Assembly (NCBI GenBank): GCA_036373775.1
Contig: JAZAUD010000008.1
Coordinates: 2,835 to 66,834, forward strand
Direction of reading: 5' to 3'
Length of the DNA: 64,000 nt
Source: Oscillospiraceae bacterium
GTDB taxonomy: Bacteria > Bacillota > Clostridia > Oscillospirales > Ruminococcaceae
Part shown: positions 1 to 64,000 of the stretch, piece after piece
How positions within the stretch are numbered: position 1 is the first letter of the stretch
How the letters are laid out: each line of letters begins with the position of its first letter
Translations under genes and position numbers: made by a program
Notes under the pieces: model-generated
Database searches by the model: none
What the model saw: only the letters and a program-made list of their open reading frames with translations
Told to the model about the DNA's origin: nothing

Positions 1-203
1 ACCACATCCCCAATTGTCCGGATGGTGTCAACAATTTCATCGGGAATCCGAACATCTGTCGCACTTTCAATTGATACAATCAATTCCACCACATCCATGG
101 ATGTTGCGTTTAAGTCGTCTAAAATGTCAGTATCTTCTGTCAAATCTTCTACGTCTCTGTCGAATTGGTCAGCGATAATCGCCGCTACGGTTTCAAATTC
201 CAT
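1..203 (-). CDS. acyl carrier protein-like (phosphopantetheine-binding) protein, truncated by window edge
   Basis: Hand translation from ATG (complement of 201-203): MEFETVAAIIADQFDRDVEDLTEDTDILDDLNATSMDVVELIVSIESATDVRIPDEIVDTIRTIGDV... It has the ACP helix-II-like motif with Ser (TSMDVVEL). RBS GGAGGG is the complement of 214-219. Not in ORF track; the + ORF 22-327 is its antisense shadow. Confidence 0.6.
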   Translation of the reverse strand, partial: MEFETVAAIIADQFDRDVEDLTEDTDILDDLNATSMDVVELIVSIESATDVRIPDEIVDTIRTIGDV

Positions 204-497
204 CAAAATAAATCCCTCCATTGAAATTTCCGGTTTATCTCCGGAAAAAAAGTTTCTGAAATCAGTATACCGGAAAAATACCATTTCTGTCAATAGGCTG
301 AATTCCCATCTTTCAAGAAGATTTTGAGCCTTTTTTTGTACAAATTGCCGTTTTTCTATACAAACCGTATTTTCTAGCATCAATTTTACTGATTTGTAAT
401 GATTTTTTGCAAAAAAAATGATAAAAACCATTGTATTTTTACGAAAAATATGTTATCATAGAAAGGACTATTGAAACATCACGAGGAGGATTTTATC

Positions 498-1322
498 ATG
501 AATTACAAATTGATTGGTTATCCTTTGGGGCATTCTATGTCCCCTTGGATTCATGAACATTTATTTGCAATGTCCGGCAAAAAGGCAGAGTATGCCCTTT
601 GTGAGATTGCGCCGGAATCATTGGAACAGGCAATTCCTGAACTGCAACAATTGAACGGCTTCAATATCACCATTCCGCACAAAGTAGCAATCATTCCCTA
701 TCTGGATGAACTGGACGAAACCGCTCAACGCTATCACTCTGTGAATTGTGTTGTGAATCAAGATGGCAAATCCATTGGCTATAATACGGACTGCATTGGA
801 TTCTTGCGGAGTGTTCCCCCAATCCAAGAGCGTGATAATGTCCTGTTGATTGGCAGTGGCGGAGTTGGGCGCATGATGGCAACTGAAGTATATTTGAGAG
901 AAGCCAATTTGACCATTGTCGAGAAAAATATTGCCCTTGCAGAAGCCTTGAAACAAGAATTGGAATCTCCCAATTATGAAAATACCATTCGTGTGTTAGA
1001 CTCTGCACCTGATGAGCATTTTGATTTGCTCATGAATGCTACCCCTGTGGGAATGTTCCCAAAAGTTGACAATTGCCCTGTTTCAGATGAAGTAATTGCA
1101 AATTGTGATAAAATCTTTGATGTGATTTATAACCCCACTGAAACATTGCTTGTCAAAAAGGCGAAAGCAATGGGGAAAATTGCTGTCGGCGGTTCAGCTA
1201 TGCTGGTATGGCAGGCAGTCAACGCTCATGAAATCTGGTATGGTTTCGATTATGACCCTCATCAGATTGATGAACTTTTGAAAGAAATGGAACAGGAAGT
1301 AAACAGGATGTTCCCTGTTTAA
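498..1322 (+). CDS. aroE: shikimate dehydrogenase
   Basis: MNYKLIGYPLGHSMSPWIHEHLF, NITIPHK and GYNTDCIGF motifs. Start moved to ATG 498, behind AGGAGGA (483-489), rather than the track's TTG 471. Confidence 0.85.
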   Translation: MNYKLIGYPLGHSMSPWIHEHLFAMSGKKAEYALCEIAPESLEQAIPELQQLNGFNITIPHKVAIIPYLDELDETAQRYHSVNCVVNQDGKSIGYNTDCIGFLRSVPPIQERDNVLLIGSGGVGRMMATEVYLREANLTIVEKNIALAEALKQELESPNYENTIRVLDSAPDEHFDLLMNATPVGMFPKVDNCPVSDEVIANCDKIFDVIYNPTETLLVKKAKAMGKIAVGGSAMLVWQAVNAHEIWYGFDYDPHQIDELLKEMEQEVNRMFPV

Positions 1323-1410
1323 AGGGGCTTGGGGGAAAATTGCCCCCTTAGTACGAACTGCGCCAGTTTTAGGCGGTTCGTGCTAAGCCTTAAAGGGCAA
1401 TTGTCCCCCA
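1321..1410. repeat. palindromic intergenic repeat, copy A (inverted orientation relative to copies D/E)
   Basis: TGGGGGAAAATTGCCC...GGGCAATTGTCCCCCA terminal inverted arms, inner arms CTTAGTACGAAC/GTTCGTGCTAAG, and a central GCGCC..GGCG hairpin. The reverse complement aligns with the 5691 copy. Confidence 0.75.
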
Positions 1411-1430
1411 TTATAGAAAGGAGAAAATGC

Positions 1431-1952
1431 ATGACAGTTTTTCTTTGTGGTTTTATGGGATGCGGAAAAAGTACAGTCGGGGCGAGGATGGCGAAAGAAA
1501 TGGATTGCCCTTTTGTAGATATGGATTCTTACATTGAAGAAAAAGCAGGAATGACCATTCCTGAAATATTTGAGAAGCACGGCGAACCTTATTTCCGTGA
1601 CCTCGAAACGGAAGCCATTCGGGAACTTGCCGGACGTGAAGGCGTGATTGCTTGTGGTGGCGGTGCAATGCTACGGAATGAGAATGCTAAGATTGCAAGG
1701 GCGCACGGAATTGTATTGATGCTGGACGTGCCGTTCAATCTATGTTACCAACGAATTGCCAATACAGACCGCCCCATTGTTCGCCGGAGTACCAAACAAC
1801 AGCTTTACAAACTTTATGAACAAAGGAAAAATATCTACCGCCGGCATAGTTCGCATATTCTTTTTGCGGTCTATACCCCTGACACCAATACCCAAAAATG
1901 TCTTGAATTGATTAAATGGAAACAACATCAGGAGGATGAATCAACAACATGA
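1431..1952 (+). CDS. aroK: shikimate kinase
   Basis: MTVFLCGFMGCGKSTVG Walker A and DMDSYIEEKAGMTIPEIFEKHGEPYFRDLE. Start set at ATG 1431 after AAAGGAG, because the upstream part of track ORF 1329-1952 lies in the repeat element. Confidence 0.85.
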   Translation: MTVFLCGFMGCGKSTVGARMAKEMDCPFVDMDSYIEEKAGMTIPEIFEKHGEPYFRDLETEAIRELAGREGVIACGGGAMLRNENAKIARAHGIVLMLDVPFNLCYQRIANTDRPIVRRSTKQQLYKLYEQRKNIYRRHSSHILFAVYTPDTNTQKCLELIKWKQHQEDESTT

Positions 1953-3109
1953 TAATTTATAATGCGGAAATTTACTCCATGACGGAGGATATGCATTTTT
2001 ATGGCTATGTGAAAATTGAAGGTACTAAAATTGTGGCTGTCGAACAGGGAAAGCCTGACAGCGTGACAGAAAATGATATTGATGCCAATGGTGGGTTACT
2101 CTTTCCGGGGTTCATTGATGCACATACACACCTTGGCATTATCGAAAATGGCTTAGGCTTTGAAGGGGATGACTGCAATGAAGCCAGTGACCCTTTCACC
2201 CCACAAATGAGAGCTTTGGACGGTATCAACCCTTATGACCGTTGTTTTGAAGATGCACGGAATGCCGGAATTACTTCTGTCATGGTTTCCCCCGGAAGTG
2301 CGAATGCTTGTGGCGGTGAAATGGTTCTCTTGAAAACGGCTGGTCGCTGTGTGGATGAAATGCTTGTGACTCCATGCGGTATGAAGTTCGCACTTGGTGA
2401 AAATCCGAAAACCGTCTATAATGACCGTGATGAAGCTCCTGTTACCAGAATGGCAACTGTCGCCTTAATTCGTGAAGGATTGCAGAAAGCCAAACTCTAT
2501 GCCGAAAAGTTGGAACGCTTTGAGGAACATCCCGACGAGGAAGAACCACCGGAATACGATGCGAAATGTGAAGCCCTCTTACAGCTCCTAGAAGGTGACG
2601 AAAAAGCACATTTCCATTGCCATCGGTCTGATGATGTGGCAACGGCGCATAGAATCGCACAGGAATTCGGTCTTGACTTGGTCATTATCCACGGAACAGG
2701 CGCACACAAAAACGCTGATTTGTTCGGGGAATGGGGTTTGTCTGTGATTGTAGGACCTGTCATTTGTGACAGAGGAAAGCCGGAAATGATAGACCTTGAT
2801 ATTTCCTGTGCTGGGGAACTTTATCGAAATGGGGTTCATGTGGCAATCTGCACAGACCATCCGGAAGTACCAATTCAATACTTACCGTTATCAGCTGCAT
2901 TGGCTGTGAAAGGCGGTTTACCTCGTGAAGCGGCACTTCGTGCGATTACTTCGGAAGCTGCGGATATTTTGGGAGTTTCTGACCGTATCGGCAGAATTCA
3001 AGCCGGATTAGATGCAGATTTAGTATTATTTGCGGATGACCCCTTGAATATTATGAATGAACCTGTTTTTACTATGATAAACGGAAAAATTGTCTATGCA
3101 AGTAAATAA
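1949..3109 (+). CDS. metal-dependent amidohydrolase family protein
   Basis: GFIDAHTHLG (HxH metal site) and a C-terminal DADLVLF-type motif. 4-nt overlap with aroK. Confidence 0.7.
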   Translation: MIIYNAEIYSMTEDMHFYGYVKIEGTKIVAVEQGKPDSVTENDIDANGGLLFPGFIDAHTHLGIIENGLGFEGDDCNEASDPFTPQMRALDGINPYDRCFEDARNAGITSVMVSPGSANACGGEMVLLKTAGRCVDEMLVTPCGMKFALGENPKTVYNDRDEAPVTRMATVALIREGLQKAKLYAEKLERFEEHPDEEEPPEYDAKCEALLQLLEGDEKAHFHCHRSDDVATAHRIAQEFGLDLVIIHGTGAHKNADLFGEWGLSVIVGPVICDRGKPEMIDLDISCAGELYRNGVHVAICTDHPEVPIQYLPLSAALAVKGGLPREAALRAITSEAADILGVSDRIGRIQAGLDADLVLFADDPLNIMNEPVFTMINGKIVYASK

Positions 3110-3133
3110 TATTTTACTTGGAAGGAGTATACC

Positions 3134-3976
3134 ATGAAAGAAATTTCAGTGCAGGAAATTACTGATACAGTTGCAGAACTTTGTATTCAAGCGAATAAAA
3201 TTTTACCGCCTAATCTGGAAAAGCGCATTTATGAATGTGCGGATTGTGAACAATCCCCTGTTGCTCAGGCGGTATTTGATGACCTGAAAGCCAATTTACA
3301 GGCAGCAAAGGAAGAAAACCTCCCCATTTGTCAAGATACCGGAATGACGGTTATTTTCATTGAGTTAGGGCAGGAGGTACATATTACAGGCGGTTTATTA
3401 AATAATGCTGTCAATGCCGGAGTTGCCAAAGGCTATACAGAGGGCTATTTAAGGAAATCTGTGGTTTCTGACCCTCTGGAACGTATCAACACAAATGATA
3501 ATACCCCTGCTGTCATTCATCTGACCTTGACAGAGGGCGATAAGATGAAAATTTCCGTATGTCCGAAAGGCTTCGGGAGTGAGAATATGTCACAATTGAA
3601 AATGCTGACCCCTGCAAGCGGTCGGGATGGCGTTGTGAAATTTGTGGTGGATGCCATTGCACAAGCCGGAAGTAACCCCTGTCCGCCTATGGTGATTGGT
3701 GTCGGGATTGGTGGCAACTTTGAGGAATGCGCTTTACTTGCCAAAAAAGCCCTTTGTCGTGATGCAGATGAGCGCAACCCCATTCCCTATTATGCTGAAC
3801 TTGAAAGCGAATTGCTTGACAAAATCAACGCTTTGGGAATCGGTGCGCAAGGGTTCGGCGGAACGTGTACGGCTTTATATGTGAATGTGGAAGCAGGTGC
3901 TACCCATATTGCAGGCTTGCCGGTTGCGGTCAATGTCGGCTGTCATGTGACACGTCATGCAGAGAGAATACTATAA
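3134..3976 (+). CDS. Fe-S hydro-lyase alpha subunit (class I fumarate hydratase / L-tartrate dehydratase alpha type)
   Basis: LPICQDTGMTVIFIELGQEVHI and VCPKGFGSEN are typical of the tartrate/fumarate Fe-S hydro-lyase alpha region. No beta subunit gene follows. Confidence 0.75.
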   Translation: MKEISVQEITDTVAELCIQANKILPPNLEKRIYECADCEQSPVAQAVFDDLKANLQAAKEENLPICQDTGMTVIFIELGQEVHITGGLLNNAVNAGVAKGYTEGYLRKSVVSDPLERINTNDNTPAVIHLTLTEGDKMKISVCPKGFGSENMSQLKMLTPASGRDGVVKFVVDAIAQAGSNPCPPMVIGVGIGGNFEECALLAKKALCRDADERNPIPYYAELESELLDKINALGIGAQGFGGTCTALYVNVEAGATHIAGLPVAVNVGCHVTRHAERIL

Positions 3977-4010
3977 AAATTAAAGAGATACGGAGAAAAA
4001 TGCTATTAAA

Positions 4011-4089
4011 ATGGGGGAATATTGCGCCGTTAAGTCTTAGCGCAGATTGCTTAAAACTGTTGCAATCTAAGGGCGCAACTTTCCCCCAT
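4011..4089. repeat. palindromic intergenic repeat, copy B
   Basis: ATGGGGGAATATTGCGCC...GGCGCAACTTTCCCCCAT arms, central AGATTGC-TTAAAACTGT-TGCAATCT hairpin. Confidence 0.75.
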
Positions 4090-4106
4090 TACAGAAAGGA
4101 GAAAAA

Positions 4107-4871
4107 ATGTTACTAGCGATTGATATAGGCAATACGAATATTGTCCTTGGCTGTTTTGATGATGATAAAATTTTATTTCGTGAACGCATTGCAACCAATC
4201 AGCAACAAACCGATTTGGAATATGCTACTAAAATCAGAATGGCTCTTGATATTTATCATATTGCCCCCGAAACAATTGAGAATGCAATTATTTCGTCTGT
4301 TGTTCCCACTGTCACCAATACCATGAAACAAGCCATCCAAAAATATATTGGTTGTGAAAGCATGATTGTGAAAAGCGGTATCAAGACAGGGCTTTCGATT
4401 ATGATTGATAATCCGGCTCAATTGGGGTCTGATTTGGTGGTGGATGCGGTCGCAGGAGTAGAGGAATATCCCGTTCCATTGATTATCATTGATATGGGAA
4501 CAGCAACCACATTATCTTATATTGATGCAAATAAAAATTATCGTGGCGGTATCATTATGACTGGAATGGCGGTTTCTGCGGATGCTTTAGTCAGTCGGAC
4601 GGCACAGCTCCCGAAAATTGCCTTTGAAGCACCTAAGAAAATTATTGGGACAAATACCATTCATTGTATGCAATCGGGAATGATGTATTCCACAGCATAT
4701 GCATTAGATGGCATGATAGCACACATTGAGGAAGAAACAGGCAATGCTTGTACTGTTGTTGCAACTGGCGGACTGGCAAGCACGGTGATTCCCCTTTGTA
4801 AGCGTGAGATTATTCTGGATGATGATTTACTGCTGAAAGGCTTGTATTATATTTACCATCGAAATAAGTGA
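4107..4871 (+). CDS. coaX: type III pantothenate kinase
   Basis: MLLAIDIGNTNIVLGCF N-terminus, IIDMGTATT, ATGGLA. Confidence 0.9.
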   Translation: MLLAIDIGNTNIVLGCFDDDKILFRERIATNQQQTDLEYATKIRMALDIYHIAPETIENAIISSVVPTVTNTMKQAIQKYIGCESMIVKSGIKTGLSIMIDNPAQLGSDLVVDAVAGVEEYPVPLIIIDMGTATTLSYIDANKNYRGGIIMTGMAVSADALVSRTAQLPKIAFEAPKKIIGTNTIHCMQSGMMYSTAYALDGMIAHIEEETGNACTVVATGGLASTVIPLCKREIILDDDLLLKGLYYIYHRNK

Positions 4872-4892
4872 GATAAATCGGAATTTAAAAAT

Positions 4893-4990
4893 AAAGGGAT
4901 ATGGGGGATGTTGCACCGGAAAGCCTCAATGCAAATTGCTGAAAACTAATGCAATTTACATTGAGGGCGCAACTTTCCCCCATACCCCCT
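4893..4990. repeat. palindromic intergenic repeat, copy C
   Basis: AAGGGATATGGGGGATGTTGCACC...GGGCGCAACTTTCCCCCATACCCCCT. The core CCTCAATGCAAATTGC / GCAATTTACATTGAGG is self-complementary around the loop TGAAAACTA. Confidence 0.75.
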
Positions 4991-5076
4991 AAAAATTAAA
5001 TTCTGATTTTTCCGAAAACTATCACAGGGAATACAAATTTTTCTGCTATCATCCAATTAAAGGAGATGAAACCAAA

Positions 5077-5691
5077 ATGACAGACAGCATTTACGGTGGT
5101 TATGCCAATATTTTAGAAGAATTGCGTACCATGATGGAAGAGCGTATCAATACTTATACCAAAGAAGTCTATCAGGAAACAGGGCTGAAAATCTGCGAAC
5201 ACCTGATAGCCCGTGTCAAATCAGAAGACAGCATGAGAGAAAAATGCAACCGAAAAGGTGTTCCGGAAACGCCGGAATCTGCTTTAAAGCGAATGCGTGA
5301 CAGTATTGGAATTCGGATTATTTGTCCGTTTTTGGATGATATTTATGAAAATGTCGAACGTTTGCGGAGTTTTCCAGACTGTCAAGTTGTGGAAGAAAAA
5401 GATTATATCCGTCATGCCAAACCCAATGGGTACAGAAGTTATCATATGATATTGGAATTGGAAACGGATTACCCCGACATTTCCGGCAATCCCAAAGGGA
5501 AATATTTCGTTGAGGTTCAGCTCCGAACCATTGCAATGGATTCATGGGCGGCTTTGGAACACCAGATGAAGTACAAAAAGCATATCGAAAATCAAGAATT
5601 GATTGTGGAGGAATTGAAACGCTGTGCAGATGAGTTGGCTTCCTGTGATGTTTCTATGCAGACCATCCGGAATTTAATACACCATTCTTAA
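5077..5691 (+). CDS. small alarmone synthetase (RelA/SpoT-domain GTP pyrophosphokinase, RelQ/RelP-like)
   Basis: GIRIICPF, NGYRSYHMILE, VEVQLRTIAMDSWAALEHQMKYK. Confidence 0.8.
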   Translation: MTDSIYGGYANILEELRTMMEERINTYTKEVYQETGLKICEHLIARVKSEDSMREKCNRKGVPETPESALKRMRDSIGIRIICPFLDDIYENVERLRSFPDCQVVEEKDYIRHAKPNGYRSYHMILELETDYPDISGNPKGKYFVEVQLRTIAMDSWAALEHQMKYKKHIENQELIVEELKRCADELASCDVSMQTIRNLIHHS

Positions 5692-5876
5692 TGGGGACAA
5701 TTGCCCTTGAAAGCCTTAGCACGTTTTGCAAAAAAACTAATGCAAAACGCACTAAGAGGGCAATTTTCCCCATACCCCTTATTTTTAATGGGGACAATCG
5801 CCCTTGAAAGCCTTAGCACGTTTTGCAAAAAACTAATGCAAAACGCACTAAGAGGGCAATTTTCCCCATACCCCTT
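5691..5876. repeat. two tandem, nearly identical copies (D1 5691-5780, D2 5788-5876) of the palindromic repeat
   Basis: ATGGGGACAAT(T/C)GCCCTTGAAAGCCTTAGCACGTTTTGCAAAAAA(A)CTAATGCAAAACGCACTAAGAGGGCAATTTTCCCCATACCCCTTA occurs twice head-to-tail. Confidence 0.9.
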
Positions 5877-5908
5877 AATATTATTTATCCTATAAAGGAG
5901 TAAAAGAA

Positions 5909-6583
5909 ATGAGATTATTATTAGCAGAAGATGAAATGGAATTATCAAGACCATTACAAGCCATTCTGAATCATTCCGGCTATGCGGTGGATGCCGTTTA
6001 CAATGGTCAGGAAGCTGTGGAACAAGCTGGAAAGAATGCTTATGATGCAATGATATTTGATATTATGATGCCTGTCATGGATGGTATCACAGCATTGCAA
6101 ACCCTCCGAAATCAGGGAGATTATACCCCTGTTTTACTTTTGACGGCAAAAGCCGAAATTGACGACCGTATTGCTGGACTGGATGCCGGTGCAGATGATT
6201 ACTTAACAAAGCCCTTTGCAATGGGGGAATTGCTTGCAAGAATCCGTTCTATGACAAGGCGAAACGATACTTACACACAAAAGAAATTGACTGTTGGTTC
6301 TGTGGTTCTTGATACCTCGGAACAATCGCTTTCCTGTGAAAATAGTATCCGCTTAGCCAATAAAGAAGTCAAGCTTGCAGAATTACTCATGAATCACGCA
6401 GGAACGGCAATTTCTACCGCTGAAATTATTGACAAAATCTGGAGCGGTAACGGAAACGCTAAAGCTGTCTGGATGTATGTATGTTTCCTGAATAGTAAAT
6501 TGCAGTCCATCAATGCCAATGTTTCCATTTCCGGTGAGGAGAACGGCAGTTTCACTTTATACGTTGTTGGTGAAAATCCATGA
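5909..6583 (+). CDS. OmpR-family response regulator
   Basis: Receiver domain (LLAEDE...FDIMMPVMDG...TAKA), TKPF linker, winged-helix C-terminus. Confidence 0.9.
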   Translation: MRLLLAEDEMELSRPLQAILNHSGYAVDAVYNGQEAVEQAGKNAYDAMIFDIMMPVMDGITALQTLRNQGDYTPVLLLTAKAEIDDRIAGLDAGADDYLTKPFAMGELLARIRSMTRRNDTYTQKKLTVGSVVLDTSEQSLSCENSIRLANKEVKLAELLMNHAGTAISTAEIIDKIWSGNGNAKAVWMYVCFLNSKLQSINANVSISGEENGSFTLYVVGENP

Positions 6584-7857
6584 TTCGTAAACTTCGGAAA
6601 AAGTTCATTTTGATTGCATCAGGGGCAATCTTGATAATTTTAGCAGTAGTGGTGGTAAGCATTAACCTTGTCACATATGCTTCCACCATTTCAGAAATTG
6701 ATTCCATTCTGGATTTCATTCTTGATAATAACGGACATATGCCAATGGATTTACAGCACCGTGAAAATTTCCTTTTCCATGTCAATGGGGAATTACCTTA
6801 TGAAACCAGATATTTTTCACTGATTCTTGATAGTACCGGAACGATTGTGAAAACGGATTATGAACATATTGCTTCTGTCTCTGATGAAGACTTTTTTCCC
6901 TTTGTTTTTTATGGTTTAAAAAAGAATAAGGGAAGAATTGAAAACTCTGAAGGAATTTATTTTTTCGAAAAAAAGCAAATCAGTGCGGAAGAATTACAGG
7001 AAATGGATTCTGACATTGAATTGACTGATTCCACCTATCTGGTCATTGTTTTTATGGATGGGACAAACCGTATTTACCATTTCCGGAATATGCAATTATT
7101 TTCGATATTGAGTAGTATTTTCTGCTTCATTGTATTCTTTGCGTTAATCTCTGTTTTTTCTGACAGGGCAATCAAACCCACAATTGAAGCCTATGAAAAG
7201 CAAAAGCGTTTCATTACGGATGCTGGACATGAACTCAAAACCCCTTTAGCAATTATCTCCGCCAATGCAGAAGTCATTGAAGCTATGGACGGAAAATCAG
7301 AATGGACGGAAAGTATCCTGAATCAGGTCAAACGGCTTTCAGGATTGGTCAATGATTTAATTACCCTTGCAAAATTGGAAGAAGCGGAAGAACGTGGAGA
7401 CGTTGCCACAGAAGACCTTGATTTTTCCGCAAAAGTCAAGGAAGTATTTGATGCATTCCATCCAGTGATTACCCAACAGGGAAAACAATTTTCCGCTGAC
7501 ATTGCCGAACATATTTCCATCAAGGCAAATATCAAAAGCATTCATGAATTGGTTTCGATTCTGATTGATAATGCTGTCAAGTATTGTGATGATGGTGGTA
7601 CAATTTCAGTGATGCTGTCCAAGCAAAAAAAATATGCCGTTCTTGCAGTCACAAACGACTATCAGGAAGGCGAAAATGTTGATTATTCTAAATTCTTTGA
7701 CCGATTTTACAGGGAAGATTCTTCCCGCAACAGTGCAAAGTCTGGTTATGGGATTGGCTTATCCATGGCGGAAAATATTGTGAATCTGCATAAGGGGAAA
7801 ATTTCAGCCGGATTTCGTGACGGAAAAATTACGTTTACTGTTCAATTATTATCATGA
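6580..7857 (+). CDS. sensor histidine kinase
   Basis: Two TM segments, HisKA box ITDAGHELKTPLAII, HATPase_c (NAVKY..., GYGIGLSMA). 4-nt overlap with the regulator. Confidence 0.85.
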   Translation: MIRKLRKKFILIASGAILIILAVVVVSINLVTYASTISEIDSILDFILDNNGHMPMDLQHRENFLFHVNGELPYETRYFSLILDSTGTIVKTDYEHIASVSDEDFFPFVFYGLKKNKGRIENSEGIYFFEKKQISAEELQEMDSDIELTDSTYLVIVFMDGTNRIYHFRNMQLFSILSSIFCFIVFFALISVFSDRAIKPTIEAYEKQKRFITDAGHELKTPLAIISANAEVIEAMDGKSEWTESILNQVKRLSGLVNDLITLAKLEEAEERGDVATEDLDFSAKVKEVFDAFHPVITQQGKQFSADIAEHISIKANIKSIHELVSILIDNAVKYCDDGGTISVMLSKQKKYAVLAVTNDYQEGENVDYSKFFDRFYREDSSRNSAKSGYGIGLSMAENIVNLHKGKISAGFRDGKITFTVQLLS

Positions 7858-8279
7858 AAAAAAATTTTTTATCAATTCTCTGGATACTGTTGCAATGTAT
7901 ATGGTGTACCCCTCAAAATCTGATTGGTTTGGTATTACATCTGATTCACCGGAAAAATGGATATTATCATTTTCGTGGGGCAATTGTGACAGCTTGGAAA
8001 CATGAAGGATGTACCTCATTAGGGGCATTCATTTTCATGGAACAATCCTGTCTGCATCATGAAAGGTTGCTTGTACATGAATATGGTCATACGGTACAAA
8101 ATGCCGTACTTGGTTGGCTGTATCCGCTTGTGATTGTAATACCCTCCATGTTGTGGTATCATTTGCCAATGTGTCAACACTACCGCAAACGGAAACAATT
8201 CTCCTATTATCGCTTTTATACCGAAAAATGGGCGAACGCTTGGGGGGAAAAAGTTTGTAAAATGCCGTCAGTGAGATAG
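7854..8279 (+). CDS. hypothetical small membrane protein with HExxH motif
   Basis: Hydrophobic N-terminus, VHEYGHTVQ motif. 4-nt overlap with the HK gene suggests co-translation. Confidence 0.5.
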   Translation: MKKNFLSILWILLQCIWCTPQNLIGLVLHLIHRKNGYYHFRGAIVTAWKHEGCTSLGAFIFMEQSCLHHERLLVHEYGHTVQNAVLGWLYPLVIVIPSMLWYHLPMCQHYRKRKQFSYYRFYTEKWANAWGEKVCKMPSVR

Positions 8280-8295
8280 TCTCAAACTATTATAT

Positions 8296-8518
8296 GCATT
8301 GCTTTCCCCATACCCCTTATTTTAAATGGGGACAAATCGCCATAAGGCTTGCTTCAAATTGCATTTCGTAAACTCAATACAATTTTTGCAAGGGCAATTT
8401 TTCCCCATACCCCTTATTTTAAATGGGGGATGCAATGCAGTAAGACTTGACACATTCAACCAAAAATAAGATTTTTGCCTGAATTTGTGTCAAGTGCATT
8501 GCTTCCCCCATACCCCTT
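8296..8518. repeat. repeat array: solo right-end half element (8296-8323) plus two full copies (E1 8326-8415, E2 8423-8518)
   Basis: The end sequence (T)TTCCCCATACCCCTTATTTT occurs three times, and ATGGGG(A/G) occurs twice. The cores differ but are self-complementary (E2: CTTGACACATTC / GAATTTGTGTCAAG). Confidence 0.8.
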
Positions 8519-9803
8519 ATTTTATAACACCTACCGTTTGCAAGCCGAAATATTTCATATAGTCAATCCAATTCTTATCAAAAATTTCCCCACTCATGAC
8601 CATTGGAACAGCTGGGGGGCATGGTACTTGCACGGTGGCACAAATGCGCCCTTCTGCCTTCTCAATGGGTATCATTTCCCATTCTGAAAAGCAAGCTTTC
8701 CGCATCTCACAAGCCCTTTGAGGAGCTTTCGGTAATTCAGGTGGTAATGTTGACATGGAGGGCTTGCAAGCCCTTAAAATGCCTTCTAACCGCTGAAAAT
8801 CACTTTCATTCATGAAGGGAGACAATAACATCACACAACAAATTTTATCTGCATATTCCGGCTCTGCACCATGTTGGCGGAGCTGTCCTGCAAAATCAAC
8901 ACCATTCGCCGAAATTGTCAAATGAAAAGGGTCATCCCCTACCCAATCATAGGGAATCCGCTCACGGATTGCAAGTGCCTTTTGTTTGGCATCCTGTAAA
9001 GTCTGTTTTTCCTCCAACCATTCCACAGCTTCTTCAATTGACCGCATTATTAAGTAAGAGGGGCTTGTACTGCCGAACATTTGCATATATTGTTTGAGTT
9101 CGGGTGCATCCTGATACCGGCTGTGCAAGACCGCTGCACCGGTTAAAGATGGTAGCATCTTATGAAAGGAATCACAACAATAATCAGCCCCCAAATATAG
9201 GGGGTGTCGGTTCTCCTGCAAAAATGCCAAATGTGCGCCATGTGCATTATCTACAAGCAATTTTGCACCATATTTCCGGCAAAGTTCCGCCAAACCTGCA
9301 ATATCCTGTATTTTTCCCCGATAATCCGGACTTGTCACATAAATACAAGCTTTTTCGCCTTGTTTCGCTAATAATTGCAATTTTCTTTCAAAATCCTCTG
9401 AATCATATTCACCGGAAATGATGTCCCCTTTTTTGGGGAATACCCATTCAACATCTAACCCCAATAAAATACACCCATTCAAAAAAGCCCTGTGTACTGT
9501 TCTATTAGAAACGATTGTTCTGTTTTCTGTTCGCATTTTTGCAAGCATTGCCTGAATACATAGCGTTGAACCGCCTGCACTCCAACAACATGAACCGCTT
9601 CCATAAAGCTGAGCGGTTCTTTTTTCGCCCTCTAAGATGATTCCATCCGCTTCAAATAAGCTGTCTGCGCCCAATATTTCGGTAATATCCAATTGATAAG
9701 CCCTAGAAAGCATGGAATTCAGGGCTTTTCCGTGATGTGCCGGCATATGTAGGCGGAGAATTTCGCTGTCTGCATAGCTATCTAAAAATTGCATTACCTT
9801 CAT
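8517..9803 (-). CDS. PLP-dependent Orn/Lys/Arg decarboxylase-family protein (YaaO-like)
   Basis: MKVMQFLDSYADSEILRLHMPAHHGK, CDSFHKMLPSLTG (PLP Lys). Start set at ATG 9803 behind AAGGGG, because the track start at 9893 adds 30 non-conserved-looking residues. Confidence 0.75.
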   Translation of the reverse strand: MKVMQFLDSYADSEILRLHMPAHHGKALNSMLSRAYQLDITEILGADSLFEADGIILEGEKRTAQLYGSGSCCWSAGGSTLCIQAMLAKMRTENRTIVSNRTVHRAFLNGCILLGLDVEWVFPKKGDIISGEYDSEDFERKLQLLAKQGEKACIYVTSPDYRGKIQDIAGLAELCRKYGAKLLVDNAHGAHLAFLQENRHPLYLGADYCCDSFHKMLPSLTGAAVLHSRYQDAPELKQYMQMFGSTSPSYLIMRSIEEAVEWLEEKQTLQDAKQKALAIRERIPYDWVGDDPFHLTISANGVDFAGQLRQHGAEPEYADKICCVMLLSPFMNESDFQRLEGILRACKPSMSTLPPELPKAPQRACEMRKACFSEWEMIPIEKAEGRICATVQVPCPPAVPMVMSGEIFDKNWIDYMKYFGLQTVGVIK

Positions 9804-9968
9804 TTTTCTATTCACCCCTTGACAAATTTTATGAAATATGATACAATAAAAAACAGAACAAAGATTCGAAACGTTATTTCTTTTATCATTCATTTAAAAG
9901 AACAATCATTTCTTGTTCTTATTTTTGTACGTCAAATTAAGAACAAATTTTCGAAAGGAGTGCTGAAT

Positions 9969-10178
9969 ATGCAAGACCTTATCAATGCTTACAGGAGCAG
10001 TCAAGCTTCTCTCCGCCGTCGGATTGCCGAATTGAATACTGCTATGAAAAAGCCCCATATCAGCAGTAAGGAAAAAGAAAATCTCCATGCAAGGCGATAT
10101 GCACTTTACATGGAAATTTATGAGATGGATGATATTATTCAAGAACTGGTAAACATTCAGAAAGGAGCAATGTCATGA
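9969..10178 (+). CDS. small hypothetical coiled-coil protein
   Basis: MQDLINAYRSSQASLRRRIAELN..., AAAGGAG RBS. 4-nt overlap with the next gene. Confidence 0.45.
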   Translation: MQDLINAYRSSQASLRRRIAELNTAMKKPHISSKEKENLHARRYALYMEIYEMDDIIQELVNIQKGAMS

Positions 10179-10489
10179 AATTCACCAGAGTTTCCGAAAA
10201 TACACTTGACTATGATAAAGGCTTTTTACAACAACTCATGAATCCAAACCCCTCTACCAATATTGCCCATTTACAAGCCATCAAACAAGCCCTTCCTGTC
10301 GTTCTTCAAGAAGAATTGACCGAAAGGCAAAGACAAATTATCCTGATGCATTATTATGAAGGTTTAAAAGATGCACAAATTGCAAGAGAGTTGGGAATTT
10401 GTCCTTCCACGATTTTACGCACACGCAGAAGAGCCGAAAAACGCATTTATCACGCTTTGCGGTTTCTTGTCAATGCACATTTAGCATAA
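10175..10489 (+). CDS. sigma-70 region-4-type HTH DNA-binding protein
   Basis: LTERQRQIILMHYYEGLKDAQIARELGICPSTILRTRRRAEKRI resembles sigma region 4 / YlxM-like HTH. Confidence 0.6.
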   Translation: MKFTRVSENTLDYDKGFLQQLMNPNPSTNIAHLQAIKQALPVVLQEELTERQRQIILMHYYEGLKDAQIARELGICPSTILRTRRRAEKRIYHALRFLVNAHLA

Positions 10490-10514
10490 AATTATCCCCC
10501 ATTTTGGGGGATAA
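10486..10514 (-). terminator. hairpin terminator downstream of tRNA-Gln (possibly bidirectional)
   Basis: Perfect stem TTATCCCCC-ATTTT-GGGGGATAA (10492-10514), followed on the minus strand by TTTTA. Confidence 0.5.
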
Positions 10515-10520
10515 TCGAAA

Positions 10521-10596
10521 TGGTTGGGACGGCGAGATTCGAACTCACGGGATGACGGAGTCAAAGTCCGTTGCCTTACCGCTTGGCTACGCCCCA
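10521..10596 (-). tRNA. tRNA-Gln (anticodon UUG)
   Basis: The reverse complement folds as a cloverleaf: acceptor TGGGGCG/CGTCCCA, discriminator A, encoded CCA, anticodon stem ACGGA/TCCGT with loop CTTTGAC, T-arm GTGAGTTCGAATCTCGC. U1-A72 is typical of bacterial tRNA-Gln. Confidence 0.85.
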
Positions 10597-10608
10597 ATGT
10601 ACTTTACT

Positions 10609-10637
10609 ATTATAGCATACTTTTTTGATTTTGTCAA
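10609..10637 (-). promoter_or_regulatory. sigma-A-type promoter for tRNA-Gln
   Basis: Minus strand reads TTGACA-17 nt-TATAAT, about 12 nt upstream of the tRNA 5' end. Confidence 0.6.
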
Positions 10638-10721
10638 GTCTTTTTTTTCAACATACAATATAATGTATATTTTTTCGCCTGTTGTCAATACTATCAACAA
10701 ATTCAGAAAGGAGTTTTTTAC

Positions 10722-11072
10722 ATGCAAACTTTTGTTAAAAGAGGGGAAATTTATTATGCTGATTTATCCCCTGTAGTCGGTTCAGAACAAGGCGGTTTTC
10801 GTCCGGTGTTAATTGTACAAAACGACACAGGCAACCGCCACAGCCCCACTGTCATTGCTGCTGCTATCACTTCCAAGCTTGATAAAGCTCCACTGCCTAC
10901 TCATATTCCCTTGACTGCTCCTACATGCGGATTGCAAAAAGACAGCATTGTTCTTTTGGAACAAGTGCGAACCCTTGACAAAAAGCGACTGAAAACCCGC
11001 TTAGGAAAATTAGATGATACTGCTATGACAAAAGTAGATGATGCCATTGCAATCAGTTTCGGCTTGCATTGA
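10722..11072 (+). CDS. mazF: MazF/PemK-family endoribonuclease toxin
   Basis: KRGEIYYADLSPVVGSEQGGFRPVLIVQNDTGNRHSPTVIAAAITS is near-canonical for MazF/EndoA. Confidence 0.85.
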   Translation: MQTFVKRGEIYYADLSPVVGSEQGGFRPVLIVQNDTGNRHSPTVIAAAITSKLDKAPLPTHIPLTAPTCGLQKDSIVLLEQVRTLDKKRLKTRLGKLDDTAMTKVDDAIAISFGLH

Positions 11073-11079
11073 TGGAAAA

Positions 11080-11105
11080 TACCGCCTGCATGAGGCGGTA
11101 TTTTT
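11080..11105 (+). terminator. bidirectional intrinsic terminator between mazF and the ABC binding-protein gene
   Basis: TACCGCCT-GCATG-AGGCGGTA followed by TTTTT. The A-run on the other side serves the minus-strand gene. Confidence 0.65.
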
Positions 11106-11111
11106 ATCCAA

Positions 11112-12368
11112 TTAGTTTGCAACAATATTCACTGGTTTGGTAATTCCTGCAACAGTTTTATCAAGGAGTTCCTGCAAATCAATATTATCGGGATTTCCTG
11201 CGGCAATCGTCTGACCAAATTCGCTGGAAGGGTCCCAGAAAGAATCTGTGATAGCCTGTATATAAGAATAGGGAGCTTGTTCCGCAATTGCATGGTCAAC
11301 CGGAGATTTGGCTACTTCATCAGAAAGGGAAGCCTTTACATTTGCCGGACACTCTCCACTTTCTTCAAAACGTGCCAGCTGTGCCTTTTCACTTGTCAGA
11401 TATTTGGCTAATCTCATAGCCCATTTCGCATTGGGAGATTTGGCATTGACACCAAGCAATTTATACCCAGTGAAAGCCGCCATCTGAACGTCTTCGCCAT
11501 CTACTTCATAAGTAGGCAATTTTGCTGCGCCCATGTCCTCTCCCCAAATTTCGGAAAGTTCCGCAGCGTGCCAAGGACCACTTACCGCAGCAATGACCTT
11601 GCCTTCTTTTGCCTGTGCTGTCATTTCCCCATTAGGCAGATTCAAAAAGCCGGAATTTTTAGCAATTTCCAACATAGATTTTGCAACAGATACGCCGCTG
11701 TGTTCGCCCTCTACAGAAGCCCATTCACAAATATTGGCTGTCTTATTGGCATTATAATGCAAGTCCAGCCCTGCCCCCTTGAAGAATGAGAACAAATACC
11801 ATCCACTGCTAAAATCCATTGAAAATGCAGCATTATTTTCTCTTGCCACCTTCAGAATCTGGTCAAGGCTCTGTACATCATCTTCCGAAAGGAATTTTTT
11901 GTTATAGTACAGGAAATAGCCGTTTCCGGTTGTCAAAGGATAAGCATATAATTTTCCATCCACCGTGCAGACATCCGCAGCAGCAGAATCTTTTCCGCCT
12001 GATTCCTTTAATACTTCCTCAGCATTCTCATCAATTTCTTTCAGAACATTCGCAGCATAATAATCCTCAAACTGGTCATTGTAAAAGGTGAAAATATCCG
12101 CAGCATGAGCAGGGTCTACTAAAATACCATCTTTCTGTATTTCTTCTTCTCTGTCAGTGATGACATAAGTAATTCCCACTTCACCTTGATGCAGTTTTTG
12201 AAATTCATTGATACGTTCTTCCAGTGTTGAGCCATAATCACCACTGATTTTCAACGTAATATTCTGATATTCTTCCTCTTCTTCTGAATTTTTCGCTGAT
12301 GACGCACACCCCACCACTGTTGAAAGCAGAAGAAATGCCGCCAATCCAGCACACAAAAATTTCCTCAT
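11112..12368 (-). CDS. ABC transporter substrate-binding lipoprotein (carbohydrate type)
   Basis: Lipobox LLSTVVGC. Overall family-1 sugar SBP features (PWHAAE..., AFTGYKLLGVNA). Confidence 0.75.
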   Translation of the reverse strand: MRKFLCAGLAAFLLLSTVVGCASSAKNSEEEEEYQNITLKISGDYGSTLEERINEFQKLHQGEVGITYVITDREEEIQKDGILVDPAHAADIFTFYNDQFEDYYAANVLKEIDENAEEVLKESGGKDSAAADVCTVDGKLYAYPLTTGNGYFLYYNKKFLSEDDVQSLDQILKVARENNAAFSMDFSSGWYLFSFFKGAGLDLHYNANKTANICEWASVEGEHSGVSVAKSMLEIAKNSGFLNLPNGEMTAQAKEGKVIAAVSGPWHAAELSEIWGEDMGAAKLPTYEVDGEDVQMAAFTGYKLLGVNAKSPNAKWAMRLAKYLTSEKAQLARFEESGECPANVKASLSDEVAKSPVDHAIAEQAPYSYIQAITDSFWDPSSEFGQTIAAGNPDNIDLQELLDKTVAGITKPVNIVAN

Positions 12369-12804
12369 AGTTTTTCCTCCATTATTTTTTTCTTTATTCT
12401 AATACAAATAGTATAGCATAAAAGATAACAATTGTCAAGTATTTTCTTTGTTCCTATCAACAATTTAAAAATACAATATATTTCTATTTCAAATCCACCA
12501 TATTTCTACAAAAAAATTGTGCAAATTGCTAATCAGTTATTTTTCATTCTTGCTTCCATTTTGATAAATGCTTTCATTCAATCGCCCATTCATCGCATTT
12601 TTCCAGCATTGCAAAACAATTTTTCAGAAAAAAGTATAAAAATAAGACAAAAACAGTGGTTAAAATTTATGCAATTTTTCAATAGACTTTTCAAGGGCAT
12701 TGTGCTATAATAATGATTAGGGTTTGGCGGAACTCCGTCAAATAACGGGGATTCCCGTTGTAATCATCACACAATGGTGTGAGGGAAAAAGGAGAAGATT
12801 ATAT

Positions 12805-13728
12805 ATGAAAATTAAAAAGTTGATTGCCGCTATTTCAGCAGTAGCAATTTCTGCAATCAGTTTGACTGCGTTTGGTTCATTAAGTGCAAGTGCGGAAAAA
12901 AAGGACAGCTATAATTTTTGGTTAGCTGGTCAATTTAATTCAAGTACAGTTTTCTGGGATGCAAATGCTTTGGGAAATCCTGCCGTTTCTGTTACTGCTG
13001 ATGGTACAGAATATACAGTTTCATTGAAAAATACAAGTGCCGTGGAAACCAAAGACGGCGACCTCTGTTTAGTTTTGCAGTCTAATGTCAATGTACAGGA
13101 CTATAAAACCGCAGATGGTAAGAATGCGCTTGATGATGGAAGCATCAATGTTCAGATTGTTTCCGTGAAGGTAGACGGCACAGCAGTCAATTATACTCGT
13201 GACGCTGATGGAAATAAGTCTCTGATTACGGCGGATAATGGGAATGACCTCCGGTTGAATATTTATAATACATGGCAAAAGAAAGACGGTTCAGATTATC
13301 CCTCTAAGGATATTAACCCCGAACTCAAGATTTCCAGTGGAATTGAAGTGACTTTCAAGACCGTTGGTCTGTTTGCTCAAAATTCTACAGAAGATACCAA
13401 TGATACTAATACCACCAACACCGCCGAAACAACTGCTTCCACTGAAGCGGCTGATGCTGACGAGACTGCCACTACAGCAGCTACCACTCAGGCTGTTGTT
13501 ACTACCAATTCCGTTGCCACAACGCCTACTTCTTCCAGCAATGGAAATAATACCTCTTCCAACCCTAAGCTGGGCGGTTCTTCTGACCCTTCCTCCTCCC
13601 CTGCGAATGGCACAGCAGTTGATACTGATACCAATGCAGCGACTGGAGACAGCAGTCATGCGGTTGCCGTTGCAATGTTGGCAATTGTAAGCTGTGGTGC
13701 AGTTGTCGCTTCCAGAAAGCGCAAGTAA
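12805..13728 (+). CDS. secreted protein with Thr/Ser-rich linker and C-terminal membrane/cell-wall anchor-like tail
   Basis: Signal peptide MKIKKLIAAISAVAISAISLTAFGSLSASA, T/S/N-rich low-complexity region, C-terminal ...NAATGDSSHAVAVAMLAIVSCGAVVASRKRK. Start set at ATG 12805 after AAAAGGAG. Confidence 0.6.
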   Translation: MKIKKLIAAISAVAISAISLTAFGSLSASAEKKDSYNFWLAGQFNSSTVFWDANALGNPAVSVTADGTEYTVSLKNTSAVETKDGDLCLVLQSNVNVQDYKTADGKNALDDGSINVQIVSVKVDGTAVNYTRDADGNKSLITADNGNDLRLNIYNTWQKKDGSDYPSKDINPELKISSGIEVTFKTVGLFAQNSTEDTNDTNTTNTAETTASTEAADADETATTAATTQAVVTTNSVATTPTSSSNGNNTSSNPKLGGSSDPSSSPANGTAVDTDTNAATGDSSHAVAVAMLAIVSCGAVVASRKRK

Positions 13729-13812
13729 TTTCTGCACGATTCAGCAAATTAAGAATATGACATGAAATGCCCTTCATTTCAGGAGGGCATTTTTTGATAT
13801 TGAGGTGATACC

Positions 13813-14613
13813 ATGAAAAAATATATTTATTTTCTCCCCTTGATTGCTTTTTTGCTCACCGGATGCAATGGAACACAAACGGAAAGTTTCAGTATTTCTG
13901 AAAGTATGCAGGAAATTTCTGACACCCTTGAAGCTGAACCTCCCACCGAACCCCCAACAAATGCCCCTCTTCCAGAAGGAGACATCAATTCCGTGACATT
14001 TGATGAAGTAGGCACTGAAATTGCTGCTGTCATTCTTGATGATGAGACCTGTGCAGAAGGTACGCTCAGCATTGAAAGCATTGACGGAAATCATCTTTTG
14101 AAATTTACAGATACTTCTACCACAGCAGAAAATCTTGACACCGCTGTCCAAAAAATCCGCTTCAATGTTAGTGCATTACTTAGCCCTGAACAGCTTTCAC
14201 AAGTTGACCGGATTGAATTTGACCTCTACGCAGAAGCCAAAGACAGCCTTTTCCTGAATGATGACGGCGACTACATGGAGGTTGCCGGCTGGATTGGTGG
14301 CGGTGGCGGAACTATGACCGCTGATGGCACATGGTATGGATTTGCTGATTTTTCCTCCAACGATTTGCAGGAATACGATTTAAAGCGTTCAGATGCCTGT
14401 CATGTGACATTCCAGTTTTTGCTTGCTTCCTCCGGAAAATGTTGGGATGAGTCGGTAGAAGATGTCAATTTTCTGTTGATGCGTTGGGGGATGCAAAATA
14501 TCTCTGATACTTACATTGACAACCTCACTTTCTTTGATGCGGAAGGGCATTCCATCCCTCTCACGCTTTCCACTCCTGAAACAAGTGAAACCATTGAGGA
14601 GGAATCCACATGA
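13813..14613 (+). CDS. hypothetical lipoprotein
   Basis: MKKYIYFLPLIAFLLTGC lipobox. No recognisable catalytic motif. Confidence 0.6.
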   Translation: MKKYIYFLPLIAFLLTGCNGTQTESFSISESMQEISDTLEAEPPTEPPTNAPLPEGDINSVTFDEVGTEIAAVILDDETCAEGTLSIESIDGNHLLKFTDTSTTAENLDTAVQKIRFNVSALLSPEQLSQVDRIEFDLYAEAKDSLFLNDDGDYMEVAGWIGGGGGTMTADGTWYGFADFSSNDLQEYDLKRSDACHVTFQFLLASSGKCWDESVEDVNFLLMRWGMQNISDTYIDNLTFFDAEGHSIPLTLSTPETSETIEEEST

Positions 14614-15269
14614 AAAAAATATTCTCTCTCCTTTTGGCGGTAATGCTCCTTTGTGGAATCTTCACCGCCTGCGGAAATATCTCACAAACTTATGCTGATT
14701 ATGTACAAGCGGTAATGGATTGCACTTATCACAATGATACAGCGCAGTATATATCTCTCACAGGCTCAACGGAACAGCAAGCACAAATGCTCTATCAAAA
14801 TGAGGTTCATTCCGTGGTTGCAATGATTTGCCAAAAATTTGATGTGGATGTCAATTCCCTTCCTGAAAGTACCTATGATGAATATTCCGATTTTGCAGAA
14901 AATCTCTTGAATTCAATTACATATCATGCTGAACCCAGCATCAAAGCCAATAACTCCTATCAGGTCACTTTAACCGCCCAACCGCTGGAATTTTGGGATA
15001 CGGTTTTTGTTTATGTAGAAAACGCTTATGTTTCGGAATTCCTTCCACAATTTGGAAGAATTGAAGATACCAATTCCCCTGAATATGCAGATACTTTATC
15101 CCGATGGGGGGAAAAAGTCGTGAACATCCTGAATGAACATTTTTCAGAACTCACGTTTCAGGAATCCCAATACATCACCATCCAGATTCAACCAGATACC
15201 ACCGGTCACTATAATATCTCTACCCATCAATGGCGAATTGTTGACCGCTTCTTACTTGGATTGGAGTAA
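14610..15269 (+). CDS. hypothetical lipoprotein
   Basis: MKKIFSLLLAVMLLCGIFTAC lipobox. 4-nt overlap with the preceding gene. Confidence 0.6.
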   Translation: MKKIFSLLLAVMLLCGIFTACGNISQTYADYVQAVMDCTYHNDTAQYISLTGSTEQQAQMLYQNEVHSVVAMICQKFDVDVNSLPESTYDEYSDFAENLLNSITYHAEPSIKANNSYQVTLTAQPLEFWDTVFVYVENAYVSEFLPQFGRIEDTNSPEYADTLSRWGEKVVNILNEHFSELTFQESQYITIQIQPDTTGHYNISTHQWRIVDRFLLGLE

Positions 15270-15273
15270 ATCA

Positions 15274-15299
15274 AACCCCTTTGTTGGGGTTTTTCTTTT
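15274..15299 (+). terminator. intrinsic terminator
   Basis: AACCCC-TTTGTT-GGGGTT followed by TTTTCTTTT. Confidence 0.55.
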
Positions 15300-15461
15300 G
15301 CGCAAAAAAGTGGCGAACCGAAAAGGCTCGCCAAAAATAATAAGGATGTAGGATTTATGATGACTATATTATAACAGATTTTTACCGGATTGTCAAGATT
15401 TTTGTCACATTTTTGGATGATTGGCTAAATCTTTCTTTTATTTTTGTGCATTTTAAACAAA

Positions 15462-16325
15462 TTATTTCCCTTCCAACTTTTTCAAGCTCTTATCTTCCTT
15501 GATAACTCTCCCTTTTCCTTTTTGCAGAACTTCCACTTCTGTCCGGTCAATGGTATAGGGCATATCTTCCTCTTTTTCGGGACGAATGCGCAATTTTCCG
15601 GTAATTAAATTAGCATCCTCAACCTTTCCTTTGCCTTGTGGGGTTTTGACAATTGAGCCAATTCTTGGGGTAATTTTCTGCAATTCCTCGTAGACGGATT
15701 GTTCATGTTTCAAGCAACACATCAATCGCCCACAAGTGCCGGAGATTTTAGTTGGATTCAGGGAAAGCCCCTGCTCCTTTGCCATCTTAATGGATACCGG
15801 CTGAAAATCGCCTAAATACCCATGACAGCAAAATTCACGTCCGCAAACCCCTAAACCTCCAAACATCTTTGCTTCATCTCTGACACCAATCTGACGCAAT
15901 TCAATTCTCATACGAAAGATGGAAGCCAAATCTTTGACCAGTTCACGAAAATCGACTCTTGCATCTGCGGTGAAATAAAATAGCAATTTGGAATTATCAA
16001 ATGCACAATTCACATCTACCAGCTTCATATTTAATCCACGCTGTTCAATTTTTTGTTCACAAACCTGAAAGGCACGTTTCTCTTTTTGCTGATTCTGTGC
16101 CAAATGTGCCTCATCTTCTGCGGTCATCACACGAACGATATTTTTCAGAGGTGAAACAATACTTTCATCTTTGATATTTTTATTTGCAAGGGCAACTTCT
16201 CCGCATTCCTGCCCTTTTGAAGTTTCAACAATTACTTTTGTTCCCACTGGTAATTGTAATCCATTGGGAGCAAAATAATATACCTTTGAAGAATTTTGAA
16301 AACGAACTCCTACAATTTCAGTCAT
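15462..16325 (-). CDS. ricT: PSP1-domain protein RicT/YaaT
   Basis: MTEIVGVRFQNSSKVYYFAPNG, Cys-rich GVCGREFCCH...SGTCGRLMCCLKHE. Start at 16325 is behind AAGGAAGG. Alternative ATG 16352 forms an ATGA overlap with the holB stop. Confidence 0.8.
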   Translation of the reverse strand: MTEIVGVRFQNSSKVYYFAPNGLQLPVGTKVIVETSKGQECGEVALANKNIKDESIVSPLKNIVRVMTAEDEAHLAQNQQKEKRAFQVCEQKIEQRGLNMKLVDVNCAFDNSKLLFYFTADARVDFRELVKDLASIFRMRIELRQIGVRDEAKMFGGLGVCGREFCCHGYLGDFQPVSIKMAKEQGLSLNPTKISGTCGRLMCCLKHEQSVYEELQKITPRIGSIVKTPQGKGKVEDANLITGKLRIRPEKEEDMPYTIDRTEVEVLQKGKGRVIKEDKSLKKLEGK

Positions 16326-16348
16326 AGAACCTTCCTTTCTGTTCATCA

Positions 16349-17305
16349 TCATAAAATCGACCCGCCAAAAGCGGATAGAACCAGCTTCACACTTACATTG
16401 GATTGCAATGCATCATAAGCGGTTTGGACTGCCTGATGTATTCGCTGAAAACTTCCCAATGTCAACACAGCCGAAAGATGTTCGGCACTTTCCTTATCAC
16501 AGCCCATGCGGTCATTCCGTCCATACTTCATAGTGACAGCATCTCTCAACTGCATATCAAAATATTCCAGCAAAATGGATGCTTTCTGTCTTTCTTTCTC
16601 AAATTGTGCCAAAATCCGCAAAACATCATACTGCCGTCTTTTTGAAACGGCTTCCGTCAATAATGCGGTTTGTTTGGTCAGTTCCTGCATTTCGGGATTT
16701 TCGAGCCAATCAAGGCATTTTCCGATATTGCCACCGCAAGCCTGCACGGCTCTTTCCGCATCCATGGAACTGCATTCATGTTCCTGTGTGAGTGCCTGAA
16801 AACATTGTTCCGGTGTACAGGGATGCACGGAAAGGGGCATCATTCGGGAAAGCATTGTATCAAGAAATACATTTTTCTGTACCACTGTAAATAATAATAA
16901 AACGTGTTCCGGTGGTTCTTCTGTCAATTTCAAAAGTGTATTCTGCGCTCTTGGGTCAATATTATCACAATCTGCAAAAAGATATACTTTCCGATTGCCG
17001 TCATTAGGTGCAATGACAGCATCACGACATACATTCCGCACCGTTTCCACAGAAAAACCATTCCTCTTTCCGCTATGCTCCACATGAATATAATCCGGAT
17101 GGATTCCCTTCTGTACTTTCTGACAGGAAAGACAATGCCCACATGGAGCGTGTTCCCCCGTGCAAAGTGCCGCCATTGCAAGGTAATCAGCAAGCGTTTT
17201 TCTGCCCATTCCCTTTTGTCCATAAATTAAACAAGCATGGGGAAGATGGTCATTTTCTGCCATTCTCTGAATCAACCGTAATCCTGCATCATTGCCGTAA
17301 ATCAT
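16349..17305 (-). CDS. holB: DNA polymerase III delta-prime subunit
   Basis: HACLIYGQKGMGRKTLA, zinc module CGHCLSCQKV, LLKLTEEPP. Confidence 0.8.
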   Translation of the reverse strand: MIYGNDAGLRLIQRMAENDHLPHACLIYGQKGMGRKTLADYLAMAALCTGEHAPCGHCLSCQKVQKGIHPDYIHVEHSGKRNGFSVETVRNVCRDAVIAPNDGNRKVYLFADCDNIDPRAQNTLLKLTEEPPEHVLLLFTVVQKNVFLDTMLSRMMPLSVHPCTPEQCFQALTQEHECSSMDAERAVQACGGNIGKCLDWLENPEMQELTKQTALLTEAVSKRRQYDVLRILAQFEKERQKASILLEYFDMQLRDAVTMKYGRNDRMGCDKESAEHLSAVLTLGSFQRIHQAVQTAYDALQSNVSVKLVLSAFGGSIL

Positions 17306-17613
17306 AATTTTTCGAACCTTTCGACATCCGTCACGAAAACCGTTGCGCCTCCCACTTCCACTTCAACAGGGAAATTCATCCCCATAGATACACTTGTTGG
17401 AACGAATTCTTTTCGCTTATGGCTCTTTTCCCGAATGACTTCAATCACTTCATCCACTCTTTCATTTTCCACACAGGTCAAAAAAGTGGTATTTCCTGCG
17501 CTCAAAAATGAACCAGTTGACGCTAATTTTGTCGCAAAAAATCCCGCCTTCATCAAGGCTTTAGAAACCGCCTGACTATCATCACCATTCACAATCGCAA
17601 ATACCAATTTCAT
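17302..17613 (-). CDS. darA: PII-like cyclic-di-AMP receptor DarA (YaaQ/DUF970)
   Basis: MKLVFAIVNGDDSQAVSKALMKAGFFATKLASTGSFLSAGNTTFL and VEVEVGGATVFV closely resemble B. subtilis YaaQ. Confidence 0.8.
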   Translation of the reverse strand: MKLVFAIVNGDDSQAVSKALMKAGFFATKLASTGSFLSAGNTTFLTCVENERVDEVIEVIREKSHKRKEFVPTSVSMGMNFPVEVEVGGATVFVTDVERFEKL

Positions 17614-17652
17614 GAAAGCTGCTCCTTTCTGAATATTTTGTGATATGTTATT

Positions 17653-17681
17653 ATTATATCATATTTTTGATGAAAATGCAA
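17653..17681 (-). promoter_or_regulatory. candidate promoter of darA-holB-ricT
   Basis: Minus strand reads TTGCAT-17 nt-TATAAT. Confidence 0.5.
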
Positions 17682-17689
17682 TGCTTTTC

Positions 17690-17719
17690 AAAAATAAAAA
17701 AGCTCCCACAAAGGGAGCT
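17690..17719 (-). terminator. terminator at the end of the ribosomal alpha operon
   Basis: AGCTCCC-ACAAA-GGGAGCT hairpin followed on the minus strand by TTTTTATTTTT. Confidence 0.6.
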
Positions 17720-17734
17720 TTTCAAAATTCATTC

Positions 17735-18079
17735 TTAGTCAACCAACTTGATGATAGCCATTTCAGCAGCATCACCACGACGAGGACCAATCTTGATAAT
17801 CTGTGTGTAACCGCCCTTGCGGTCTGCATACTTCGGAGCAATGTCATCAAAGAGCTTCTTTGCAACATCTTCCTTAGTAATATAGGAATATACCTGACGC
17901 TTGCTGTGCAGGTCTGTATTTTTGCCCAGTGTAATCATCTTTTCAGCAACACTGCGAACTTCCTTAGCTCTTGTCAAAGTGGTCTCAATCTGACCCTTTT
18001 CCAGCAGGTATGTTACCATTGCTCTGAGCATAGCAGTTCTATGAGCAGTGGTTCTGCCCAGTTTTCTCGTACCCGGCAT
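17735..18079 (-). CDS. rplQ: 50S ribosomal protein L17
   Basis: [22 protein letters not shown]... Confidence 0.95.
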
Positions 18080-18164
18080 TGTAATTCACTCCTTTTCTCA
18101 CCAAACCGGACGAACCCTTTTCGGGGGGTATCGTCCATCGGGTAAAATCTCAAATCTGAATGCG

Positions 18165-19127
18165 TTATCTCAAGTCATCCTCAGAGGAAAGGTCAAAGCC
18201 CAAAGACTGGAGCTTTTCTCTGACTTCATCAAAGGATTTCTTACCGAGGTTACGCACCTTCATCATTTCTTCCTCAGACTTATTGATTAAGTCGTCAACG
18301 GTATTGATTCCGGCACGCTTCAAGCAATTGAAAGAACGTACCGATAAGTCAAGTTCCTCAATGGTCATCTCAAGGATTTTTTCCTTGCCCTTATCATTTG
18401 GTTCAACAAGAACCTCAGGAATACTTGCTTCGTCTGAAAGGTCAACAAAGAGTCTCAGATGCTCGTTGAGGAGATTGGCTGCCTGTGACAAAGCCTCTTT
18501 TGCGGAGATTGTTCCATCTGTCCAAACCTCCATTGTGAGCTTGTCATAGTCGGTGACCTGCCCGAGACGTGTATTCTCTACAGTATAGTTCACCTTTAAA
18601 ACAGGAGTATAAATGCTGTCTACGGCAATTACATCAATCGGGATATCAGCAATCTGCTGCTTGTTACGCTCTGCAGAAACATATCCTCTGCCACGGTCAA
18701 TGGTAATTTCCATATGAAGCTTTGCATCCTTCCCCAAAGTTGCAATATGCATACCCGGATTGAGAATGGTGACTTCAGAATCTGCTTCAATGTCACTAGC
18801 GGTTACTTCACATTCGCCTTCTGCGTTGATAAGAAGCGTTTTTGGTCCTTCGCCGTAGAGCTTTGCGGTCAGACCCTTCAGGCTCAGAATAATCTCTGTC
18901 ACATCTTCCTTTACCCCCGGAATCGTGGAAAGCTCGTGATGCACTCCATCAATTTTGACAAAATTGACTGCAACACCAGGAATGGAAGAAAGCAACACAC
19001 GTCTGAGACTGTTGCCAAGGGTTGTGCCATAGCCTCGCTCCAATGGAGAGAGAACAAACTTGCCATACTTTCCGTCAGGTCTTAAATCTTCGGGAACAAT
19101 TTCCGGCTTTTGAATTATTTCAAGCAT
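18165..19127 (-). CDS. rpoA: DNA-directed RNA polymerase alpha subunit
   Basis: [31 protein letters not shown]-terminal domain [17 protein letters not shown]. Confidence 0.95.
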
Positions 19128-19192
19128 ATAAACCCTCCTATTTCGTAATTACTCTTATTTGTGATTTTTGCATCCCCGCAAGCAATTACGGA

Positions 19193-19789
19193 TTACTTGG
19201 AGTACAGCTCGACAATCAGGTGTGTTTCTGTCTCATAGTCAAGGTCAGAAGGATTCGGCAGTCTGTTCACTGTTGCAGAGAATGCATCTCTGTTGACATC
19301 CAACCACAGAGGAGTGGTTCTGCCCTTTGTCTGTTCTGCAACATCCTTGAACTTTGTGCTGGTTCTGCTCTTTTCATCAACTGCAATGACATCACCAACG
19401 GAAACACGATAAGAAGGAATATCCACCTTTTTGCCATTGATGGTAAAATGTCCATGTGTTACCAGCTGTCTTGCTTCACGTCTGGTCAATGCCATGCCCA
19501 TACGGAAAGCCACATTATCAAGACGGGATTCAAGCAGGGTAATCAGATTATCACCGGCTTTTCCTTCCATCTTTTCAGCCAATTCAAAGTAATGACGGAA
19601 AGGCTTTTCCATCATGCCATAAATGAACTTGAGCTTCTGCTTTTCCTTGAGCTGAGTACCGTATTCAGAAACCTTTTTACGGTTATTCGCATTCGGATTA
19701 CGGTTAGATTCCTTGTTAATTCCCATTACCATAGGAGAAATACCAAGGTATCTGCATCTTTTTAAAATGGGTTCTCTATTCACTGCCAT
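19193..19789 (-). CDS. rpsD: 30S ribosomal protein S4
   Basis: SEYGTQLKEKQKLKFIYG, S4 domain RLDNVAFRMG. Confidence 0.95.
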   Translation of the reverse strand: MAVNREPILKRCRYLGISPMVMGINKESNRNPNANNRKKVSEYGTQLKEKQKLKFIYGMMEKPFRHYFELAEKMEGKAGDNLITLLESRLDNVAFRMGMALTRREARQLVTHGHFTINGKKVDIPSYRVSVGDVIAVDEKSRTSTKFKDVAEQTKGRTTPLWLDVNRDAFSATVNRLPNPSDLDYETETHLIVELYSK

Positions 19790-19807
19790 AGTACATGTAC
19801 CTCCAAA

Positions 19808-20209
19808 TCAGACACGGCGTCTCTTAGGCGGACGGCAACCATTATGAGGAATCGGGGTAACATCCTTAATCATGCGAACTTCCAGACCAACAGTCTGTAA
19901 TGCACGGATGGCAGCCTCACGACCGCTTCCCGGACCTTTTACATAAACTTCAACGGTTTTCAGACCATGTTCCATTGCAGCCTTCGCAGCTGTTTCAGCA
20001 GCTGTCTGAGCAGCGAACGGAGTGGACTTTCTTGAACCACGGAAACCGAGACCGCCGGCGGATGCCCATGAAATAGCATTGCCCTGTGTGTCGGTAATCG
20101 TCACAATTGTATTATTAAATGTGGACTGAATATGCACTGCACCGCTTTCGATATTCTTGCGCTCTCTGCGGCGGCGTACAGTCGTAACCTTTTTCTTCTG
20201 CTGTGCCAA
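19808..20209 (-). CDS. rpsK: 30S ribosomal protein S11
   Basis: [30 protein letters not shown]. Confidence 0.95.
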
Positions 20210-20224
20210 AAGAATTCGCCCTCC

Positions 20225-20593
20225 TTACTTCTTCTTGTTAGCGATTGTCTTAGCCGGTCCTTTGCGGGTTCTTGCGTTAGTCTTAGTACGCTGACCTCTT
20301 ACCGGCAGACCCTTTCTATGACGGACACCTCTATAGCAACCGATTTCAACCAATCTCTTGATATTCAAAGCAACCTCACGACGAAGGTCACCTTCAACAG
20401 TCAGATGCTGGTCAATATAATCACGCAGCTTAGCGACATCCTGTTCTGTTAAGTCCTTGACTCTGGTATCCGGATTGATGCCGGTAGCATCCAGAATCTT
20501 ATCAGCAGTCGGACGACCAATACCATAAATATAAGTCAGACCAATCTGCACTCTCTTTTCCTTGGGAAGGTCAACACCTGAAATTCTTGCCAT
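20225..20593 (-). CDS. rpsM: 30S ribosomal protein S13
   Basis: [26 protein letters not shown]. Confidence 0.95.
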
Positions 20594-20625
20594 TGTATGA
20601 ATTCACCTCCAATGCTTACAGGGGC

Positions 20626-20983
<358 letters not shown>

Positions 20984-20984
20984 A

Positions 20985-21233
20985 TCAAATACCTCCCTTG
21001 GCTGCATATTCACACAGTTTGCGGCGCAGTTCTTTATTGGTCAAACCATCCACTTCCCAAACTTCGGCAGTTGGGCGAATGTGTTTGATATTTTTGCGCT
21101 TTGGCTTTTCAAGGGGTCTGTGCTTGCCGTCAACCAGAAAAACAAAACGTTCCTCCAATTTTAATACCAGATAATAACCGTCCTTTTCTTTTCCAGCGAC
21201 AGCACAAACCACCATACCTCTTTGCAGCCGCAT
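20985..21233 (-). CDS. KOW-domain RNA-binding protein
   Basis: [24 protein letters not shown]... The position between map and infA is typical of Clostridia. Confidence 0.7.
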
Positions 21234-22000
21234 CAGTCAATATCCGACTCCGTCAGAATGACTGGTTTACCGGTTGTAATTGCAATTGCGTGTTCAAAGT
21301 GTGCGGAAAGACTGCCGCTTTTTGTCCTGACTGTCCAACCATCCTTACAAACACGAATTGCATCGCCTTTGACATTTATCATTGGTTCAATACAGATACA
21401 CATACCTGCCTGAAGCTTCACCCGCATATCTCTTGCACCCTTCTGTACATAGTTAGGAACTTCGGGGGATTCATGCAGATTTCTGCCTATGCCATGTCCG
21501 CAGTATTCACGAACAATGCCATAGCCTCTGGATGCACAATATTCTTCCACTGCACCACAGACTTCTTCCAGTCTTGCACCAGCAGTAGCCTTTGCAATAC
21601 CAGCATAGAGAGAATTTCTCGTCACGTCCAACAACATCTGTGCTTCTTCCGAAATCTTACCAACCGGAAAAGTTGCGCAGGTATCGCCATGGAAGCCGTT
21701 AATATACGCACCGACATCAATACTCACAATATCGCCGTTTTTGATTTTTCTGCTTCCGGGAATTCCATGAATAACTTCATCATTGACAGAAATGCAGGCA
21801 CTACCTGGGAAACCACCATAGCCCAAAAATGAAGGGACTGCACCCTGTCCAACAATATAATCATGAACAATTTTGTCAATGTCCTTTGTGGTCATTCCGG
21901 CTTCCAGTGATTTTCCGGCGAGGTCACGTGCATTTCCGGCAATTCTGCCGGCAATGCGCATTTTCTCGAGGTCAGTTCTTGATTTAATCGTGATACTCAT
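21233..22000 (-). CDS. map: type I methionine aminopeptidase
   Basis: VIHGIP, DIVSIDVGA, GHGIG, FTIEP-like CIEPMI motifs. Confidence 0.95.
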   Translation of the reverse strand: MSITIKSRTDLEKMRIAGRIAGNARDLAGKSLEAGMTTKDIDKIVHDYIVGQGAVPSFLGYGGFPGSACISVNDEVIHGIPGSRKIKNGDIVSIDVGAYINGFHGDTCATFPVGKISEEAQMLLDVTRNSLYAGIAKATAGARLEEVCGAVEEYCASRGYGIVREYCGHGIGRNLHESPEVPNYVQKGARDMRVKLQAGMCICIEPMINVKGDAIRVCKDGWTVRTKSGSLSAHFEHAIAITTGKPVILTESDID

Positions 22001-22638
22001 GCAATCTCTACCCCTACTGCTTTCAGAGTCAGACGCTTAGTATCGGCTACTTCTTCCTGTCCAACAACAGTTTCAAGCTTGCCTTGTTTTTCGTAATAAG
22101 CCTTAATCGGCTCAGTTTCTTTGTGGTAGGTTTCCAGACGAGAAATAACAGTTTCCGGCTGGTCATCCTTACGAATGACAGTTTTCGCACCGCACTTATC
22201 ACAAACGCCTTCCACCTGAGAGGGCTTGTAAACAATGTGATAGGATGCGCCGCAGCCTTCACAAACTCGTCTTCCAGAAACTCTTTCCTTGATAGTTTCA
22301 TCAGGAACGAAAATTTCCACAACCTTGTCAATTCTTACACCCATTTTATCGAGTGCTTCTGCCTGCGGTACAGTTCTTGGGAAACCATCCAGAATGAAGC
22401 CATTCTGTGCATCATCCTGAGCAATGCGGTCTTTCAGAATCCCAATGACAATATCATCAGATACCAGACCTCCAGCTTCCATGACTGCTTTCGCCTTGAG
22501 ACCATATTCTGTGCCGTTCTTTACCGCCTCACGAAGCATATTGCCTGTGGAAATCTGCGGAATGTTCAAAGCTTCAGAAATTGCCTCTGCCTGTGTTCCT
22601 TTTCCTGCGCCTGGTGCGCCGAGAAGAATCAAATTCAT
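21997..22638 (-). CDS. adk: adenylate kinase
   Basis: MNLILLGAPGAGKGTQA, zinc lid CEGCGASYH...CDKCG. Start set at ATG 22638. Confidence 0.95.
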   Translation of the reverse strand: MNLILLGAPGAGKGTQAEAISEALNIPQISTGNMLREAVKNGTEYGLKAKAVMEAGGLVSDDIVIGILKDRIAQDDAQNGFILDGFPRTVPQAEALDKMGVRIDKVVEIFVPDETIKERVSGRRVCEGCGASYHIVYKPSQVEGVCDKCGAKTVIRKDDQPETVISRLETYHKETEPIKAYYEKQGKLETVVGQEEVADTKRLTLKAVGVEIA

Positions 22639-22896
22639 AATACATGCCCTGCTACTCAAAATATGGACAAACACACCCATATTGAGAAAATTCCTGCTTC
22701 AACCTGTATGCTTTTAACAGTAAAAATGTACCATCTACTCACAAGTTCTTGTACAGTCCACAGGCGTAAATTCCCGTATAGCCTACGGTACACATTTACA
22801 GTCACTTTTCAGCATATTCTGCAAATTTTTCGAGTAGCTTTCTCCTTTCGTAGTAATCAAGTGTTATCCGCTTGGTTTTCGCATGATAACAAATAC

Positions 22897-22925
22897 ATTA
22901 TAACAAATTTGTCAGCCTTTGTCAA
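22897..22925 (-). promoter_or_regulatory. internal consensus promoter in the secY-adk spacer
   Basis: Minus strand reads TTGACA-17 nt-TATAAT. Confidence 0.5.
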
Positions 22926-22941
22926 TACTTTTTATAACTCA

Positions 22942-24279
22942 TTATCCTAAGAATCCCGGATGATGACGCATCATCAATTGAGATTCAAGAGTTCTTGCTG
23001 TCTCCAAGGCTACACTCACCACGATTAAGATGGATGTACCACCCATGGAAAGAGAAGCAAGGTTGCCGTCAATCCATGTAATGACAATCGGAAGAATCGC
23101 AATAATACCAAGGAAAATTGCACCTACGAGAGAAATCTTTGAAAGTACTCTCTGAATATAATCAGATGTGGGCTTACCCGGTCTGATACCCGGAATTGCA
23201 CCATTGCTCTGACGAAGTCCGTTTGCAATCTCAATGGGGTTGTACTGCATGGATACATAGAAATAGTTGAATGCGACTATCAAAACCAAGTACAGCACTG
23301 CATACCATGGGCTTGTGGTTCTAAAGAAATTGATGAAATGGAAATAGAACCGCTCGCCTGCTGTGGTGTCCTCTGTAATCATTTCTACCGGCTGTTTGAA
23401 AAGGCTGATGGTAGAAGGCAATGACATAAAGGACATTGCAAAAATGATAGGCATAACACCGCTCATGCAAACTTTAATTGGAATGTGTGTACTTTGTCCC
23501 CCCATTTGTCTGCGCCCGCCATTGACAACACGCTTCGCATACTGAATCGGAATTCTGCGCTCTGCTTCATTCATGAATACAATGAACGTAATCATAAATA
23601 CAAACATAACCAGAACTGCCAGAGATACCCAGAAATACTTTGCAGGGGTTGTAATGGTCAGGTCTACCAATGTACCAACATCGGTGGGGAATCTTGCCAA
23701 AATACCGGCAAACAACAGCATGGAAACACCGTTTCCAATGCCTTTTTCACTGATACGATTACCCATCCATACCACAAAAGATGCGCCAGCTGTGAAACAC
23801 GCTACAATGATAATCGCAGCATACCAGCCATATGCACCAGTGGTATATTTTACTGCATGCATACTGTTGCGGAGTGTCAGATAATAGGCAATCGCCATAA
23901 ATAACGCCAAGCCTAAGGCTACATAAGCCATAATCTTGTTAATGACCTTTCGCCCTTCTTCACCCTCTTCTTGCAATCGCTCCAAAGGCGGAAGCGCATA
24001 TGTCAGAAGCTGGATAATGATGGATGCGTTAATATACGGAGTAATTGACAGGGAGAAAACGGTAGCTTTGGAAAGTGCGCCACCAGTAAGAATGTTCAGA
24101 TACTCTAAGAAGTTTCCGCCAGTCGCATTTTGGTCAACCCACGTCTGTACACTCGCCAAATCCAGAAATGGCACTGTAATTGCAGAACCAATTCTGAAAA
24201 TGATAATCATAATGAACGTATAAATGAACTTCTTACGGATTTCGGGGACGCTCCAAGCGTTTCTGAGAGTCTGAAACAC
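22942..24279 (-). CDS. secY: preprotein translocase SecY
   Basis: 10-TM protein, ...GIGNGVSMLLFAGI... Confidence 0.95.
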   Translation of the reverse strand: MFQTLRNAWSVPEIRKKFIYTFIMIIIFRIGSAITVPFLDLASVQTWVDQNATGGNFLEYLNILTGGALSKATVFSLSITPYINASIIIQLLTYALPPLERLQEEGEEGRKVINKIMAYVALGLALFMAIAYYLTLRNSMHAVKYTTGAYGWYAAIIIVACFTAGASFVVWMGNRISEKGIGNGVSMLLFAGILARFPTDVGTLVDLTITTPAKYFWVSLAVLVMFVFMITFIVFMNEAERRIPIQYAKRVVNGGRRQMGGQSTHIPIKVCMSGVMPIIFAMSFMSLPSTISLFKQPVEMITEDTTAGERFYFHFINFFRTTSPWYAVLYLVLIVAFNYFYVSMQYNPIEIANGLRQSNGAIPGIRPGKPTSDYIQRVLSKISLVGAIFLGIIAILPIVITWIDGNLASLSMGGTSILIVVSVALETARTLESQLMMRHHPGFLG

Positions 24280-24280
24280 C

Positions 24281-24724
24281 TCAAATCACCTCTGCTTTCC
24301 CGCCTGCCTTTTCAATCTTCTCAAGTGCGGACTTTGTGAACTTTGTAGCTTTCACAGTGAGGTTTTTCGCTGTCAGTTCGCCGTCACCCAGAATTTTTAC
24401 GCCGTCGTTGACCTTCTTAATCAGTCCACTAGCGAGAAGCAGCTCTGTATCAACAACCGTGCCATCAGTAAACTTATTCAAGTCACTAACATTGATTGTT
24501 GTGTATGTTGCTGCGAAAATGTTATTGAATCCTCTTTTTGGAATTCTTCTTGCAAGCGGCATTTGACCGCCTTCAAAACCGATTCTTACACCACCGCCGG
24601 AACGAGCCTTCTGACCCTTATGTCCCTTACCTGCGGTTTTACCATTACCTGAACCATGTCCACGACCTACACGCTTGGAAGGCTTGTTGGAATCTGGAGC
24701 TGGTACGAGTTCATGAATCTGCAT
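24281..24724 (-). CDS. rplO: 50S ribosomal protein L15
   Basis: [27 protein letters not shown]. Confidence 0.95.
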
Positions 24725-24742
24725 TGTCTTGCACCTCCTTGC

Positions 24743-24916
24743 TTACGCTTCTTCAACCTTAATGAGGTGAATAATCTTATGAATCTTGCCTGCTGTGCAA
24801 GGATTATCGGGCTGATTGGTAACATCGCCGATTTTTCTCAGACCCAGTGCATTTGCAGTAGCAATCTGGTCTTTCTTGCAGCCAATGAGGCTCTTAACAA
24901 GTGTAATCTTTTTCAT
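24743..24916 (-). CDS. rpmD: 50S ribosomal protein L30
   Basis: Hand translation: [57 protein letters not shown]. Below the ORF-track cut-off. Confidence 0.9.
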
Positions 24917-24927
24917 GGTTGCCCTCC

Positions 24928-25428
24928 TTAGCCGAGAATTTCCTTGATGGACTTACCACGCTTTTCAGCCACTTCTTCTGCTGTGGTGCAACCTGTCAGA
25001 CCAGCAATGGTAGCTCTTACAACATTGCAGGGATTATTGGAGCGCAGGGACTTGGTTCTGATGTCCTTGATACCAGCCACTTCAATGACCGCACGGACAG
25101 GACCGCCTGCGATTACACCAGTACCGGGAGCAGCCGGACGCATCAAAACTTCACCTGCGCCAAACTTACCCACGATTTCATGAGGAATGGTAGTGCCTTT
25201 CAGCGGAACTTTGACCATATTCTTCTTGGCATCCTCAATGCCCTTACGGATTGCATCCGGAACTTCACCAGATTTTCCCATACCGAAACCAACTGTACCA
25301 TTGCCGTCACCAACAACAACCAGTGCAGAGAATTTCATGATACGACCGCCCTTGACAGTCTTGGATACTCTATTGATGTGTACGACTTTTTCGAGGTACT
25401 CATTTTCTTTCTGCTCAAAATTAGCCAA
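24928..25428 (-). CDS. rpsE: 30S ribosomal protein S5
   Basis: [30 protein letters not shown]. Confidence 0.95.
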
Positions 25429-25446
25429 TCGTGTTCCCTCCCTTTC

Positions 25447-25806
25447 TTAGAAATTCAGACCATTTTCACGAGCGGATTCAGCCAAAGCCTGAACTCTTCC
25501 GTGATACAGGTAGCCGCCTCTGTCAAAAACAACATCCTTGATGCCCTTATCAGCAGCAGCCTTTGCAATCAGTTCGCCGACTTTTTTGGCGCCTTCTACA
25601 TTACCGCCGTTGCCTTCGAAGCCCTTAGAAAGGCTGCTTGCAGAAGCAAGTGTCACACCATTGACATCATCAATAATCTGTGCATAGATGTTCTTAGAGC
25701 TGCGGAATACATTCAGTCTCGGAACTTCAGGAGTTCCGGAAATCTTTCTGCGAACACGAGCATGTCTCTTCAAACGTGCCTTGTTGCTATCAAACTTTTT
25801 AATCAT
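25447..25806 (-). CDS. rplR: 50S ribosomal protein L18
   Basis: [31 protein letters not shown]. Confidence 0.95.
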
Positions 25807-25824
25807 AGCCGTTTACTCCCTTCC

Positions 25825-26370
25825 TTACTTTTTGCCCTTACCAGCTTTACCTTCCTTGCGGATGATATGCTCGCCAAGGTAATGAATTCCCTTGCCCTTA
25901 TAGGGTTCAGGCAGTCTCTTTTCACGAACTTCAGCAGCGAACTGACCAACTTTCTGCTTGTCAATTCCCTTAATAATAATCTGGTTCGGCTGTGGTACAT
26001 CAATCTTAATATCGTCTGTTTCAGCGATAATTACCTGATGAGAGAAACCGAGGTTCATTACCAGATTGCTGCCCTGCTTTGCTGCACGATAGCCGACACC
26101 ATCAATTTCCAGTGTCTTGCTATAGCCATTGACAACACCCTCAATCATATTATGAATCAGAGTTCTTGTCAGACCATGCAGGGAACGGTGCTTTTTATCA
26201 TCGGAAGGACGAGTTACGGTGATGACACCGTTGTCCAGCTCAATGCCCAACTCCTTGGAAAACTGTCTGGACAGCTCACCCTTCGGACCTTTCACTGTTA
26301 CCAGATTATCTGCAACCTTGACTTCTACGCCGGCAGGAACAGTAATCGGCATTCTGCCAATTCTTGACAT
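25825..26370 (-). CDS. rplF: 50S ribosomal protein L6
   Basis: MSRIGRMPITVPAGVEVKV. Start at ATG 26370 avoids overlap with rpsH. Confidence 0.95.
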   Translation of the reverse strand: MSRIGRMPITVPAGVEVKVADNLVTVKGPKGELSRQFSKELGIELDNGVITVTRPSDDKKHRSLHGLTRTLIHNMIEGVVNGYSKTLEIDGVGYRAAKQGSNLVMNLGFSHQVIIAETDDIKIDVPQPNQIIIKGIDKQKVGQFAAEVREKRLPEPYKGKGIHYLGEHIIRKEGKAGKGKK

Positions 26371-26384
26371 AACTTCACTCCTCC

Positions 26385-26783
26385 TTACCAAACATATGCG
26401 AGGACTTCACCGCCGACATTCAAAGCTCTTGCTTTCTTGTCGGTCATAATGCCCTTAGATGTGGATACGATTGCAATGCCCAGACCCTTGCGAACCTTTG
26501 GCATCTCTTCGCAGCTTGAATAGATACGCAGACCCGGCTTAGAAACTCGGCGCAAACCAGAGATAACCGGAGTTCTGTTTTCGGTATATTTCAGGGTAAC
26601 TCTAATAATCCCCTGCTTTCCGTCATCCACGATTTGGAAATCCTTAATATAACCCTCATCAGCAAGAATCTGGGTGATGGATTTCTTGACGTTGGAAGCG
26701 GGAATGTCAACCGTTGCGTGTTTCGCAGTGCTTGCATTACGAATTCTTGTAAGCAGGTCTGCGATAGTATCGGAAATTTGCAT
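26385..26783 (-). CDS. rpsH: 30S ribosomal protein S8
   Basis: [13 protein letters not shown]... Confidence 0.95.
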
Positions 26784-26804
26784 TCCTATGCCCTCCTTCT
26801 GTGA

Positions 26805-26990
26805 TTACCAGCTTGCTTTCTTTACGCCCGGAATCTGACCATCATTTGCCAATTCTCTAAAGCAGATACGGCAAATACCGTACTTTCTCAGATATGCATG
26901 AGGTCTGCCGCAGATTTTGCATCTGGTATAGGCTCTTGTAGAGAACTTAGGAGTTCTCTTCTGCTTGTTAATCATTGCCTTTTTTGCCAT
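26805..26990 (-). CDS. rpsN: 30S ribosomal protein S14 type Z (zinc form)
   Basis: 61 aa, [23 protein letters not shown]. Confidence 0.95.
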
Positions 26991-27005
26991 GTTGCGTTTC
27001 CTCCC

Positions 27006-27545
27006 TTAATCAGCAAACGGTGCGCCGAGGAGCCTCAAAAGTTCCTTTGCTTCTTCGTCTGTCTGAGCAGTGGTGATGAAGTTAATATCCATACCACGAA
27101 CCTTATCAATCTTATCATACTCAATTTCGGGGAAGATGAGCTGTTCCTTGATACCTGTAGAGTAGTTACCCTTGCCATCAAAGGAATTTCCGTTAATACC
27201 ACGGAAGTCACGAACACGGGGGAAAGCTACATTAAAGAGCTTATCCACAAAGTCGTACATTCTCTCGCCACGCAGTGTTACTTTGACACCAATTGCCATG
27301 CCTTCACGGAGCTTGAAGTTTGCAACAGATTTCTTTGCACGGCAAACAACAGGCTTTTGACCGGTAATGGCTGCTAAATCAGTCATAATTGCATCAATGA
27401 CCTTAGAATTTTCCTTTGCTTCACCAGCACCTACGTTGATAACAACTTTATCGAGCTTCGGAATCTGCATTACACTCTTATATCCGAATTTCTTCATCAA
27501 TGCAGGAGCAACAGTTTCAGCATAATGGTCTTTTAATCTTGCCAT
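27006..27545 (-). CDS. rplE: 50S ribosomal protein L5
   Basis: [31 protein letters not shown]. Confidence 0.95.
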
Positions 27546-27557
27546 TTCGCTTCTCCT

Positions 27558-27902
27558 TTACTTGAAAGACTTGCCGCACTTCTTGCAAGCACGGAGCTTC
27601 TTACCATCTTCGACTACATGACCGATTCTGGTAGGCTGTCCGCAATGTGGGCAAACCAACTGAACCTTGCACGCATAGATGGGAGCTTCTGTTCTAACCA
27701 CATTACCGGACTGACCCATCTGTGTGGGCTTGAGGTGCTTGGTTACAATATTGAAACCTTCAACAATAACCTTGCCTTCCTTAGGGCTAACTGCTACTAC
27801 CTTACCGGTTACTCTGTCCTTATCCTTGCCCTTAAACTTATATTCTTTTTTTCCTGTTCTCAGGATAACGGTGTCACCTGTTTTCACATGAACCTTGCTC
27901 AT
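27558..27902 (-). CDS. rplX: 50S ribosomal protein L24 (Cys4 zinc-ribbon variant)
   Basis: [18 protein letters not shown]..., C-terminal [11 protein letters not shown]...CKKCG. Start at ATG 27902 after GGAGGTG. Confidence 0.9.
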
Positions 27903-27916
27903 TATTGACACCTCCA

Positions 27917-28285
27917 TTACAGTACTTCGGGAGCGAGAGACAAAATCTTCGTGTATTCCTTTTCACGGAGTTCTCTAGCTACCGGCCCGAAGATACGAGT
28001 ACCTCTCGGGTTCTTGTCTTCTTTGATGATAACAGCAGCATTTTCATCAAAACGAATGTATGTGCCGTCCTCACGTCTCAGACCCTTAGCGGAACGAACG
28101 ATAACTGCCTTGACAACATCGCCCTTCTTTACCACACCGCCGGGTGTTGCTTTCTTAACGGATGCAACAACAACGTCGCCGATATTCGCATATCTTCTGC
28201 GAGTACCACCGAGTACACGAATGCACATCAGTTCTTTTGCGCCGGTATTATCTGCAACCTTAAGATAAGTCTGCATCTGAATCAT
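27917..28285 (-). CDS. rplN: 50S ribosomal protein L14
   Basis: [27 protein letters not shown]. Confidence 0.95.
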
Positions 28286-28311
28286 GGATGCTTCCTCCTC
28301 TCAGTATCGGA

Positions 28312-28569
28312 TTACTTCGCCTTTTCAATGATGTTGACAACACGCCATCTCTTATCTTTAGAAAGCGGTCTTGTCTCCATTACAGATACACGGTCGCCAA
28401 CTCTGCACTCGTTATTTTCATCATGTGCCTTCAGACGAACGGTACGCTTCACAATTTTCTTATACAGCGGATGTTTTACGTTATCGATAATCGCAACTAC
28501 AACGGTTTTATCCATCTTGTCGCTGACTACCAAACCTGTTCTTGTCTTTCTCAGATTTCTCTCTGCCAC
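28312..28569 (-). CDS. rpsQ: 30S ribosomal protein S17
   Basis: [19 protein letters not shown]... Confidence 0.95.
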
Positions 28570-28586
28570 AGCGTTTTCCTCCTATC

Positions 28587-28790
28587 TTACTTGACACTCT
28601 GTGCAAGCTCTGCTTCACGCAGACAAGTCTTGATTCTTGCGATATCTTTCTTGACTGCCTTTACCTTAGCGGTATTTTCGAGCTGGTTCACTGCAAGCTG
28701 GAAACGGAGTGCAAAAAGTTCTTCCTTGAGGCTAACAAGCTTCTGGTTCATTTCATCGACAGACATCTCTCTGATTTCTGTTGCTTTCAT
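28587..28790 (-). CDS. rpmC: 50S ribosomal protein L29
   Basis: [31 protein letters not shown]. Start at ATG 28790. Confidence 0.9.
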
Positions 28791-28804
28791 GCTAACTCCC
28801 CTCC

Positions 28805-29230
28805 TTATGCTTCTTCGGCAGCAGTTTCTTTCACAACAAATCTGCACTTAATCGGCAGCTTATGCATCGCAAGACGCATAGCCTCTCTTGCGGTTTCCTC
28901 CGGAACACCCTTGATTTCAAACAGGACTCTGCCTGGCTTGACAACGGCTACCCAATATTCAGGAGAACCTTTACCGGAACCCATTCGAGTTTCAGCCGGC
29001 TTTTCTGTAATGGGCTTATCGGGGAAAATCTTAATCCAAACCTGACCGCCACGCTTGATGTAACGTGTCATTGCAATACGGGCAGCTTCAATCTGGTTGG
29101 AAGTAATCCATGCAGGCTCTAAAGCCTGAAGACCAAAATCACCGTAGCTTACTGTATTTCCTCTGTAAGCTTTACCTGTCAGACGTCCTCTGTGGACTCT
29201 GCGGTACTTTACTCTCTTTGGAAGCAGCAT
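28805..29230 (-). CDS. rplP: 50S ribosomal protein L16
   Basis: [21 protein letters not shown]. Confidence 0.95.
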
Positions 29231-30018
29231 TACTTGTTACCCCCTTCTCTTTTTGCAGTACGAGCGTTATTATAAGCACGTCTATTCTCACCACGGAAAC
29301 CGCCGTCACGACGCTTTCTGTCAGTTCTGGAATCTCTGCGCTTTCTCTCGGTCTTTTCTCTTGCAGCCATAGCCTTAGCTACATCACCCTTGAGAACTTC
29401 GCCCTTATAAATCCAAACTTTGATACCCAGCTTACCATAAGTGGTATCAGCTTCTGCAAAACCATAATCAATATCAGCACGGATTGTCTGGAGCGGAATT
29501 GTACCTTCATGGTAGCTCTCAGAACGTGCGATTTCTGCACCAGCCAATCTGCCGGAAACAGTTACCTTAATACCCTTTGCATTCAGACGCATTGCACGAC
29601 CAATAGACTGCTTCATTGCACGGCGGAAAGAAACACGGTCTTCCAACTGCTTAGCAATATTTTCAGCAACCAACTGTGCATCGAGGTCAGGCTGTTTTAC
29701 TTCCACGATATTAACGGAAACAGTCTTCTTCATCATCTTTTCAAGCTTTGCTTTCAGCTTGTCGATTTCTGCACCGCCCTTACCGATGACAATACCGGGC
29801 TTTGCGCAGTGGATGTGAATTCTCACTTTATCTTCAGCATAACGCTCAATTTCCACACGGGGAACACCTGCGGGCTTGAGTGTCTTCAAAATGAAGTTAC
29901 GGATGTTGTAATCTTCAACCAGTGTATCGCCGAAGTCAGCCTTCTTAGCATACCAGCGAGAATCCCAATCCTTAATTACACCAACACGGAGACCGTGCGG
30001 ATTAACCTTCTGTCCCAT
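29230..30018 (-). CDS. rpsC: 30S ribosomal protein S3
   Basis: [24 protein letters not shown]. Basic R/G-rich C-terminal tail. Confidence 0.95.
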
Positions 30019-30035
30019 GCTTAACCTCCTTGGGA

Positions 30036-30377
30036 TTATTCTTTTTCTTTCAGTACAACAGTAATGTGAGAAGTCCTCTTCAAAATTCTGTAAGCTCTAC
30101 CCTGCGCTCTGGGCATGATACGCTTCATAATTGGACCAGGTGTCACATAGCATTCAGCAACATAGAGATTATCTTTGTTCATGCTGAAATTGTTGTCTGC
30201 ATTTGCGGCAGCGGAATTTACAAGCTTTTCAAGAATTGGGCTTGCAGCCTTGGGTGTCAGGCGGAGAATTGCCAGTGCCTTTTCAAGCGGCTGATTTCTA
30301 ATCAAATCCAACACAATCTGTACCTTGCGGGGAGAAATGCGGACGTTATTCAGCGTAGCTTTAGCTTCTATTTCCAT
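30036..30377 (-). CDS. rplV: 50S ribosomal protein L22
   Basis: [23 protein letters not shown]. Confidence 0.95.
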
Positions 30378-30397
30378 GATTGTTCCTCCTTCCGCAA

Positions 30398-30682
30398 TTA
30401 CTTCTTGCCGTTATTAGATGTCTTAGAGCCTGCGTGACCCTTGAAAGTTCTGGTCGGTGCAAATTCACCGAGCTTATGTCCTACCATATCCTCAGTGACA
30501 TATACCGGCACGTGCTTTCTGCCGTCATGCACTGCAAAGGTATGACCTACAAAATCAGGGAAGATTGTAGAAGAGCGGCTCCATGTTTTGAGCACTTTCT
30601 TCTCGCCGGCTTCGTTCATAGCCTGTACTCTCTTCAGGAGGACTTCCTGAACGTAAGGACCTTTTTTGATACTTCTGCTCAT
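30398..30682 (-). CDS. rpsS: 30S ribosomal protein S19
   Basis: [11 protein letters not shown]..., [29 protein letters not shown]. Confidence 0.95.
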
Positions 30683-30704
30683 CGCTTAAGCTCCTCCTTT
30701 CCGA

Positions 30705-31538
30705 TTACTTGCCGTTACGGCGTTTTACGATATACTTATCAGTGCGGTTGTGTGTCTTTCTGGTCTTATAACCCAAAGCAGGCTTACCCCATGGGGTAAC
30801 AGGTCCGGGACGACCAACAGGGGATTTACCTTCACCACCACCATGAGGATGGTCGCAGGGGTTCATAACAGAACCACGAACGATAGGTCTCCAACCCATA
30901 TGACGCTTTCTACCAGCCTTACCATAGTTCACATTCTCATGGTCAATATTGGAAACTTGTCCAATGGAAGCCATGCACTCAACCGGAACTCTTCTCATTT
31001 CGCCAGAGGGAAGACGAATCAAAGCGAACTTATCTTCTTTACCCATCAGCTGTGCCATATTACCAGCACTTCTTACCAGCTGTGCGCCCTTTCCGGGGTA
31101 CAGCTCAATTGCATGGATGAAAGTACCAACCGGAATATCAACCAATTTCAGAGCATTACCCGGTTTGATGTCTGCATCTGCACCAGAACGAACCACATCG
31201 CCAACTTTCAGACCATTGGGAGCGATGATATAACGCTTTTCGCCATCTTCATACTGAACCAATGCGATAAATGCGCTTCTGTTCGGGTCATATTCCAGAG
31301 TCAGAACCTTTGCATCCATACCGGTCTTATTGCGCTTGAAATCGATAACACGGTACTTTCTTCTGTTTGCGCCACCTCTGTGACGAACGGTAATGCGCCC
31401 ATAGCTATTGCGACCGCTTTTCTTTTTCAGCGGTTCAAGCAAGCTTTTCTCCGGTTCAGTTTTAGAGAGTACAGAATAATCTGTAACAGTCATCTGACGA
31501 CGTGAAGGAGAAGTGGGCTTATAGCTTTTAATTGCCAT
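30705..31538 (-). CDS. rplB: 50S ribosomal protein L2
   Basis: [14 protein letters not shown]..., [16 protein letters not shown]. Confidence 0.95.
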
Positions 31539-31634
31539 TTCAAATTCACTCCTTGATGTTTGATTATCGGGGTTTCAATGCTCCACTGAAATGCAGTGGA
31601 GAAACAAGGCATTCCCCATAGTAAAGGGCGATTC

Positions 31635-31967
31635 TTAGAACATTCCTTCAAAGAATTCGATTGTTCCCTTCTTCTTGTCGGCTTTCTTAGTACCCTTCGG
31701 ATTTTCCGGATTCGGGTTAATGGTAACGATTGCCTTCTTATAAGAAGAAGTCTTACCAACAAATCTGCCCATTCTCTTCTGTCTGCCGTCGCAGTTCATT
31801 GTATTGACCTTGACAACTTCTACATTGAAGAGTTCTTCAACAGCAGCCTTGATTTCCATTTTATTGGCATCCTTAGCTACCTGAAAAGTGTACTTATGCA
31901 GAGGGAGGTAATCTGTAGCCTGCTCTGTAATGACAGGGCGAATAATAATATCCTGTGCTGCTTTCAT
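31635..31967 (-). CDS. rplW: 50S ribosomal protein L23
   Basis: IIRPVITEQA..., FQVAKDANKMEIKAAVEELF. Lys-rich C-terminal extension. Confidence 0.9.
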   Translation of the reverse strand: MKAAQDIIIRPVITEQATDYLPLHKYTFQVAKDANKMEIKAAVEELFNVEVVKVNTMNCDGRQKRMGRFVGKTSSYKKAIVTINPNPENPKGTKKADKKKGTIEFFEGMF

Positions 31968-32590
31968 TATGCGTACACCTCCTCGATTTTTGCAATGGCA
32001 TTCTTAGGAGCAATCATCTTGCCACCATTGAGAATGTCATATACATTCAGGGTGTTGACAGCTGCAGTCTTGACACCTGCGATATTGTTTGCGCTTCTGT
32101 AGACCTTGGGGTCTGCTTCTGCGGTAACAATGAGTGCTTTCTTCTCTACGCCCAAAGCGTTGAGCATTGCAGCGATTTTCTTTGTTTTGAATTCATCCAT
32201 TGTGAGAGTATCCAAAACAATGAGATTCCCTTCCTGAACCTTAGTAGAAAGAGCGGACTTCATAGCCAGTCTGCGAACCTTCTTATTCAGTGTATATCTG
32301 TAGCTTCTGGGCTTAGGGCCAATTGCAACACCACCATGAACCCACTGCGGAGCTCTGATAGAACCCTGTCTTGCATGACCTGTCCCCTTTTGTCTCCACG
32401 GCTTCTTACCACCGCCTCTTACTTCTGTACGAGTGAGAGTGGACTGTGTACCCTGACGCTGGTTTGCAAGGTAGTTGACAACTACAGCATGCATAACGGA
32501 AACATTCGGTTCAATGCCAAAGACTGCATCATTCAGTTCAGTTTCGGAAACTTCACTGCCAGCCATGTTGTAAACTTTCACTTTTGCCAT
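31967..32590 (-). CDS. rplD: 50S ribosomal protein L4
   Basis: RQGTQSTLTRTEVRGGGKKPWRQKGTGHARQGSIRAPQW. Confidence 0.95.
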   Translation of the reverse strand: MAKVKVYNMAGSEVSETELNDAVFGIEPNVSVMHAVVVNYLANQRQGTQSTLTRTEVRGGGKKPWRQKGTGHARQGSIRAPQWVHGGVAIGPKPRSYRYTLNKKVRRLAMKSALSTKVQEGNLIVLDTLTMDEFKTKKIAAMLNALGVEKKALIVTAEADPKVYRSANNIAGVKTAAVNTLNVYDILNGGKMIAPKNAIAKIEEVYA

Positions 32591-32607
32591 TGTTGTTTCC
32601 TCCTTCC

Positions 32608-33237
32608 TTACGCCTTCACACTGTCAACGACAGTAATAATACCGCCCTTAGGACCAGGAATTGCGCCCTTGATAGCGATTAAGTTATTTTCTACGTCAAC
32701 CTTGACAATTTCAAGATTCTGTACGGTTACATTTTCTGCACCCATATGACCTGCCATGCCCTTGCCCTTGTAGATTCTGGACGGGGAAGAACAAGCACCC
32801 ATTGAACCAGCCTGACGATGTACAGGACCAGTACCATGAGTTTCCTTCAGTCTGTGCTGATTGTGACGCTTGATAGCACCCTGAAAACCTTTACCCTTGC
32901 TGACACCAGAAACATCAACAATGTCACCTACTGCAAAAGTATCAGCCTTAATCAAACTACCAGCTTCGAGGTTGCAATCATCAAAGCGGAATTCTTTCAG
33001 GGTCTTCTTGTAACCTGCGTTAGCCTTGTCAAAATGACCTTTCATAGGCTTGTTGACTCTAGTAGCCTTCTTATCACCGTAACCGAGCTGAACTGCTGCA
33101 TAGCCGTCATTTTCTACAGTCTTCACTTGTACAACAACACAAGGACCTGCTTCAACGACTGTCACGGGAACTACCTTGCCATTTTCATCGAAAATCTGAG
33201 TCATACCGATTTTCTTGGCGATAATGCCTTTTTGCAT
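32608..33237 (-). CDS. rplC: 50S ribosomal protein L3
   Basis: [30 protein letters not shown]. Confidence 0.95.
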
Positions 33238-33331
33238 TATAGTTTCCTCCTTATTGGTTATTGGTCGGGATTTCCCGACATGACCTATGGCATTGGTTGG
33301 AAGATTCCAACATTACCAGAGGTTTCGGAGC

Positions 33332-33646
33332 TTACTTAGCCTCCATTACGATGTCTACGCCTGCGGGAAGCTCTAACTTCTGGAGAGTATCCATAGTCTT
33401 TGCTGTGGGACGGAGTACATCAATCAATCTCTTGTGGGTACGCTGTTCGAACTGCTCACGGCTATCCTTGTACTTGTGTACTGCACGGAGAATTGTCACA
33501 ATTTCCTTTTCAGTCGGGAGCGGAATCGGACCGCTGACAGATGCACCACTTCTCTTAGCTGCTTCTACAATTTTAGCTGCTGCGGAGTCTACTGTTGCGT
33601 GTTCGTAACCCTTGATTTTGATTCTGATTTTTTCGCTTGCTGCCAT
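33332..33646 (-). CDS. rpsJ: 30S ribosomal protein S10
   Basis: [40 protein letters not shown]. Confidence 0.95.
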
Positions 33647-33737
33647 TTTTTTCGCCTCCTTGGGGTTGAATGGGGAGGGCGTTCTGTTCAGGAATCCAGT
33701 CTTTCCCCTGCCCCGTGTGTATCACAGCGTTCAGGGT

Positions 33738-33776
33738 AAATAAAAGCCGAAATCTTACATTGGGTCAAGATTTCGG
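33738..33776 (-). terminator. terminator-like hairpin (candidate attenuator) inside the rpsJ leader
   Basis: Minus strand reads CCGAAATCTT-GACCCAATGT-AAGATTTCGG (perfect 10-bp stem) followed by CTTTTATTT, about 90 nt upstream of the rpsJ ATG. Confidence 0.5.
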
Positions 33777-33997
33777 ACGAAAGGACAGTATACCAGAAAG
33801 CCACAGAAAATCCCTGCAAGCTGTTCACACTCAAAAAAAGCCATGATTCAGCTCTGTTTCTGATGCACTGACTGTGCTGACATTCCTTGTCGCCCAATTT
33901 TAAAATCGGACATACTCCACGGAAATTCCCCGACATACCGCCGGCAACCTTCCGTTTCTTCGCATATCATTCGAACGGCTTCTGCCGTACTTTTTAT

Positions 33998-34026
33998 ATT
34001 CTACCATAAAAAAACAAAAATGTCAA
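33998..34026 (-). promoter_or_regulatory. candidate S10-operon promoter
   Basis: Minus strand reads TTGACA-17 nt-TAGAAT. This implies a 5' UTR of roughly 340 nt. Confidence 0.55.
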
Positions 34027-34099
34027 GTGAATTTATATAAAACTTTTGTACACAACTCCATGATATTTTGTGAAGTTTCACCATTAGCATTTTAGAATA

Positions 34100-34127
34100 T
34101 TGACAATTTTGGAGAATGTGGTATAAT
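34100..34127 (+). promoter_or_regulatory. promoter of the 137-aa hypothetical gene
   Basis: TTGACA-16 nt-(TGG)TATAAT with an extended -10. Confidence 0.55.
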
Positions 34128-34196
34128 GGAAATCACCTTGATAAGTTTTGATTATTTTCCATGTGCATGAACTGCGAGAGGAGTTGAATAAAATTT

Positions 34197-34610
34197 ATGT
34201 CAAAGAAACGAAAAGAAAATATATTAAAGGTATATCAGGTATATAAAAAGCATCCTTTCACCTTACAAGAGTTATTGAAGTTTTCCCCTACACAACACTT
34301 TGGTGTGGACAGACAAAAGCGACGTGATGAAGCACTGAATCGACTGCTTGACGAAGATGATTATCTTGATTGTGTCATGTCCGTTGACCATGGTCATCCG
34401 GACGGGATGGAATTGCATTGTATTACCCATAGTGGCTTGATATTCATTTTGAATGAATTTAAGTTCAATATTGGTCTGCCTTGTGTGGTCACTGTTCTGA
34501 ATGCTCGTGTCAATCAGCTTACACGCTATGGAAAAGAAAATTATGAACCTGATGACTATACACTCCAAAAAGCTCGTGAACATGAATCAAATAAAGATAA
34601 TCTGATTTAG
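34197..34610 (+). CDS. hypothetical protein
   Basis: 137-aa ORF with its own promoter and terminator. No motif recognised. Confidence 0.5.
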   Translation: MSKKRKENILKVYQVYKKHPFTLQELLKFSPTQHFGVDRQKRRDEALNRLLDEDDYLDCVMSVDHGHPDGMELHCITHSGLIFILNEFKFNIGLPCVVTVLNARVNQLTRYGKENYEPDDYTLQKAREHESNKDNLI

Positions 34611-34620
34611 CAAAATTCAG

Positions 34621-34656
34621 CTCCTGAAAGCCTTCCAACTTTCAGGAGATTTTTTT
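34621..34656 (+). terminator. bidirectional intrinsic terminator
   Basis: CTCCTGAAAG-8 nt-CTTTCAGGAG followed by ATTTTTTT. Confidence 0.7.
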
Positions 34657-34659
34657 ACA

Positions 34660-36348
34660 TCAATCCACATTGACCCTTAAATAATCCTCCGGATTGACAC
34701 AGATATTATTCACTCTGACTTCAAAATGACAGTGAGGTCCTGTGGAGTCACCTGTTGAGCCAATCAGCATAATCAATTGACCCTTTTCGACTTCCTGCCC
34801 TTCCACAGCGATGACTTCACTCCCATGTGCATATAATGTCCGGTAGCCGTCGGGATGTTCGATAATGACGTAATTTCCATAACCGCCGGAATTCCAACCT
34901 GCTCGAATAACTTTCCCAGCTGCGGAAGCGTAAATTTCTGTACCAGTGGGAGCAGCAATATCAAGCCCCTTGTGGTTACGTTCACCGCCGAAATGGTCGC
35001 TGATACGTCCGCCATTCACGGGCCATCCGAACATCCCATTTCCATTTACCGTCGTGGTATTGCTTGCAGGCTGTGCGGAATAAGTACCAACGCCAATCTG
35101 TTCGGGAATGGGTTCTCTTGTTACAATCGTGCTAAGGGGTTCACGGCTTTGTTCCGTCCCATCAATATAGGTAATTTTCATCTGTGTGGTACGTTCCCCA
35201 CGGACACCATGAGAAATGACTTTTTCCGTGCCAATGGGTAAGGAAGAAGTTTGTACTTTGATGGTACTGTAGTCAATTTCACTTGTGACTTCCATGGTAG
35301 TGGCATAAGCGATAGGCATATAACGCTCTTTTGCACGGATATTGAGAACTGTTCCAATTTCTGGGATTTCCGGAACATCTGGATTTTGTTCTTGTAAGTC
35401 CTCTACAGAGATATGATATTTTTTGGCAATCCTGCTCAAAGAATCATTTTCCTGTACCACATATTGTACATCCGTCTTATCGGAAGATTGCATGATACTG
35501 ACGAAATTTTCCGGTGTTTCAATGGTTTCTTTCAGGTAGACACCGGAACGGTATTCCATTTTTTTGGCATAATATACATCTGTAATATTCTTATCTAATG
35601 TAGTCTGGTATTCTTCTAACAGGGCAGAAAGGCGATTTTGAATATCTTCTTTATTCTGTACAGCACCAACGAATTCCCCATCAATATAGATGCCATATGC
35701 GCTCATTAACTCATTATGGGAACTAATCAATAATTTATCAGCAATGGAATGCGCTGTAATATACTCCTCATTCTCAGAAATCATTTTCAGGGCATAAACA
35801 GGCTTGAAATTGACATCTACATCTTGACCAGTCATGGAAATACGTTGCATGACTTCTTTTTCTGCACTCTGAAATTCACTTTCGTTTTCAATGATTCCCA
35901 ATTCTTGACCGCCAACCGAAACACTTAAAGCATATTGCATACCCGCTCCATAGTGAATGACAGCAATCAAAAATACAACCGAAACCGTGGCGATAATGTA
36001 ATTAAATCCAATCTTGAAAAGGCTATGCTCATGAAATAAATACCTTGCAATGACCTGCATAGAATTCAAGGCTTTTCCGTCTCTTCTTGCCTGATGTACG
36101 TCATGTATCACAGCCATTCTTGCTTTTTTCCGTTCGTTGGTGATTTGCTGGAATAATTTACCAATCAGCCGAAAAATTCGCTTTATCTGGTAGAACATAT
36201 ACCGCAACATACGGAAAATTCCTCTGCACAGAAGCCACAGCCCTTGCAATAATTTCTGTACAGCTCCAGTTACCATCATACCTAATTGAATTAAAGCTTC
36301 CTCAGGGTCATGGTTTTGCATGGGAACTTCTCTCCTTTCGTATTCCAA
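34660..36348 (-). CDS. LysM / G5 / M23-family peptidoglycan metalloendopeptidase, membrane-anchored
   Basis: LysM YVVQENDSLSRIAKKYHISVEDLQEQNP; G5-like VISHGVRGERTTQMKITYIDGTE; M23 HKGLDIAAPTGTEIYA...GSTGDSTGPHCHFEV. Confidence 0.85.
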   Translation of the reverse strand: MEYERREVPMQNHDPEEALIQLGMMVTGAVQKLLQGLWLLCRGIFRMLRYMFYQIKRIFRLIGKLFQQITNERKKARMAVIHDVHQARRDGKALNSMQVIARYLFHEHSLFKIGFNYIIATVSVVFLIAVIHYGAGMQYALSVSVGGQELGIIENESEFQSAEKEVMQRISMTGQDVDVNFKPVYALKMISENEEYITAHSIADKLLISSHNELMSAYGIYIDGEFVGAVQNKEDIQNRLSALLEEYQTTLDKNITDVYYAKKMEYRSGVYLKETIETPENFVSIMQSSDKTDVQYVVQENDSLSRIAKKYHISVEDLQEQNPDVPEIPEIGTVLNIRAKERYMPIAYATTMEVTSEIDYSTIKVQTSSLPIGTEKVISHGVRGERTTQMKITYIDGTEQSREPLSTIVTREPIPEQIGVGTYSAQPASNTTTVNGNGMFGWPVNGGRISDHFGGERNHKGLDIAAPTGTEIYASAAGKVIRAGWNSGGYGNYVIIEHPDGYRTLYAHGSEVIAVEGQEVEKGQLIMLIGSTGDSTGPHCHFEVRVNNICVNPEDYLRVNVD

Positions 36349-36393
36349 AAACTACCTTGATTATCATATCACATTATGTACAAAAAATCAAGC

Positions 36394-37266
36394 CTATTCC
36401 GAAAATTCCGAAATTCCGGCATTTTGCACAAAACAATGTTTGATATCTTCCGGAAGTGGTGAATGAATGATATGTATTTGACCGAAAAGGTCAGTATATT
36501 CCATTTCCGCACAATGCAAGGCATGACGCTGTAAATCTGTCATATCGCCACCATACAGGAAATCCCCTGCCAAAGGATAACCAATATAGGACATATGCAA
36601 TCTGATTTGATGTGTCCGCCCTGTTTCAAGCCGAAATTTCACAAGGGAATATTTTCCTCCACGCTTTATCACTTCAAAGTGAGTGACTGCCGTTTTTCCG
36701 TTTGGGGTAATGCGCCTTACAATAATGGAATCTTCACACCGTCCAATTGGTGCATCAATCGTGCCGGAATCGGGGGGATTTCCCGAAACAAGGGCAATAT
36801 ATTGTTTTTGCAGTCTATCCGGCAAACTGGAAGCGGAAACGGCATTCTTAGCAACGCAGATTAAACCAGAAGTATCATTATCAAGCCTATGAACCGGACG
36901 GAATGTCAAGTCTGGATATTGCGCTGTAAATGCGTTTCCCAATGTGTCAGTATGATGGCATTGGCTTGGATGGACAGGCATTCCGGCGGGCTTGTCAAAA
37001 ATCAAGGCTTCTTCCGTTTCGAATGCTAAGGGGACAATTAAATCAGGGTTGGGAATGATTTCGCTTTTGTCCTCCATATGAATATGAATGCAGTCCCCTT
37101 GTCTCACAATGTCAACGGTTCTCAATAATTTTCCATTCCGTGTTAAGCCGTTTTCGGTGTGTTTGAGTCGGGTCAATTGCCGGTGGGAAATTCCGCAGTC
37201 TTTCCGGAGGAATATTTCTGCTTTGCATGGTTCAGGGCGATTCATGATAAATTTCAAGTCAGGCAT
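36394..37266 (-). CDS. RluA-family 23S rRNA pseudouridine synthase
   Basis: S4-like N-terminus, PAGMPVHP, HRLDNDTSGLI, GRTHQIRLHM. True start is ATG 37266 after AGGAGG. The 521-aa track ORF is an upstream read-through. Confidence 0.85.
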   Translation of the reverse strand: MPDLKFIMNRPEPCKAEIFLRKDCGISHRQLTRLKHTENGLTRNGKLLRTVDIVRQGDCIHIHMEDKSEIIPNPDLIVPLAFETEEALIFDKPAGMPVHPSQCHHTDTLGNAFTAQYPDLTFRPVHRLDNDTSGLICVAKNAVSASSLPDRLQKQYIALVSGNPPDSGTIDAPIGRCEDSIIVRRITPNGKTAVTHFEVIKRGGKYSLVKFRLETGRTHQIRLHMSYIGYPLAGDFLYGGDMTDLQRHALHCAEMEYTDLFGQIHIIHSPLPEDIKHCFVQNAGISEFSE

Positions 37267-38039
37267 ATCAATTCCTCCTGTGCATATTCTTTCATACGGA
37301 TTTGTAAGAATAAAATAACCTCTGTCATAATTTTCGGCAATATGAAGGGAATTGTCACAATTGGCAATGCTAATGGCAAATATCCCAATAACAGGGCAAA
37401 TAATTTCTTGTGATGCCCTGCAAGCATTTTTTCGGATTTTCTCACCGCACGGAATACCGAAATTTCGGGATTCTCCAAATATAAAAACGGCACTGCCAAT
37501 AATCCAATTGTGAACCGTACCCAAAATACCATTGTCCAGAATAACAACATCATTGCTTGAATGGCAATGAATAACAGAATTCCGCTTTCTGTCACAGCAA
37601 TGCTTCTTTGCAGGGCGAAATATGCTAAAATTCCAGCAACTGCACAAGGGGTTAATATCAGCCACCTCAATAATGCAATCATTCCAAAAAAATACATTGC
37701 ATGGAAAAATTCTCCTGTTGTTGCGAAATATTTTCGCTTTTGTTTTTCCATTCCTAACAATGCCGTGAACCAGCTCCACACTCCACAACGAATCGGCAAC
37801 AATGCCGAAAAGCTCAAAATCCCCCATAAAATGCCAAATATTACCCACATGGTATGATTTCCCATTAACAAGGCTTTTGGGGTCATGGATTTCCTTGCGA
37901 TTAAAATAGCTCCTAATATCAATGGTACAATTCCGGTTACGGTCTCCACAATCGGACATAATACCGCCGTTCGGAATGCCCCCAAATAATGCCCTTTGAG
38001 TGAGTGACGAGAAAATTCATGCAGTTCACGAAAAAACAC
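37254..38039 (-). CDS. hypothetical polytopic membrane protein (DUF975-like by eye)
   Basis: About 6 hydrophobic segments. Its stop overlaps the rluA-family start by 13 nt. Confidence 0.55.
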   Translation of the reverse strand: MFFRELHEFSRHSLKGHYLGAFRTAVLCPIVETVTGIVPLILGAILIARKSMTPKALLMGNHTMWVIFGILWGILSFSALLPIRCGVWSWFTALLGMEKQKRKYFATTGEFFHAMYFFGMIALLRWLILTPCAVAGILAYFALQRSIAVTESGILLFIAIQAMMLLFWTMVFWVRFTIGLLAVPFLYLENPEISVFRAVRKSEKMLAGHHKKLFALLLGYLPLALPIVTIPFILPKIMTEVILFLQIRMKEYAQEELICLT

Positions 38040-38064
38040 CCTGCCTCATCCTTTCATGAGAAAT

Positions 38065-38688
38065 TTAGTTTCTTGAATATGGTGTCATTCCCAGTATTTC
38101 AAATGCCTGCGAACGCTGCCACATCTGCGCCGTGAGAAGAATTTCAAATCCTTCACCAGCTTCACTATGTAACTGCGTTGCTGAATATTTCGGCAAACCA
38201 AAACAAGCCAATAAATTGCTAATCACTCCGGCATGGGTAATCACGGCACAATGTGCAAAATCATTTTCCATCATGTCCAATAAAATGGTATTGATTGCCT
38301 TATATGAACGAATGCAAAGCTCCTCTGCGCTTTCCCCTTCTGGTGGTCGGATTTCAGGTGAACCGCCTTTCAGCCATGCCCTGTAGTCATCCCTTCCAAC
38401 AAGTTCCAATGCAGACTTTCCCTCAAAGATGCCAAAATTCAATTCTCGCAAATCTGGTGAAAGATACAGTGGGACTTCTGGAAACAAAATTTCCGCTGTC
38501 TCTGTACAGCGTGACAAGGGACTGCTATAAACTCTTTGGACTCTTGGATATTCATATTGGTCAAGCTTTCCAGCCAATTCCGCACAGCCCATATCTGTCA
38601 AGGGGTAATCTGTACTGCCAATATAAATTCCTTCATCATTCGCCTTTGTTCTCCCATGACGAAATAAACTGATATGATATGCTCTCAT
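38065..38688 (-). CDS. histidine phosphatase family protein (phosphoglycerate-mutase-like)
   Basis: MRAYHISLFRHGRTKANDEGIYIG (RHG motif), ITHAGVI. Start at ATG 38688 after AGGAGG. Confidence 0.8.
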   Translation of the reverse strand: MRAYHISLFRHGRTKANDEGIYIGSTDYPLTDMGCAELAGKLDQYEYPRVQRVYSSPLSRCTETAEILFPEVPLYLSPDLRELNFGIFEGKSALELVGRDDYRAWLKGGSPEIRPPEGESAEELCIRSYKAINTILLDMMENDFAHCAVITHAGVISNLLACFGLPKYSATQLHSEAGEGFEILLTAQMWQRSQAFEILGMTPYSRN

Positions 38689-38937
38689 AAAATATAACCT
38701 CCTGTACAGGAAATTCAACTCCCTGCAATATTTTGATAAGATTTCACAAAAATCATGTACATTTTTTGTCTTTGTTGTTTTTTTATACAAGTTTACTGAA
38801 AAAAAATGAATATAATTCACACAACATTCCCACTTTACAAATAGTATAATTTGCGGTATAATATATAGTAAAGTAGAATATGTCAAGATAATGCCCCTTT
38901 ATACTTTGACAAATTCCAGAAAGGAGCTTTTGCACTT

Positions 38938-39630
38938 ATGAATTCCGATTTTCCTAGAATTATTGCTCTCCAGCGGAAAGAGCGACAAATCAGCCAAAAA
39001 CAAGCAGCTGCTGACCTCGGCATCTCTCAGGCTCTGCTTTCTCATTATGAGAAAGGTATCCGTGAATGTGGGCTTGATTTTTTGGTTAAGATTGCAGATT
39101 ATTATAATGTTTCCTGTGATTATCTGCTTGGACGCACCCCAGAACCAGAAGGAAAAACGATTTCTATTGAAGATATTCCAGATGATGACGGAAATAACAG
39201 TATGCCCAGTCCGGAAGTTGTGGCTTTCAATCGTAAAATTATCAATAATTCCATCAGTCTGCTTTTCTCCCTTGCACAAAAAGCCAATAGCATTACCCTC
39301 ATCAAGGAAATGTCTTCTTATTTAATGCTGAATGTTTATAAGCTCTTTCGCATTGTCTATAATGCCAATCCTCATAATGACCAAAAATTATTTTCCGTTC
39401 CCAAAGTTGTCGCCAATGATGATGCTAGTGCCATTGTCAGCATGAATGAAGCCAATATCAAGGCGGCTTCCAGTGGCATTCCCATTGGGGAAAATGATTG
39501 TGTCAAGGATTCAGAGGTATTATATCTCACTACTGCTATTTTGTCACAAACCTATCCGGAATATTCTTCTTCCTTGCTGAATTTAATCAAAATCAGTGAG
39601 GATAGTATCGATAAAAAACGTAATGCCTGA
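38938..39630 (+). CDS. XRE-family HTH transcriptional regulator with C-terminal domain of unknown function
   Basis: IIALQRKERQISQKQAAADLGISQALLSHYEKGIRECGLDFLVKIADYYNVSCDYLLG. Confidence 0.85.
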   Translation: MNSDFPRIIALQRKERQISQKQAAADLGISQALLSHYEKGIRECGLDFLVKIADYYNVSCDYLLGRTPEPEGKTISIEDIPDDDGNNSMPSPEVVAFNRKIINNSISLLFSLAQKANSITLIKEMSSYLMLNVYKLFRIVYNANPHNDQKLFSVPKVVANDDASAIVSMNEANIKAASSGIPIGENDCVKDSEVLYLTTAILSQTYPEYSSSLLNLIKISEDSIDKKRNA

Positions 39631-39646
39631 TTCATGGTATTGTCAG

Positions 39647-39679
39647 AACGGGAAAGATATGGTATCTTTCCCGTTTTTT
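39647..39679 (+). terminator. strong hairpin terminator shared by the XRE gene and the convergent seven-gene operon
   Basis: AACGGGAAAGATA-TGG-TATCTTTCCCGTT followed by TTTT. Confidence 0.7.
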
Positions 39680-39681
39680 GA

Positions 39682-41058
39682 TTAAATCAATGGATTGATA
39701 ATGAAAAAAATCGGTGTGAACAAATTCAGTAAGTATACAACCAGACATACGCCCCAATAACCACAGAATGCTATCCCCAGTACAATCAGCTGTTGCAATT
39801 CCAGTGTCCCTACTTGTGTCATGTAGTAGGATACTAAAAGTCCTGTGAATGTTATCGACATTCCAATGCATTTCGCCCTTCCAAAATATTGGTACAATGT
39901 CGAACCAAAAGGCTTTACTAATGGAATGGTTATCCACCACATAATTGGTAAAAGTTCTTCTACATCCTTATCAAGAGGAAATTCACAAATTTTACAGGAA
40001 AGCGCAAAAAAGACCATCATCAATACACATCGGCATACCACTGAACCCCTTGACTTGGTTTTTGCACTTCCATACATCATGACAAGCTCAAAACTTTCCC
40101 CTTCCCATTTTTCTTTCATTCCCAGATAATTCGCAAATAATACACTAATGAGCATCCCCAAAACCTGAAAGACTATCATCAGATTCCCCACTGTGAAATA
40201 TTCCCTGATTTCTTCCGGCAATTCCTCCAAAGGTATCACAGGAAGGTCATAATTCTGGCATGGCACTAACCAGAGAAATGCACCATATCCCAATACCAGC
40301 AAAACCCCTATGGGACGCATCAATTTTCCCATGTATTTCCCTGCTTTGATAATCATTAAATCAATCGCAAATGTGTAATAAAAGCCTAATGCACTCAACC
40401 AAAATATCCCATGTTCAGAAAATTTTTGCCATTCATTCTCATGCTGGTAAAACACCATAAACCCCAATAAATACAAGCCAATGGCAATCATGAAATTGCA
40501 ACATTTTTCAATGCTCATGGATGTTCGGGTAGAAGCCCATATTTCCTTACTGAGGGATGTAATTTTTTCGCCCATTGCATTGGGCTTTTCCACGGTGATG
40601 TCTTCGCCTTTTTCGATTTTTTTCACTATCTGAGCATAGAATGAAGTTTCGCTCATTTGCTTCATTCGTTGTTCAATTTCGGTTTTGATTTTGTCAATCT
40701 GTTTTTGATAGCGGTCAATCGAACGGCTGTAAAAATAGCGGAACAATGCATAAACTTCATAAACCAGAAAGAATACAATTGTAATCATGGTCAGTTCTAT
40801 CAAATATGGTAAAATCTCCCAATTGCATAACGTAGCCAAAAAATCTTCCCAATATTCATGAAATACAAATAGCCCCGCAAAAAGAAGCACGGCAAAAATT
40901 TTTTTTGCTACGAGACTGTTTCGCCTTTGCTGATAGAATGTATTGGAATCAATCGCTGAATCGTAGGTTGATTGTAATTCATCAAGGATTTCTTTTGTTT
41001 CCTGCCCCACATTATTGTACTCTCTGCTAATATCAATGAAAGCTTGTGATAATTTCAT
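39682..41058 (-). CDS. polytopic membrane protein of unknown function (last gene of operon)
   Basis: 458 aa. N-terminal soluble/coiled segments, then many hydrophobic helices. No motif recognised. Confidence 0.7.
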   Translation of the reverse strand: MKLSQAFIDISREYNNVGQETKEILDELQSTYDSAIDSNTFYQQRRNSLVAKKIFAVLLFAGLFVFHEYWEDFLATLCNWEILPYLIELTMITIVFFLVYEVYALFRYFYSRSIDRYQKQIDKIKTEIEQRMKQMSETSFYAQIVKKIEKGEDITVEKPNAMGEKITSLSKEIWASTRTSMSIEKCCNFMIAIGLYLLGFMVFYQHENEWQKFSEHGIFWLSALGFYYTFAIDLMIIKAGKYMGKLMRPIGVLLVLGYGAFLWLVPCQNYDLPVIPLEELPEEIREYFTVGNLMIVFQVLGMLISVLFANYLGMKEKWEGESFELVMMYGSAKTKSRGSVVCRCVLMMVFFALSCKICEFPLDKDVEELLPIMWWITIPLVKPFGSTLYQYFGRAKCIGMSITFTGLLVSYYMTQVGTLELQQLIVLGIAFCGYWGVCLVVYLLNLFTPIFFIINPLI

Positions 41059-41061
41059 GGT

Positions 41062-43605
41062 TTATCCTTCTCCTTCCTGTAATCCAATGTACTTCAAATA
41101 CCCAATGGGGACGGTTTTATTCAAAAATTGGAATCCCCACATTGCATCTGAATGATTGGAATAAATACAGTCTGTTGCATTAGGATTGATTAAGCCAAGA
41201 TGCGCCATAAAAATATTACTTCTGTTATAGGTCTGGAATTCTGCGGAAAGTATTTGTAATCTTGAAAAAAGTTTCCTTTGCTGTTCAATGGGGGCGGTAC
41301 TATCCAATAATACCGCTTTGATACGGCTTTTCAATTCGTTGCAGTGTTCGCCTTTGTAGGTGTAAAGTTCAAGATTTTGCTGTAACCAATACAAATAAGA
41401 CATTGTTCCATAATCATGGTAATATTGACGGATTTTTTTCTTGTGCTTTTCATCTGCATGACTTTCCAGAAAATCGAATAACAATTCAAAACGTTCATAC
41501 AACACAGATGATAACAGTCGGTAAAACGGTCTGACGGATTCTTCATATCCCCACATACAAAGAATCGCTAAAAATTCCCAATCGTCCACAATCGGCACTT
41601 GTAATGGTGTCGGGAGATAGAGCGTGTTTTTCTCCCTCAAAAGATAATCAATCAGTTCATTCACATTATGACAGCCACAGTAAACAGTGTTCTGGCTCTC
41701 CGAAAAGCGAAATTCTTTCAACCATCTGCAAGCAATTTTCAAGCCGTCAATACTATCCTGTGAATACTTTGTGATTTGTTTCAGGGCTTTCAATTCTGTC
41801 TCTTCATAATGGGGTTGATGCTGATACCATTCCAGCATGATTTCAGAGACAAGAAAACTATCACAAATTTTGGTAATCCTGCCACGATTCAACATTCTTG
41901 TGACAGTATTTCCTAATTCCCTGATATTGTGAAACTGAAACCCCTGCCATGCAAACCATTGGTAATGGTTCAATCTCATAATCACCTTGGCAAGTCCGAC
42001 ATCATTCCAGAAAGGTGTCTGCTTTTCAGTTTTCCCGACTGCGTAACGCTTCATAATATCATCAAGGAAACGTGTGGTTTCAAATTCTGCACTTTGTGAG
42101 GAAAAAAAATCTTTGATATAGCCATTATAGAGTAATTCTTTTGCGGAATTCCAATTTTCACGAGTCCAAAGCAACTGCGCCACTTCTTCAGAATCCCAGC
42201 ATTCTTTTCTGAAAAGTTTTAATGCCCTTGTGAAAATTTTCGCATCCTGATAATTTCCGATTTCGTGCGCTAATGACCTGTCACCAGCAAGCCAACGTTT
42301 GACTTTTTCATACTGGAAACGCTGAATAATATCATATTGCAGTAACCCACGAATCAATATTTCAAAAAAACTTTCATCTTTGCGGATTTCATCCAATTCA
42401 TAGTAGGTATTACTCATCATTGCATGGTTAATTCTTGCCCTCTGTTCTTCTACCCCCATACGGCTATAATGTCGCAGTAAATCCGAATACATCATATGAC
42501 CTTTGTACAATGTCCAGAGTGTTTGCCCAAATGAATAATAATCCGATGCCGGAACAATTTCATTTAACATCAATTCCGGCGCATAATAGCCTAATGTTCC
42601 AGTTTTGGTTTTATCAATCGTGAATTCATCCCCACGCAAAGAACAGGTAATTCCAAAATCACCAATGACAACTTCTCCATGATACCAGTATAAATTATCC
42701 GGCTTGACATCTCTATGCACAAATCCAGCTTCATGGAATTGGTGCAAGGCTTCATTGATTGCCGGAATCACTTTCCTGCATAAAATATAATAGGGAATTT
42801 TCCCCTGTTGTTTGCCTAAGTCACCCTCTTCACAAAAAGGATAAATTTCTACATAATAATCTTGACCATTGATATTCACCGTGCCATAATCCAGCAAAGG
42901 CAATATATGCGAATTGGGTTCATGGCTTGCACGGGTCAGAAAATTCAATACCTTTTCACGGCTTTTTCTCTTGGTAATACTATCTTTTGGAGTAACGGAT
43001 TTCAGGATTCTTGCAACTAAAGGCTCATTATCATTTTGTGAATGACAGCGATAAATTTCAGATTCTCCACTATCCGCACTTACCACTTGTTTCCCATCAA
43101 TCAAAAATGTTTCCCCTTTGGCACTGGTAAATTGCACTGTACCATACAAAAGCACTTTCTTTCCGGTCTGCATTTGCTGTATGGTTTCCTGTTGTGGGAC
43201 GGTGGGAATTCGTTGGTTATTGTCCACTTGTGGGACGGTGGGAATTCGCTGGTTATTGTCTACTTGTGGGACGGTGGGAATTCGTTGGTTATTGTCTACT
43301 TGTGGGACGGTGGGAATTCGCTGGTTATTGTCTACTTGTGGGACGGTGGGAATTCGTTGGTTATTGTCTACTTGTGGGACGGTGGGAATTCGTTGGTTAT
43401 TGTCTACTTGTGGGACGGTGGGAATTCGTTGGTTATTGTCTACTTGTGGGATGGTGGGAATTCGTTCAGAGTCCCATTCATCATCATCTCCATGAATGAC
43501 AACAGGAACAGACGACACAAAAGGCTGTTCCGGCTTATCAGATTCTTCATTTGGAAGTGTACGATTCTTAAATGAAAAATTGGAATTGTTGAGATTATTC
43601 TCCAT
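41062..43605 (-). CDS. Hanks-type Ser/Thr protein kinase with N-terminal 12-aa tandem repeats and a large C-terminal helical domain
   Basis: VARILK, HRDVKPDN, IGDFG, GTLGYYAPE. About 450 aa of C-terminal region without TM segments. Repeats (R)IPTVPQVDNNQ x7.6. Confidence 0.85.
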   Translation of the reverse strand: MENNLNNSNFSFKNRTLPNEESDKPEQPFVSSVPVVIHGDDDEWDSERIPTIPQVDNNQRIPTVPQVDNNQRIPTVPQVDNNQRIPTVPQVDNNQRIPTVPQVDNNQRIPTVPQVDNNQRIPTVPQVDNNQRIPTVPQQETIQQMQTGKKVLLYGTVQFTSAKGETFLIDGKQVVSADSGESEIYRCHSQNDNEPLVARILKSVTPKDSITKRKSREKVLNFLTRASHEPNSHILPLLDYGTVNINGQDYYVEIYPFCEEGDLGKQQGKIPYYILCRKVIPAINEALHQFHEAGFVHRDVKPDNLYWYHGEVVIGDFGITCSLRGDEFTIDKTKTGTLGYYAPELMLNEIVPASDYYSFGQTLWTLYKGHMMYSDLLRHYSRMGVEEQRARINHAMMSNTYYELDEIRKDESFFEILIRGLLQYDIIQRFQYEKVKRWLAGDRSLAHEIGNYQDAKIFTRALKLFRKECWDSEEVAQLLWTRENWNSAKELLYNGYIKDFFSSQSAEFETTRFLDDIMKRYAVGKTEKQTPFWNDVGLAKVIMRLNHYQWFAWQGFQFHNIRELGNTVTRMLNRGRITKICDSFLVSEIMLEWYQHQPHYEETELKALKQITKYSQDSIDGLKIACRWLKEFRFSESQNTVYCGCHNVNELIDYLLREKNTLYLPTPLQVPIVDDWEFLAILCMWGYEESVRPFYRLLSSVLYERFELLFDFLESHADEKHKKKIRQYYHDYGTMSYLYWLQQNLELYTYKGEHCNELKSRIKAVLLDSTAPIEQQRKLFSRLQILSAEFQTYNRSNIFMAHLGLINPNATDCIYSNHSDAMWGFQFLNKTVPIGYLKYIGLQEGEG
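43192..43466 (-). repeat. 36-nt in-frame tandem repeat, about 7.6 copies, inside the kinase gene
   Basis: TTGTGGGACGGTGGGAATTCG(T/C)TGGTTATTGTC(T/C)AC is repeated head-to-tail. The only differences are 1-2 synonymous positions, plus a single non-synonymous difference (V->I) in the partial terminal copy. Confidence 0.95.
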
Positions 43606-44380
43606 TTGTCGCTGTCACATCCTTCCTGATGAGAATGACACTAATATTATCTTTTGAACCATATTCCATTGCAGATTCTTTCAATTTCAGGCAACATTCA
43701 TTCAAGTTTTCACTGTTGCGGTAAGCTACCAATATATCACGAATTTGTTCTTCCTTCAAAGCATCACTGATACCATCAGAACAAATCATGAACAAATCAC
43801 GCTCTTGCATATCATCTGAAAAATCTACCACTCTGGGATTGACTTTCCCATCCAGTCCCAAACAATTGGTAATCACATTTTTTCTTTCGTGGTGAAATGC
43901 TTCCTCTGGGGTAATTTCTCCAGAATCCAACATTTCTTGTACTAGTGAATGGTCTTTTGAAAGGCGCATCAAATATTGATAGCGTAACCGGTAGACACGA
44001 CTGTCACCCACATTGCACACAAATAAATGTTCATCATCTGCATAAATTCCAGCGATTGTTGTGAAAAGGGCATTCGGGGTATGTTCTTTTACTTTGGTCA
44101 AATATACCTTTTCATTGGCGGATTCTATGGCTTCAATGACATCATCCATTTGTTTCCCTTCATGATAAGTTTTCCTTGCGAATACTTCACAGGAGATTTC
44201 AGCGGCTCTGTCACCGCTCAGCCTTCCCCCTACACCATCACAAACCGCAACACTGATATAAGGCGTTTCCAATGTTCCACTGATTACCCCTTTGGAAAGT
44301 AATTTTGTTCCAATGACTGCACGGTCATCATTATGGTCTTCACTTGCTCCAATATCAACTAATCCGGCATACTTCCACAT
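43595..44380 (-). CDS. PP2C-family Ser/Thr phosphatase
   Basis: DRAVIG, VAVCDGVGG, VGDSRVY, CSDGISD, DNISVILI. 11-nt overlap with the kinase gene. Confidence 0.85.
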   Translation of the reverse strand: MWKYAGLVDIGASEDHNDDRAVIGTKLLSKGVISGTLETPYISVAVCDGVGGRLSGDRAAEISCEVFARKTYHEGKQMDDVIEAIESANEKVYLTKVKEHTPNALFTTIAGIYADDEHLFVCNVGDSRVYRLRYQYLMRLSKDHSLVQEMLDSGEITPEEAFHHERKNVITNCLGLDGKVNPRVVDFSDDMQERDLFMICSDGISDALKEEQIRDILVAYRNSENLNECCLKLKESAMEYGSKDNISVILIRKDVTATNGE

Positions 44381-44382
44381 AT

Positions 44383-46290
44383 TTAAGCCTCCTTGGTGAG
44401 ATTCACAGCTCCGTCTACAGTTTCTACCTTAGTAAATTTCACAGCTCCATCCACAGTATCTACTTTGATAATGTCCCCTTCCTGACAGGATGCTTCAAAA
44501 ATAAATTCTGCTAATGGATTGATATATTTTTCTTCCATCATGTTGCCAATTCCACGACCGCCCATTTCCAGCACTTCATCACAATCAGAAAGCTTATCAT
44601 AATATTCTAATGCCGTTTCAGAGGTTTTCACTTCAATTTTATTTTGCTTGGCGATTCTGGTATTGATTTTATTCACCTGTCCACGAACAATGGCTTTCGC
44701 TGCTTCCGGACGAATAAAATCATAGACAATCAAATTATTGCCGATACGGTTCAAAACTTCCGGTTTGAAATGGTTTTTAATAGCGGCAATCACTCTGGGC
44801 TGAATCTCTTCATAGGTTTCACTTGGAAATACAAGCTGTTCCCTGCGTTCTCTTCCATCTGCATCAATATATTGTCTGGTAATGCCTAAATTGCTGGTAA
44901 AAATAATCAATGTTTCAGAGAAATAAACCGTATTTCCCTGACCGTCTGTCATTCGTCCGTCTTCCAAAATCTGTAAAAATTTATCCATAATGGAAGGATG
45001 CGCTTTTTCAATTTCATCAAATAGCAAAATAGAAAAAGGTTTTTCCTTGATAGCATTCGTCAATTGTCCACCGGCTTCATACCCTACATACCCTGGGGGC
45101 GCACCAAATAATTTCTGGTCTGCGTGGGCTTCGGAAAATTCACTCATATCAAAACGAATACAATTATTCTCATCTCCGAAAAGTTGTTCTGCCAAAGCCT
45201 TGGTGAGTTCCGTTTTTCCTGTACCCGTAGGCCCTGCAAAAAATAAAACACCTCTTGGCTTATTCTGTCCGGATGAATGCTGTAAACCTGATAAGCCTGC
45301 TACTGCTCTTTTCACAACGTTGACGGTTCTGGCAATTGCCAAATCTTGTCCCATGACACGCTTTTTCAAAAGCTCTGCTAGATTGGCGATTTTCTCACGG
45401 TCAATGGAATGCCACATATTTTCAATAATGCCATATTTATAAATAGACACTGCATCCAATAATTCCGTATCGGGCTTTTTTTGGAGCAATCTCTGATATA
45501 AGTTCCTAAGTTCTTTCAATTCACGGTGTTTCAAGCCATCTGTCACGTCAATGAACTTATCGTGTACTTGCATCAATGCTTCATTTTCTTGAAATTCCGT
45601 ATATTCCTTATCAACAAAAATGGTTCTCATTTCCTTATCAGGGTCAGGAATGGAAATGGTACGGACATTAGGATTATTATAGAAAAACCATGCCGGCAAA
45701 TCGTTGAATTTTTCAACTACCATTATCAAAGTATTGAATTGTTCATTGATTTTGGCAGCGTTCAAAGAGGCAAATAATAAATTGAGGAACATTTTATTCT
45801 CTTCCGGTTCAAGGGTTGTCGGAGAGGAAATATACCGTGAAACGAAATTCATGACAACTGTCACAGGCTTTTCACGGTCAGTATCAACCAATGCATTCCG
45901 GATTGTCGAAGAAAGCCGTTCAATGTCATCTAATTTGCAAGCTTTGCGAAAAATCCTATCTGGAGAAAATGAAAAGCTTTCATCTTTATCAGGCTTGCCG
46001 TATTTTCTGAGCATTTCCTCCACATTTCCATAAGCATCCCCGAAACGGTTATAAATTCCTGTTGCAGGGTCACAGAACATGAATTCATAGTCACAAGTCC
46101 CATGATTTTCATTGAAAAGCTTGAATAATGTCATATTCAAGTCAACAAATGCCATTGGGGTCATATTTTCTTCCCCTTCCGGATACACTGGGTAGAAATC
46201 ATTGATATTTCCCTCTAAGATGAATGTACTCTTGATACCCTTGAAACTAGCAATTTCCCTCTGCCATTTCGGGACGGTTTGTTTCTGCAT
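44383..46290 (-). CDS. AAA+ ATPase, ClpA/ClpB D2-type module with a non-canonical N-terminal half
   Basis: FFAGPTGTGKTELTKALA (Walker A), ILLFDEIEKAHP (Walker B), FKPEVLNRIGN (sensor/arginine region). The N-terminal ~330 aa has no Walker A. Confidence 0.8.
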   Translation of the reverse strand: MQKQTVPKWQREIASFKGIKSTFILEGNINDFYPVYPEGEENMTPMAFVDLNMTLFKLFNENHGTCDYEFMFCDPATGIYNRFGDAYGNVEEMLRKYGKPDKDESFSFSPDRIFRKACKLDDIERLSSTIRNALVDTDREKPVTVVMNFVSRYISSPTTLEPEENKMFLNLLFASLNAAKINEQFNTLIMVVEKFNDLPAWFFYNNPNVRTISIPDPDKEMRTIFVDKEYTEFQENEALMQVHDKFIDVTDGLKHRELKELRNLYQRLLQKKPDTELLDAVSIYKYGIIENMWHSIDREKIANLAELLKKRVMGQDLAIARTVNVVKRAVAGLSGLQHSSGQNKPRGVLFFAGPTGTGKTELTKALAEQLFGDENNCIRFDMSEFSEAHADQKLFGAPPGYVGYEAGGQLTNAIKEKPFSILLFDEIEKAHPSIMDKFLQILEDGRMTDGQGNTVYFSETLIIFTSNLGITRQYIDADGRERREQLVFPSETYEEIQPRVIAAIKNHFKPEVLNRIGNNLIVYDFIRPEAAKAIVRGQVNKINTRIAKQNKIEVKTSETALEYYDKLSDCDEVLEMGGRGIGNMMEEKYINPLAEFIFEASCQEGDIIKVDTVDGAVKFTKVETVDGAVNLTKEA

Positions 46291-46293
46291 AAA

Positions 46294-46887
46294 TTATACT
46301 CCTTTCCGGTGGTGAATGCCAACGGAAATCAATTGATTTCCCATATAAACATTTTGTATGATACGCCCTTGTTTGAGATAGGTTTCATATTCTGTTTGGT
46401 ATTGCTTTTTCAGATAAATGATATTCTGATTCAGAGAACCACGCAACACGGCGGTTTCCTCATTCAGTTCCTGTATGTATCGCCCATCAATCAAGACAGC
46501 AATATTTTTTTGCAAATCTTCCAACATTGACGGACTCCATAATTTTTTCAATTCCTGCATGGTGTAACCAGTATATACCAGAATATCTTCCGTGATTTCC
46601 TGTAAGCCCTCTAATAATTGCAATAATTCTTCTGGTTGTTCGAGGGGGTCTCCTCCTGTAATGGTGATGCCTTCAATGGGTTGCTGTGCGTGGATATTCT
46701 GAATCATTTGCAGAATCGTTTCCACTGGTCTGTTTTTTCTTCCGACTGTATCCCATAATTCCGGATTGGCACAGCCCTTGCAATGCTTTGTACATCCCAC
46801 TGTCCAAATGACAAGCCTTTTGTGAATTCCCAATGATACAACCGGAAATAATATCCTGTCAATGTACATTTCAATCAATTCTGACAA
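46294..46887 (-). CDS. NrdG-like radical-SAM activase (4Fe-4S, CX3CX2C)
   Basis: VIWTVGCTKHCKGCANPELWD, ITITGGDPLEQPEE. The size (197 aa) and motif context fit glycyl-radical-enzyme-activase / NrdG-type proteins. Confidence 0.75.
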   Translation of the reverse strand: MSELIEMYIDRILFPVVSLGIHKRLVIWTVGCTKHCKGCANPELWDTVGRKNRPVETILQMIQNIHAQQPIEGITITGGDPLEQPEELLQLLEGLQEITEDILVYTGYTMQELKKLWSPSMLEDLQKNIAVLIDGRYIQELNEETAVLRGSLNQNIIYLKKQYQTEYETYLKQGRIIQNVYMGNQLISVGIHHRKGV

Positions 46888-47536
46888 TAAAGGATACTGT
46901 ATTTGCTAATGTCAAAATTTTTCCATTTTCCAATAAAACAGGTTCACCAGAATTGAGAATCATTCCATTATATTTGGTTTGATTTGTCCGGCTCATATGA
47001 CGAAGTACCCATGAATGATGTTCGAATGTAATCCCGCAATGTTCGCCGGAAACAGTTCTCATATCTCTGGACTGGAAAAAATCAGCTCCATATTTCCCAT
47101 ATCTGCCAAGCGTTCCGCCTTGCTGGTCAATTTCAATCCGGAAATGGGTGTTCATTTCCTCTAAGTACAAACGATTTCCCTTTACAGGGGCTTGCATTGG
47201 CTGAGGTGCGTTGACAGAGGATGAATTTTCCACGGTTCGGGTTTCAATCTGCCACAAAAAGCCGTCAATCGGGTGTTCTTTTCGACAGCCATTACAGAAA
47301 AATCTTGTTACTGTTCCATTGGGTAAGATAGTTTTGGTCTGTGATTCTGGACAGAGAACAAAGTATTCCATTCCATTGGAAACAGGGGCTGTCACCTGTG
47401 GGACAGTTGGTGCAGATGCCGGAATATCAACGACAACAGTGTGATGCTCTTCCATCAGAGGTTCTGCACAAATTTCACAAAAATCTGTTCCCGGTTCATT
47501 TTCATAACCGCATTGTTTACATTTGATAAAAGCCAT
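46871..47536 (-). CDS. zinc-ribbon + FHA domain protein
   Basis: N-terminal CKQCGYENEPGTDFCEIC, a second Cys cluster CPES...CNGC, C-terminal FHA (TLGR...VSGEH...YNG...LENGKILTL). 17-nt overlap with the activase gene. Confidence 0.8.
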   Translation of the reverse strand: MAFIKCKQCGYENEPGTDFCEICAEPLMEEHHTVVVDIPASAPTVPQVTAPVSNGMEYFVLCPESQTKTILPNGTVTRFFCNGCRKEHPIDGFLWQIETRTVENSSSVNAPQPMQAPVKGNRLYLEEMNTHFRIEIDQQGGTLGRYGKYGADFFQSRDMRTVSGEHCGITFEHHSWVLRHMSRTNQTKYNGMILNSGEPVLLENGKILTLANTVSFIVRID

Positions 47537-47539
47537 TGT

Positions 47540-48766
47540 TTAACTCTCCTTACGCATCGTTTTCAATTCCTGACGTTTCTGTTGCTTTTTCGCTCTTGAA
47601 CCGGAATGTTCCTGTAATCCGGAACGAGTACGGATTTTTTTATTAAATCGCTTATCAGGAGGCATATGCTTTCTGGTTTGCAGAATCACTCCACGGAGGG
47701 CGAGTTCTGCGGTAATTTCGGGGTGCATCTGACAAAATGCACATTGTTTTTGAAATAACTTTTCGTCTTCCTCTGCTGAAATTTTATCATCAAAGCCGAT
47801 ACCTACCACACGCATGGTCACTTGTTGTTCATCAGAGACAAATACATGAATTGCTGTATCATCCCCGACACCATAAAGCACTTGATGATTGTCTGCTTCT
47901 TCCAATTGTTCAGAAGATACAATCTGATAGCCGTGCTGGCTCATCACGTCATCAATTTGTCTGCGGATATATTCACGGGAAATCTGATTTTTAGCAAGTT
48001 CTTTGGCTTCTTCCATGGCGGTCTGAATTTCCTCCAATGACGAAAAGTCCGTGATGGCTTTCAAGGGAATGGGAGAATCAAAACATTCCTGACAATATTC
48101 TTCATAGGCATCAGACAGATATTCCATTTCATTGTGAATCTGCATGGAAATTTTGCTGTATTCCTCGTGAAGTCTCTGCAATTTCCGACTTTTTTCATCA
48201 AGGGGAATATCACTTTTTTCCAATTTCTGTAAATCATGATTCAATAAGAGTATGGTATTTTTGTGCGTGCCTGTCATGGGTTCACAGTTCAGAAATTCTG
48301 TCATTTCCTCACTGAAAGCCTGATATTGTTGCTGTACTTCTTTTTGGGAAATGGCTGGTACTTTGGGAGCTGATGTTTCAGACATTCTACGAATTTGAAC
48401 TTGATGAGCATTCCCTAATTTTCTGCTTTCTCTTTGCAACTCACTAAAATGATAGGCTGTTTTGACAGATTCCATTCGTTTTTGTTCCGACTGCATTTTA
48501 CCATGAAATTCCTGCATGATGAGAGTATGTGTTTTTCGAATCGATTCCATGTCAAGCAGTTCATTTCCATGTTTGACCTGTCTCAAGAGTTTTTGCAATT
48601 CTTTTTTGCAAGATTTCTGTAATTCCTGCATATTCACGCACATTTCCACCTCGTGAATTGATTTCTGAATCATTTCTGCTAATTCACGCCGTCCCTGTCT
48701 TGCATTCATCAATTTTGTCAATTCCTGCTGACGAATTGCAGCAGTATCTACTTTTGGACCACTCAA
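47540..48766 (-). CDS. coiled-coil protein of unknown function (first gene of operon)
   Basis: 408 aa, long heptad-like K/E/Q-rich stretches, basic C-terminal tail. GGAGG-type RBS upstream. Confidence 0.65.
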   Translation of the reverse strand: MSGPKVDTAAIRQQELTKLMNARQGRRELAEMIQKSIHEVEMCVNMQELQKSCKKELQKLLRQVKHGNELLDMESIRKTHTLIMQEFHGKMQSEQKRMESVKTAYHFSELQRESRKLGNAHQVQIRRMSETSAPKVPAISQKEVQQQYQAFSEEMTEFLNCEPMTGTHKNTILLLNHDLQKLEKSDIPLDEKSRKLQRLHEEYSKISMQIHNEMEYLSDAYEEYCQECFDSPIPLKAITDFSSLEEIQTAMEEAKELAKNQISREYIRRQIDDVMSQHGYQIVSSEQLEEADNHQVLYGVGDDTAIHVFVSDEQQVTMRVVGIGFDDKISAEEDEKLFQKQCAFCQMHPEITAELALRGVILQTRKHMPPDKRFNKKIRTRSGLQEHSGSRAKKQQKRQELKTMRKES

Positions 48767-48802
48767 ATGCTGACACCTCCTAAATTTATCATACCTGTTT
48801 TC

Positions 48803-48831
48803 ATTCTACCATATCTCATGAAATTTGTCAA
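48803..48831 (-). promoter_or_regulatory. promoter of the seven-gene operon
   Basis: Minus strand reads TTGACA-17 nt-TAGAAT, about 35 nt upstream of the ATG at 48766. Confidence 0.6.
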
Positions 48832-48844
48832 GAATTGCACCATT

Positions 48845-49735
48845 TTATTCACAAATATTGTTTTTTTCGTGCAAAGAAAAATTGCTTGTTATCACCTGTT
48901 CCGGACATACCGCCCGACACTTCCCACAGCGAATGCATTCACTGCTATTCAATTCTTGGGGGACATTTAAAGCCATGGGGCAAACTTTTTCACAAGCATG
49001 ACAATGCGTACATTGCATGGCATTGACGTGCATCTGATGGAAGGAAAAGCGATGGAACAACGAATAAAATGCACCCAATGGGCAAACATACCGACAGAAA
49101 AAACGGCTGATTTTCATTGCCCCTATGATGACAACTACCAATAAGAATACCTTCCAATAAAATAGCGTTCCTACCAATTTTCGTAACTGTTCATTCACTG
49201 CTACATGAAATAAACCGCCTTCCATTGTTCCTGCTGGACAGATGTATTCACAGAACCATGGTTCACCTGTTCCATATTGGTCAGTAATCACCGCCGGAAA
49301 CAGTAGCACCAAAAACAATAATATCCCATATTTCAAGTATCTCAACGGCTTATCGATTTTTTTCGGAATGCTGATTTTCTTCACTGGAATTTTATCAAGC
49401 AAATCTTGAAACAAGCCAAACGGACACAGAAACCCACATATCAACCGCCCTAATAATACCCCAAATACCATTAAAGTCCCCAATGCATAAAATGAGATTT
49501 TATGCTTCTGTCCGCCTGCTACGGTCTGTAATGCGCCAATCGGACACGCTCCCAATGCGGAAGGACACGAGTAGCAATTCAAAACCGGCACACAAATTCC
49601 CTTGCTCTTTCCGGTGTAGATTTTCCCTTTCATGATTCCCATGAAATAGCCATTGAAAAAGACCGTTGCAATTATCTGCACCAAAAGCCGGAATTTCCCC
49701 TGCTTTTTTACCCGATTCCGATGCATTCCAGACAT
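48845..49735 (-). CDS. membrane-bound 4Fe-4S polyferredoxin (NapH/MauN-like)
   Basis: CYSCPSALGACPIG, CPFG, CPAG, CTHCHACEKVCPM, CIRCGKCRAVCPE, plus TM segments. Confidence 0.8.
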   Translation of the reverse strand: MSGMHRNRVKKQGKFRLLVQIIATVFFNGYFMGIMKGKIYTGKSKGICVPVLNCYSCPSALGACPIGALQTVAGGQKHKISFYALGTLMVFGVLLGRLICGFLCPFGLFQDLLDKIPVKKISIPKKIDKPLRYLKYGILLFLVLLFPAVITDQYGTGEPWFCEYICPAGTMEGGLFHVAVNEQLRKLVGTLFYWKVFLLVVVIIGAMKISRFFCRYVCPLGAFYSLFHRFSFHQMHVNAMQCTHCHACEKVCPMALNVPQELNSSECIRCGKCRAVCPEQVITSNFSLHEKNNICE

Positions 49736-49857
49736 ATCCTCACCGCCTTATTCAAGACTTCTACCAATTCCCCTCTCATGATTCCCAATATCATCAATGC
49801 CATTCCAGCCAATAATACAATCAGCCTTAAAAATATCAATTCTGTTTCTTTTTTCAT
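49708..49857 (-). CDS. 49-aa CXXC micro-protein (CD1871A-like), single TM
   Basis: Hand translation: MKKETELIFLRLIVLLAGMALMILGIMRGELVEVLNKAVRICLECIGIG*. GGAG RBS. The 3' end overlaps the polyferredoxin start. Not in ORF track. Confidence 0.6.
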   Translation of the reverse strand: MKKETELIFLRLIVLLAGMALMILGIMRGELVEVLNKAVRICLECIGIG

Positions 49858-49909
49858 CAAATCATCTCCAAATCTATTATACTATACTCCATTTCAAAAG
49901 TCAATCATG

Positions 49910-49946
49910 AAAAAACACAAACCCCCCTCTGCAATCGCAAAGGGGG
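49910..49946 (-). terminator. hsp20 terminator
   Basis: CCCCCTCTGC-AATC-GCAAAGGGGG hairpin followed on the minus strand by TTTGTGTTTTTT. Confidence 0.6.
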
Positions 49947-49999
49947 CTTGCATGAAAATATAAAAGGAGAGTTATAAAGACAATTAGATTGTAAAGAAC

Positions 50000-50428
50000 T
50001 TACTCAATTGGGATATACTTCTTTTCGGGAACAGTCGGTTCTTTTTTCGGAATCTCCAAAGTCAGAACACCATCCGCAAACTTCGCTTTAATATCGTTCT
50101 CGGTAACAGACTTGTCAACGTAGAAACTACGGCTATAAGTGCCGGAAAAACGCTCACGGCGGATATACTTTCCATTCTCATCCTGAACATCATTATTTTG
50201 TGCAGTTTCCGCACTGATAGTCAGGCAACCATCATTCAATTCCACTTTCAAATCCTCTTTCTTCACACCAGGAAGGTCAACTAACAGTTCATAGCTTGTT
50301 TCTGTCTCCTTGACATCGGTTTTCATCGGATGCATAGGCGGACGGTATGGGGCACGATTCTCTTCAAATGGACGGTCAAAAAAGTCATCAAAACCATTTC
50401 TTCTAAACATTTCAGGTACAAACAACAT
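50000..50428 (-). CDS. Hsp20/alpha-crystallin small heat-shock protein
   Basis: TDVKETETSYELLVDLPGVKKEDLKVEL..., GVLTLEIPK. Confidence 0.9.
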   Translation of the reverse strand: MLFVPEMFRRNGFDDFFDRPFEENRAPYRPPMHPMKTDVKETETSYELLVDLPGVKKEDLKVELNDGCLTISAETAQNNDVQDENGKYIRRERFSGTYSRSFYVDKSVTENDIKAKFADGVLTLEIPKKEPTVPEKKYIPIE

Positions 50429-50562
50429 AAGTCAAAACTCCTTCCAAAATTATTATCATTCATGGAACTGGGATTTTATTCATCACCTTTGAGGGGAGTT
50501 CCTTTTGGATGTTCCCTCTCTGGTACTCTTCCCTTGTTCTGACTCTATTATACCACTGAATT

Positions 50563-50589
50563 TTAGCACTGTCAAGGGGCGAGTGCTAA
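50563..50589. promoter_or_regulatory. CIRCE operator (HrcA binding site)
   Basis: TTAGCACTG-N9-GAGTGCTAA, against the consensus TTAGCACTC-N9-GAGTGCTAA. Lies 135 nt upstream of hsp20. Confidence 0.8.
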
Positions 50590-50644
50590 GTTTCAGGAAA
50601 GATTCACATTCTTTCATGAAGTTTTCACATTTTTCAAGTGATTG

Positions 50645-51406
50645 TCATTTTTTGCTAATTCCACACAAATCCTTGACAACTTCTCCTGCAATAATCAGCC
50701 CCACCACAGAGGGAACAAATGCCGTTGACCCCGGAATATCACGGCGGACGGTGCATTTTCTGGTATCTGGGGGACAAATGCAATGATGACGACAGGAAAT
50801 CGCCATATCTTCAATCGGTCGGATGGGTTGCTCTTCGGAATAGACCACTTTCAGCTTTTTAATGCCACGTTTCCGGCACTCATAGCGAATCACTTTCGCA
50901 AGGGGGCAGACCTTTGTATCATAAATATCAGCCACCCGAAATGCAGAGGCATCCAATTTATTTCCTGCACCCATAGAGCAAATAATCGGTGTGCCGGTTT
51001 CTTTTGCCCTCATGATAAGCTCTAATTTTCCGGTGACGGTATCAATCGCATCAATCACATAATCGTATTGTGTGAAATCGAACTGGTCGGCGGTATCCGG
51101 CATATAAAAGCACTTGTAAGTATTGACTTTTGTTTCGGGGCAAATGTCATGAATTCGATTTTCCGCAACATCTACCTTATATTTTCCAACAGTCGAACGG
51201 ACTGCAAAAATTTGTCGATTGAGATTAGTTAGGCATACACGGTCATCATCAATTAAATCTAATGTGCCAACTCCGCTTCTTGCCAAAGCTTCCACGGCAT
51301 AACCTCCAACACCACCAATTCCAAATACTGCCACTCTTGCATTAGCAAGGCGTTCCATACCGTCTTTCCCTAATAATAATTCCGTTCTTGAAAACTGATT
51401 CAACAT
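50645..51406 (-). CDS. tcdA: tRNA threonylcarbamoyladenosine dehydratase (ThiF/E1-like)
   Basis: FSRTELLLGKDGMERLANARVAVFGIGGVGGYAVEALARSGVG..NLNRQ. Confidence 0.8.
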   Translation of the reverse strand: MLNQFSRTELLLGKDGMERLANARVAVFGIGGVGGYAVEALARSGVGTLDLIDDDRVCLTNLNRQIFAVRSTVGKYKVDVAENRIHDICPETKVNTYKCFYMPDTADQFDFTQYDYVIDAIDTVTGKLELIMRAKETGTPIICSMGAGNKLDASAFRVADIYDTKVCPLAKVIRYECRKRGIKKLKVVYSEEQPIRPIEDMAISCRHHCICPPDTRKCTVRRDIPGSTAFVPSVVGLIIAGEVVKDLCGISKK

Positions 51407-52281
51407 GATGTTTCACTTCTCCCTTCTCCGGATTTTGTGCCATGGTTGGTGATACCTTCGTCAAAATCATCTAAGAAATGATGATATTCGTCACCCAAAT
51501 GATACGAAATAATCGTCTTCAAATTGACATTTTCCACACTGCGGAAAATATTCATATCCACAGCCGGATTGATTTTCCGGAGCTGTCTCAATAACATCTT
51601 GATTTCCTGACGTTTGGAATTTGCAATTTCGTTTTCACTTGTCCATTTTTCCGTCAAGAGACAGGCACATTGAATGAACTCCAAATGATTGTACTCTTTC
51701 CATTTGATAATATTTTCTTCCCTCACCAAGTACATGGGACGGATTAACTGCATCCCCTCAAAGTTTTCGCTGTGAATTTTCGGCATCATGGTTTGCACCT
51801 GTGAACCGTACAGCATCCCCATTAAAATGGTTTCAATGACATCATCAAAGTGATGACCCAAGGCAATTTTATTGCATCCCAATTCCTGCGCCATATGATA
51901 CAAATACCCCCTGCGCATTCTGGCGCAAAGATAACATGGATTCTGTTCAATTTTCTTGACAGCGGAAAAAATTTTCGTCTCAAATACATGAATCGGAATC
52001 CCCAATAATTCTGCATTCTCGATAATTTTCTGACGGTTTCGCTCATTGTATCCGGGGTTCATCACAATATATTCCACTTCAAAGGGGAATTTGCTGTAAC
52101 GCTGTAATCTTTGGAGACACAATGCCATTAACATGGAGTCTTTACCGCCGGAAATGCAAACAGCGATTTTGTCACCTTCCTGTATCAAATCATATTCTTT
52201 GATACCCTTTAAGAATTGATGCCAAATGGGACGGGCAAATTTTTTCACAATCGTTTCTTCAATTGGATTTGGTACAACCAT
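51400..52281 (-). CDS. PP-loop ATPase, TtcA-family tRNA thiolase-like
   Basis: CISGGKDS PP-loop, CYLCARMRRGYL, Cys pair near the C-terminus. Confidence 0.75.
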   Translation of the reverse strand: MVVPNPIEETIVKKFARPIWHQFLKGIKEYDLIQEGDKIAVCISGGKDSMLMALCLQRLQRYSKFPFEVEYIVMNPGYNERNRQKIIENAELLGIPIHVFETKIFSAVKKIEQNPCYLCARMRRGYLYHMAQELGCNKIALGHHFDDVIETILMGMLYGSQVQTMMPKIHSENFEGMQLIRPMYLVREENIIKWKEYNHLEFIQCACLLTEKWTSENEIANSKRQEIKMLLRQLRKINPAVDMNIFRSVENVNLKTIISYHLGDEYHHFLDDFDEGITNHGTKSGEGRSETSC

Positions 52282-52283
52282 AA

Positions 52284-53774
52284 TTATTTCCCCTCTTGGT
52301 TAAATTTGGGTTCACAAGTCAAATTGATACCTAAACGCTTGAAAATACGCTCATCCACTGCGGACAAAATCACCGTGGAATGCACTTCACAACCCCATAA
52401 TTTAGAAATTTGTTCCATTGCTTTTTTGGCATTTTCGTCAGTAGTGGCACAAATTGCCAATGCATACAGCGTTTCATCTGTGTGAATGCGTGGGTTGTTA
52501 TTGCCTAAATGCTGTACTTTCAAATTCTGGATAGGCTCAATGACGTGCGGGGACATCAATAATGTTTCATCCGGCAATCCTGCGAAATGTTTCAGGGCAT
52601 TCAGCAACAAGGCGGAACACGCCCCCAACAAATCAGAAGTGCGCCCTGTTAAGATTGTACCGTCTTGCAATTCCATTGCGGCAGCTGGTGCGCCTGTATC
52701 CTGTTCTTTCTGCAAGGCAGCAGCAACGACTTTTCTGTCATCTGTAGAAACTTTCGCCTGATTCATCAATAATTCCAACTTATAAACTTCATCTTCCGTA
52801 GATGTTCCCTTTTTTCGTCCACAAAGTGCGGTATAATAACGTCTGATAATTTCCTGCTTTGCATCCTCACAGACAATTTCATCATCAATGATACAATTTC
52901 CTGCCATATTAACCCCCATATCTGTAGGGGATTTATACGGCGATTCTCCGAGAATTTTTTCAAACATGGCATTCAGCACGGGGAAAATTTCAACGTCTCT
53001 GTTGTAATTGACTGTCGTCTTTCCGTAGGCTTCCAGATGGAAAGGGTCAATCATATTCACGTCATTCAGGTCAGAAGTCGCCGCTTCATAGGCAATATTG
53101 ACCGGATGTCTTAACGGTAAATTCCAGATGGGGAACGTCTCAAATTTTGCATAGCCGGCATTGATTCCCCTCTTGTGTTCGTGGTAAATCTGTGAAAGGC
53201 AAGTCGCCATTTTTCCGCTTCCGGGGCCGGGGGCTGTCACAACCACCAGACGGCGAGATGTTTCAATATAATCATTCTTGCCATAGCCCTTATCGCTCAT
53301 AATCAATTGCAGATTGGAAGGATAGCCCTTGATAGCGTAGTGATGGTATACCTTAACCCCCAATGCCTCTAAACGGCTCTGGAAAGCTTCTGCGGTGGGC
53401 TGGTTGTCGTAACGTGTCAGAACCACACTGGAAACATAAAGTCCAATTTTCGTGAATACATTGAAAAGGCGAATCACATCTACATCATAGGTAATTCCCA
53501 AATCACCACGGACTTTATTTTTTTCAATATCCGCCGCATTGATAACAATGACAATCTCTGCTTCATCCTTCAATTGCAATAACATCTGTAATTTGCTGTC
53601 AGGCTTAAACCCCGGAAGTACACGAGAAGCATGGAAATCATCAAATAATTTCCCACCAAATTCCAGATATAATTTATCACCGAAATGCGCTATTCTTTCA
53701 CGGATATGCGCAGACTGCATTTTCAAATATTTTTCATTATCGAATCCGATTTTTCCTGAACTCATAAACATCAA
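52284..53774 (-). CDS. DUF1846 (UPF0371) family protein
   Basis: GFDNEKYLKMQSAHIRERI..KLYLEFGGKLFDDFHASRVLPGF is characteristic of UPF0371. Confidence 0.75.
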   Translation of the reverse strand: MMFMSSGKIGFDNEKYLKMQSAHIRERIAHFGDKLYLEFGGKLFDDFHASRVLPGFKPDSKLQMLLQLKDEAEIVIVINAADIEKNKVRGDLGITYDVDVIRLFNVFTKIGLYVSSVVLTRYDNQPTAEAFQSRLEALGVKVYHHYAIKGYPSNLQLIMSDKGYGKNDYIETSRRLVVVTAPGPGSGKMATCLSQIYHEHKRGINAGYAKFETFPIWNLPLRHPVNIAYEAATSDLNDVNMIDPFHLEAYGKTTVNYNRDVEIFPVLNAMFEKILGESPYKSPTDMGVNMAGNCIIDDEIVCEDAKQEIIRRYYTALCGRKKGTSTEDEVYKLELLMNQAKVSTDDRKVVAAALQKEQDTGAPAAAMELQDGTILTGRTSDLLGACSALLLNALKHFAGLPDETLLMSPHVIEPIQNLKVQHLGNNNPRIHTDETLYALAICATTDENAKKAMEQISKLWGCEVHSTVILSAVDERIFKRLGINLTCEPKFNQEGK

Positions 53775-53894
53775 TTTCCTTTCATTTCCAAAATGTGACA
53801 GGGTTTCTTTACATTAACTATTTTATCATATCACAATCAGGGCAAAAAATCAAGGGGCTATGTAAAAAAAATCACTCAGCCCCTAAAAATTATT

Positions 53895-54722
53895 TCATGC
53901 GCCCAATCCCAAAATAACCGCCAAAATCCCTGCTCCGGAAAGTATCATAAAAATAAAATTTTTCTTCATCAATGCTTTTTCCGATAGCATCAATGACAGG
54001 GAGGTCAAAAAAACGCCAATCAATTGACATAATCCAATCCAACGGAAATGATGCACTCCCCTCCAAAGTGGGAACATGACAACACTCAACCATAAGGATT
54101 CCCCGAAAACAATCGCAAATTTTCCCCTTTTTCCTGTATTTTCTCCCAAAACAAGAAAAATTATCAGCAATACTAACATCAATGGTACAGAAAACATACA
54201 TTGTAAATAAGCATGGGACATATCACCATATTTCCCCAACATGGCAATTTCTAAAATAATGGAAGTCACTGACAGCATTGTTTCTGTATCCTCTAACTTA
54301 TCTCCCACAATAAAAAACAGTATCCATAGCGAATGATACAAAATCAGCCCAAAATCAATGATACTATGAAGCAGTGGATGCACTTCTTCCCACGTCATAT
54401 GCCATAATAATGACACTGCGGTCAAAATCACAGGTATCATTGTGAGAAAATCAAAAATTGTAACTGGATTATCGACTTTTATCGTTTTTTTCACTGGTGG
54501 AGGTAAATTTTCTTTTTTTTCCTCTTTTTTCTCTTGTTTTTCTTCCAATTTGACACTAAACGTAGATGGGATATATTGTCCATCATTGTCAATTCTTCGC
54601 CTTCTTGCATAGTATTCCTCACGACTGACAGGAAGAACACGAGGAATTTTTTTAGGTCTTTCTTCCTCTGAAGGCTTTTCCTCTGGAATATCGGGTAATT
54701 TCTCTTGATTCAATGGTATCAC
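53895..54722 (-). CDS. hypothetical membrane protein with K/E-rich N-terminus
   Basis: 275 aa, charged low-complexity N-terminus, then about 6 hydrophobic helices. Confidence 0.55.
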   Translation of the reverse strand: MIPLNQEKLPDIPEEKPSEEERPKKIPRVLPVSREEYYARRRRIDNDGQYIPSTFSVKLEEKQEKKEEKKENLPPPVKKTIKVDNPVTIFDFLTMIPVILTAVSLLWHMTWEEVHPLLHSIIDFGLILYHSLWILFFIVGDKLEDTETMLSVTSIILEIAMLGKYGDMSHAYLQCMFSVPLMLVLLIIFLVLGENTGKRGKFAIVFGESLWLSVVMFPLWRGVHHFRWIGLCQLIGVFLTSLSLMLSEKALMKKNFIFMILSGAGILAVILGLGA

Positions 54723-54941
54723 CTCATTAGATAAGCCTGTAAAAATATTGAATATATTCTATTATACCATAAATTGCCCAAAAAGTAAACATTTTTTTAA
54801 ACTTTCTTTCAAACAATAGCATAATCTCTACATTTTTTGGTTTTTTTCACTTAATAATTTCGTCAATATCCATATTGACTATAATAAGATAAAATAGTAT
54901 AATTTAGATATATATTTTATTTGAAGGAGTGGTATTGATTT

Positions 54942-56315
54942 ATGAAAAATAAGAAGAGTAGTTTTGGACGACGAAATTTAATTTTGGCTTTGATGCTTCT
55001 GGTCATTGCCAATGCAGTCATGGGTTTAGTGTTGTTGCATCAATCCAAAACCGCCGTGCAGACACAAATTGAGCAACGTATGCTTGATATTGCCAATACT
55101 GCTGCGGATATGCTAAATGGGGATGCACTGGAAACACTTTCCAAAGATGATGAAAATACTCCCGAATATCAAGAAGGTTTGAAAATGCTTAGTTATTTTC
55201 GTGATAATATCGAATTGGAGTATATTTATGCCATCAATCCCATGCCCGACGGAACTTTTACATTTTCGATTGACCCCACTACTGTAGACCCTGGGGAATT
55301 TGGTTCACCAATTGTAACGACTTCAGCATTGCAGACCGCTTCAACAGGTGTTTCGGCAGTCGATAAAACCCCTTATGAAGATGAATGGGGGACGTTTTAC
55401 TCTGCATATGCTCCGGTACTTGATTCTAAGGGGAATGTTGCTGTGATTGTAGCAGTTGACTTTGATGCTCATTGGTTTCATAATCAACTTTCTCACCAAA
55501 CTTTGACCATTGCAATTGTTACTGTGATTTCTTTGCTTTTTGGTATTGCGCTTGCCATGACCATTTCAAGGAGAATCGCCCGCAGTTATAGTGAACTGAA
55601 TCAAGAAATGAGCGAACTCAATGAGGATTTCAAGGAATTAGATAAGCTTATCACATTAAGTTCTATCCAAAAATTAGACCTGATTTCCGGAAAACAACAG
55701 CGTTCCACCTTACAATTGCTTGCATCTGGCGAAACTTATGGAACAAAAGGCGAAGAAGACCAAATTGCAGATATTGGAAGCGGATTGCAATCCATGCAAG
55801 AAAGTTTACGGCATTATATTTCCTATGTCAATTCACAAACCTATATTGACGAAATGACAGGCGTTGGAAATAAAATCGCTTACCAGAAAGCAATTAAAAT
55901 TATCAACGAAAGAATCCAAAATGATGCTGCTAATTTTGCAGTTGGATTTTTCGACATCAACGACTTAAAACCTGTCAACGTTCAATATGGATTTGAACAA
56001 GGTGACGACTTAATGTTCGCCACTGCAAGAATTTTGAAGTCTGTATTCCAGCAAAAAAATGTCTATCGTGTGGCAAGTGACGAATTTATTGTCATTATGG
56101 AAGAAATAACAGAAATTGGCATGAAAGACTTATTCAAGAAAATGGATGAGGAAATCCAAAAATATAATGACGAAAAAGGAAAACCGCCTGTTCTCACCAT
56201 TGCCAAAGGTATGAGCATCTACCAAAAAGACATGGAATCCTATAGAACTGTATTCATTGAAGCAGAAGCCAACATGAGAAAAGATAAAGAAATTTTCCAT
56301 CGAATGCATGGGTAA
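54942..56315 (+). CDS. membrane sensor protein with degenerate GGDEF domain (ASDEF)
   Basis: N-terminal TM + periplasmic Cache-like region + second TM. IDEMTGVGNK, FFDINDLKPVN..GFEQGD, RVASDEF in place of RxGGDEF. Confidence 0.75.
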   Translation: MKNKKSSFGRRNLILALMLLVIANAVMGLVLLHQSKTAVQTQIEQRMLDIANTAADMLNGDALETLSKDDENTPEYQEGLKMLSYFRDNIELEYIYAINPMPDGTFTFSIDPTTVDPGEFGSPIVTTSALQTASTGVSAVDKTPYEDEWGTFYSAYAPVLDSKGNVAVIVAVDFDAHWFHNQLSHQTLTIAIVTVISLLFGIALAMTISRRIARSYSELNQEMSELNEDFKELDKLITLSSIQKLDLISGKQQRSTLQLLASGETYGTKGEEDQIADIGSGLQSMQESLRHYISYVNSQTYIDEMTGVGNKIAYQKAIKIINERIQNDAANFAVGFFDINDLKPVNVQYGFEQGDDLMFATARILKSVFQQKNVYRVASDEFIVIMEEITEIGMKDLFKKMDEEIQKYNDEKGKPPVLTIAKGMSIYQKDMESYRTVFIEAEANMRKDKEIFHRMHG

Positions 56316-56319
56316 ACCC

Positions 56320-56348
56320 TTGACAAATTGAGAAAAGTATGCTATAAT
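56320..56348 (+). promoter_or_regulatory. promoter of the polyamine operon leader
   Basis: TTGACA-17 nt-TATAAT. Confidence 0.6.
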
Positions 56349-56569
56349 GTGGGTATTCTGTTAGAAATGCCAACAGAATTCTGACGACTGCTTTTCTTTT
56401 TGGGAAAAGCTCAGCCCATACGGACAGGCGGGTCGAAAGCCGAACGGCAACAATTTTACTGTTGCATTATTGATTGGGTTCAATTCCCGAAATTTTATAA
56501 GATGTTATCACTTGTAAACGGTCAATAATACCGGCAAACGTCCTGTATTTACTGAAAAAAACGATTTTG

Positions 56570-56608
56570 CAGACAGACCGCCGAAAGGTGTTCTGTCTGT
56601 TTATTTTT
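56570..56608 (+). terminator. leader terminator (attenuator) upstream of the decarboxylase gene
   Basis: CAGACAGACCGCC-GAAA-GGTGTTCTGTCTG followed by TTTATTTTT, 22 nt before the ATG at 56630. Confidence 0.6.
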
Positions 56609-56629
56609 ATATAGAATGGAACGATTGAC

Positions 56630-58078
56630 ATGAATTTCGAAAAACAGAAAACAGCTCCCGTTTATGAAGCTCTTGAACGCTTCCGCAGAAAAAGAGTCGT
56701 CCCCTTTGATGTTCCGGGGCATAAAAGAGGACGTGGCAACCCTGAATTAGTCAAATTATTGGGTGAACAATGTGTTAGTCTTGACGTGAATTCCATGAAA
56801 CCCCTTGACAATCTCTGTCACCCTGTTTCCGTCATTGCAGAAGCCGAACAATTGGCGGCGGATGCATTCGGGGCGAAATATGCCTATTTCATGGTGGGCG
56901 GTACAACTTCCGCCGTGCAAAGTATGGTATTGACCGCCTGCAAAGCTGGTGATAAACTCATCATGCCCCGAAATGTGCATAGAAGTGCATTAAATGCACT
57001 CATTCTCTGCGGTGCTGAGCCTGTCTATGTGAATCCTGATGTCGATGCACATATTGGCATTGCCTTGGGAATGATGCTTTCTGACGTGGAACAGGCTATT
57101 TTAGCCCATCCCGATGCAAAGGCGGTTTTCGTCAATAATCCGACTTATTACGGCATTTGTTCAGATTTGCGTTCTATCGTCAAGTTGGCTCATGAACATG
57201 GTATGATGGTATTGGTGGATGAAGCCCACGGCACACACCTTTCTTTTCATGAGGAATTACCTGTTTCGGCTATGGAAGCCGGTGCAGATATGGCGGCAAT
57301 CTCTATGCATAAGTCCGGCGGAAGTCTCACACAAAGTAGTCTGTTACTATTAAATGATACTGTCAATCCTCGCTATGTGGAACAGATTATCAATCTCACA
57401 CAGACAACAAGTGCGTCTTATCTGCTGTTGTCAAGTCTTGACATTTCAAGGCGAAATCTGGCACTCCGTGGGCGTGAAAGTTTCGAAAAAGTCCGTCAGA
57501 TGGCGGAATATGCAAGAGAAGAAATTAACTCCATTGGTGGGTATTATGCCTATGGGAAAGATTTGGTAAATGGTCGCAGTATCTTTGATTATGATGTCAC
57601 CAAACTTTCTGTGTATACTCGTGACATTGGATTGACCGGAATTGAAGTTTATGACCTGCTCCGTGATGAGTACGACATTCAGATTGAATTTGGCGATATT
57701 GGAAATATTCTTGCCTATATCTCCATTGGCGACAGAATTCAGGATATTGAAAGATTAGTCGGTGCATTGGAGGACATCAAACGGCTTTATTCCAGAGAAG
57801 TTTCTCGTCAGCATAATGCGGAGTATATTACTCCCATTGTATCAGCCACCCCACAAAAGGCATTCTATGCCGAAAAAGAACTCGTTCCCATCCGTCAGAC
57901 AGTCGGCAGAATTTGCGGTGAATTTGTGATGTGTTACCCCCCCGGTATTCCCATCATTGCACCAGGGGAAATGGTGACAGAGGAAATTGTTGATAATATT
58001 CTTTTCTCCATTGGAAAAGGTTGCTCCATGCAGGGCTTTGAAGACCCCACTCTCGAAAGGCTCAATGTGCTGAAGTAA
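56630..58078 (+). CDS. speA: PLP-dependent Orn/Lys/Arg decarboxylase (SpeA-type arginine decarboxylase of Firmicutes)
   Basis: FDVPGHKRG, SMHKSGGSLTQSS (PLP Lys). The operon also contains speE. Confidence 0.75.
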   Translation: MNFEKQKTAPVYEALERFRRKRVVPFDVPGHKRGRGNPELVKLLGEQCVSLDVNSMKPLDNLCHPVSVIAEAEQLAADAFGAKYAYFMVGGTTSAVQSMVLTACKAGDKLIMPRNVHRSALNALILCGAEPVYVNPDVDAHIGIALGMMLSDVEQAILAHPDAKAVFVNNPTYYGICSDLRSIVKLAHEHGMMVLVDEAHGTHLSFHEELPVSAMEAGADMAAISMHKSGGSLTQSSLLLLNDTVNPRYVEQIINLTQTTSASYLLLSSLDISRRNLALRGRESFEKVRQMAEYAREEINSIGGYYAYGKDLVNGRSIFDYDVTKLSVYTRDIGLTGIEVYDLLRDEYDIQIEFGDIGNILAYISIGDRIQDIERLVGALEDIKRLYSREVSRQHNAEYITPIVSATPQKAFYAEKELVPIRQTVGRICGEFVMCYPPGIPIIAPGEMVTEEIVDNILFSIGKGCSMQGFEDPTLERLNVLK

Positions 58079-58112
58079 ATTTTTCAAAAATCATGACAGT
58101 AGGAAATTGCAA

Positions 58113-58403
58113 ATGAAAGCTCTCAAAATCATTTACCGGATTTTATATATTCTTTTAGGTATCGGATGGGTTCGGACACTGATTCCAGAAATTTCTAATG
58201 TAGTTCGTGCAGGTGGAAAATTTCAGGCGTTTGACACTTTACCCGTTTATGGAATAAAAGCATATATCCAATGCATTGGAATTTGCAGTTTCTTCTATTG
58301 GTTTGTTGCATGGATTCCCCTGTCGATTGCAGTCATGTTGCATACCATTTATAAAAATAAAATACGCCGTATTTCAGCAGGTGATGAGTTTGAAAAATCG
58401 TAA
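58113..58403 (+). CDS. hypothetical small membrane protein
   Basis: MKALKIIYRILYILLGIGW..., two to three hydrophobic segments. Confidence 0.4.
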   Translation: MKALKIIYRILYILLGIGWVRTLIPEISNVVRAGGKFQAFDTLPVYGIKAYIQCIGICSFFYWFVAWIPLSIAVMLHTIYKNKIRRISAGDEFEKS

Positions 58404-58791
58404 ACGAAGGCTGATATTTGTAAGAAAATGGAAAGAATTGGAATCGCTTGGTTTCATCATGGAATGTTCCGGTGAATGTCCTCACTGTGGAAAACATCAG
58501 ATTTTCCTGATAAACCGCTATGATGCGCTTGCTTGTATGGCTTGTAATCGGTGGCTTGAAAAAGCGTGTTCCGACCCCAAATGTCCATTTTGTGCCAATC
58601 GTCCGGAATCTCCGGCAGGGGCTTTGTTTTTCCTCAAAGACGATATTCAGAGAAGAATTCAGCTCCTGAGAAAAGACAATCTTCGGAAAAATTATCAACG
58701 AAAACATTATGGTGAAATCCGTCGCCGTAAGAAAATTATAAACCACTTTAGGAGGGGTTATCATGGCAAATTTACAGGTTACATTGAATGA
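58384..58791 (+). CDS. hypothetical Cys-rich (zinc-ribbon-like) basic protein
   Basis: CSGECPHCGK...CMACNRW...CSDPKCPFC, basic C-terminus. Start ATG 58384 chosen within track ORF 58276-58791. Confidence 0.45.
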   Translation: MSLKNRKRRLIFVRKWKELESLGFIMECSGECPHCGKHQIFLINRYDALACMACNRWLEKACSDPKCPFCANRPESPAGALFFLKDDIQRRIQLLRKDNLRKNYQRKHYGEIRRRKKIINHFRRGYHGKFTGYIE

Positions 58792-59026
58792 CGACTTGAA
58801 AGCACAGGCAGATGAATTATTTGCAAGTTTGGGTTTTGATACCTCAACAGCAATACGCATTTTTTTGACAGTAGCGGTTGAAAATGATGGTCTTCCCTTT
58901 GAAGTCCGTCACAGGTCACTTTCTGATGAAATGCGTCAGGCGGTGCATGACAGCAGAAACAGGGTTAATCTGAACGGCTTGTATGATACTGCTGAAGAAG
59001 CCGTGAAGGCTATGCTGGAGGATTGA
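58763..59026 (+). CDS. RelB/DinJ-family type II antitoxin
   Basis: MANLQVTLNDDLKAQADELFASLGFDTSTAIRIFLTVAVENDGLPFEV. Confidence 0.85.
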   Translation: MANLQVTLNDDLKAQADELFASLGFDTSTAIRIFLTVAVENDGLPFEVRHRSLSDEMRQAVHDSRNRVNLNGLYDTAEEAVKAMLED

Positions 59027-59307
59027 CAGTGTATAAAATCGAATTTACCAATGAAATGAAACGAAATGCCAAATTGATGCGTAAACGTGGAAAAGATATG
59101 TCGAAATTGGTTTCTGTTCTTGATATGCTTGCATCCGGTCAGCCTTTACCGCAAAAGTATGACGACCACCAATTAACTGGAAATTTAAGAGATTTCAGAG
59201 AATGTCACATAGAACCTGATTGGCTTCTCGTCTATCAAATACACAAAGATATTCTGGTACTCACCGCAACCGGAACAGGGACACACGCTGATTTATTTGG
59301 TAAATAG
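59023..59307 (+). CDS. YafQ-family type II toxin (mRNA interferase)
   Basis: KYDDHQLTGNLRDFRECHIEPDWLLVYQ. 4-nt overlap with the antitoxin gene (start TTG 59023 or GTG 59029). Confidence 0.85.
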   Translation: MTVYKIEFTNEMKRNAKLMRKRGKDMSKLVSVLDMLASGQPLPQKYDDHQLTGNLRDFRECHIEPDWLLVYQIHKDILVLTATGTGTHADLFGK

Positions 59308-59345
59308 TTCAATTAAAATATTACCTTTACAGGAGGAAAAATATC

Positions 59346-60212
59346 ATGGATTTCTGGTTTTCTGAAATGCATACCCATAATGTGAAAATGTCCATTCGTG
59401 TGGAAAAACAACTGTTTTCGGGACAGAGTGACTTTCAGCGGATTGATGTATTTGATTCGGAGGAGTTCGGACGTTTCCTGACCTCTGACGGCTCTGTGAT
59501 TTTCTCCGAAAAGGATGAATTCACCTATGATGAAATGATTGTTCATGTGCCGATGGCGGTGCATCCCCATGCCAAGAAAGTGCTTGTTATCGGTGGCGGT
59601 GATGGCGGTGTGGCTCGTGAACTGTCGTATTATCAGGAGATTGAAGAAATTGACGTGGTTGAGCCAGACAAGCTTTTTGTGGAAGTCTGCCGTGAATTCT
59701 TCCCTGATAATGCCAAAGGTCTGGACGACCCCAGAGTAACGGTATTTTATCGGGACGGTCTGCGTTTCCTGCGTGGAAAACAGGACGAATACGATTTAAT
59801 CATCAATGATAGTACTGACCCTCTCGGACATACTGCCGGATTATTCACGAAGGAATTTTATGGGAGCTGTTTCAAGGCTCTGCATTCTGACGGGATTATG
59901 GTGTATCAACATGGTTCGCCCTTCTTTGATGAAGATGAAGATACCTGTCGGGCAATGCACAGAAAGGCTTATAAGAGTTTCCCCATTAGTCGGGTGTATC
60001 AGGCACATATCCCAACTTGCCCCTCTGGATATTGGCTGTTCGGGTTCGCTTCTAAGAAGTACCACCCCATTCAGGATTTGGATGCGAAACGCTGGAAAGC
60101 CAGAGGATTGAAAACATGGTATTATACTACTAATCTGCACACAGGCGCATTCATGCTCCCGAAATATGTGGAAGACCTGCTGGAGGAAGAGGAAGAACGC
60201 CATAAAGATTGA
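59346..60212 (+). CDS. speE: spermidine synthase (polyamine aminopropyltransferase)
   Basis: FWFSE..., VLVIGGGDGGVAREL, INDSTDP. Confidence 0.9.
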   Translation: MDFWFSEMHTHNVKMSIRVEKQLFSGQSDFQRIDVFDSEEFGRFLTSDGSVIFSEKDEFTYDEMIVHVPMAVHPHAKKVLVIGGGDGGVARELSYYQEIEEIDVVEPDKLFVEVCREFFPDNAKGLDDPRVTVFYRDGLRFLRGKQDEYDLIINDSTDPLGHTAGLFTKEFYGSCFKALHSDGIMVYQHGSPFFDEDEDTCRAMHRKAYKSFPISRVYQAHIPTCPSGYWLFGFASKKYHPIQDLDAKRWKARGLKTWYYTTNLHTGAFMLPKYVEDLLEEEEERHKD

Positions 60213-60230
60213 TTTGGCTGAGGTGAAATC

Positions 60231-61502
60231 ATGGCTTTTCAAATTACAGGTGCGACCCTGAAAAAATACACTCCTGAACCAGAGGAAACTAAAATCATTG
60301 TTCCAAATGGCATAGAAGTGATTGGAAGGCACGCTTTTAGTAGAGCGAAAAATATTGTTTCTGTGGTACTTCCTGAAAGTGTCAGAATTATTGAAGAAGG
60401 TGCTTTCGATTGTTGTGACAATTTAGTTTCTGTCAATATTCCCTATGGTATCAAGGTCATTGCAGATAGTACTTTTATGAACTGTTACAGTCTGAATAAT
60501 ATTTTCCTCCCCGATACGGTAACAAAAATTGATGCATTTGCTTTTAGTGGCTGTAAAAGTCTGGATTCGTTTCATATTTCGGAAAATGTCACGGAAATTG
60601 GGCGGTATTCTTTTGAATGCGCTCCGTGGAAACGGAGACAGGGAAACAATTTCCCCATTGTGGGGGATGGTGTGCTGTTCGCCTGCCCTAAAAACCTGAA
60701 AAATTTGGTTATCCCTTATGGTGTCAAGCACGTTCCTGCAATCCTTGTCGATGCAATCCAACAAACGGAATTCATTCAAATTCCGGAAACAGTTGTTTCC
60801 ATCAGCAAATATTTTTTGCAAAGTCATCACCTGAGAGAATTTTCTGTTGCTGAAAATAACCCCCATTATTGCAGCATTGACGGAGTTTTATATTTCAAGG
60901 ACAAAAAAACGCTGTTTTTTTATCCGCCTAACCGAACGGAAACAGTTTTTGAAATTCCTGATACTGTTGAAATCATCGAAGAAAGGGCTTTTTTGTACGC
61001 AAACAGGCTCAAAACAATTATCATTCCTGAAAGTGTGAAAAAATTCAGCAATTATACTTTCTGTGAAGGGACACAATTGCAATTTAAAGGACAATGGGAT
61101 GGTTTCACGCTCCCAATTCTGGAAAACTGGGTGGTTACCAAAATAGAACAATTTCTGGATTGTCTGCAATCGCCCTCTTTCGAAACATTTGTGAAAATTC
61201 GAAACAAATATTACCGCTCTTATTTTGCATTGTATTTCTATCAAAAAAGCAAAGATGAACGCTATCAGCAAATTATTCTGGATGACCTCCACTATATCGC
61301 AGAATTTCTGGTTTCTCCTGAACAAATCAACTTGTTAGCCCAATTTCTGGAATGTGAATTTTTCAGCATGGAACAGATTGATTACATCCTTGAAAAGGCA
61401 ATCGAACAAAAAGAGGAAAATACAGAAACTGTCCTCATGCTTCTGGAATACAAACATCAACATTCCGGCTATATCAGCCAAGAAGAACATTTCAAACTGT
61501 AA
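60231..61502 (+). CDS. BspA-type leucine-rich-repeat (LRR_5-like) protein, paralogue 1, no signal peptide
   Basis: Repeating IPxxVxxIgxxAFxxCxxL units. C-terminal helical module ending ...LEYKHQHSGYISQEEHFKL. Confidence 0.8.
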   Translation: MAFQITGATLKKYTPEPEETKIIVPNGIEVIGRHAFSRAKNIVSVVLPESVRIIEEGAFDCCDNLVSVNIPYGIKVIADSTFMNCYSLNNIFLPDTVTKIDAFAFSGCKSLDSFHISENVTEIGRYSFECAPWKRRQGNNFPIVGDGVLFACPKNLKNLVIPYGVKHVPAILVDAIQQTEFIQIPETVVSISKYFLQSHHLREFSVAENNPHYCSIDGVLYFKDKKTLFFYPPNRTETVFEIPDTVEIIEERAFLYANRLKTIIIPESVKKFSNYTFCEGTQLQFKGQWDGFTLPILENWVVTKIEQFLDCLQSPSFETFVKIRNKYYRSYFALYFYQKSKDERYQQIILDDLHYIAEFLVSPEQINLLAQFLECEFFSMEQIDYILEKAIEQKEENTETVLMLLEYKHQHSGYISQEEHFKL

Positions 61503-61515
61503 GAAGGTGAAAACA

Positions 61516-62871
61516 TTGTACTTTGACATTACCCCTGAAAATGTCCTGAAAAAATATACCGGCACAGAAACTCATGTTGTCATTCCGGAGGGAGTGGCAT
61601 CCATCGGAACACAGGCTTTCGCCAAAAATAATACTATGGTTTCACTCGAAATCCCCGACAGCGTGAAAAGCATTCATGAAGAGGCTTTTTTACTCTGTAA
61701 GAAACTGCAATTCGTGAAAATGCCCAAAACCATCCAATTCATTGAAAATGGAGCTTTTCAGCGGTGCGAAAGTTTGGAGTCTGTCATTTTACCAGAGGGA
61801 TTACAGCACATTCAAACGAATCTATTCAATGGCTGTCAGAATCTGGTATCTGTTCAGATTCCTGATAGTGTGATTAGGATAGAAAGTCAGGCTTTTTATG
61901 GGTGCAGTAGCCTTGAAATGATTGATATTCCCAAAAGTGTAACCCAAATCGAAAACAATGTATTTGATGGAACTCCATGGCTGAAATATCATCCAGATGA
62001 ATTTGTGATTGTTGGGGACGGGGTGCTTGTGAGCTATCGGGGGAAAAATCCGGATGTTATCATTCCGGAGGATGTCAAATTTCTGACACAATCGGCATTT
62101 TATGGAAATCAAGAGAACATCCGGAGTGTTTTCATCCCTGAAACTGTCACAGCATTGAATGATAGCTTGCACTGTGACAATTTGCAGGAAATCAATATTT
62201 CTGAACAAAATCCCACTTATTCCAGCATTGATGGCGTTTTATACAATAAAACTCAATCCGTCATGCTGATTTATCCGCACGGGAAAAAATTGCCTGTGTT
62301 CCGCATTCCAGATAGTGTCAAGTTCATTGAGTCTTATGTTACATTTGAATCAGCCACGAAAAAATTTATTATCCCCGAAACAGTGGAAACAATTGGATAT
62401 TTCGCATTCTCCCAAAATACAACGCTCATTTTTGAGCGACATGGACGACAAATACCGATATTTCTTGAATTTGCATGGTTTTTGAATCCCCATACTATCA
62501 ACCGAAAAGATGCCCTTGGTGTATGGGAATTTCTGGAAAATCCAACAGGTCAGAATCTAGGACACATCAGAACATATGCTTACCGTTATCAGCTTGCAAC
62601 ATTCTGTTATGATATGGACAGCGGAATTGCTGATTACCTCAAAGAAAATATCATTGCTGTAACAAAGTTTGCAATCGAACATGATTTGCACGAAATGATG
62701 CAAAAACTCTTCGATTCTGGTTATATTGATACTGAAAATATTGATACGCTCATTGATTCCGCTATTGAACATACCCAACAAACCAGCAATGCAGAAATGC
62801 AGATTCTATTGATGGAATATAAACATCAAGTCATTGGCTACGCTGACCCCGAAAGTCAGTTCAAACTTTGA
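61516..62871 (+). CDS. BspA-type LRR protein, paralogue 2
   Basis: Same repeat architecture, ends ...MEYKHQVIGYADPESQFKL. Start is probably TTG 61516 (or GTG 61507) after GAAGGTG. The track start at 61354 lies inside paralogue 1. Confidence 0.75.
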   Translation: MYFDITPENVLKKYTGTETHVVIPEGVASIGTQAFAKNNTMVSLEIPDSVKSIHEEAFLLCKKLQFVKMPKTIQFIENGAFQRCESLESVILPEGLQHIQTNLFNGCQNLVSVQIPDSVIRIESQAFYGCSSLEMIDIPKSVTQIENNVFDGTPWLKYHPDEFVIVGDGVLVSYRGKNPDVIIPEDVKFLTQSAFYGNQENIRSVFIPETVTALNDSLHCDNLQEINISEQNPTYSSIDGVLYNKTQSVMLIYPHGKKLPVFRIPDSVKFIESYVTFESATKKFIIPETVETIGYFAFSQNTTLIFERHGRQIPIFLEFAWFLNPHTINRKDALGVWEFLENPTGQNLGHIRTYAYRYQLATFCYDMDSGIADYLKENIIAVTKFAIEHDLHEMMQKLFDSGYIDTENIDTLIDSAIEHTQQTSNAEMQILLMEYKHQVIGYADPESQFKL

Positions 62872-62884
62872 AAGAGGTGATAAT

Positions 62885-63955
62885 TTGGCACAATATCATT
62901 TTAATGTAGATGCATTATTGAAAGTCACCCTTGAACCCAATGAAACGGAAATCACCTTGCCCTCACAAACCAGAATGATTGGGGAATATGCTTTCAAAAA
63001 TTGTCAACAGCTCCGGAAAATTGTACTTCCTGAAAATCTCAGATACATTGACAGGCTCACTTTTTCTTGGTGCAGAGCATTAGAGGAAATCAATTTTCCT
63101 GACAGCTTGCAGGATATTGGCGACCATGCATTTTATCATTGCCACAATCTGAAAAAAGTGATATGGGGAAAAGGCGTTCAGGAAATTGAAAACACTGCTT
63201 TTTTGGATTGTGGATTAGAATATATTTACATCCCTGAAACAGTGGAATTCATTGATGAAACGGCTTTCCATGGCTGTGAACACATCCAACAATTTGACGT
63301 TTCGCCGGATAATCCCTATTTCCGAAGCATTGACGGCAGTTTGTACACCAAAGACGGAAAAATACTTATTCGCTTTGCTTGCAAAAAAGGACAGACAAGT
63401 TTTCAGATTCCAAATTTTGTGACTCGTATCTGGCAAGGAGCATTTTATTTTCAAAATCCCTGTCAAATCGTCATTCCGCAGTCTGTTGTAACAATTGACA
63501 ATTATGTATTCGAAAAAGGCGCAAATCTCATGATTGAGGATGCCAACCATCAATATATCAAGGTGCAACTTTCGCAAGACCTTCATGAGGACATTATGAA
63601 GTCTCCCCTGTTCCTGTTTGTAAAAGTTCCCACTTTTAAGAGCTTCCAGAAGTTGCCAAAAAAATTACAATATCAGATAGCTGTCACACATTACGGCACA
63701 ATCCCCGAAATTGAAACCTTTCTCCGGAAACGTATTGTACAGGTTGCGAAATTCTTTATTGAGCAGGAAAATTTTGAGACTTTGGAAATGCTGTTTGAAA
63801 AGGGTTTTATTACTCAAAAAAATGTTGATGCCGTTTTAGCGCACGTCATCAACCACGCACAGGAAACCCGAAATTTTGAATTTCAGGTTGCTGTCATGAA
63901 TTATCGTGAAAAATACCTCGGATATTCCAATCCGGAGTATAATTTTAAATTATAA
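62885..63955 (+). CDS. BspA-type LRR protein, paralogue 3
   Basis: Same architecture, ends ...MNYREKYLGYSNPEYNFKL. Probable TTG start at 62885 after GAGGTG. Confidence 0.75.
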   Translation: MAQYHFNVDALLKVTLEPNETEITLPSQTRMIGEYAFKNCQQLRKIVLPENLRYIDRLTFSWCRALEEINFPDSLQDIGDHAFYHCHNLKKVIWGKGVQEIENTAFLDCGLEYIYIPETVEFIDETAFHGCEHIQQFDVSPDNPYFRSIDGSLYTKDGKILIRFACKKGQTSFQIPNFVTRIWQGAFYFQNPCQIVIPQSVVTIDNYVFEKGANLMIEDANHQYIKVQLSQDLHEDIMKSPLFLFVKVPTFKSFQKLPKKLQYQIAVTHYGTIPEIETFLRKRIVQVAKFFIEQENFETLEMLFEKGFITQKNVDAVLAHVINHAQETRNFEFQVAVMNYREKYLGYSNPEYNFKL

Positions 63956-63971
63956 TTTAGGAGGAAATCTT

Positions 63972-64000
63972 ATGAAATTATTGGTTATTGGTTGCGGCGG
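63972..64000 (+). CDS. 5' end of a gene (MKLLVIGCGG..., Rossmann-type N-terminus), truncated by window edge
   Basis: AGGAGG RBS at 63960-63965, ATG 63972. Only 9 codons are visible, so identity is not determinable. Confidence 0.4.

What the first reader, a model, noticed from the sequence alone, without database searches (positions are those of the whole stretch)
39682..48831. Seven-gene operon coupling an FHA / PP2C / Hanks-kinase triad to an orphan NrdG-type radical-SAM activase, a ClpB-D2-type AAA+ ATPase, a coiled-coil protein and a polytopic membrane protein
Seen: seven minus-strand ORFs run from 48766 down to 39682. They are separated by 2-3 nt gaps or overlap by 11-17 nt. A TTGACA-17-TAGAAT promoter (48803-48831) precedes them and a 13-bp hairpin terminator (39647-39679) closes them, so this looks like one transcription unit. 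Motifs read directly from the translations: kinase VARILK / HRDVKPDN / DFG / GTLGYYAPE; phosphatase VAVCDGVGG and CSDGISD; FHA GR..SGEH..NG; activase GCTKHCKGCANPELW; ATPase GPTGTGKT and LLFDEIEKAHP. Established: kinase + PP2C + phospho-Thr-reader triads act as switches for secretion systems. An analogous vWA/PP2C/kinase triad (TerY-P) has been reported as an anti-phage system. NrdG-type activases normally install a glycyl radical on a partner enzyme. ClpA/B D2-type AAA+ modules are protein unfoldases. Inference: I know of no named system with this gene combination. No glycyl-radical enzyme, protease, nuclease or secretion gene is adjacent. This is a candidate phospho-regulated stress or conflict module (for example anti-phage or abortive infection). 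Its output could be the radical-SAM/AAA+ pair and/or the membrane protein. An XRE regulator lies convergently at 38938-39630.
Basis: partly seen in the sequence, partly recalled or inferred. Interest (0 to 1): 0.85.

Follow-up and report, generated by a model that had tools for sequence, protein, structure and literature searches.

The report
Undescribed kinase–unfoldase–radical-SAM gene system
Seven tightly packed genes in an anaerobic gut bacterium form a widely shared but undescribed system that couples a phosphorylation switch to a protein-unfolding motor and a radical-generating enzyme with no known target; it is probably a stress or anti-virus module.

Summary

Six of the gene families travel together:
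- g1, a coiled-coil protein
- g2, a zinc-ribbon/FHA protein
- g3, an NrdG-type radical-SAM activase
- g4, a Clp-type AAA+ ATPase
- g5, a PP2C phosphatase
- g6, a Hanks kinase

They co-occur in 31 reference genomes from several phyla, all anaerobes, and in about 500 metagenome loci. Distant clades carry them in rearranged, mostly circularly permuted gene orders. That is strong evidence for one functional system.

No PADLOC, NCBIfam or Pfam model and no paper in the library describes it.

New details:
- The ATPase is a double-ring ClpC/ClpB-like unfoldase with a dead first ring.
- The kinase has a hypervariable tail of 2-12 threonine motifs, probably FHA docking sites.
- The g1 protein has a conserved MSGPK N-terminus and a domain with no clear structural relative.
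- No glycyl-radical partner can be found.

The peripheral parts are fast-evolving or swapped between clades: the membrane protein here, and Hhe-like helicase-nuclease, DUF4236-nuclease-like, LRR and MORN genes elsewhere. This pattern fits a conflict (defence) system, but the function is unproven.

The parts
48803..48831 (-). Sigma-70-type promoter TTGACA-17-TAGAAT with an extended -10 TG.
   Evidence: 11 of 12 matches; sequence. The function is inferred; there are no transcript data.
48774..48781 (-). Shine-Dalgarno sequence AGGAGGTG. The GGAGG core lies 9 nt upstream of the g1 TTG start.
47540..48766 (-). g1, 408 aa. It has an invariant N-terminus (MSGPK), long helical hairpins that are variable in sequence, and a conserved alpha/beta domain formed by residues 5-11 plus about 244-380. 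It has no Pfam family. It is a system-specific protein and a candidate client or scaffold.
   Evidence: AF2: pLDDT 85, pTM 0.74. Foldseek found no hit with E < 1e-3. Conservation.
46871..47536 (-). g2, 221 aa. It has an N-terminal CxxC...CxxC zinc ribbon, a second Cys-rich module and a C-terminal FHA domain with the GR / SxxH / N phospho-Thr-binding residues. It is the probable pThr-reading adaptor.
46294..46887 (-). g3, an NrdG-type radical-SAM activase. It carries GCxxxCxxCxNPxxW, GGDP and the RGSxNQ signature, plus a conserved C-terminal extension of about 35 aa (...SVGI...). The likely true start is the ATG at 46869 (191 aa).
   Evidence: (TIGR02491 at 104.6 bits against a 126.1 cut-off).
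44383..46290 (-). g4, 635 aa, a Clp/Hsp100-type double-ring AAA+ ATPase. Residues 1-290 are a degenerate D1: EGNIND replaces Walker A and there is no DE Walker B. Residues 291-635 are an active D2 with GPTGTGKT, DEIEKA and the GYVG pore loop, plus D2-small. It has no N-domain, no M-domain and no ClpP-docking IGF/L loop.
   Evidence: AF2. Foldseek aligns about 650 columns to ClpC/ClpB/ClpA D1+D2. Conservation.
43595..44380 (-). g5, 261 aa, a PP2C Ser/Thr phosphatase (Stp1/IreP-like). It is the probable reset enzyme.
41062..43605 (-). g6, 847 aa, a cytoplasmic Hanks kinase. It has a disordered N-terminal tail with 9 threonine motifs (one RIPTIPQ followed by eight RIPTVPQ), an active kinase domain (about 150-440) and a fast-evolving C-terminal helical domain specific to this family (about 440-847). 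That domain has no Pfam match and is the probable sensor.
43192..43466 (-). A 36-nt tandem repeat, 7.6 copies at 97% identity, that encodes the VDNNQRIPTVPQ units of the kinase tail. Copy number varies between near-identical strains.
   Evidence: L001 (5-6 motifs) against L002 (10-11).
39682..41058 (-). g7, 458 aa, a polytopic membrane protein with a cytoplasmic coiled-coil loop. It is the least conserved component (about 28% identity) and is specific to this clade. It is a candidate effector or anchor.
39647..39679 (.). A 13-bp GC-rich hairpin between the convergent operon and the XRE gene. The U-tract is on the + strand only.
   Evidence: z = -4.4.

Best explanation
This is one member ('type A') of an undescribed six-gene core system of anaerobic bacteria, here extended by a clade-specific membrane protein.

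**Shown**
- The core families are g1 (coiled-coil protein), g2 (zinc-ribbon/FHA protein), g3 (NrdG-type radical-SAM activase), g4 (ClpC/B-like double-ring AAA+ ATPase with a dead D1), g5 (PP2C) and g6 (Hanks kinase).
- They are inherited together across phyla, even when the gene order is permuted.
- The catalytic motifs of g3, g4 (D2), g5 and g6 are intact in the window's proteins and conserved across clades.

**Inferred mechanism**
1. The cytoplasmic kinase senses a trigger through its fast-evolving C-terminal domain.
2. It phosphorylates the repeated Thr motifs of its own disordered N-terminal tail, and perhaps a similar TVPQ motif in the g2 linker.
3. The FHA protein docks multivalently on these pThr sites and brings in the two enzymes encoded directly downstream of it. 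The g2/g3 and g3/g4 junctions are only 1-3 nt, or a 17-nt overlap with the TTG start.
4. The Clp-like motor threads or remodels a client. The candidates are g1 or the kinase tail.
5. The radical-SAM activase abstracts a hydrogen from a protein client. This radical modification switches on an output.
6. The output is the membrane protein g7 in this clade and nuclease-type proteins in others, leading to growth arrest or defence.
7. PP2C keeps the switch off.

The most likely biological role is a conflict or abortive-infection type response.
For: **Co-inheritance**
- The order g1-g6 is the same in about 27 of the 31 genome loci. These include Fusobacterium, Fibrimonadales, Cloacimonadota and Oscillospiraceae.
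- The metagenome scan found 503 loci. The 80 retrieved fall into 32 groups at 85% AAA+ identity. They carry the same six families in mostly circularly permuted orders: STK-cc-FHA-rSAM-AAA-PP2C, AAA-PP2C-STK-cc-FHA-rSAM, and rSAM-AAA-PP2C-x-STK-cc-FHA. A fourth order, rSAM-STK-cc-FHA-AAA, lacks PP2C and is not a simple rotation.

**Catalytic competence**
- Kinase, PP2C, rSAM and D2 motifs are conserved across all clades.
- The D2 GYVG pore loop is conserved and there is no ClpP-docking loop.

**pThr docking**
- The kinase tails of every clade carry 2-12 copies of a Thr-centred motif. The spacers vary and the copy number differs between near-identical strains.
- The FHA pThr-binding residues are conserved.

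**Conflict-like features**
- The system is rare: 31 of 185,579 species genomes carry it.
- It occurs in several phyla and in different flanking contexts.
- There is a steep rate gradient. The window's g4 is about 80% identical to its type-A orthologues and g3 about 60%, against 29-39% for the kinase C-terminal domain and about 28% for g7.
- Accessory genes are interchangeable. A DUF4011/Hhe-like helicase-REase (PADLOC PDC-S37, E = 0; Hhe, 2.5e-154) overlaps the kinase gene by 8 nt in Aristaeella lactis. DUF4236 proteins carry a type-IV-restriction-like C-terminus. LRR_5, MORN, DUF5050 and Sel1 proteins also occur.
Against: - There is no experimental or transcript evidence.
- No known effector domain (nuclease, protease, NADase, pore former) is present in this window. 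g7 has no recognisable family.
- The flanks here are housekeeping genes and a ribosomal-protein cluster lies about 8 kb away. A PADLOC scan of 124 flanking proteins from type-A loci found no recurrent defence family apart from extra kinases. Only the 25 most frequent families were visible.
- The AAA+ and rSAM proteins are unusually conserved for immune genes.
- The system was not found on phages.
- The radical-SAM substrate is unidentified. No component has a Pfam Gly_radical domain or a conserved RVxG[YFW] loop.
- The pThr-FHA pairing is inferred from motif conservation only.
Confidence: 0.4

Rival explanations
1. A maintenance or repair module for glycyl-radical enzymes in strict anaerobes. 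After oxidative or other stress the kinase switch would recruit the Clp-like unfoldase to extract or refold damaged glycyl-radical enzymes encoded elsewhere (PFL, class III RNR and others). The NrdG-like activase would then re-install their radicals.
For: - g3 carries the full NrdG / GRE-activase signature and scores best against NrdG.
- Every host is an anaerobe from rumen, gut, termite or digester samples.
- The AAA+ and rSAM proteins are highly conserved, as housekeeping enzymes are.
- The flanks in this window are housekeeping genes and include an Hsp20 gene.
- No partner enzyme is encoded in cis, which fits a substrate acting in trans.
Against: - The system is very rare (31 of 185,579 species), although glycyl-radical enzymes are common in anaerobes.
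- The sensor and peripheral domains evolve fast, and the kinase tail is hypervariable.
- Relatives carry attached helicase-nuclease and restriction-like genes.
- The Hsp20 and ferredoxin neighbours are not conserved.
- This model gives no role to g1 or g7.
Confidence: 0.17
2. The regulatory and energising module of an unrecognised envelope, secretion or cell-surface machine. It would be analogous to the type VI secretion threonine-phosphorylation pathway (PpkA / PppA / Fha1 with ClpV), with g7 or other membrane proteins forming the envelope part.
For: - The best NCBIfam match of g2 is the T6SS FHA protein TagH, and g4 matches TssH/ClpV at 1e-72.
- A membrane protein accompanies the core in most clades: g7, or the MORN-TM, DUF5050-TM and 2-TM proteins.
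- LRR_5 and DUF5050 are domains typical of surface proteins.
- The distant variant L033 adds FtsK/SpoIIIE and HerA-like translocase ATPases.
Against: - No T6SS, T7SS or other secretion structural genes lie in or near any locus examined.
- g4 lacks the ClpV N-domain and has a dead D1.
- The kinase has no transmembrane segment.
- The membrane components are not homologous between clades.
- The model does not explain the radical-SAM enzyme.
Confidence: 0.1
3. A peptide or protein maturation pathway (RiPP-like). The radical-SAM enzyme would modify a small precursor or the tail of g1, and the AAA+ ATPase would act as a chaperone or exporter helper.
For: - Kaur et al. 2020 (PMC7159879) proposed that a radical-SAM enzyme in the FtsH-vWA ternary systems modifies a peptide effector.
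- g1 has an invariant exposed N-terminal peptide.
Against: - g3 has no SPASM or RRE domain.
- No short precursor gene, peptidase or ABC exporter is conserved with the core.
- g3 is of the NrdG type, not a RiPP-type maturase.
Confidence: 0.07

Closest known systems
Type VI secretion threonine-phosphorylation pathway (PpkA kinase, PppA PP2C phosphatase, Fha1/TagH FHA protein, ClpV/TssH AAA+ ATPase)
   Same: It uses the same four protein classes in one locus: a Hanks kinase, a PP2C phosphatase, an FHA reader and a ClpB-family AAA+ ATPase. g2 hits TagH and g4 hits TssH in NCBIfam. The logic is the same: phospho-Thr-dependent recruitment around an unfoldase.
   Different: - No T6SS structural genes are present.
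- The kinase is cytoplasmic, with no transmembrane or periplasmic domain.
- g4 lacks the ClpV N-domain and has an inactive D1.
- The hosts are mostly Gram-positive anaerobes.
- The system adds an NrdG-type radical-SAM enzyme and the g1 protein, which have no T6SS counterpart.
TerY-P triad (vWA TerY protein + PP2C + Ser/Thr kinase), reported as an anti-phage system
   Same: A kinase/PP2C pair is coupled to a third protein in a compact, horizontally mobile operon. The triad is a candidate immune switch.
   Different: - No vWA/TerY domain is found in any of the seven proteins.
- PADLOC returns no TerY-P model for any of the seven proteins; its only hits are single-domain matches to other families.
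- Three further conserved components are present: g1, the rSAM and the AAA+ ATPase.
Glycyl-radical enzyme / activase pairs, especially class III ribonucleotide reductase NrdD-NrdG
   Same: g3 has the CX3CX2C cluster motif followed by NP..W, the GGDP SAM motif and the RGSxNQ motif of NrdG. NrdG is its top family hit (phrog_626).
   Different: - The score is below the NrdG equivalog cut-off (104.6 against 126.1 bits).
- g3 has a conserved extra C-terminal segment of about 35 aa.
- No NrdD, PFL or other Gly_radical-domain protein is found in the window or among the conserved cluster genes of the related loci.
ClpC with the MecA adaptor and the McsB phospho-arginine tagging system (Gram-positive protein quality control)
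   Same: g4 superposes over both rings of ClpC (top Foldseek hits, E about 1e-27). The proposed logic is similar: a kinase-written phospho-mark is read by an adaptor that delivers clients to a Clp unfoldase.
   Different: - The mark would be pThr read by a separate FHA protein, not pArg read by the ClpC N-domain.
- g4 has no N-domain, no M-domain, no ClpP-docking loop and a dead D1. The outcome is therefore remodelling, not degradation.
- The analogy is an inference.
NTP-dependent 'ternary' conflict systems (vWA-MoxR, FtsH and GTPase-centric systems; Kaur et al. 2020, eLife, PMC7159879)
   Same: The design principle is shared: a conserved AAA+/NTPase core with regulatory components, plus variable and interchangeable effector and sensor modules. 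Some of those systems include kinase/PP2C pairs, and one class includes a radical-SAM enzyme.
   Different: - The ATPase clade is different (Clp/Hsp100, not MoxR or FtsH).
- There is no vWA component.
- This six-gene combination is not described in that paper.
Hhe / PDC-S37 single-gene helicase-nuclease defence candidates
   Same: In type-B relatives a protein of about 1,800-2,150 aa (DUF4011, SF1 helicase, REase_MTES_1575) matches PADLOC PDC-S37 (E = 0) and Hhe (2.5e-154). It lies directly upstream of the kinase gene and overlaps it by 8 nt in Aristaeella lactis.
   Different: This gene is absent from the window's type-A locus. Whether it is an effector of the system or only a neighbour is unknown.

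Membership tests
TerY-P triad | A vWA (TerY) domain protein encoded with the kinase and phosphatase. | tested here: not met
   Pfam finds no vWA/TerY hit in any of the seven proteins. PADLOC returns no TerY-P model for any of the seven proteins; its only hits are single-domain matches to other families.
TerY-P triad | An adjacent PP2C phosphatase and Hanks Ser/Thr kinase. | tested here: met
   g5 is PP2C (Stp1-like, 2e-53). g6 is Pkinase at 2.5e-22 with intact VAIK-like K, HRD and DFG motifs. The two genes overlap by 11 nt.
T6SS threonine-phosphorylation pathway | T6SS core genes (TssA-M, Hcp, VgrG) in the locus. | tested here: not met
   No such families appear in the window neighbours. No further gene families recur with the core in the related loci, apart from the listed accessory genes.
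T6SS threonine-phosphorylation pathway | An FHA protein, a PpkA-type kinase, a PppA PP2C and a ClpV-type AAA+ ATPase. | tested here: inconclusive
   All four classes are present. However, TagH scores 26 bits against a 120-bit cut-off and TssH 245 bits against 885. The kinase lacks a transmembrane segment and g4 lacks the ClpV N-domain.
Class III RNR activase NrdG (TIGR02491 equivalog) | A score above the curated equivalog cut-off. | tested here: not met
   104.6 bits against a cut-off of 126.1.
Class III RNR activase NrdG / GRE activases | The CX3CX2C [4Fe-4S] motif and the SAM-binding motifs. | tested here: met
   GCTKHCKGCANPELW, GGDP and RGSLNQ are present and conserved in 59 sequences.
Class III RNR activase NrdG / GRE activases | A cognate glycyl-radical enzyme (Gly_radical domain, RVxG[YFW] loop) encoded nearby. 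| tested here: not met
   - No Gly_radical hit.
- No such motif in any window ORF of 100 aa or more.
- The RVVGIGF segment of g1 lies inside a beta strand and is not invariant.
- The YKYGI segment of g4 corresponds, by my manual comparison with the ClpB linker sequence (recalled from memory, not a tool result), to the Clp-family TGIP linker motif.
- A partner encoded elsewhere in the genome cannot be excluded.
Class III RNR activase NrdG / GRE activases | Generation of a glycyl radical on a protein substrate. | not testable with these tools
   This needs anaerobic reconstitution and EPR.
Clp/Hsp100 class I (ClpA/B/C) | Two stacked AAA+ modules (D1 + D2) with a D2-small domain. | tested here: met
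   Foldseek aligns about 650 columns over D1+D2 of ClpC, ClpB and ClpA, with E down to 4e-27. AAA_2 and ClpB_D2-small are found.
Clp/Hsp100 class I (ClpA/B/C) | ATP-binding Walker A/B in D1; an N-terminal Clp_N domain; an M-domain (ClpB/C) or a ClpP-docking IGF/L loop (ClpA/C). | tested here: not met
   - In D1 the sequence is FILEGNINDFY where a P-loop is expected, and there is no acidic Walker B.
- There is no Clp_N hit.
- The protein is only 635 aa.
- There is no [ILV]G[FL] loop in the D2 insertion.
- All NCBIfam Clp models score far below their cut-offs.
Known PADLOC defence systems (Dodola, PDC-M37, PD-T4-6, MADS, Mokosh, Stk2) | Matches to all the genes that define the system, not to a shared domain only. 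| tested here: not met
   There are only local matches to the AAA core (residues about 349-476) and to the kinase catalytic domain. g1, g2, g3 and g7 have no hits.
Anti-phage defence system (generic) | Protection against phage when expressed. | not testable with these tools
   There is only contextual evidence: Hhe-like and restriction-like genes are attached in relatives, while no defence family recurs in the type-A flanks.

The most novel reading that the evidence does not exclude
A glycyl-radical-enzyme-type activase has been recruited away from metabolism into a signalling or immune machine. On phospho-Thr/FHA-mediated assembly, a Clp-like unfoldase would present a protein client to the NrdG-like enzyme. 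The client could be the g1 protein with its invariant exposed MSGPK N-terminus, or an invader protein. The enzyme would install a protein radical that acts as the system's trigger or weapon. This would be the first radical-based protein switch in prokaryotic conflict systems and the first role for this activase family that does not involve a glycyl-radical enzyme.
Probability: 0.25. Interest if true: 0.95.

Novelty: categorically new. Interest (0 to 1): 0.82.

Why it matters
**New use of a radical activase.** NrdG-type activases are known only as partners of glycyl-radical metabolic enzymes. Here one is locked into a conserved operon with a phospho-switch and a protein unfoldase, and no glycyl-radical enzyme is present. 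If the three act together, this defines a new use of radical chemistry: a regulated modification of a protein client. It would also define a new multi-component system class in gut and rumen anaerobes.

**A testable model.** The finding gives a concrete example of multivalent pThr-FHA signalling in bacteria, because the kinase tail carries a hypervariable array of threonine motifs.

**A possible defence role.** In relatives the core is linked to helicase-nuclease genes of defence type.

**A route to experiments.** The system occurs in a cultured organism, Aristaeella lactis WTE2008, on record NZ_CP069422.1. That makes direct experiments possible.

Tried and rejected
1. **g1 as the glycyl-radical substrate through its 'MRVVGIGF' segment.** Rejected. 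AF2 places it inside beta strand 315-324, and it is only partly conserved across clades.
2. **The invariant 'YKYGI' of g4 as a radical loop.** Rejected. It lines up with the Clp/Hsp100 D1-D2 linker motif (W)TGIP.
3. **The 'IDGFLW' segment of g2, after its second zinc module, as an NrdD-like glycyl site.** Rejected. It is conserved only within the Lachnospiraceae-type clade.
4. **g1 as a relative of a solved fold.** There is no sequence hit other than generic coiled coils. The best Foldseek match is the AdoMetDC-like N-domain of spermine synthase at E = 0.05, and Roadblock/LC7 matches are weaker. There are no viral matches. This is too weak to use.
5. **Phage or prophage origin.** No relatives were found in IMG/VR or in GenBank phage records.
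6. **The XRE gene and the upstream polyferredoxin gene as system components.** Neither is conserved next to the system.
7. **Defence-island enrichment around type-A loci.** The result is inconclusive. The PADLOC summary showed only extra kinases, and the table is limited to 25 rows.
8. **A broad alignment of distant D1-like domains.** It was too divergent for the metagenome scan, so a subset was used instead.
9. **Pfam scans of 39 g1 homologues and 10 kinases from all clades.** They found no hidden domain apart from DUF6273 on one kinase.
10. **Literature searches.** Six searches for combinations of the system's components gave no description of the system (a sixth failed on a query error). 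Two further searches, for DUF4236 and DUF4011, concerned the accessory genes.

Full report
**1. Observation**

The junctions are gaps of 2-3 nt and overlaps of 11 and 17 nt.

A TTGACA-17-TAGAAT promoter with an extended -10 TG lies at 48831-48803. An AGGAGG ribosome-binding site sits 9 nt before the TTG start of g1.

Every quoted motif is present. Pfam and NCBIfam confirm the domain calls:
- g2: zinc ribbon plus FHA.
- g3: Fer4_12 / Radical_SAM. NrdG TIGR02491 is the best family at 104.6 bits, below the 126.1 cut-off.
- g4: AAA_2 plus ClpB_D2-small.
- g5: PP2C, Stp1-like.
- g6: Pkinase.
- g1 and g7: nothing.

Three corrections apply.
- The 13-bp hairpin at 39647-39679 is real (z = -4.4), but its U-tract is on the + strand. 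It is first a terminator for the convergent XRE gene.
- g3 probably starts at the ATG at 46869. Database entries are 191 aa. That start leaves one base between the g2 stop and the g3 ATG (TGAAATG).
- g4 is not a bare D2 module (see section 3).

**2. One system, conserved and permuted**

Homologues of g4 are numerous in Lachnospiraceae-type gut and rumen assemblies. The first neighbourhoods retrieved showed the same seven-gene order in two unrelated flanking contexts.

A scan of one genome per species (185,579 species), using the system-specific N-terminal domain of g4, returned 31 loci. All are MAGs from rumen, gut, termite-gut or digester samples. They come from Lachnospiraceae, Ruminococcus, Blautia, Oscillospiraceae, Fusobacterium, Bacilli, Fibrimonadales and Cloacimonadota.

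phmmer with the seven window proteins shows g1-g2-g3-g4-g5-g6 in the same order in about 27 of these loci. A polytopic membrane ORF follows the kinase in most.

The D1-like domain family has 348 representatives at 50% clustering.

A metagenome scan seeded with distant members found 503 loci. Profile searches of the 80 retrieved loci show the same six families in 32 groups at 85% AAA+ identity. The gene orders differ between clades and most are circular permutations of one another:

| Type | Gene order |
|---|---|
| A (window) | cc-FHA-rSAM-AAA-PP2C-STK-membrane |
| B | STK-cc-FHA-rSAM-AAA-PP2C |
| C | AAA-PP2C-STK-cc-FHA-rSAM |
| D | rSAM-STK-cc-FHA-AAA (no PP2C; not a simple rotation) |
| E | rSAM-AAA-PP2C-x-STK-cc-FHA |

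Co-occurrence that survives gene-order shuffling across phyla is the strongest available evidence that the six proteins work together.

One relative is in a cultured organism, Aristaeella lactis WTE2008, on the 44-kb record NZ_CP069422.1.

No relatives were found in IMG/VR or in GenBank phage records.

**3. Anatomy of the parts**

*g4 (AAA+).* The AF2 model aligns over about 650 columns with both rings of ClpC, ClpB and ClpA. Residues 1-290 are therefore a D1 ring. Its P-loop is replaced by the highly conserved FKGIKSTFI(L/I)EGNIND, and it has no acidic Walker B. D2 keeps Walker A/B, the GYVG pore loop and D2-small. There is no Clp_N domain, no M-domain and no ClpP-docking loop. g4 is a stand-alone threading or remodelling motor, not a protease partner.

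*g3 (radical SAM).* It has the GRE-activase signature: CX3CX2C followed by NP..W, then GGDP and RGSxNQ. It also has a conserved C-terminal extension of about 35 residues.

*g1.* The AF2 model is confident (pLDDT 85, pTM 0.74). It shows long helical hairpins plus a compact alpha/beta domain completed by the N-terminal strand 5-11. The N-terminus MSGPK is conserved in all clades, including A. lactis. No solved or viral structure matches below E = 1e-3. No Pfam family matches any of 39 homologues.

*g2.* It has two Cys-rich zinc modules and an FHA domain with conserved pThr-binding residues.

*g6 (kinase).* It is cytoplasmic and its catalytic motifs are intact. Its C-terminal domain (about 440-847) is specific to this family, has no Pfam match and evolves fast.

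The N-terminal tail of g6 carries nine copies of RIPT[VI]PQ. Most of them are encoded by a 36-nt tandem repeat with 97% identity between copies. Orthologues carry 2-12 copies of [RH]IPT[MV]PQ with variable spacers. Two otherwise identical loci (L001 and L002) differ only in copy number. Other clades have their own Thr-centred tail motifs: T[VI]IN[PT], KTxxM and RTTxxL.

The motif and its threonine are conserved while the spacers and copy number are free to vary. This points to phospho-acceptor and FHA-docking sites. That conclusion is an inference.

**4. Evolutionary pattern and accessory genes**

Identity between the window's proteins and their type-A orthologues falls in this order:

| Protein or region | Identity |
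|---|---|
| g4 | about 80% |
| g3 | about 60% |
| g2 | about 58% |
| g1, g5, g6 | about 45% |
| g6 C-terminal domain | 29-39% |
| g1 middle region | 30-36% |
| g7 | about 28% |

g7 is confined to type A. Other clades carry different partners:
- Four membrane proteins: MORN-TM, a His/Ser-rich TM protein, a 2-TM protein and DUF5050-TM.
- An LRR_5 protein inserted between the rSAM and AAA+ genes.
- Sel1, DUF5685 and DUF6273 proteins.
- A DUF4236 protein whose C-terminus resembles a type IV restriction enzyme, in at least 9 groups, either upstream or downstream of the core.
- A DUF4011 / SF1 helicase / REase_MTES protein of 1,800-2,150 aa that matches PADLOC PDC-S37 (E = 0) and Hhe (2.5e-154). In A. 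lactis it overlaps the kinase gene by 8 nt.

A distant variant, L033, adds FtsK/SpoIIIE and HerA-like ATPases.

A conserved enzymatic core with interchangeable sensor-like and nuclease-like modules is the signature of conflict systems described by Kaur et al. 2020 (PMC7159879).

Several observations argue against this reading:
- The window's flanks are housekeeping genes (M23 peptidase, RluD-type synthase, histidine phosphatase, polyferredoxin, Hsp20, ThiF-family protein and a PP-loop ATPase), and a ribosomal-protein cluster is nearby.
- No defence family recurs in the type-A flanks, within the limits of the summary table.
- The XRE and ferredoxin neighbours are not conserved.

**5. Mechanism**

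*Shown.* The composition, the co-inheritance, the intact catalytic motifs, the dead D1 ring, the Thr-motif tail and the absence of any recognisable glycyl-radical partner are all observed directly. The partner search covered a Gly_radical domain, an RVxG[YFW] motif in the window and the candidate glycine loops in g1, g2 and g4, which were examined and rejected.

*Inferred.* The sequence of events would be:
1. The trigger is sensed by the variable C-terminal domain of the kinase.
2. The kinase phosphorylates its own tail.
3. The FHA adaptor g2 docks multivalently.
4. g2 recruits the closely linked g3 and g4.
5. The client, g1 or the tail, is threaded by g4 and radical-modified by g3.
6. An output is activated: g7 here, nucleases elsewhere.
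7. PP2C resets the switch.

I put about 0.4 on this overall reading, that is, a conflict or stress effector system gated by pThr-FHA.

The rivals are a glycyl-radical-enzyme repair module (0.17), an envelope or secretion regulator analogous to the T6SS threonine-phosphorylation pathway (0.10) and a peptide-maturation pathway (0.07). The remainder is left for something not yet imagined.

**6. Comparison with known systems**

The locus fails the defining features of every family considered:
- TerY-P: no vWA protein.
- T6SS threonine-phosphorylation pathway: no T6SS genes and no ClpV N-domain.
- NrdD-NrdG: below the cut-off and no NrdD.
- Canonical ClpA/B/C: dead D1, no N-domain, no M-domain, no ClpP loop.
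- PADLOC systems: domain-level hits only.

Its regulatory logic resembles the T6SS pathway and TerY-P. Its adaptor logic resembles pArg/McsB-ClpC. Its modular design resembles the NTP-dependent ternary conflict systems.

Six full-text searches for combinations of the system's components found no description of this gene set (a sixth failed on a query error). Two further searches, for DUF4236 and DUF4011, concerned the accessory genes. The library does not cover most subscription-journal papers, so prior description elsewhere cannot be fully excluded.

**7. Verdict**

This is a real, conserved and apparently undescribed multi-component system. Interest is high. A glycyl-radical-type activase embedded in a phospho-switch and unfoldase operon has no precedent, it is testable, and a cultured host exists. 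The function remains unproven.

Noticed in passing
window 43192-43466 (inside g6); L001 against L002: A near-perfect 36-nt tandem repeat (7.6 copies, 97% identity) encodes the kinase tail. Copy number differs between otherwise identical loci (5-6 against 10-11 motifs). It behaves like a contingency or VNTR locus. The long + strand ORFs across it (43042-43575 and others) are repeat artefacts.
   Followed up: yes
window 46869 against 46887: The start of g3 is probably the ATG at 46869, giving 191 aa as in database entries. That leaves one base between the g2 stop and the g3 start (TGAAATG), in place of the 17-nt overlap implied by the TTG start.
   Followed up: yes
window 47380-47420 (g2 linker, residues about 40-52): The linker of g2 contains a copy of the kinase-tail motif (SAPTVPQVT). 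Some orthologues have it too (L005: TVPQVT). g2 may itself be a kinase substrate, which would allow FHA-pThr self-association.
   Followed up: partly
window 48845-49735 (-) and 38938-39630 (+): A membrane polyferredoxin gene (Fer4_5 plus a dicluster domain) lies 78 nt upstream. It could in principle donate electrons to a radical-SAM enzyme. Neither it nor the convergent XRE gene is conserved next to the system in any related locus.
   Followed up: yes
L116 = NZ_CP069422.1 11872-40744 (Aristaeella lactis WTE2008): A cultured rumen isolate carries a type-B version on a 44-kb record. The order is DUF4011 helicase-nuclease (overlapping the kinase gene by 8 nt), STK, cc (MSGPK...), FHA, rSAM, AAA, PP2C, DUF6273 and a second kinase. 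A DUF4236 gene lies nearby. This is a usable experimental system.
   Followed up: partly
L006, L018, L019 (upstream of g1 homologues): Three type-A loci have two extra tandem genes upstream for kinases of about 560-660 aa with about 5 predicted transmembrane segments. These may be additional membrane-bound inputs.
   Followed up: no
L033 1-17000: This distant variant adds an FtsK/SpoIIIE-family ATPase (1128 aa), a HerA/DUF87-like ATPase (917 aa) and several small unknown proteins around the rSAM, kinase, FHA and AAA genes.
   Followed up: partly
L008 (Blautia sp.) and L009 ('Muribaculaceae bacterium'): These two MAGs from the same study carry nearly the same locus, although they are assigned to different phyla. 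This is probably a binning or label problem in L009 rather than recent transfer.
   Followed up: no
literature: bioRxiv 10.1101/2022.11.11.516204: [quoted passage not shown] This is a possible independent DUF4011-radical-SAM pairing. It was not examined.
   Followed up: no
window about 15000-32000: A ribosomal-protein / rpoA / secY / map-type cluster lies about 8 kb from the operon. In this genome the system therefore sits in core chromosomal territory, not in an obvious island. GC content across the operon (0.38-0.41) is not distinct from its surroundings.
   Followed up: partly
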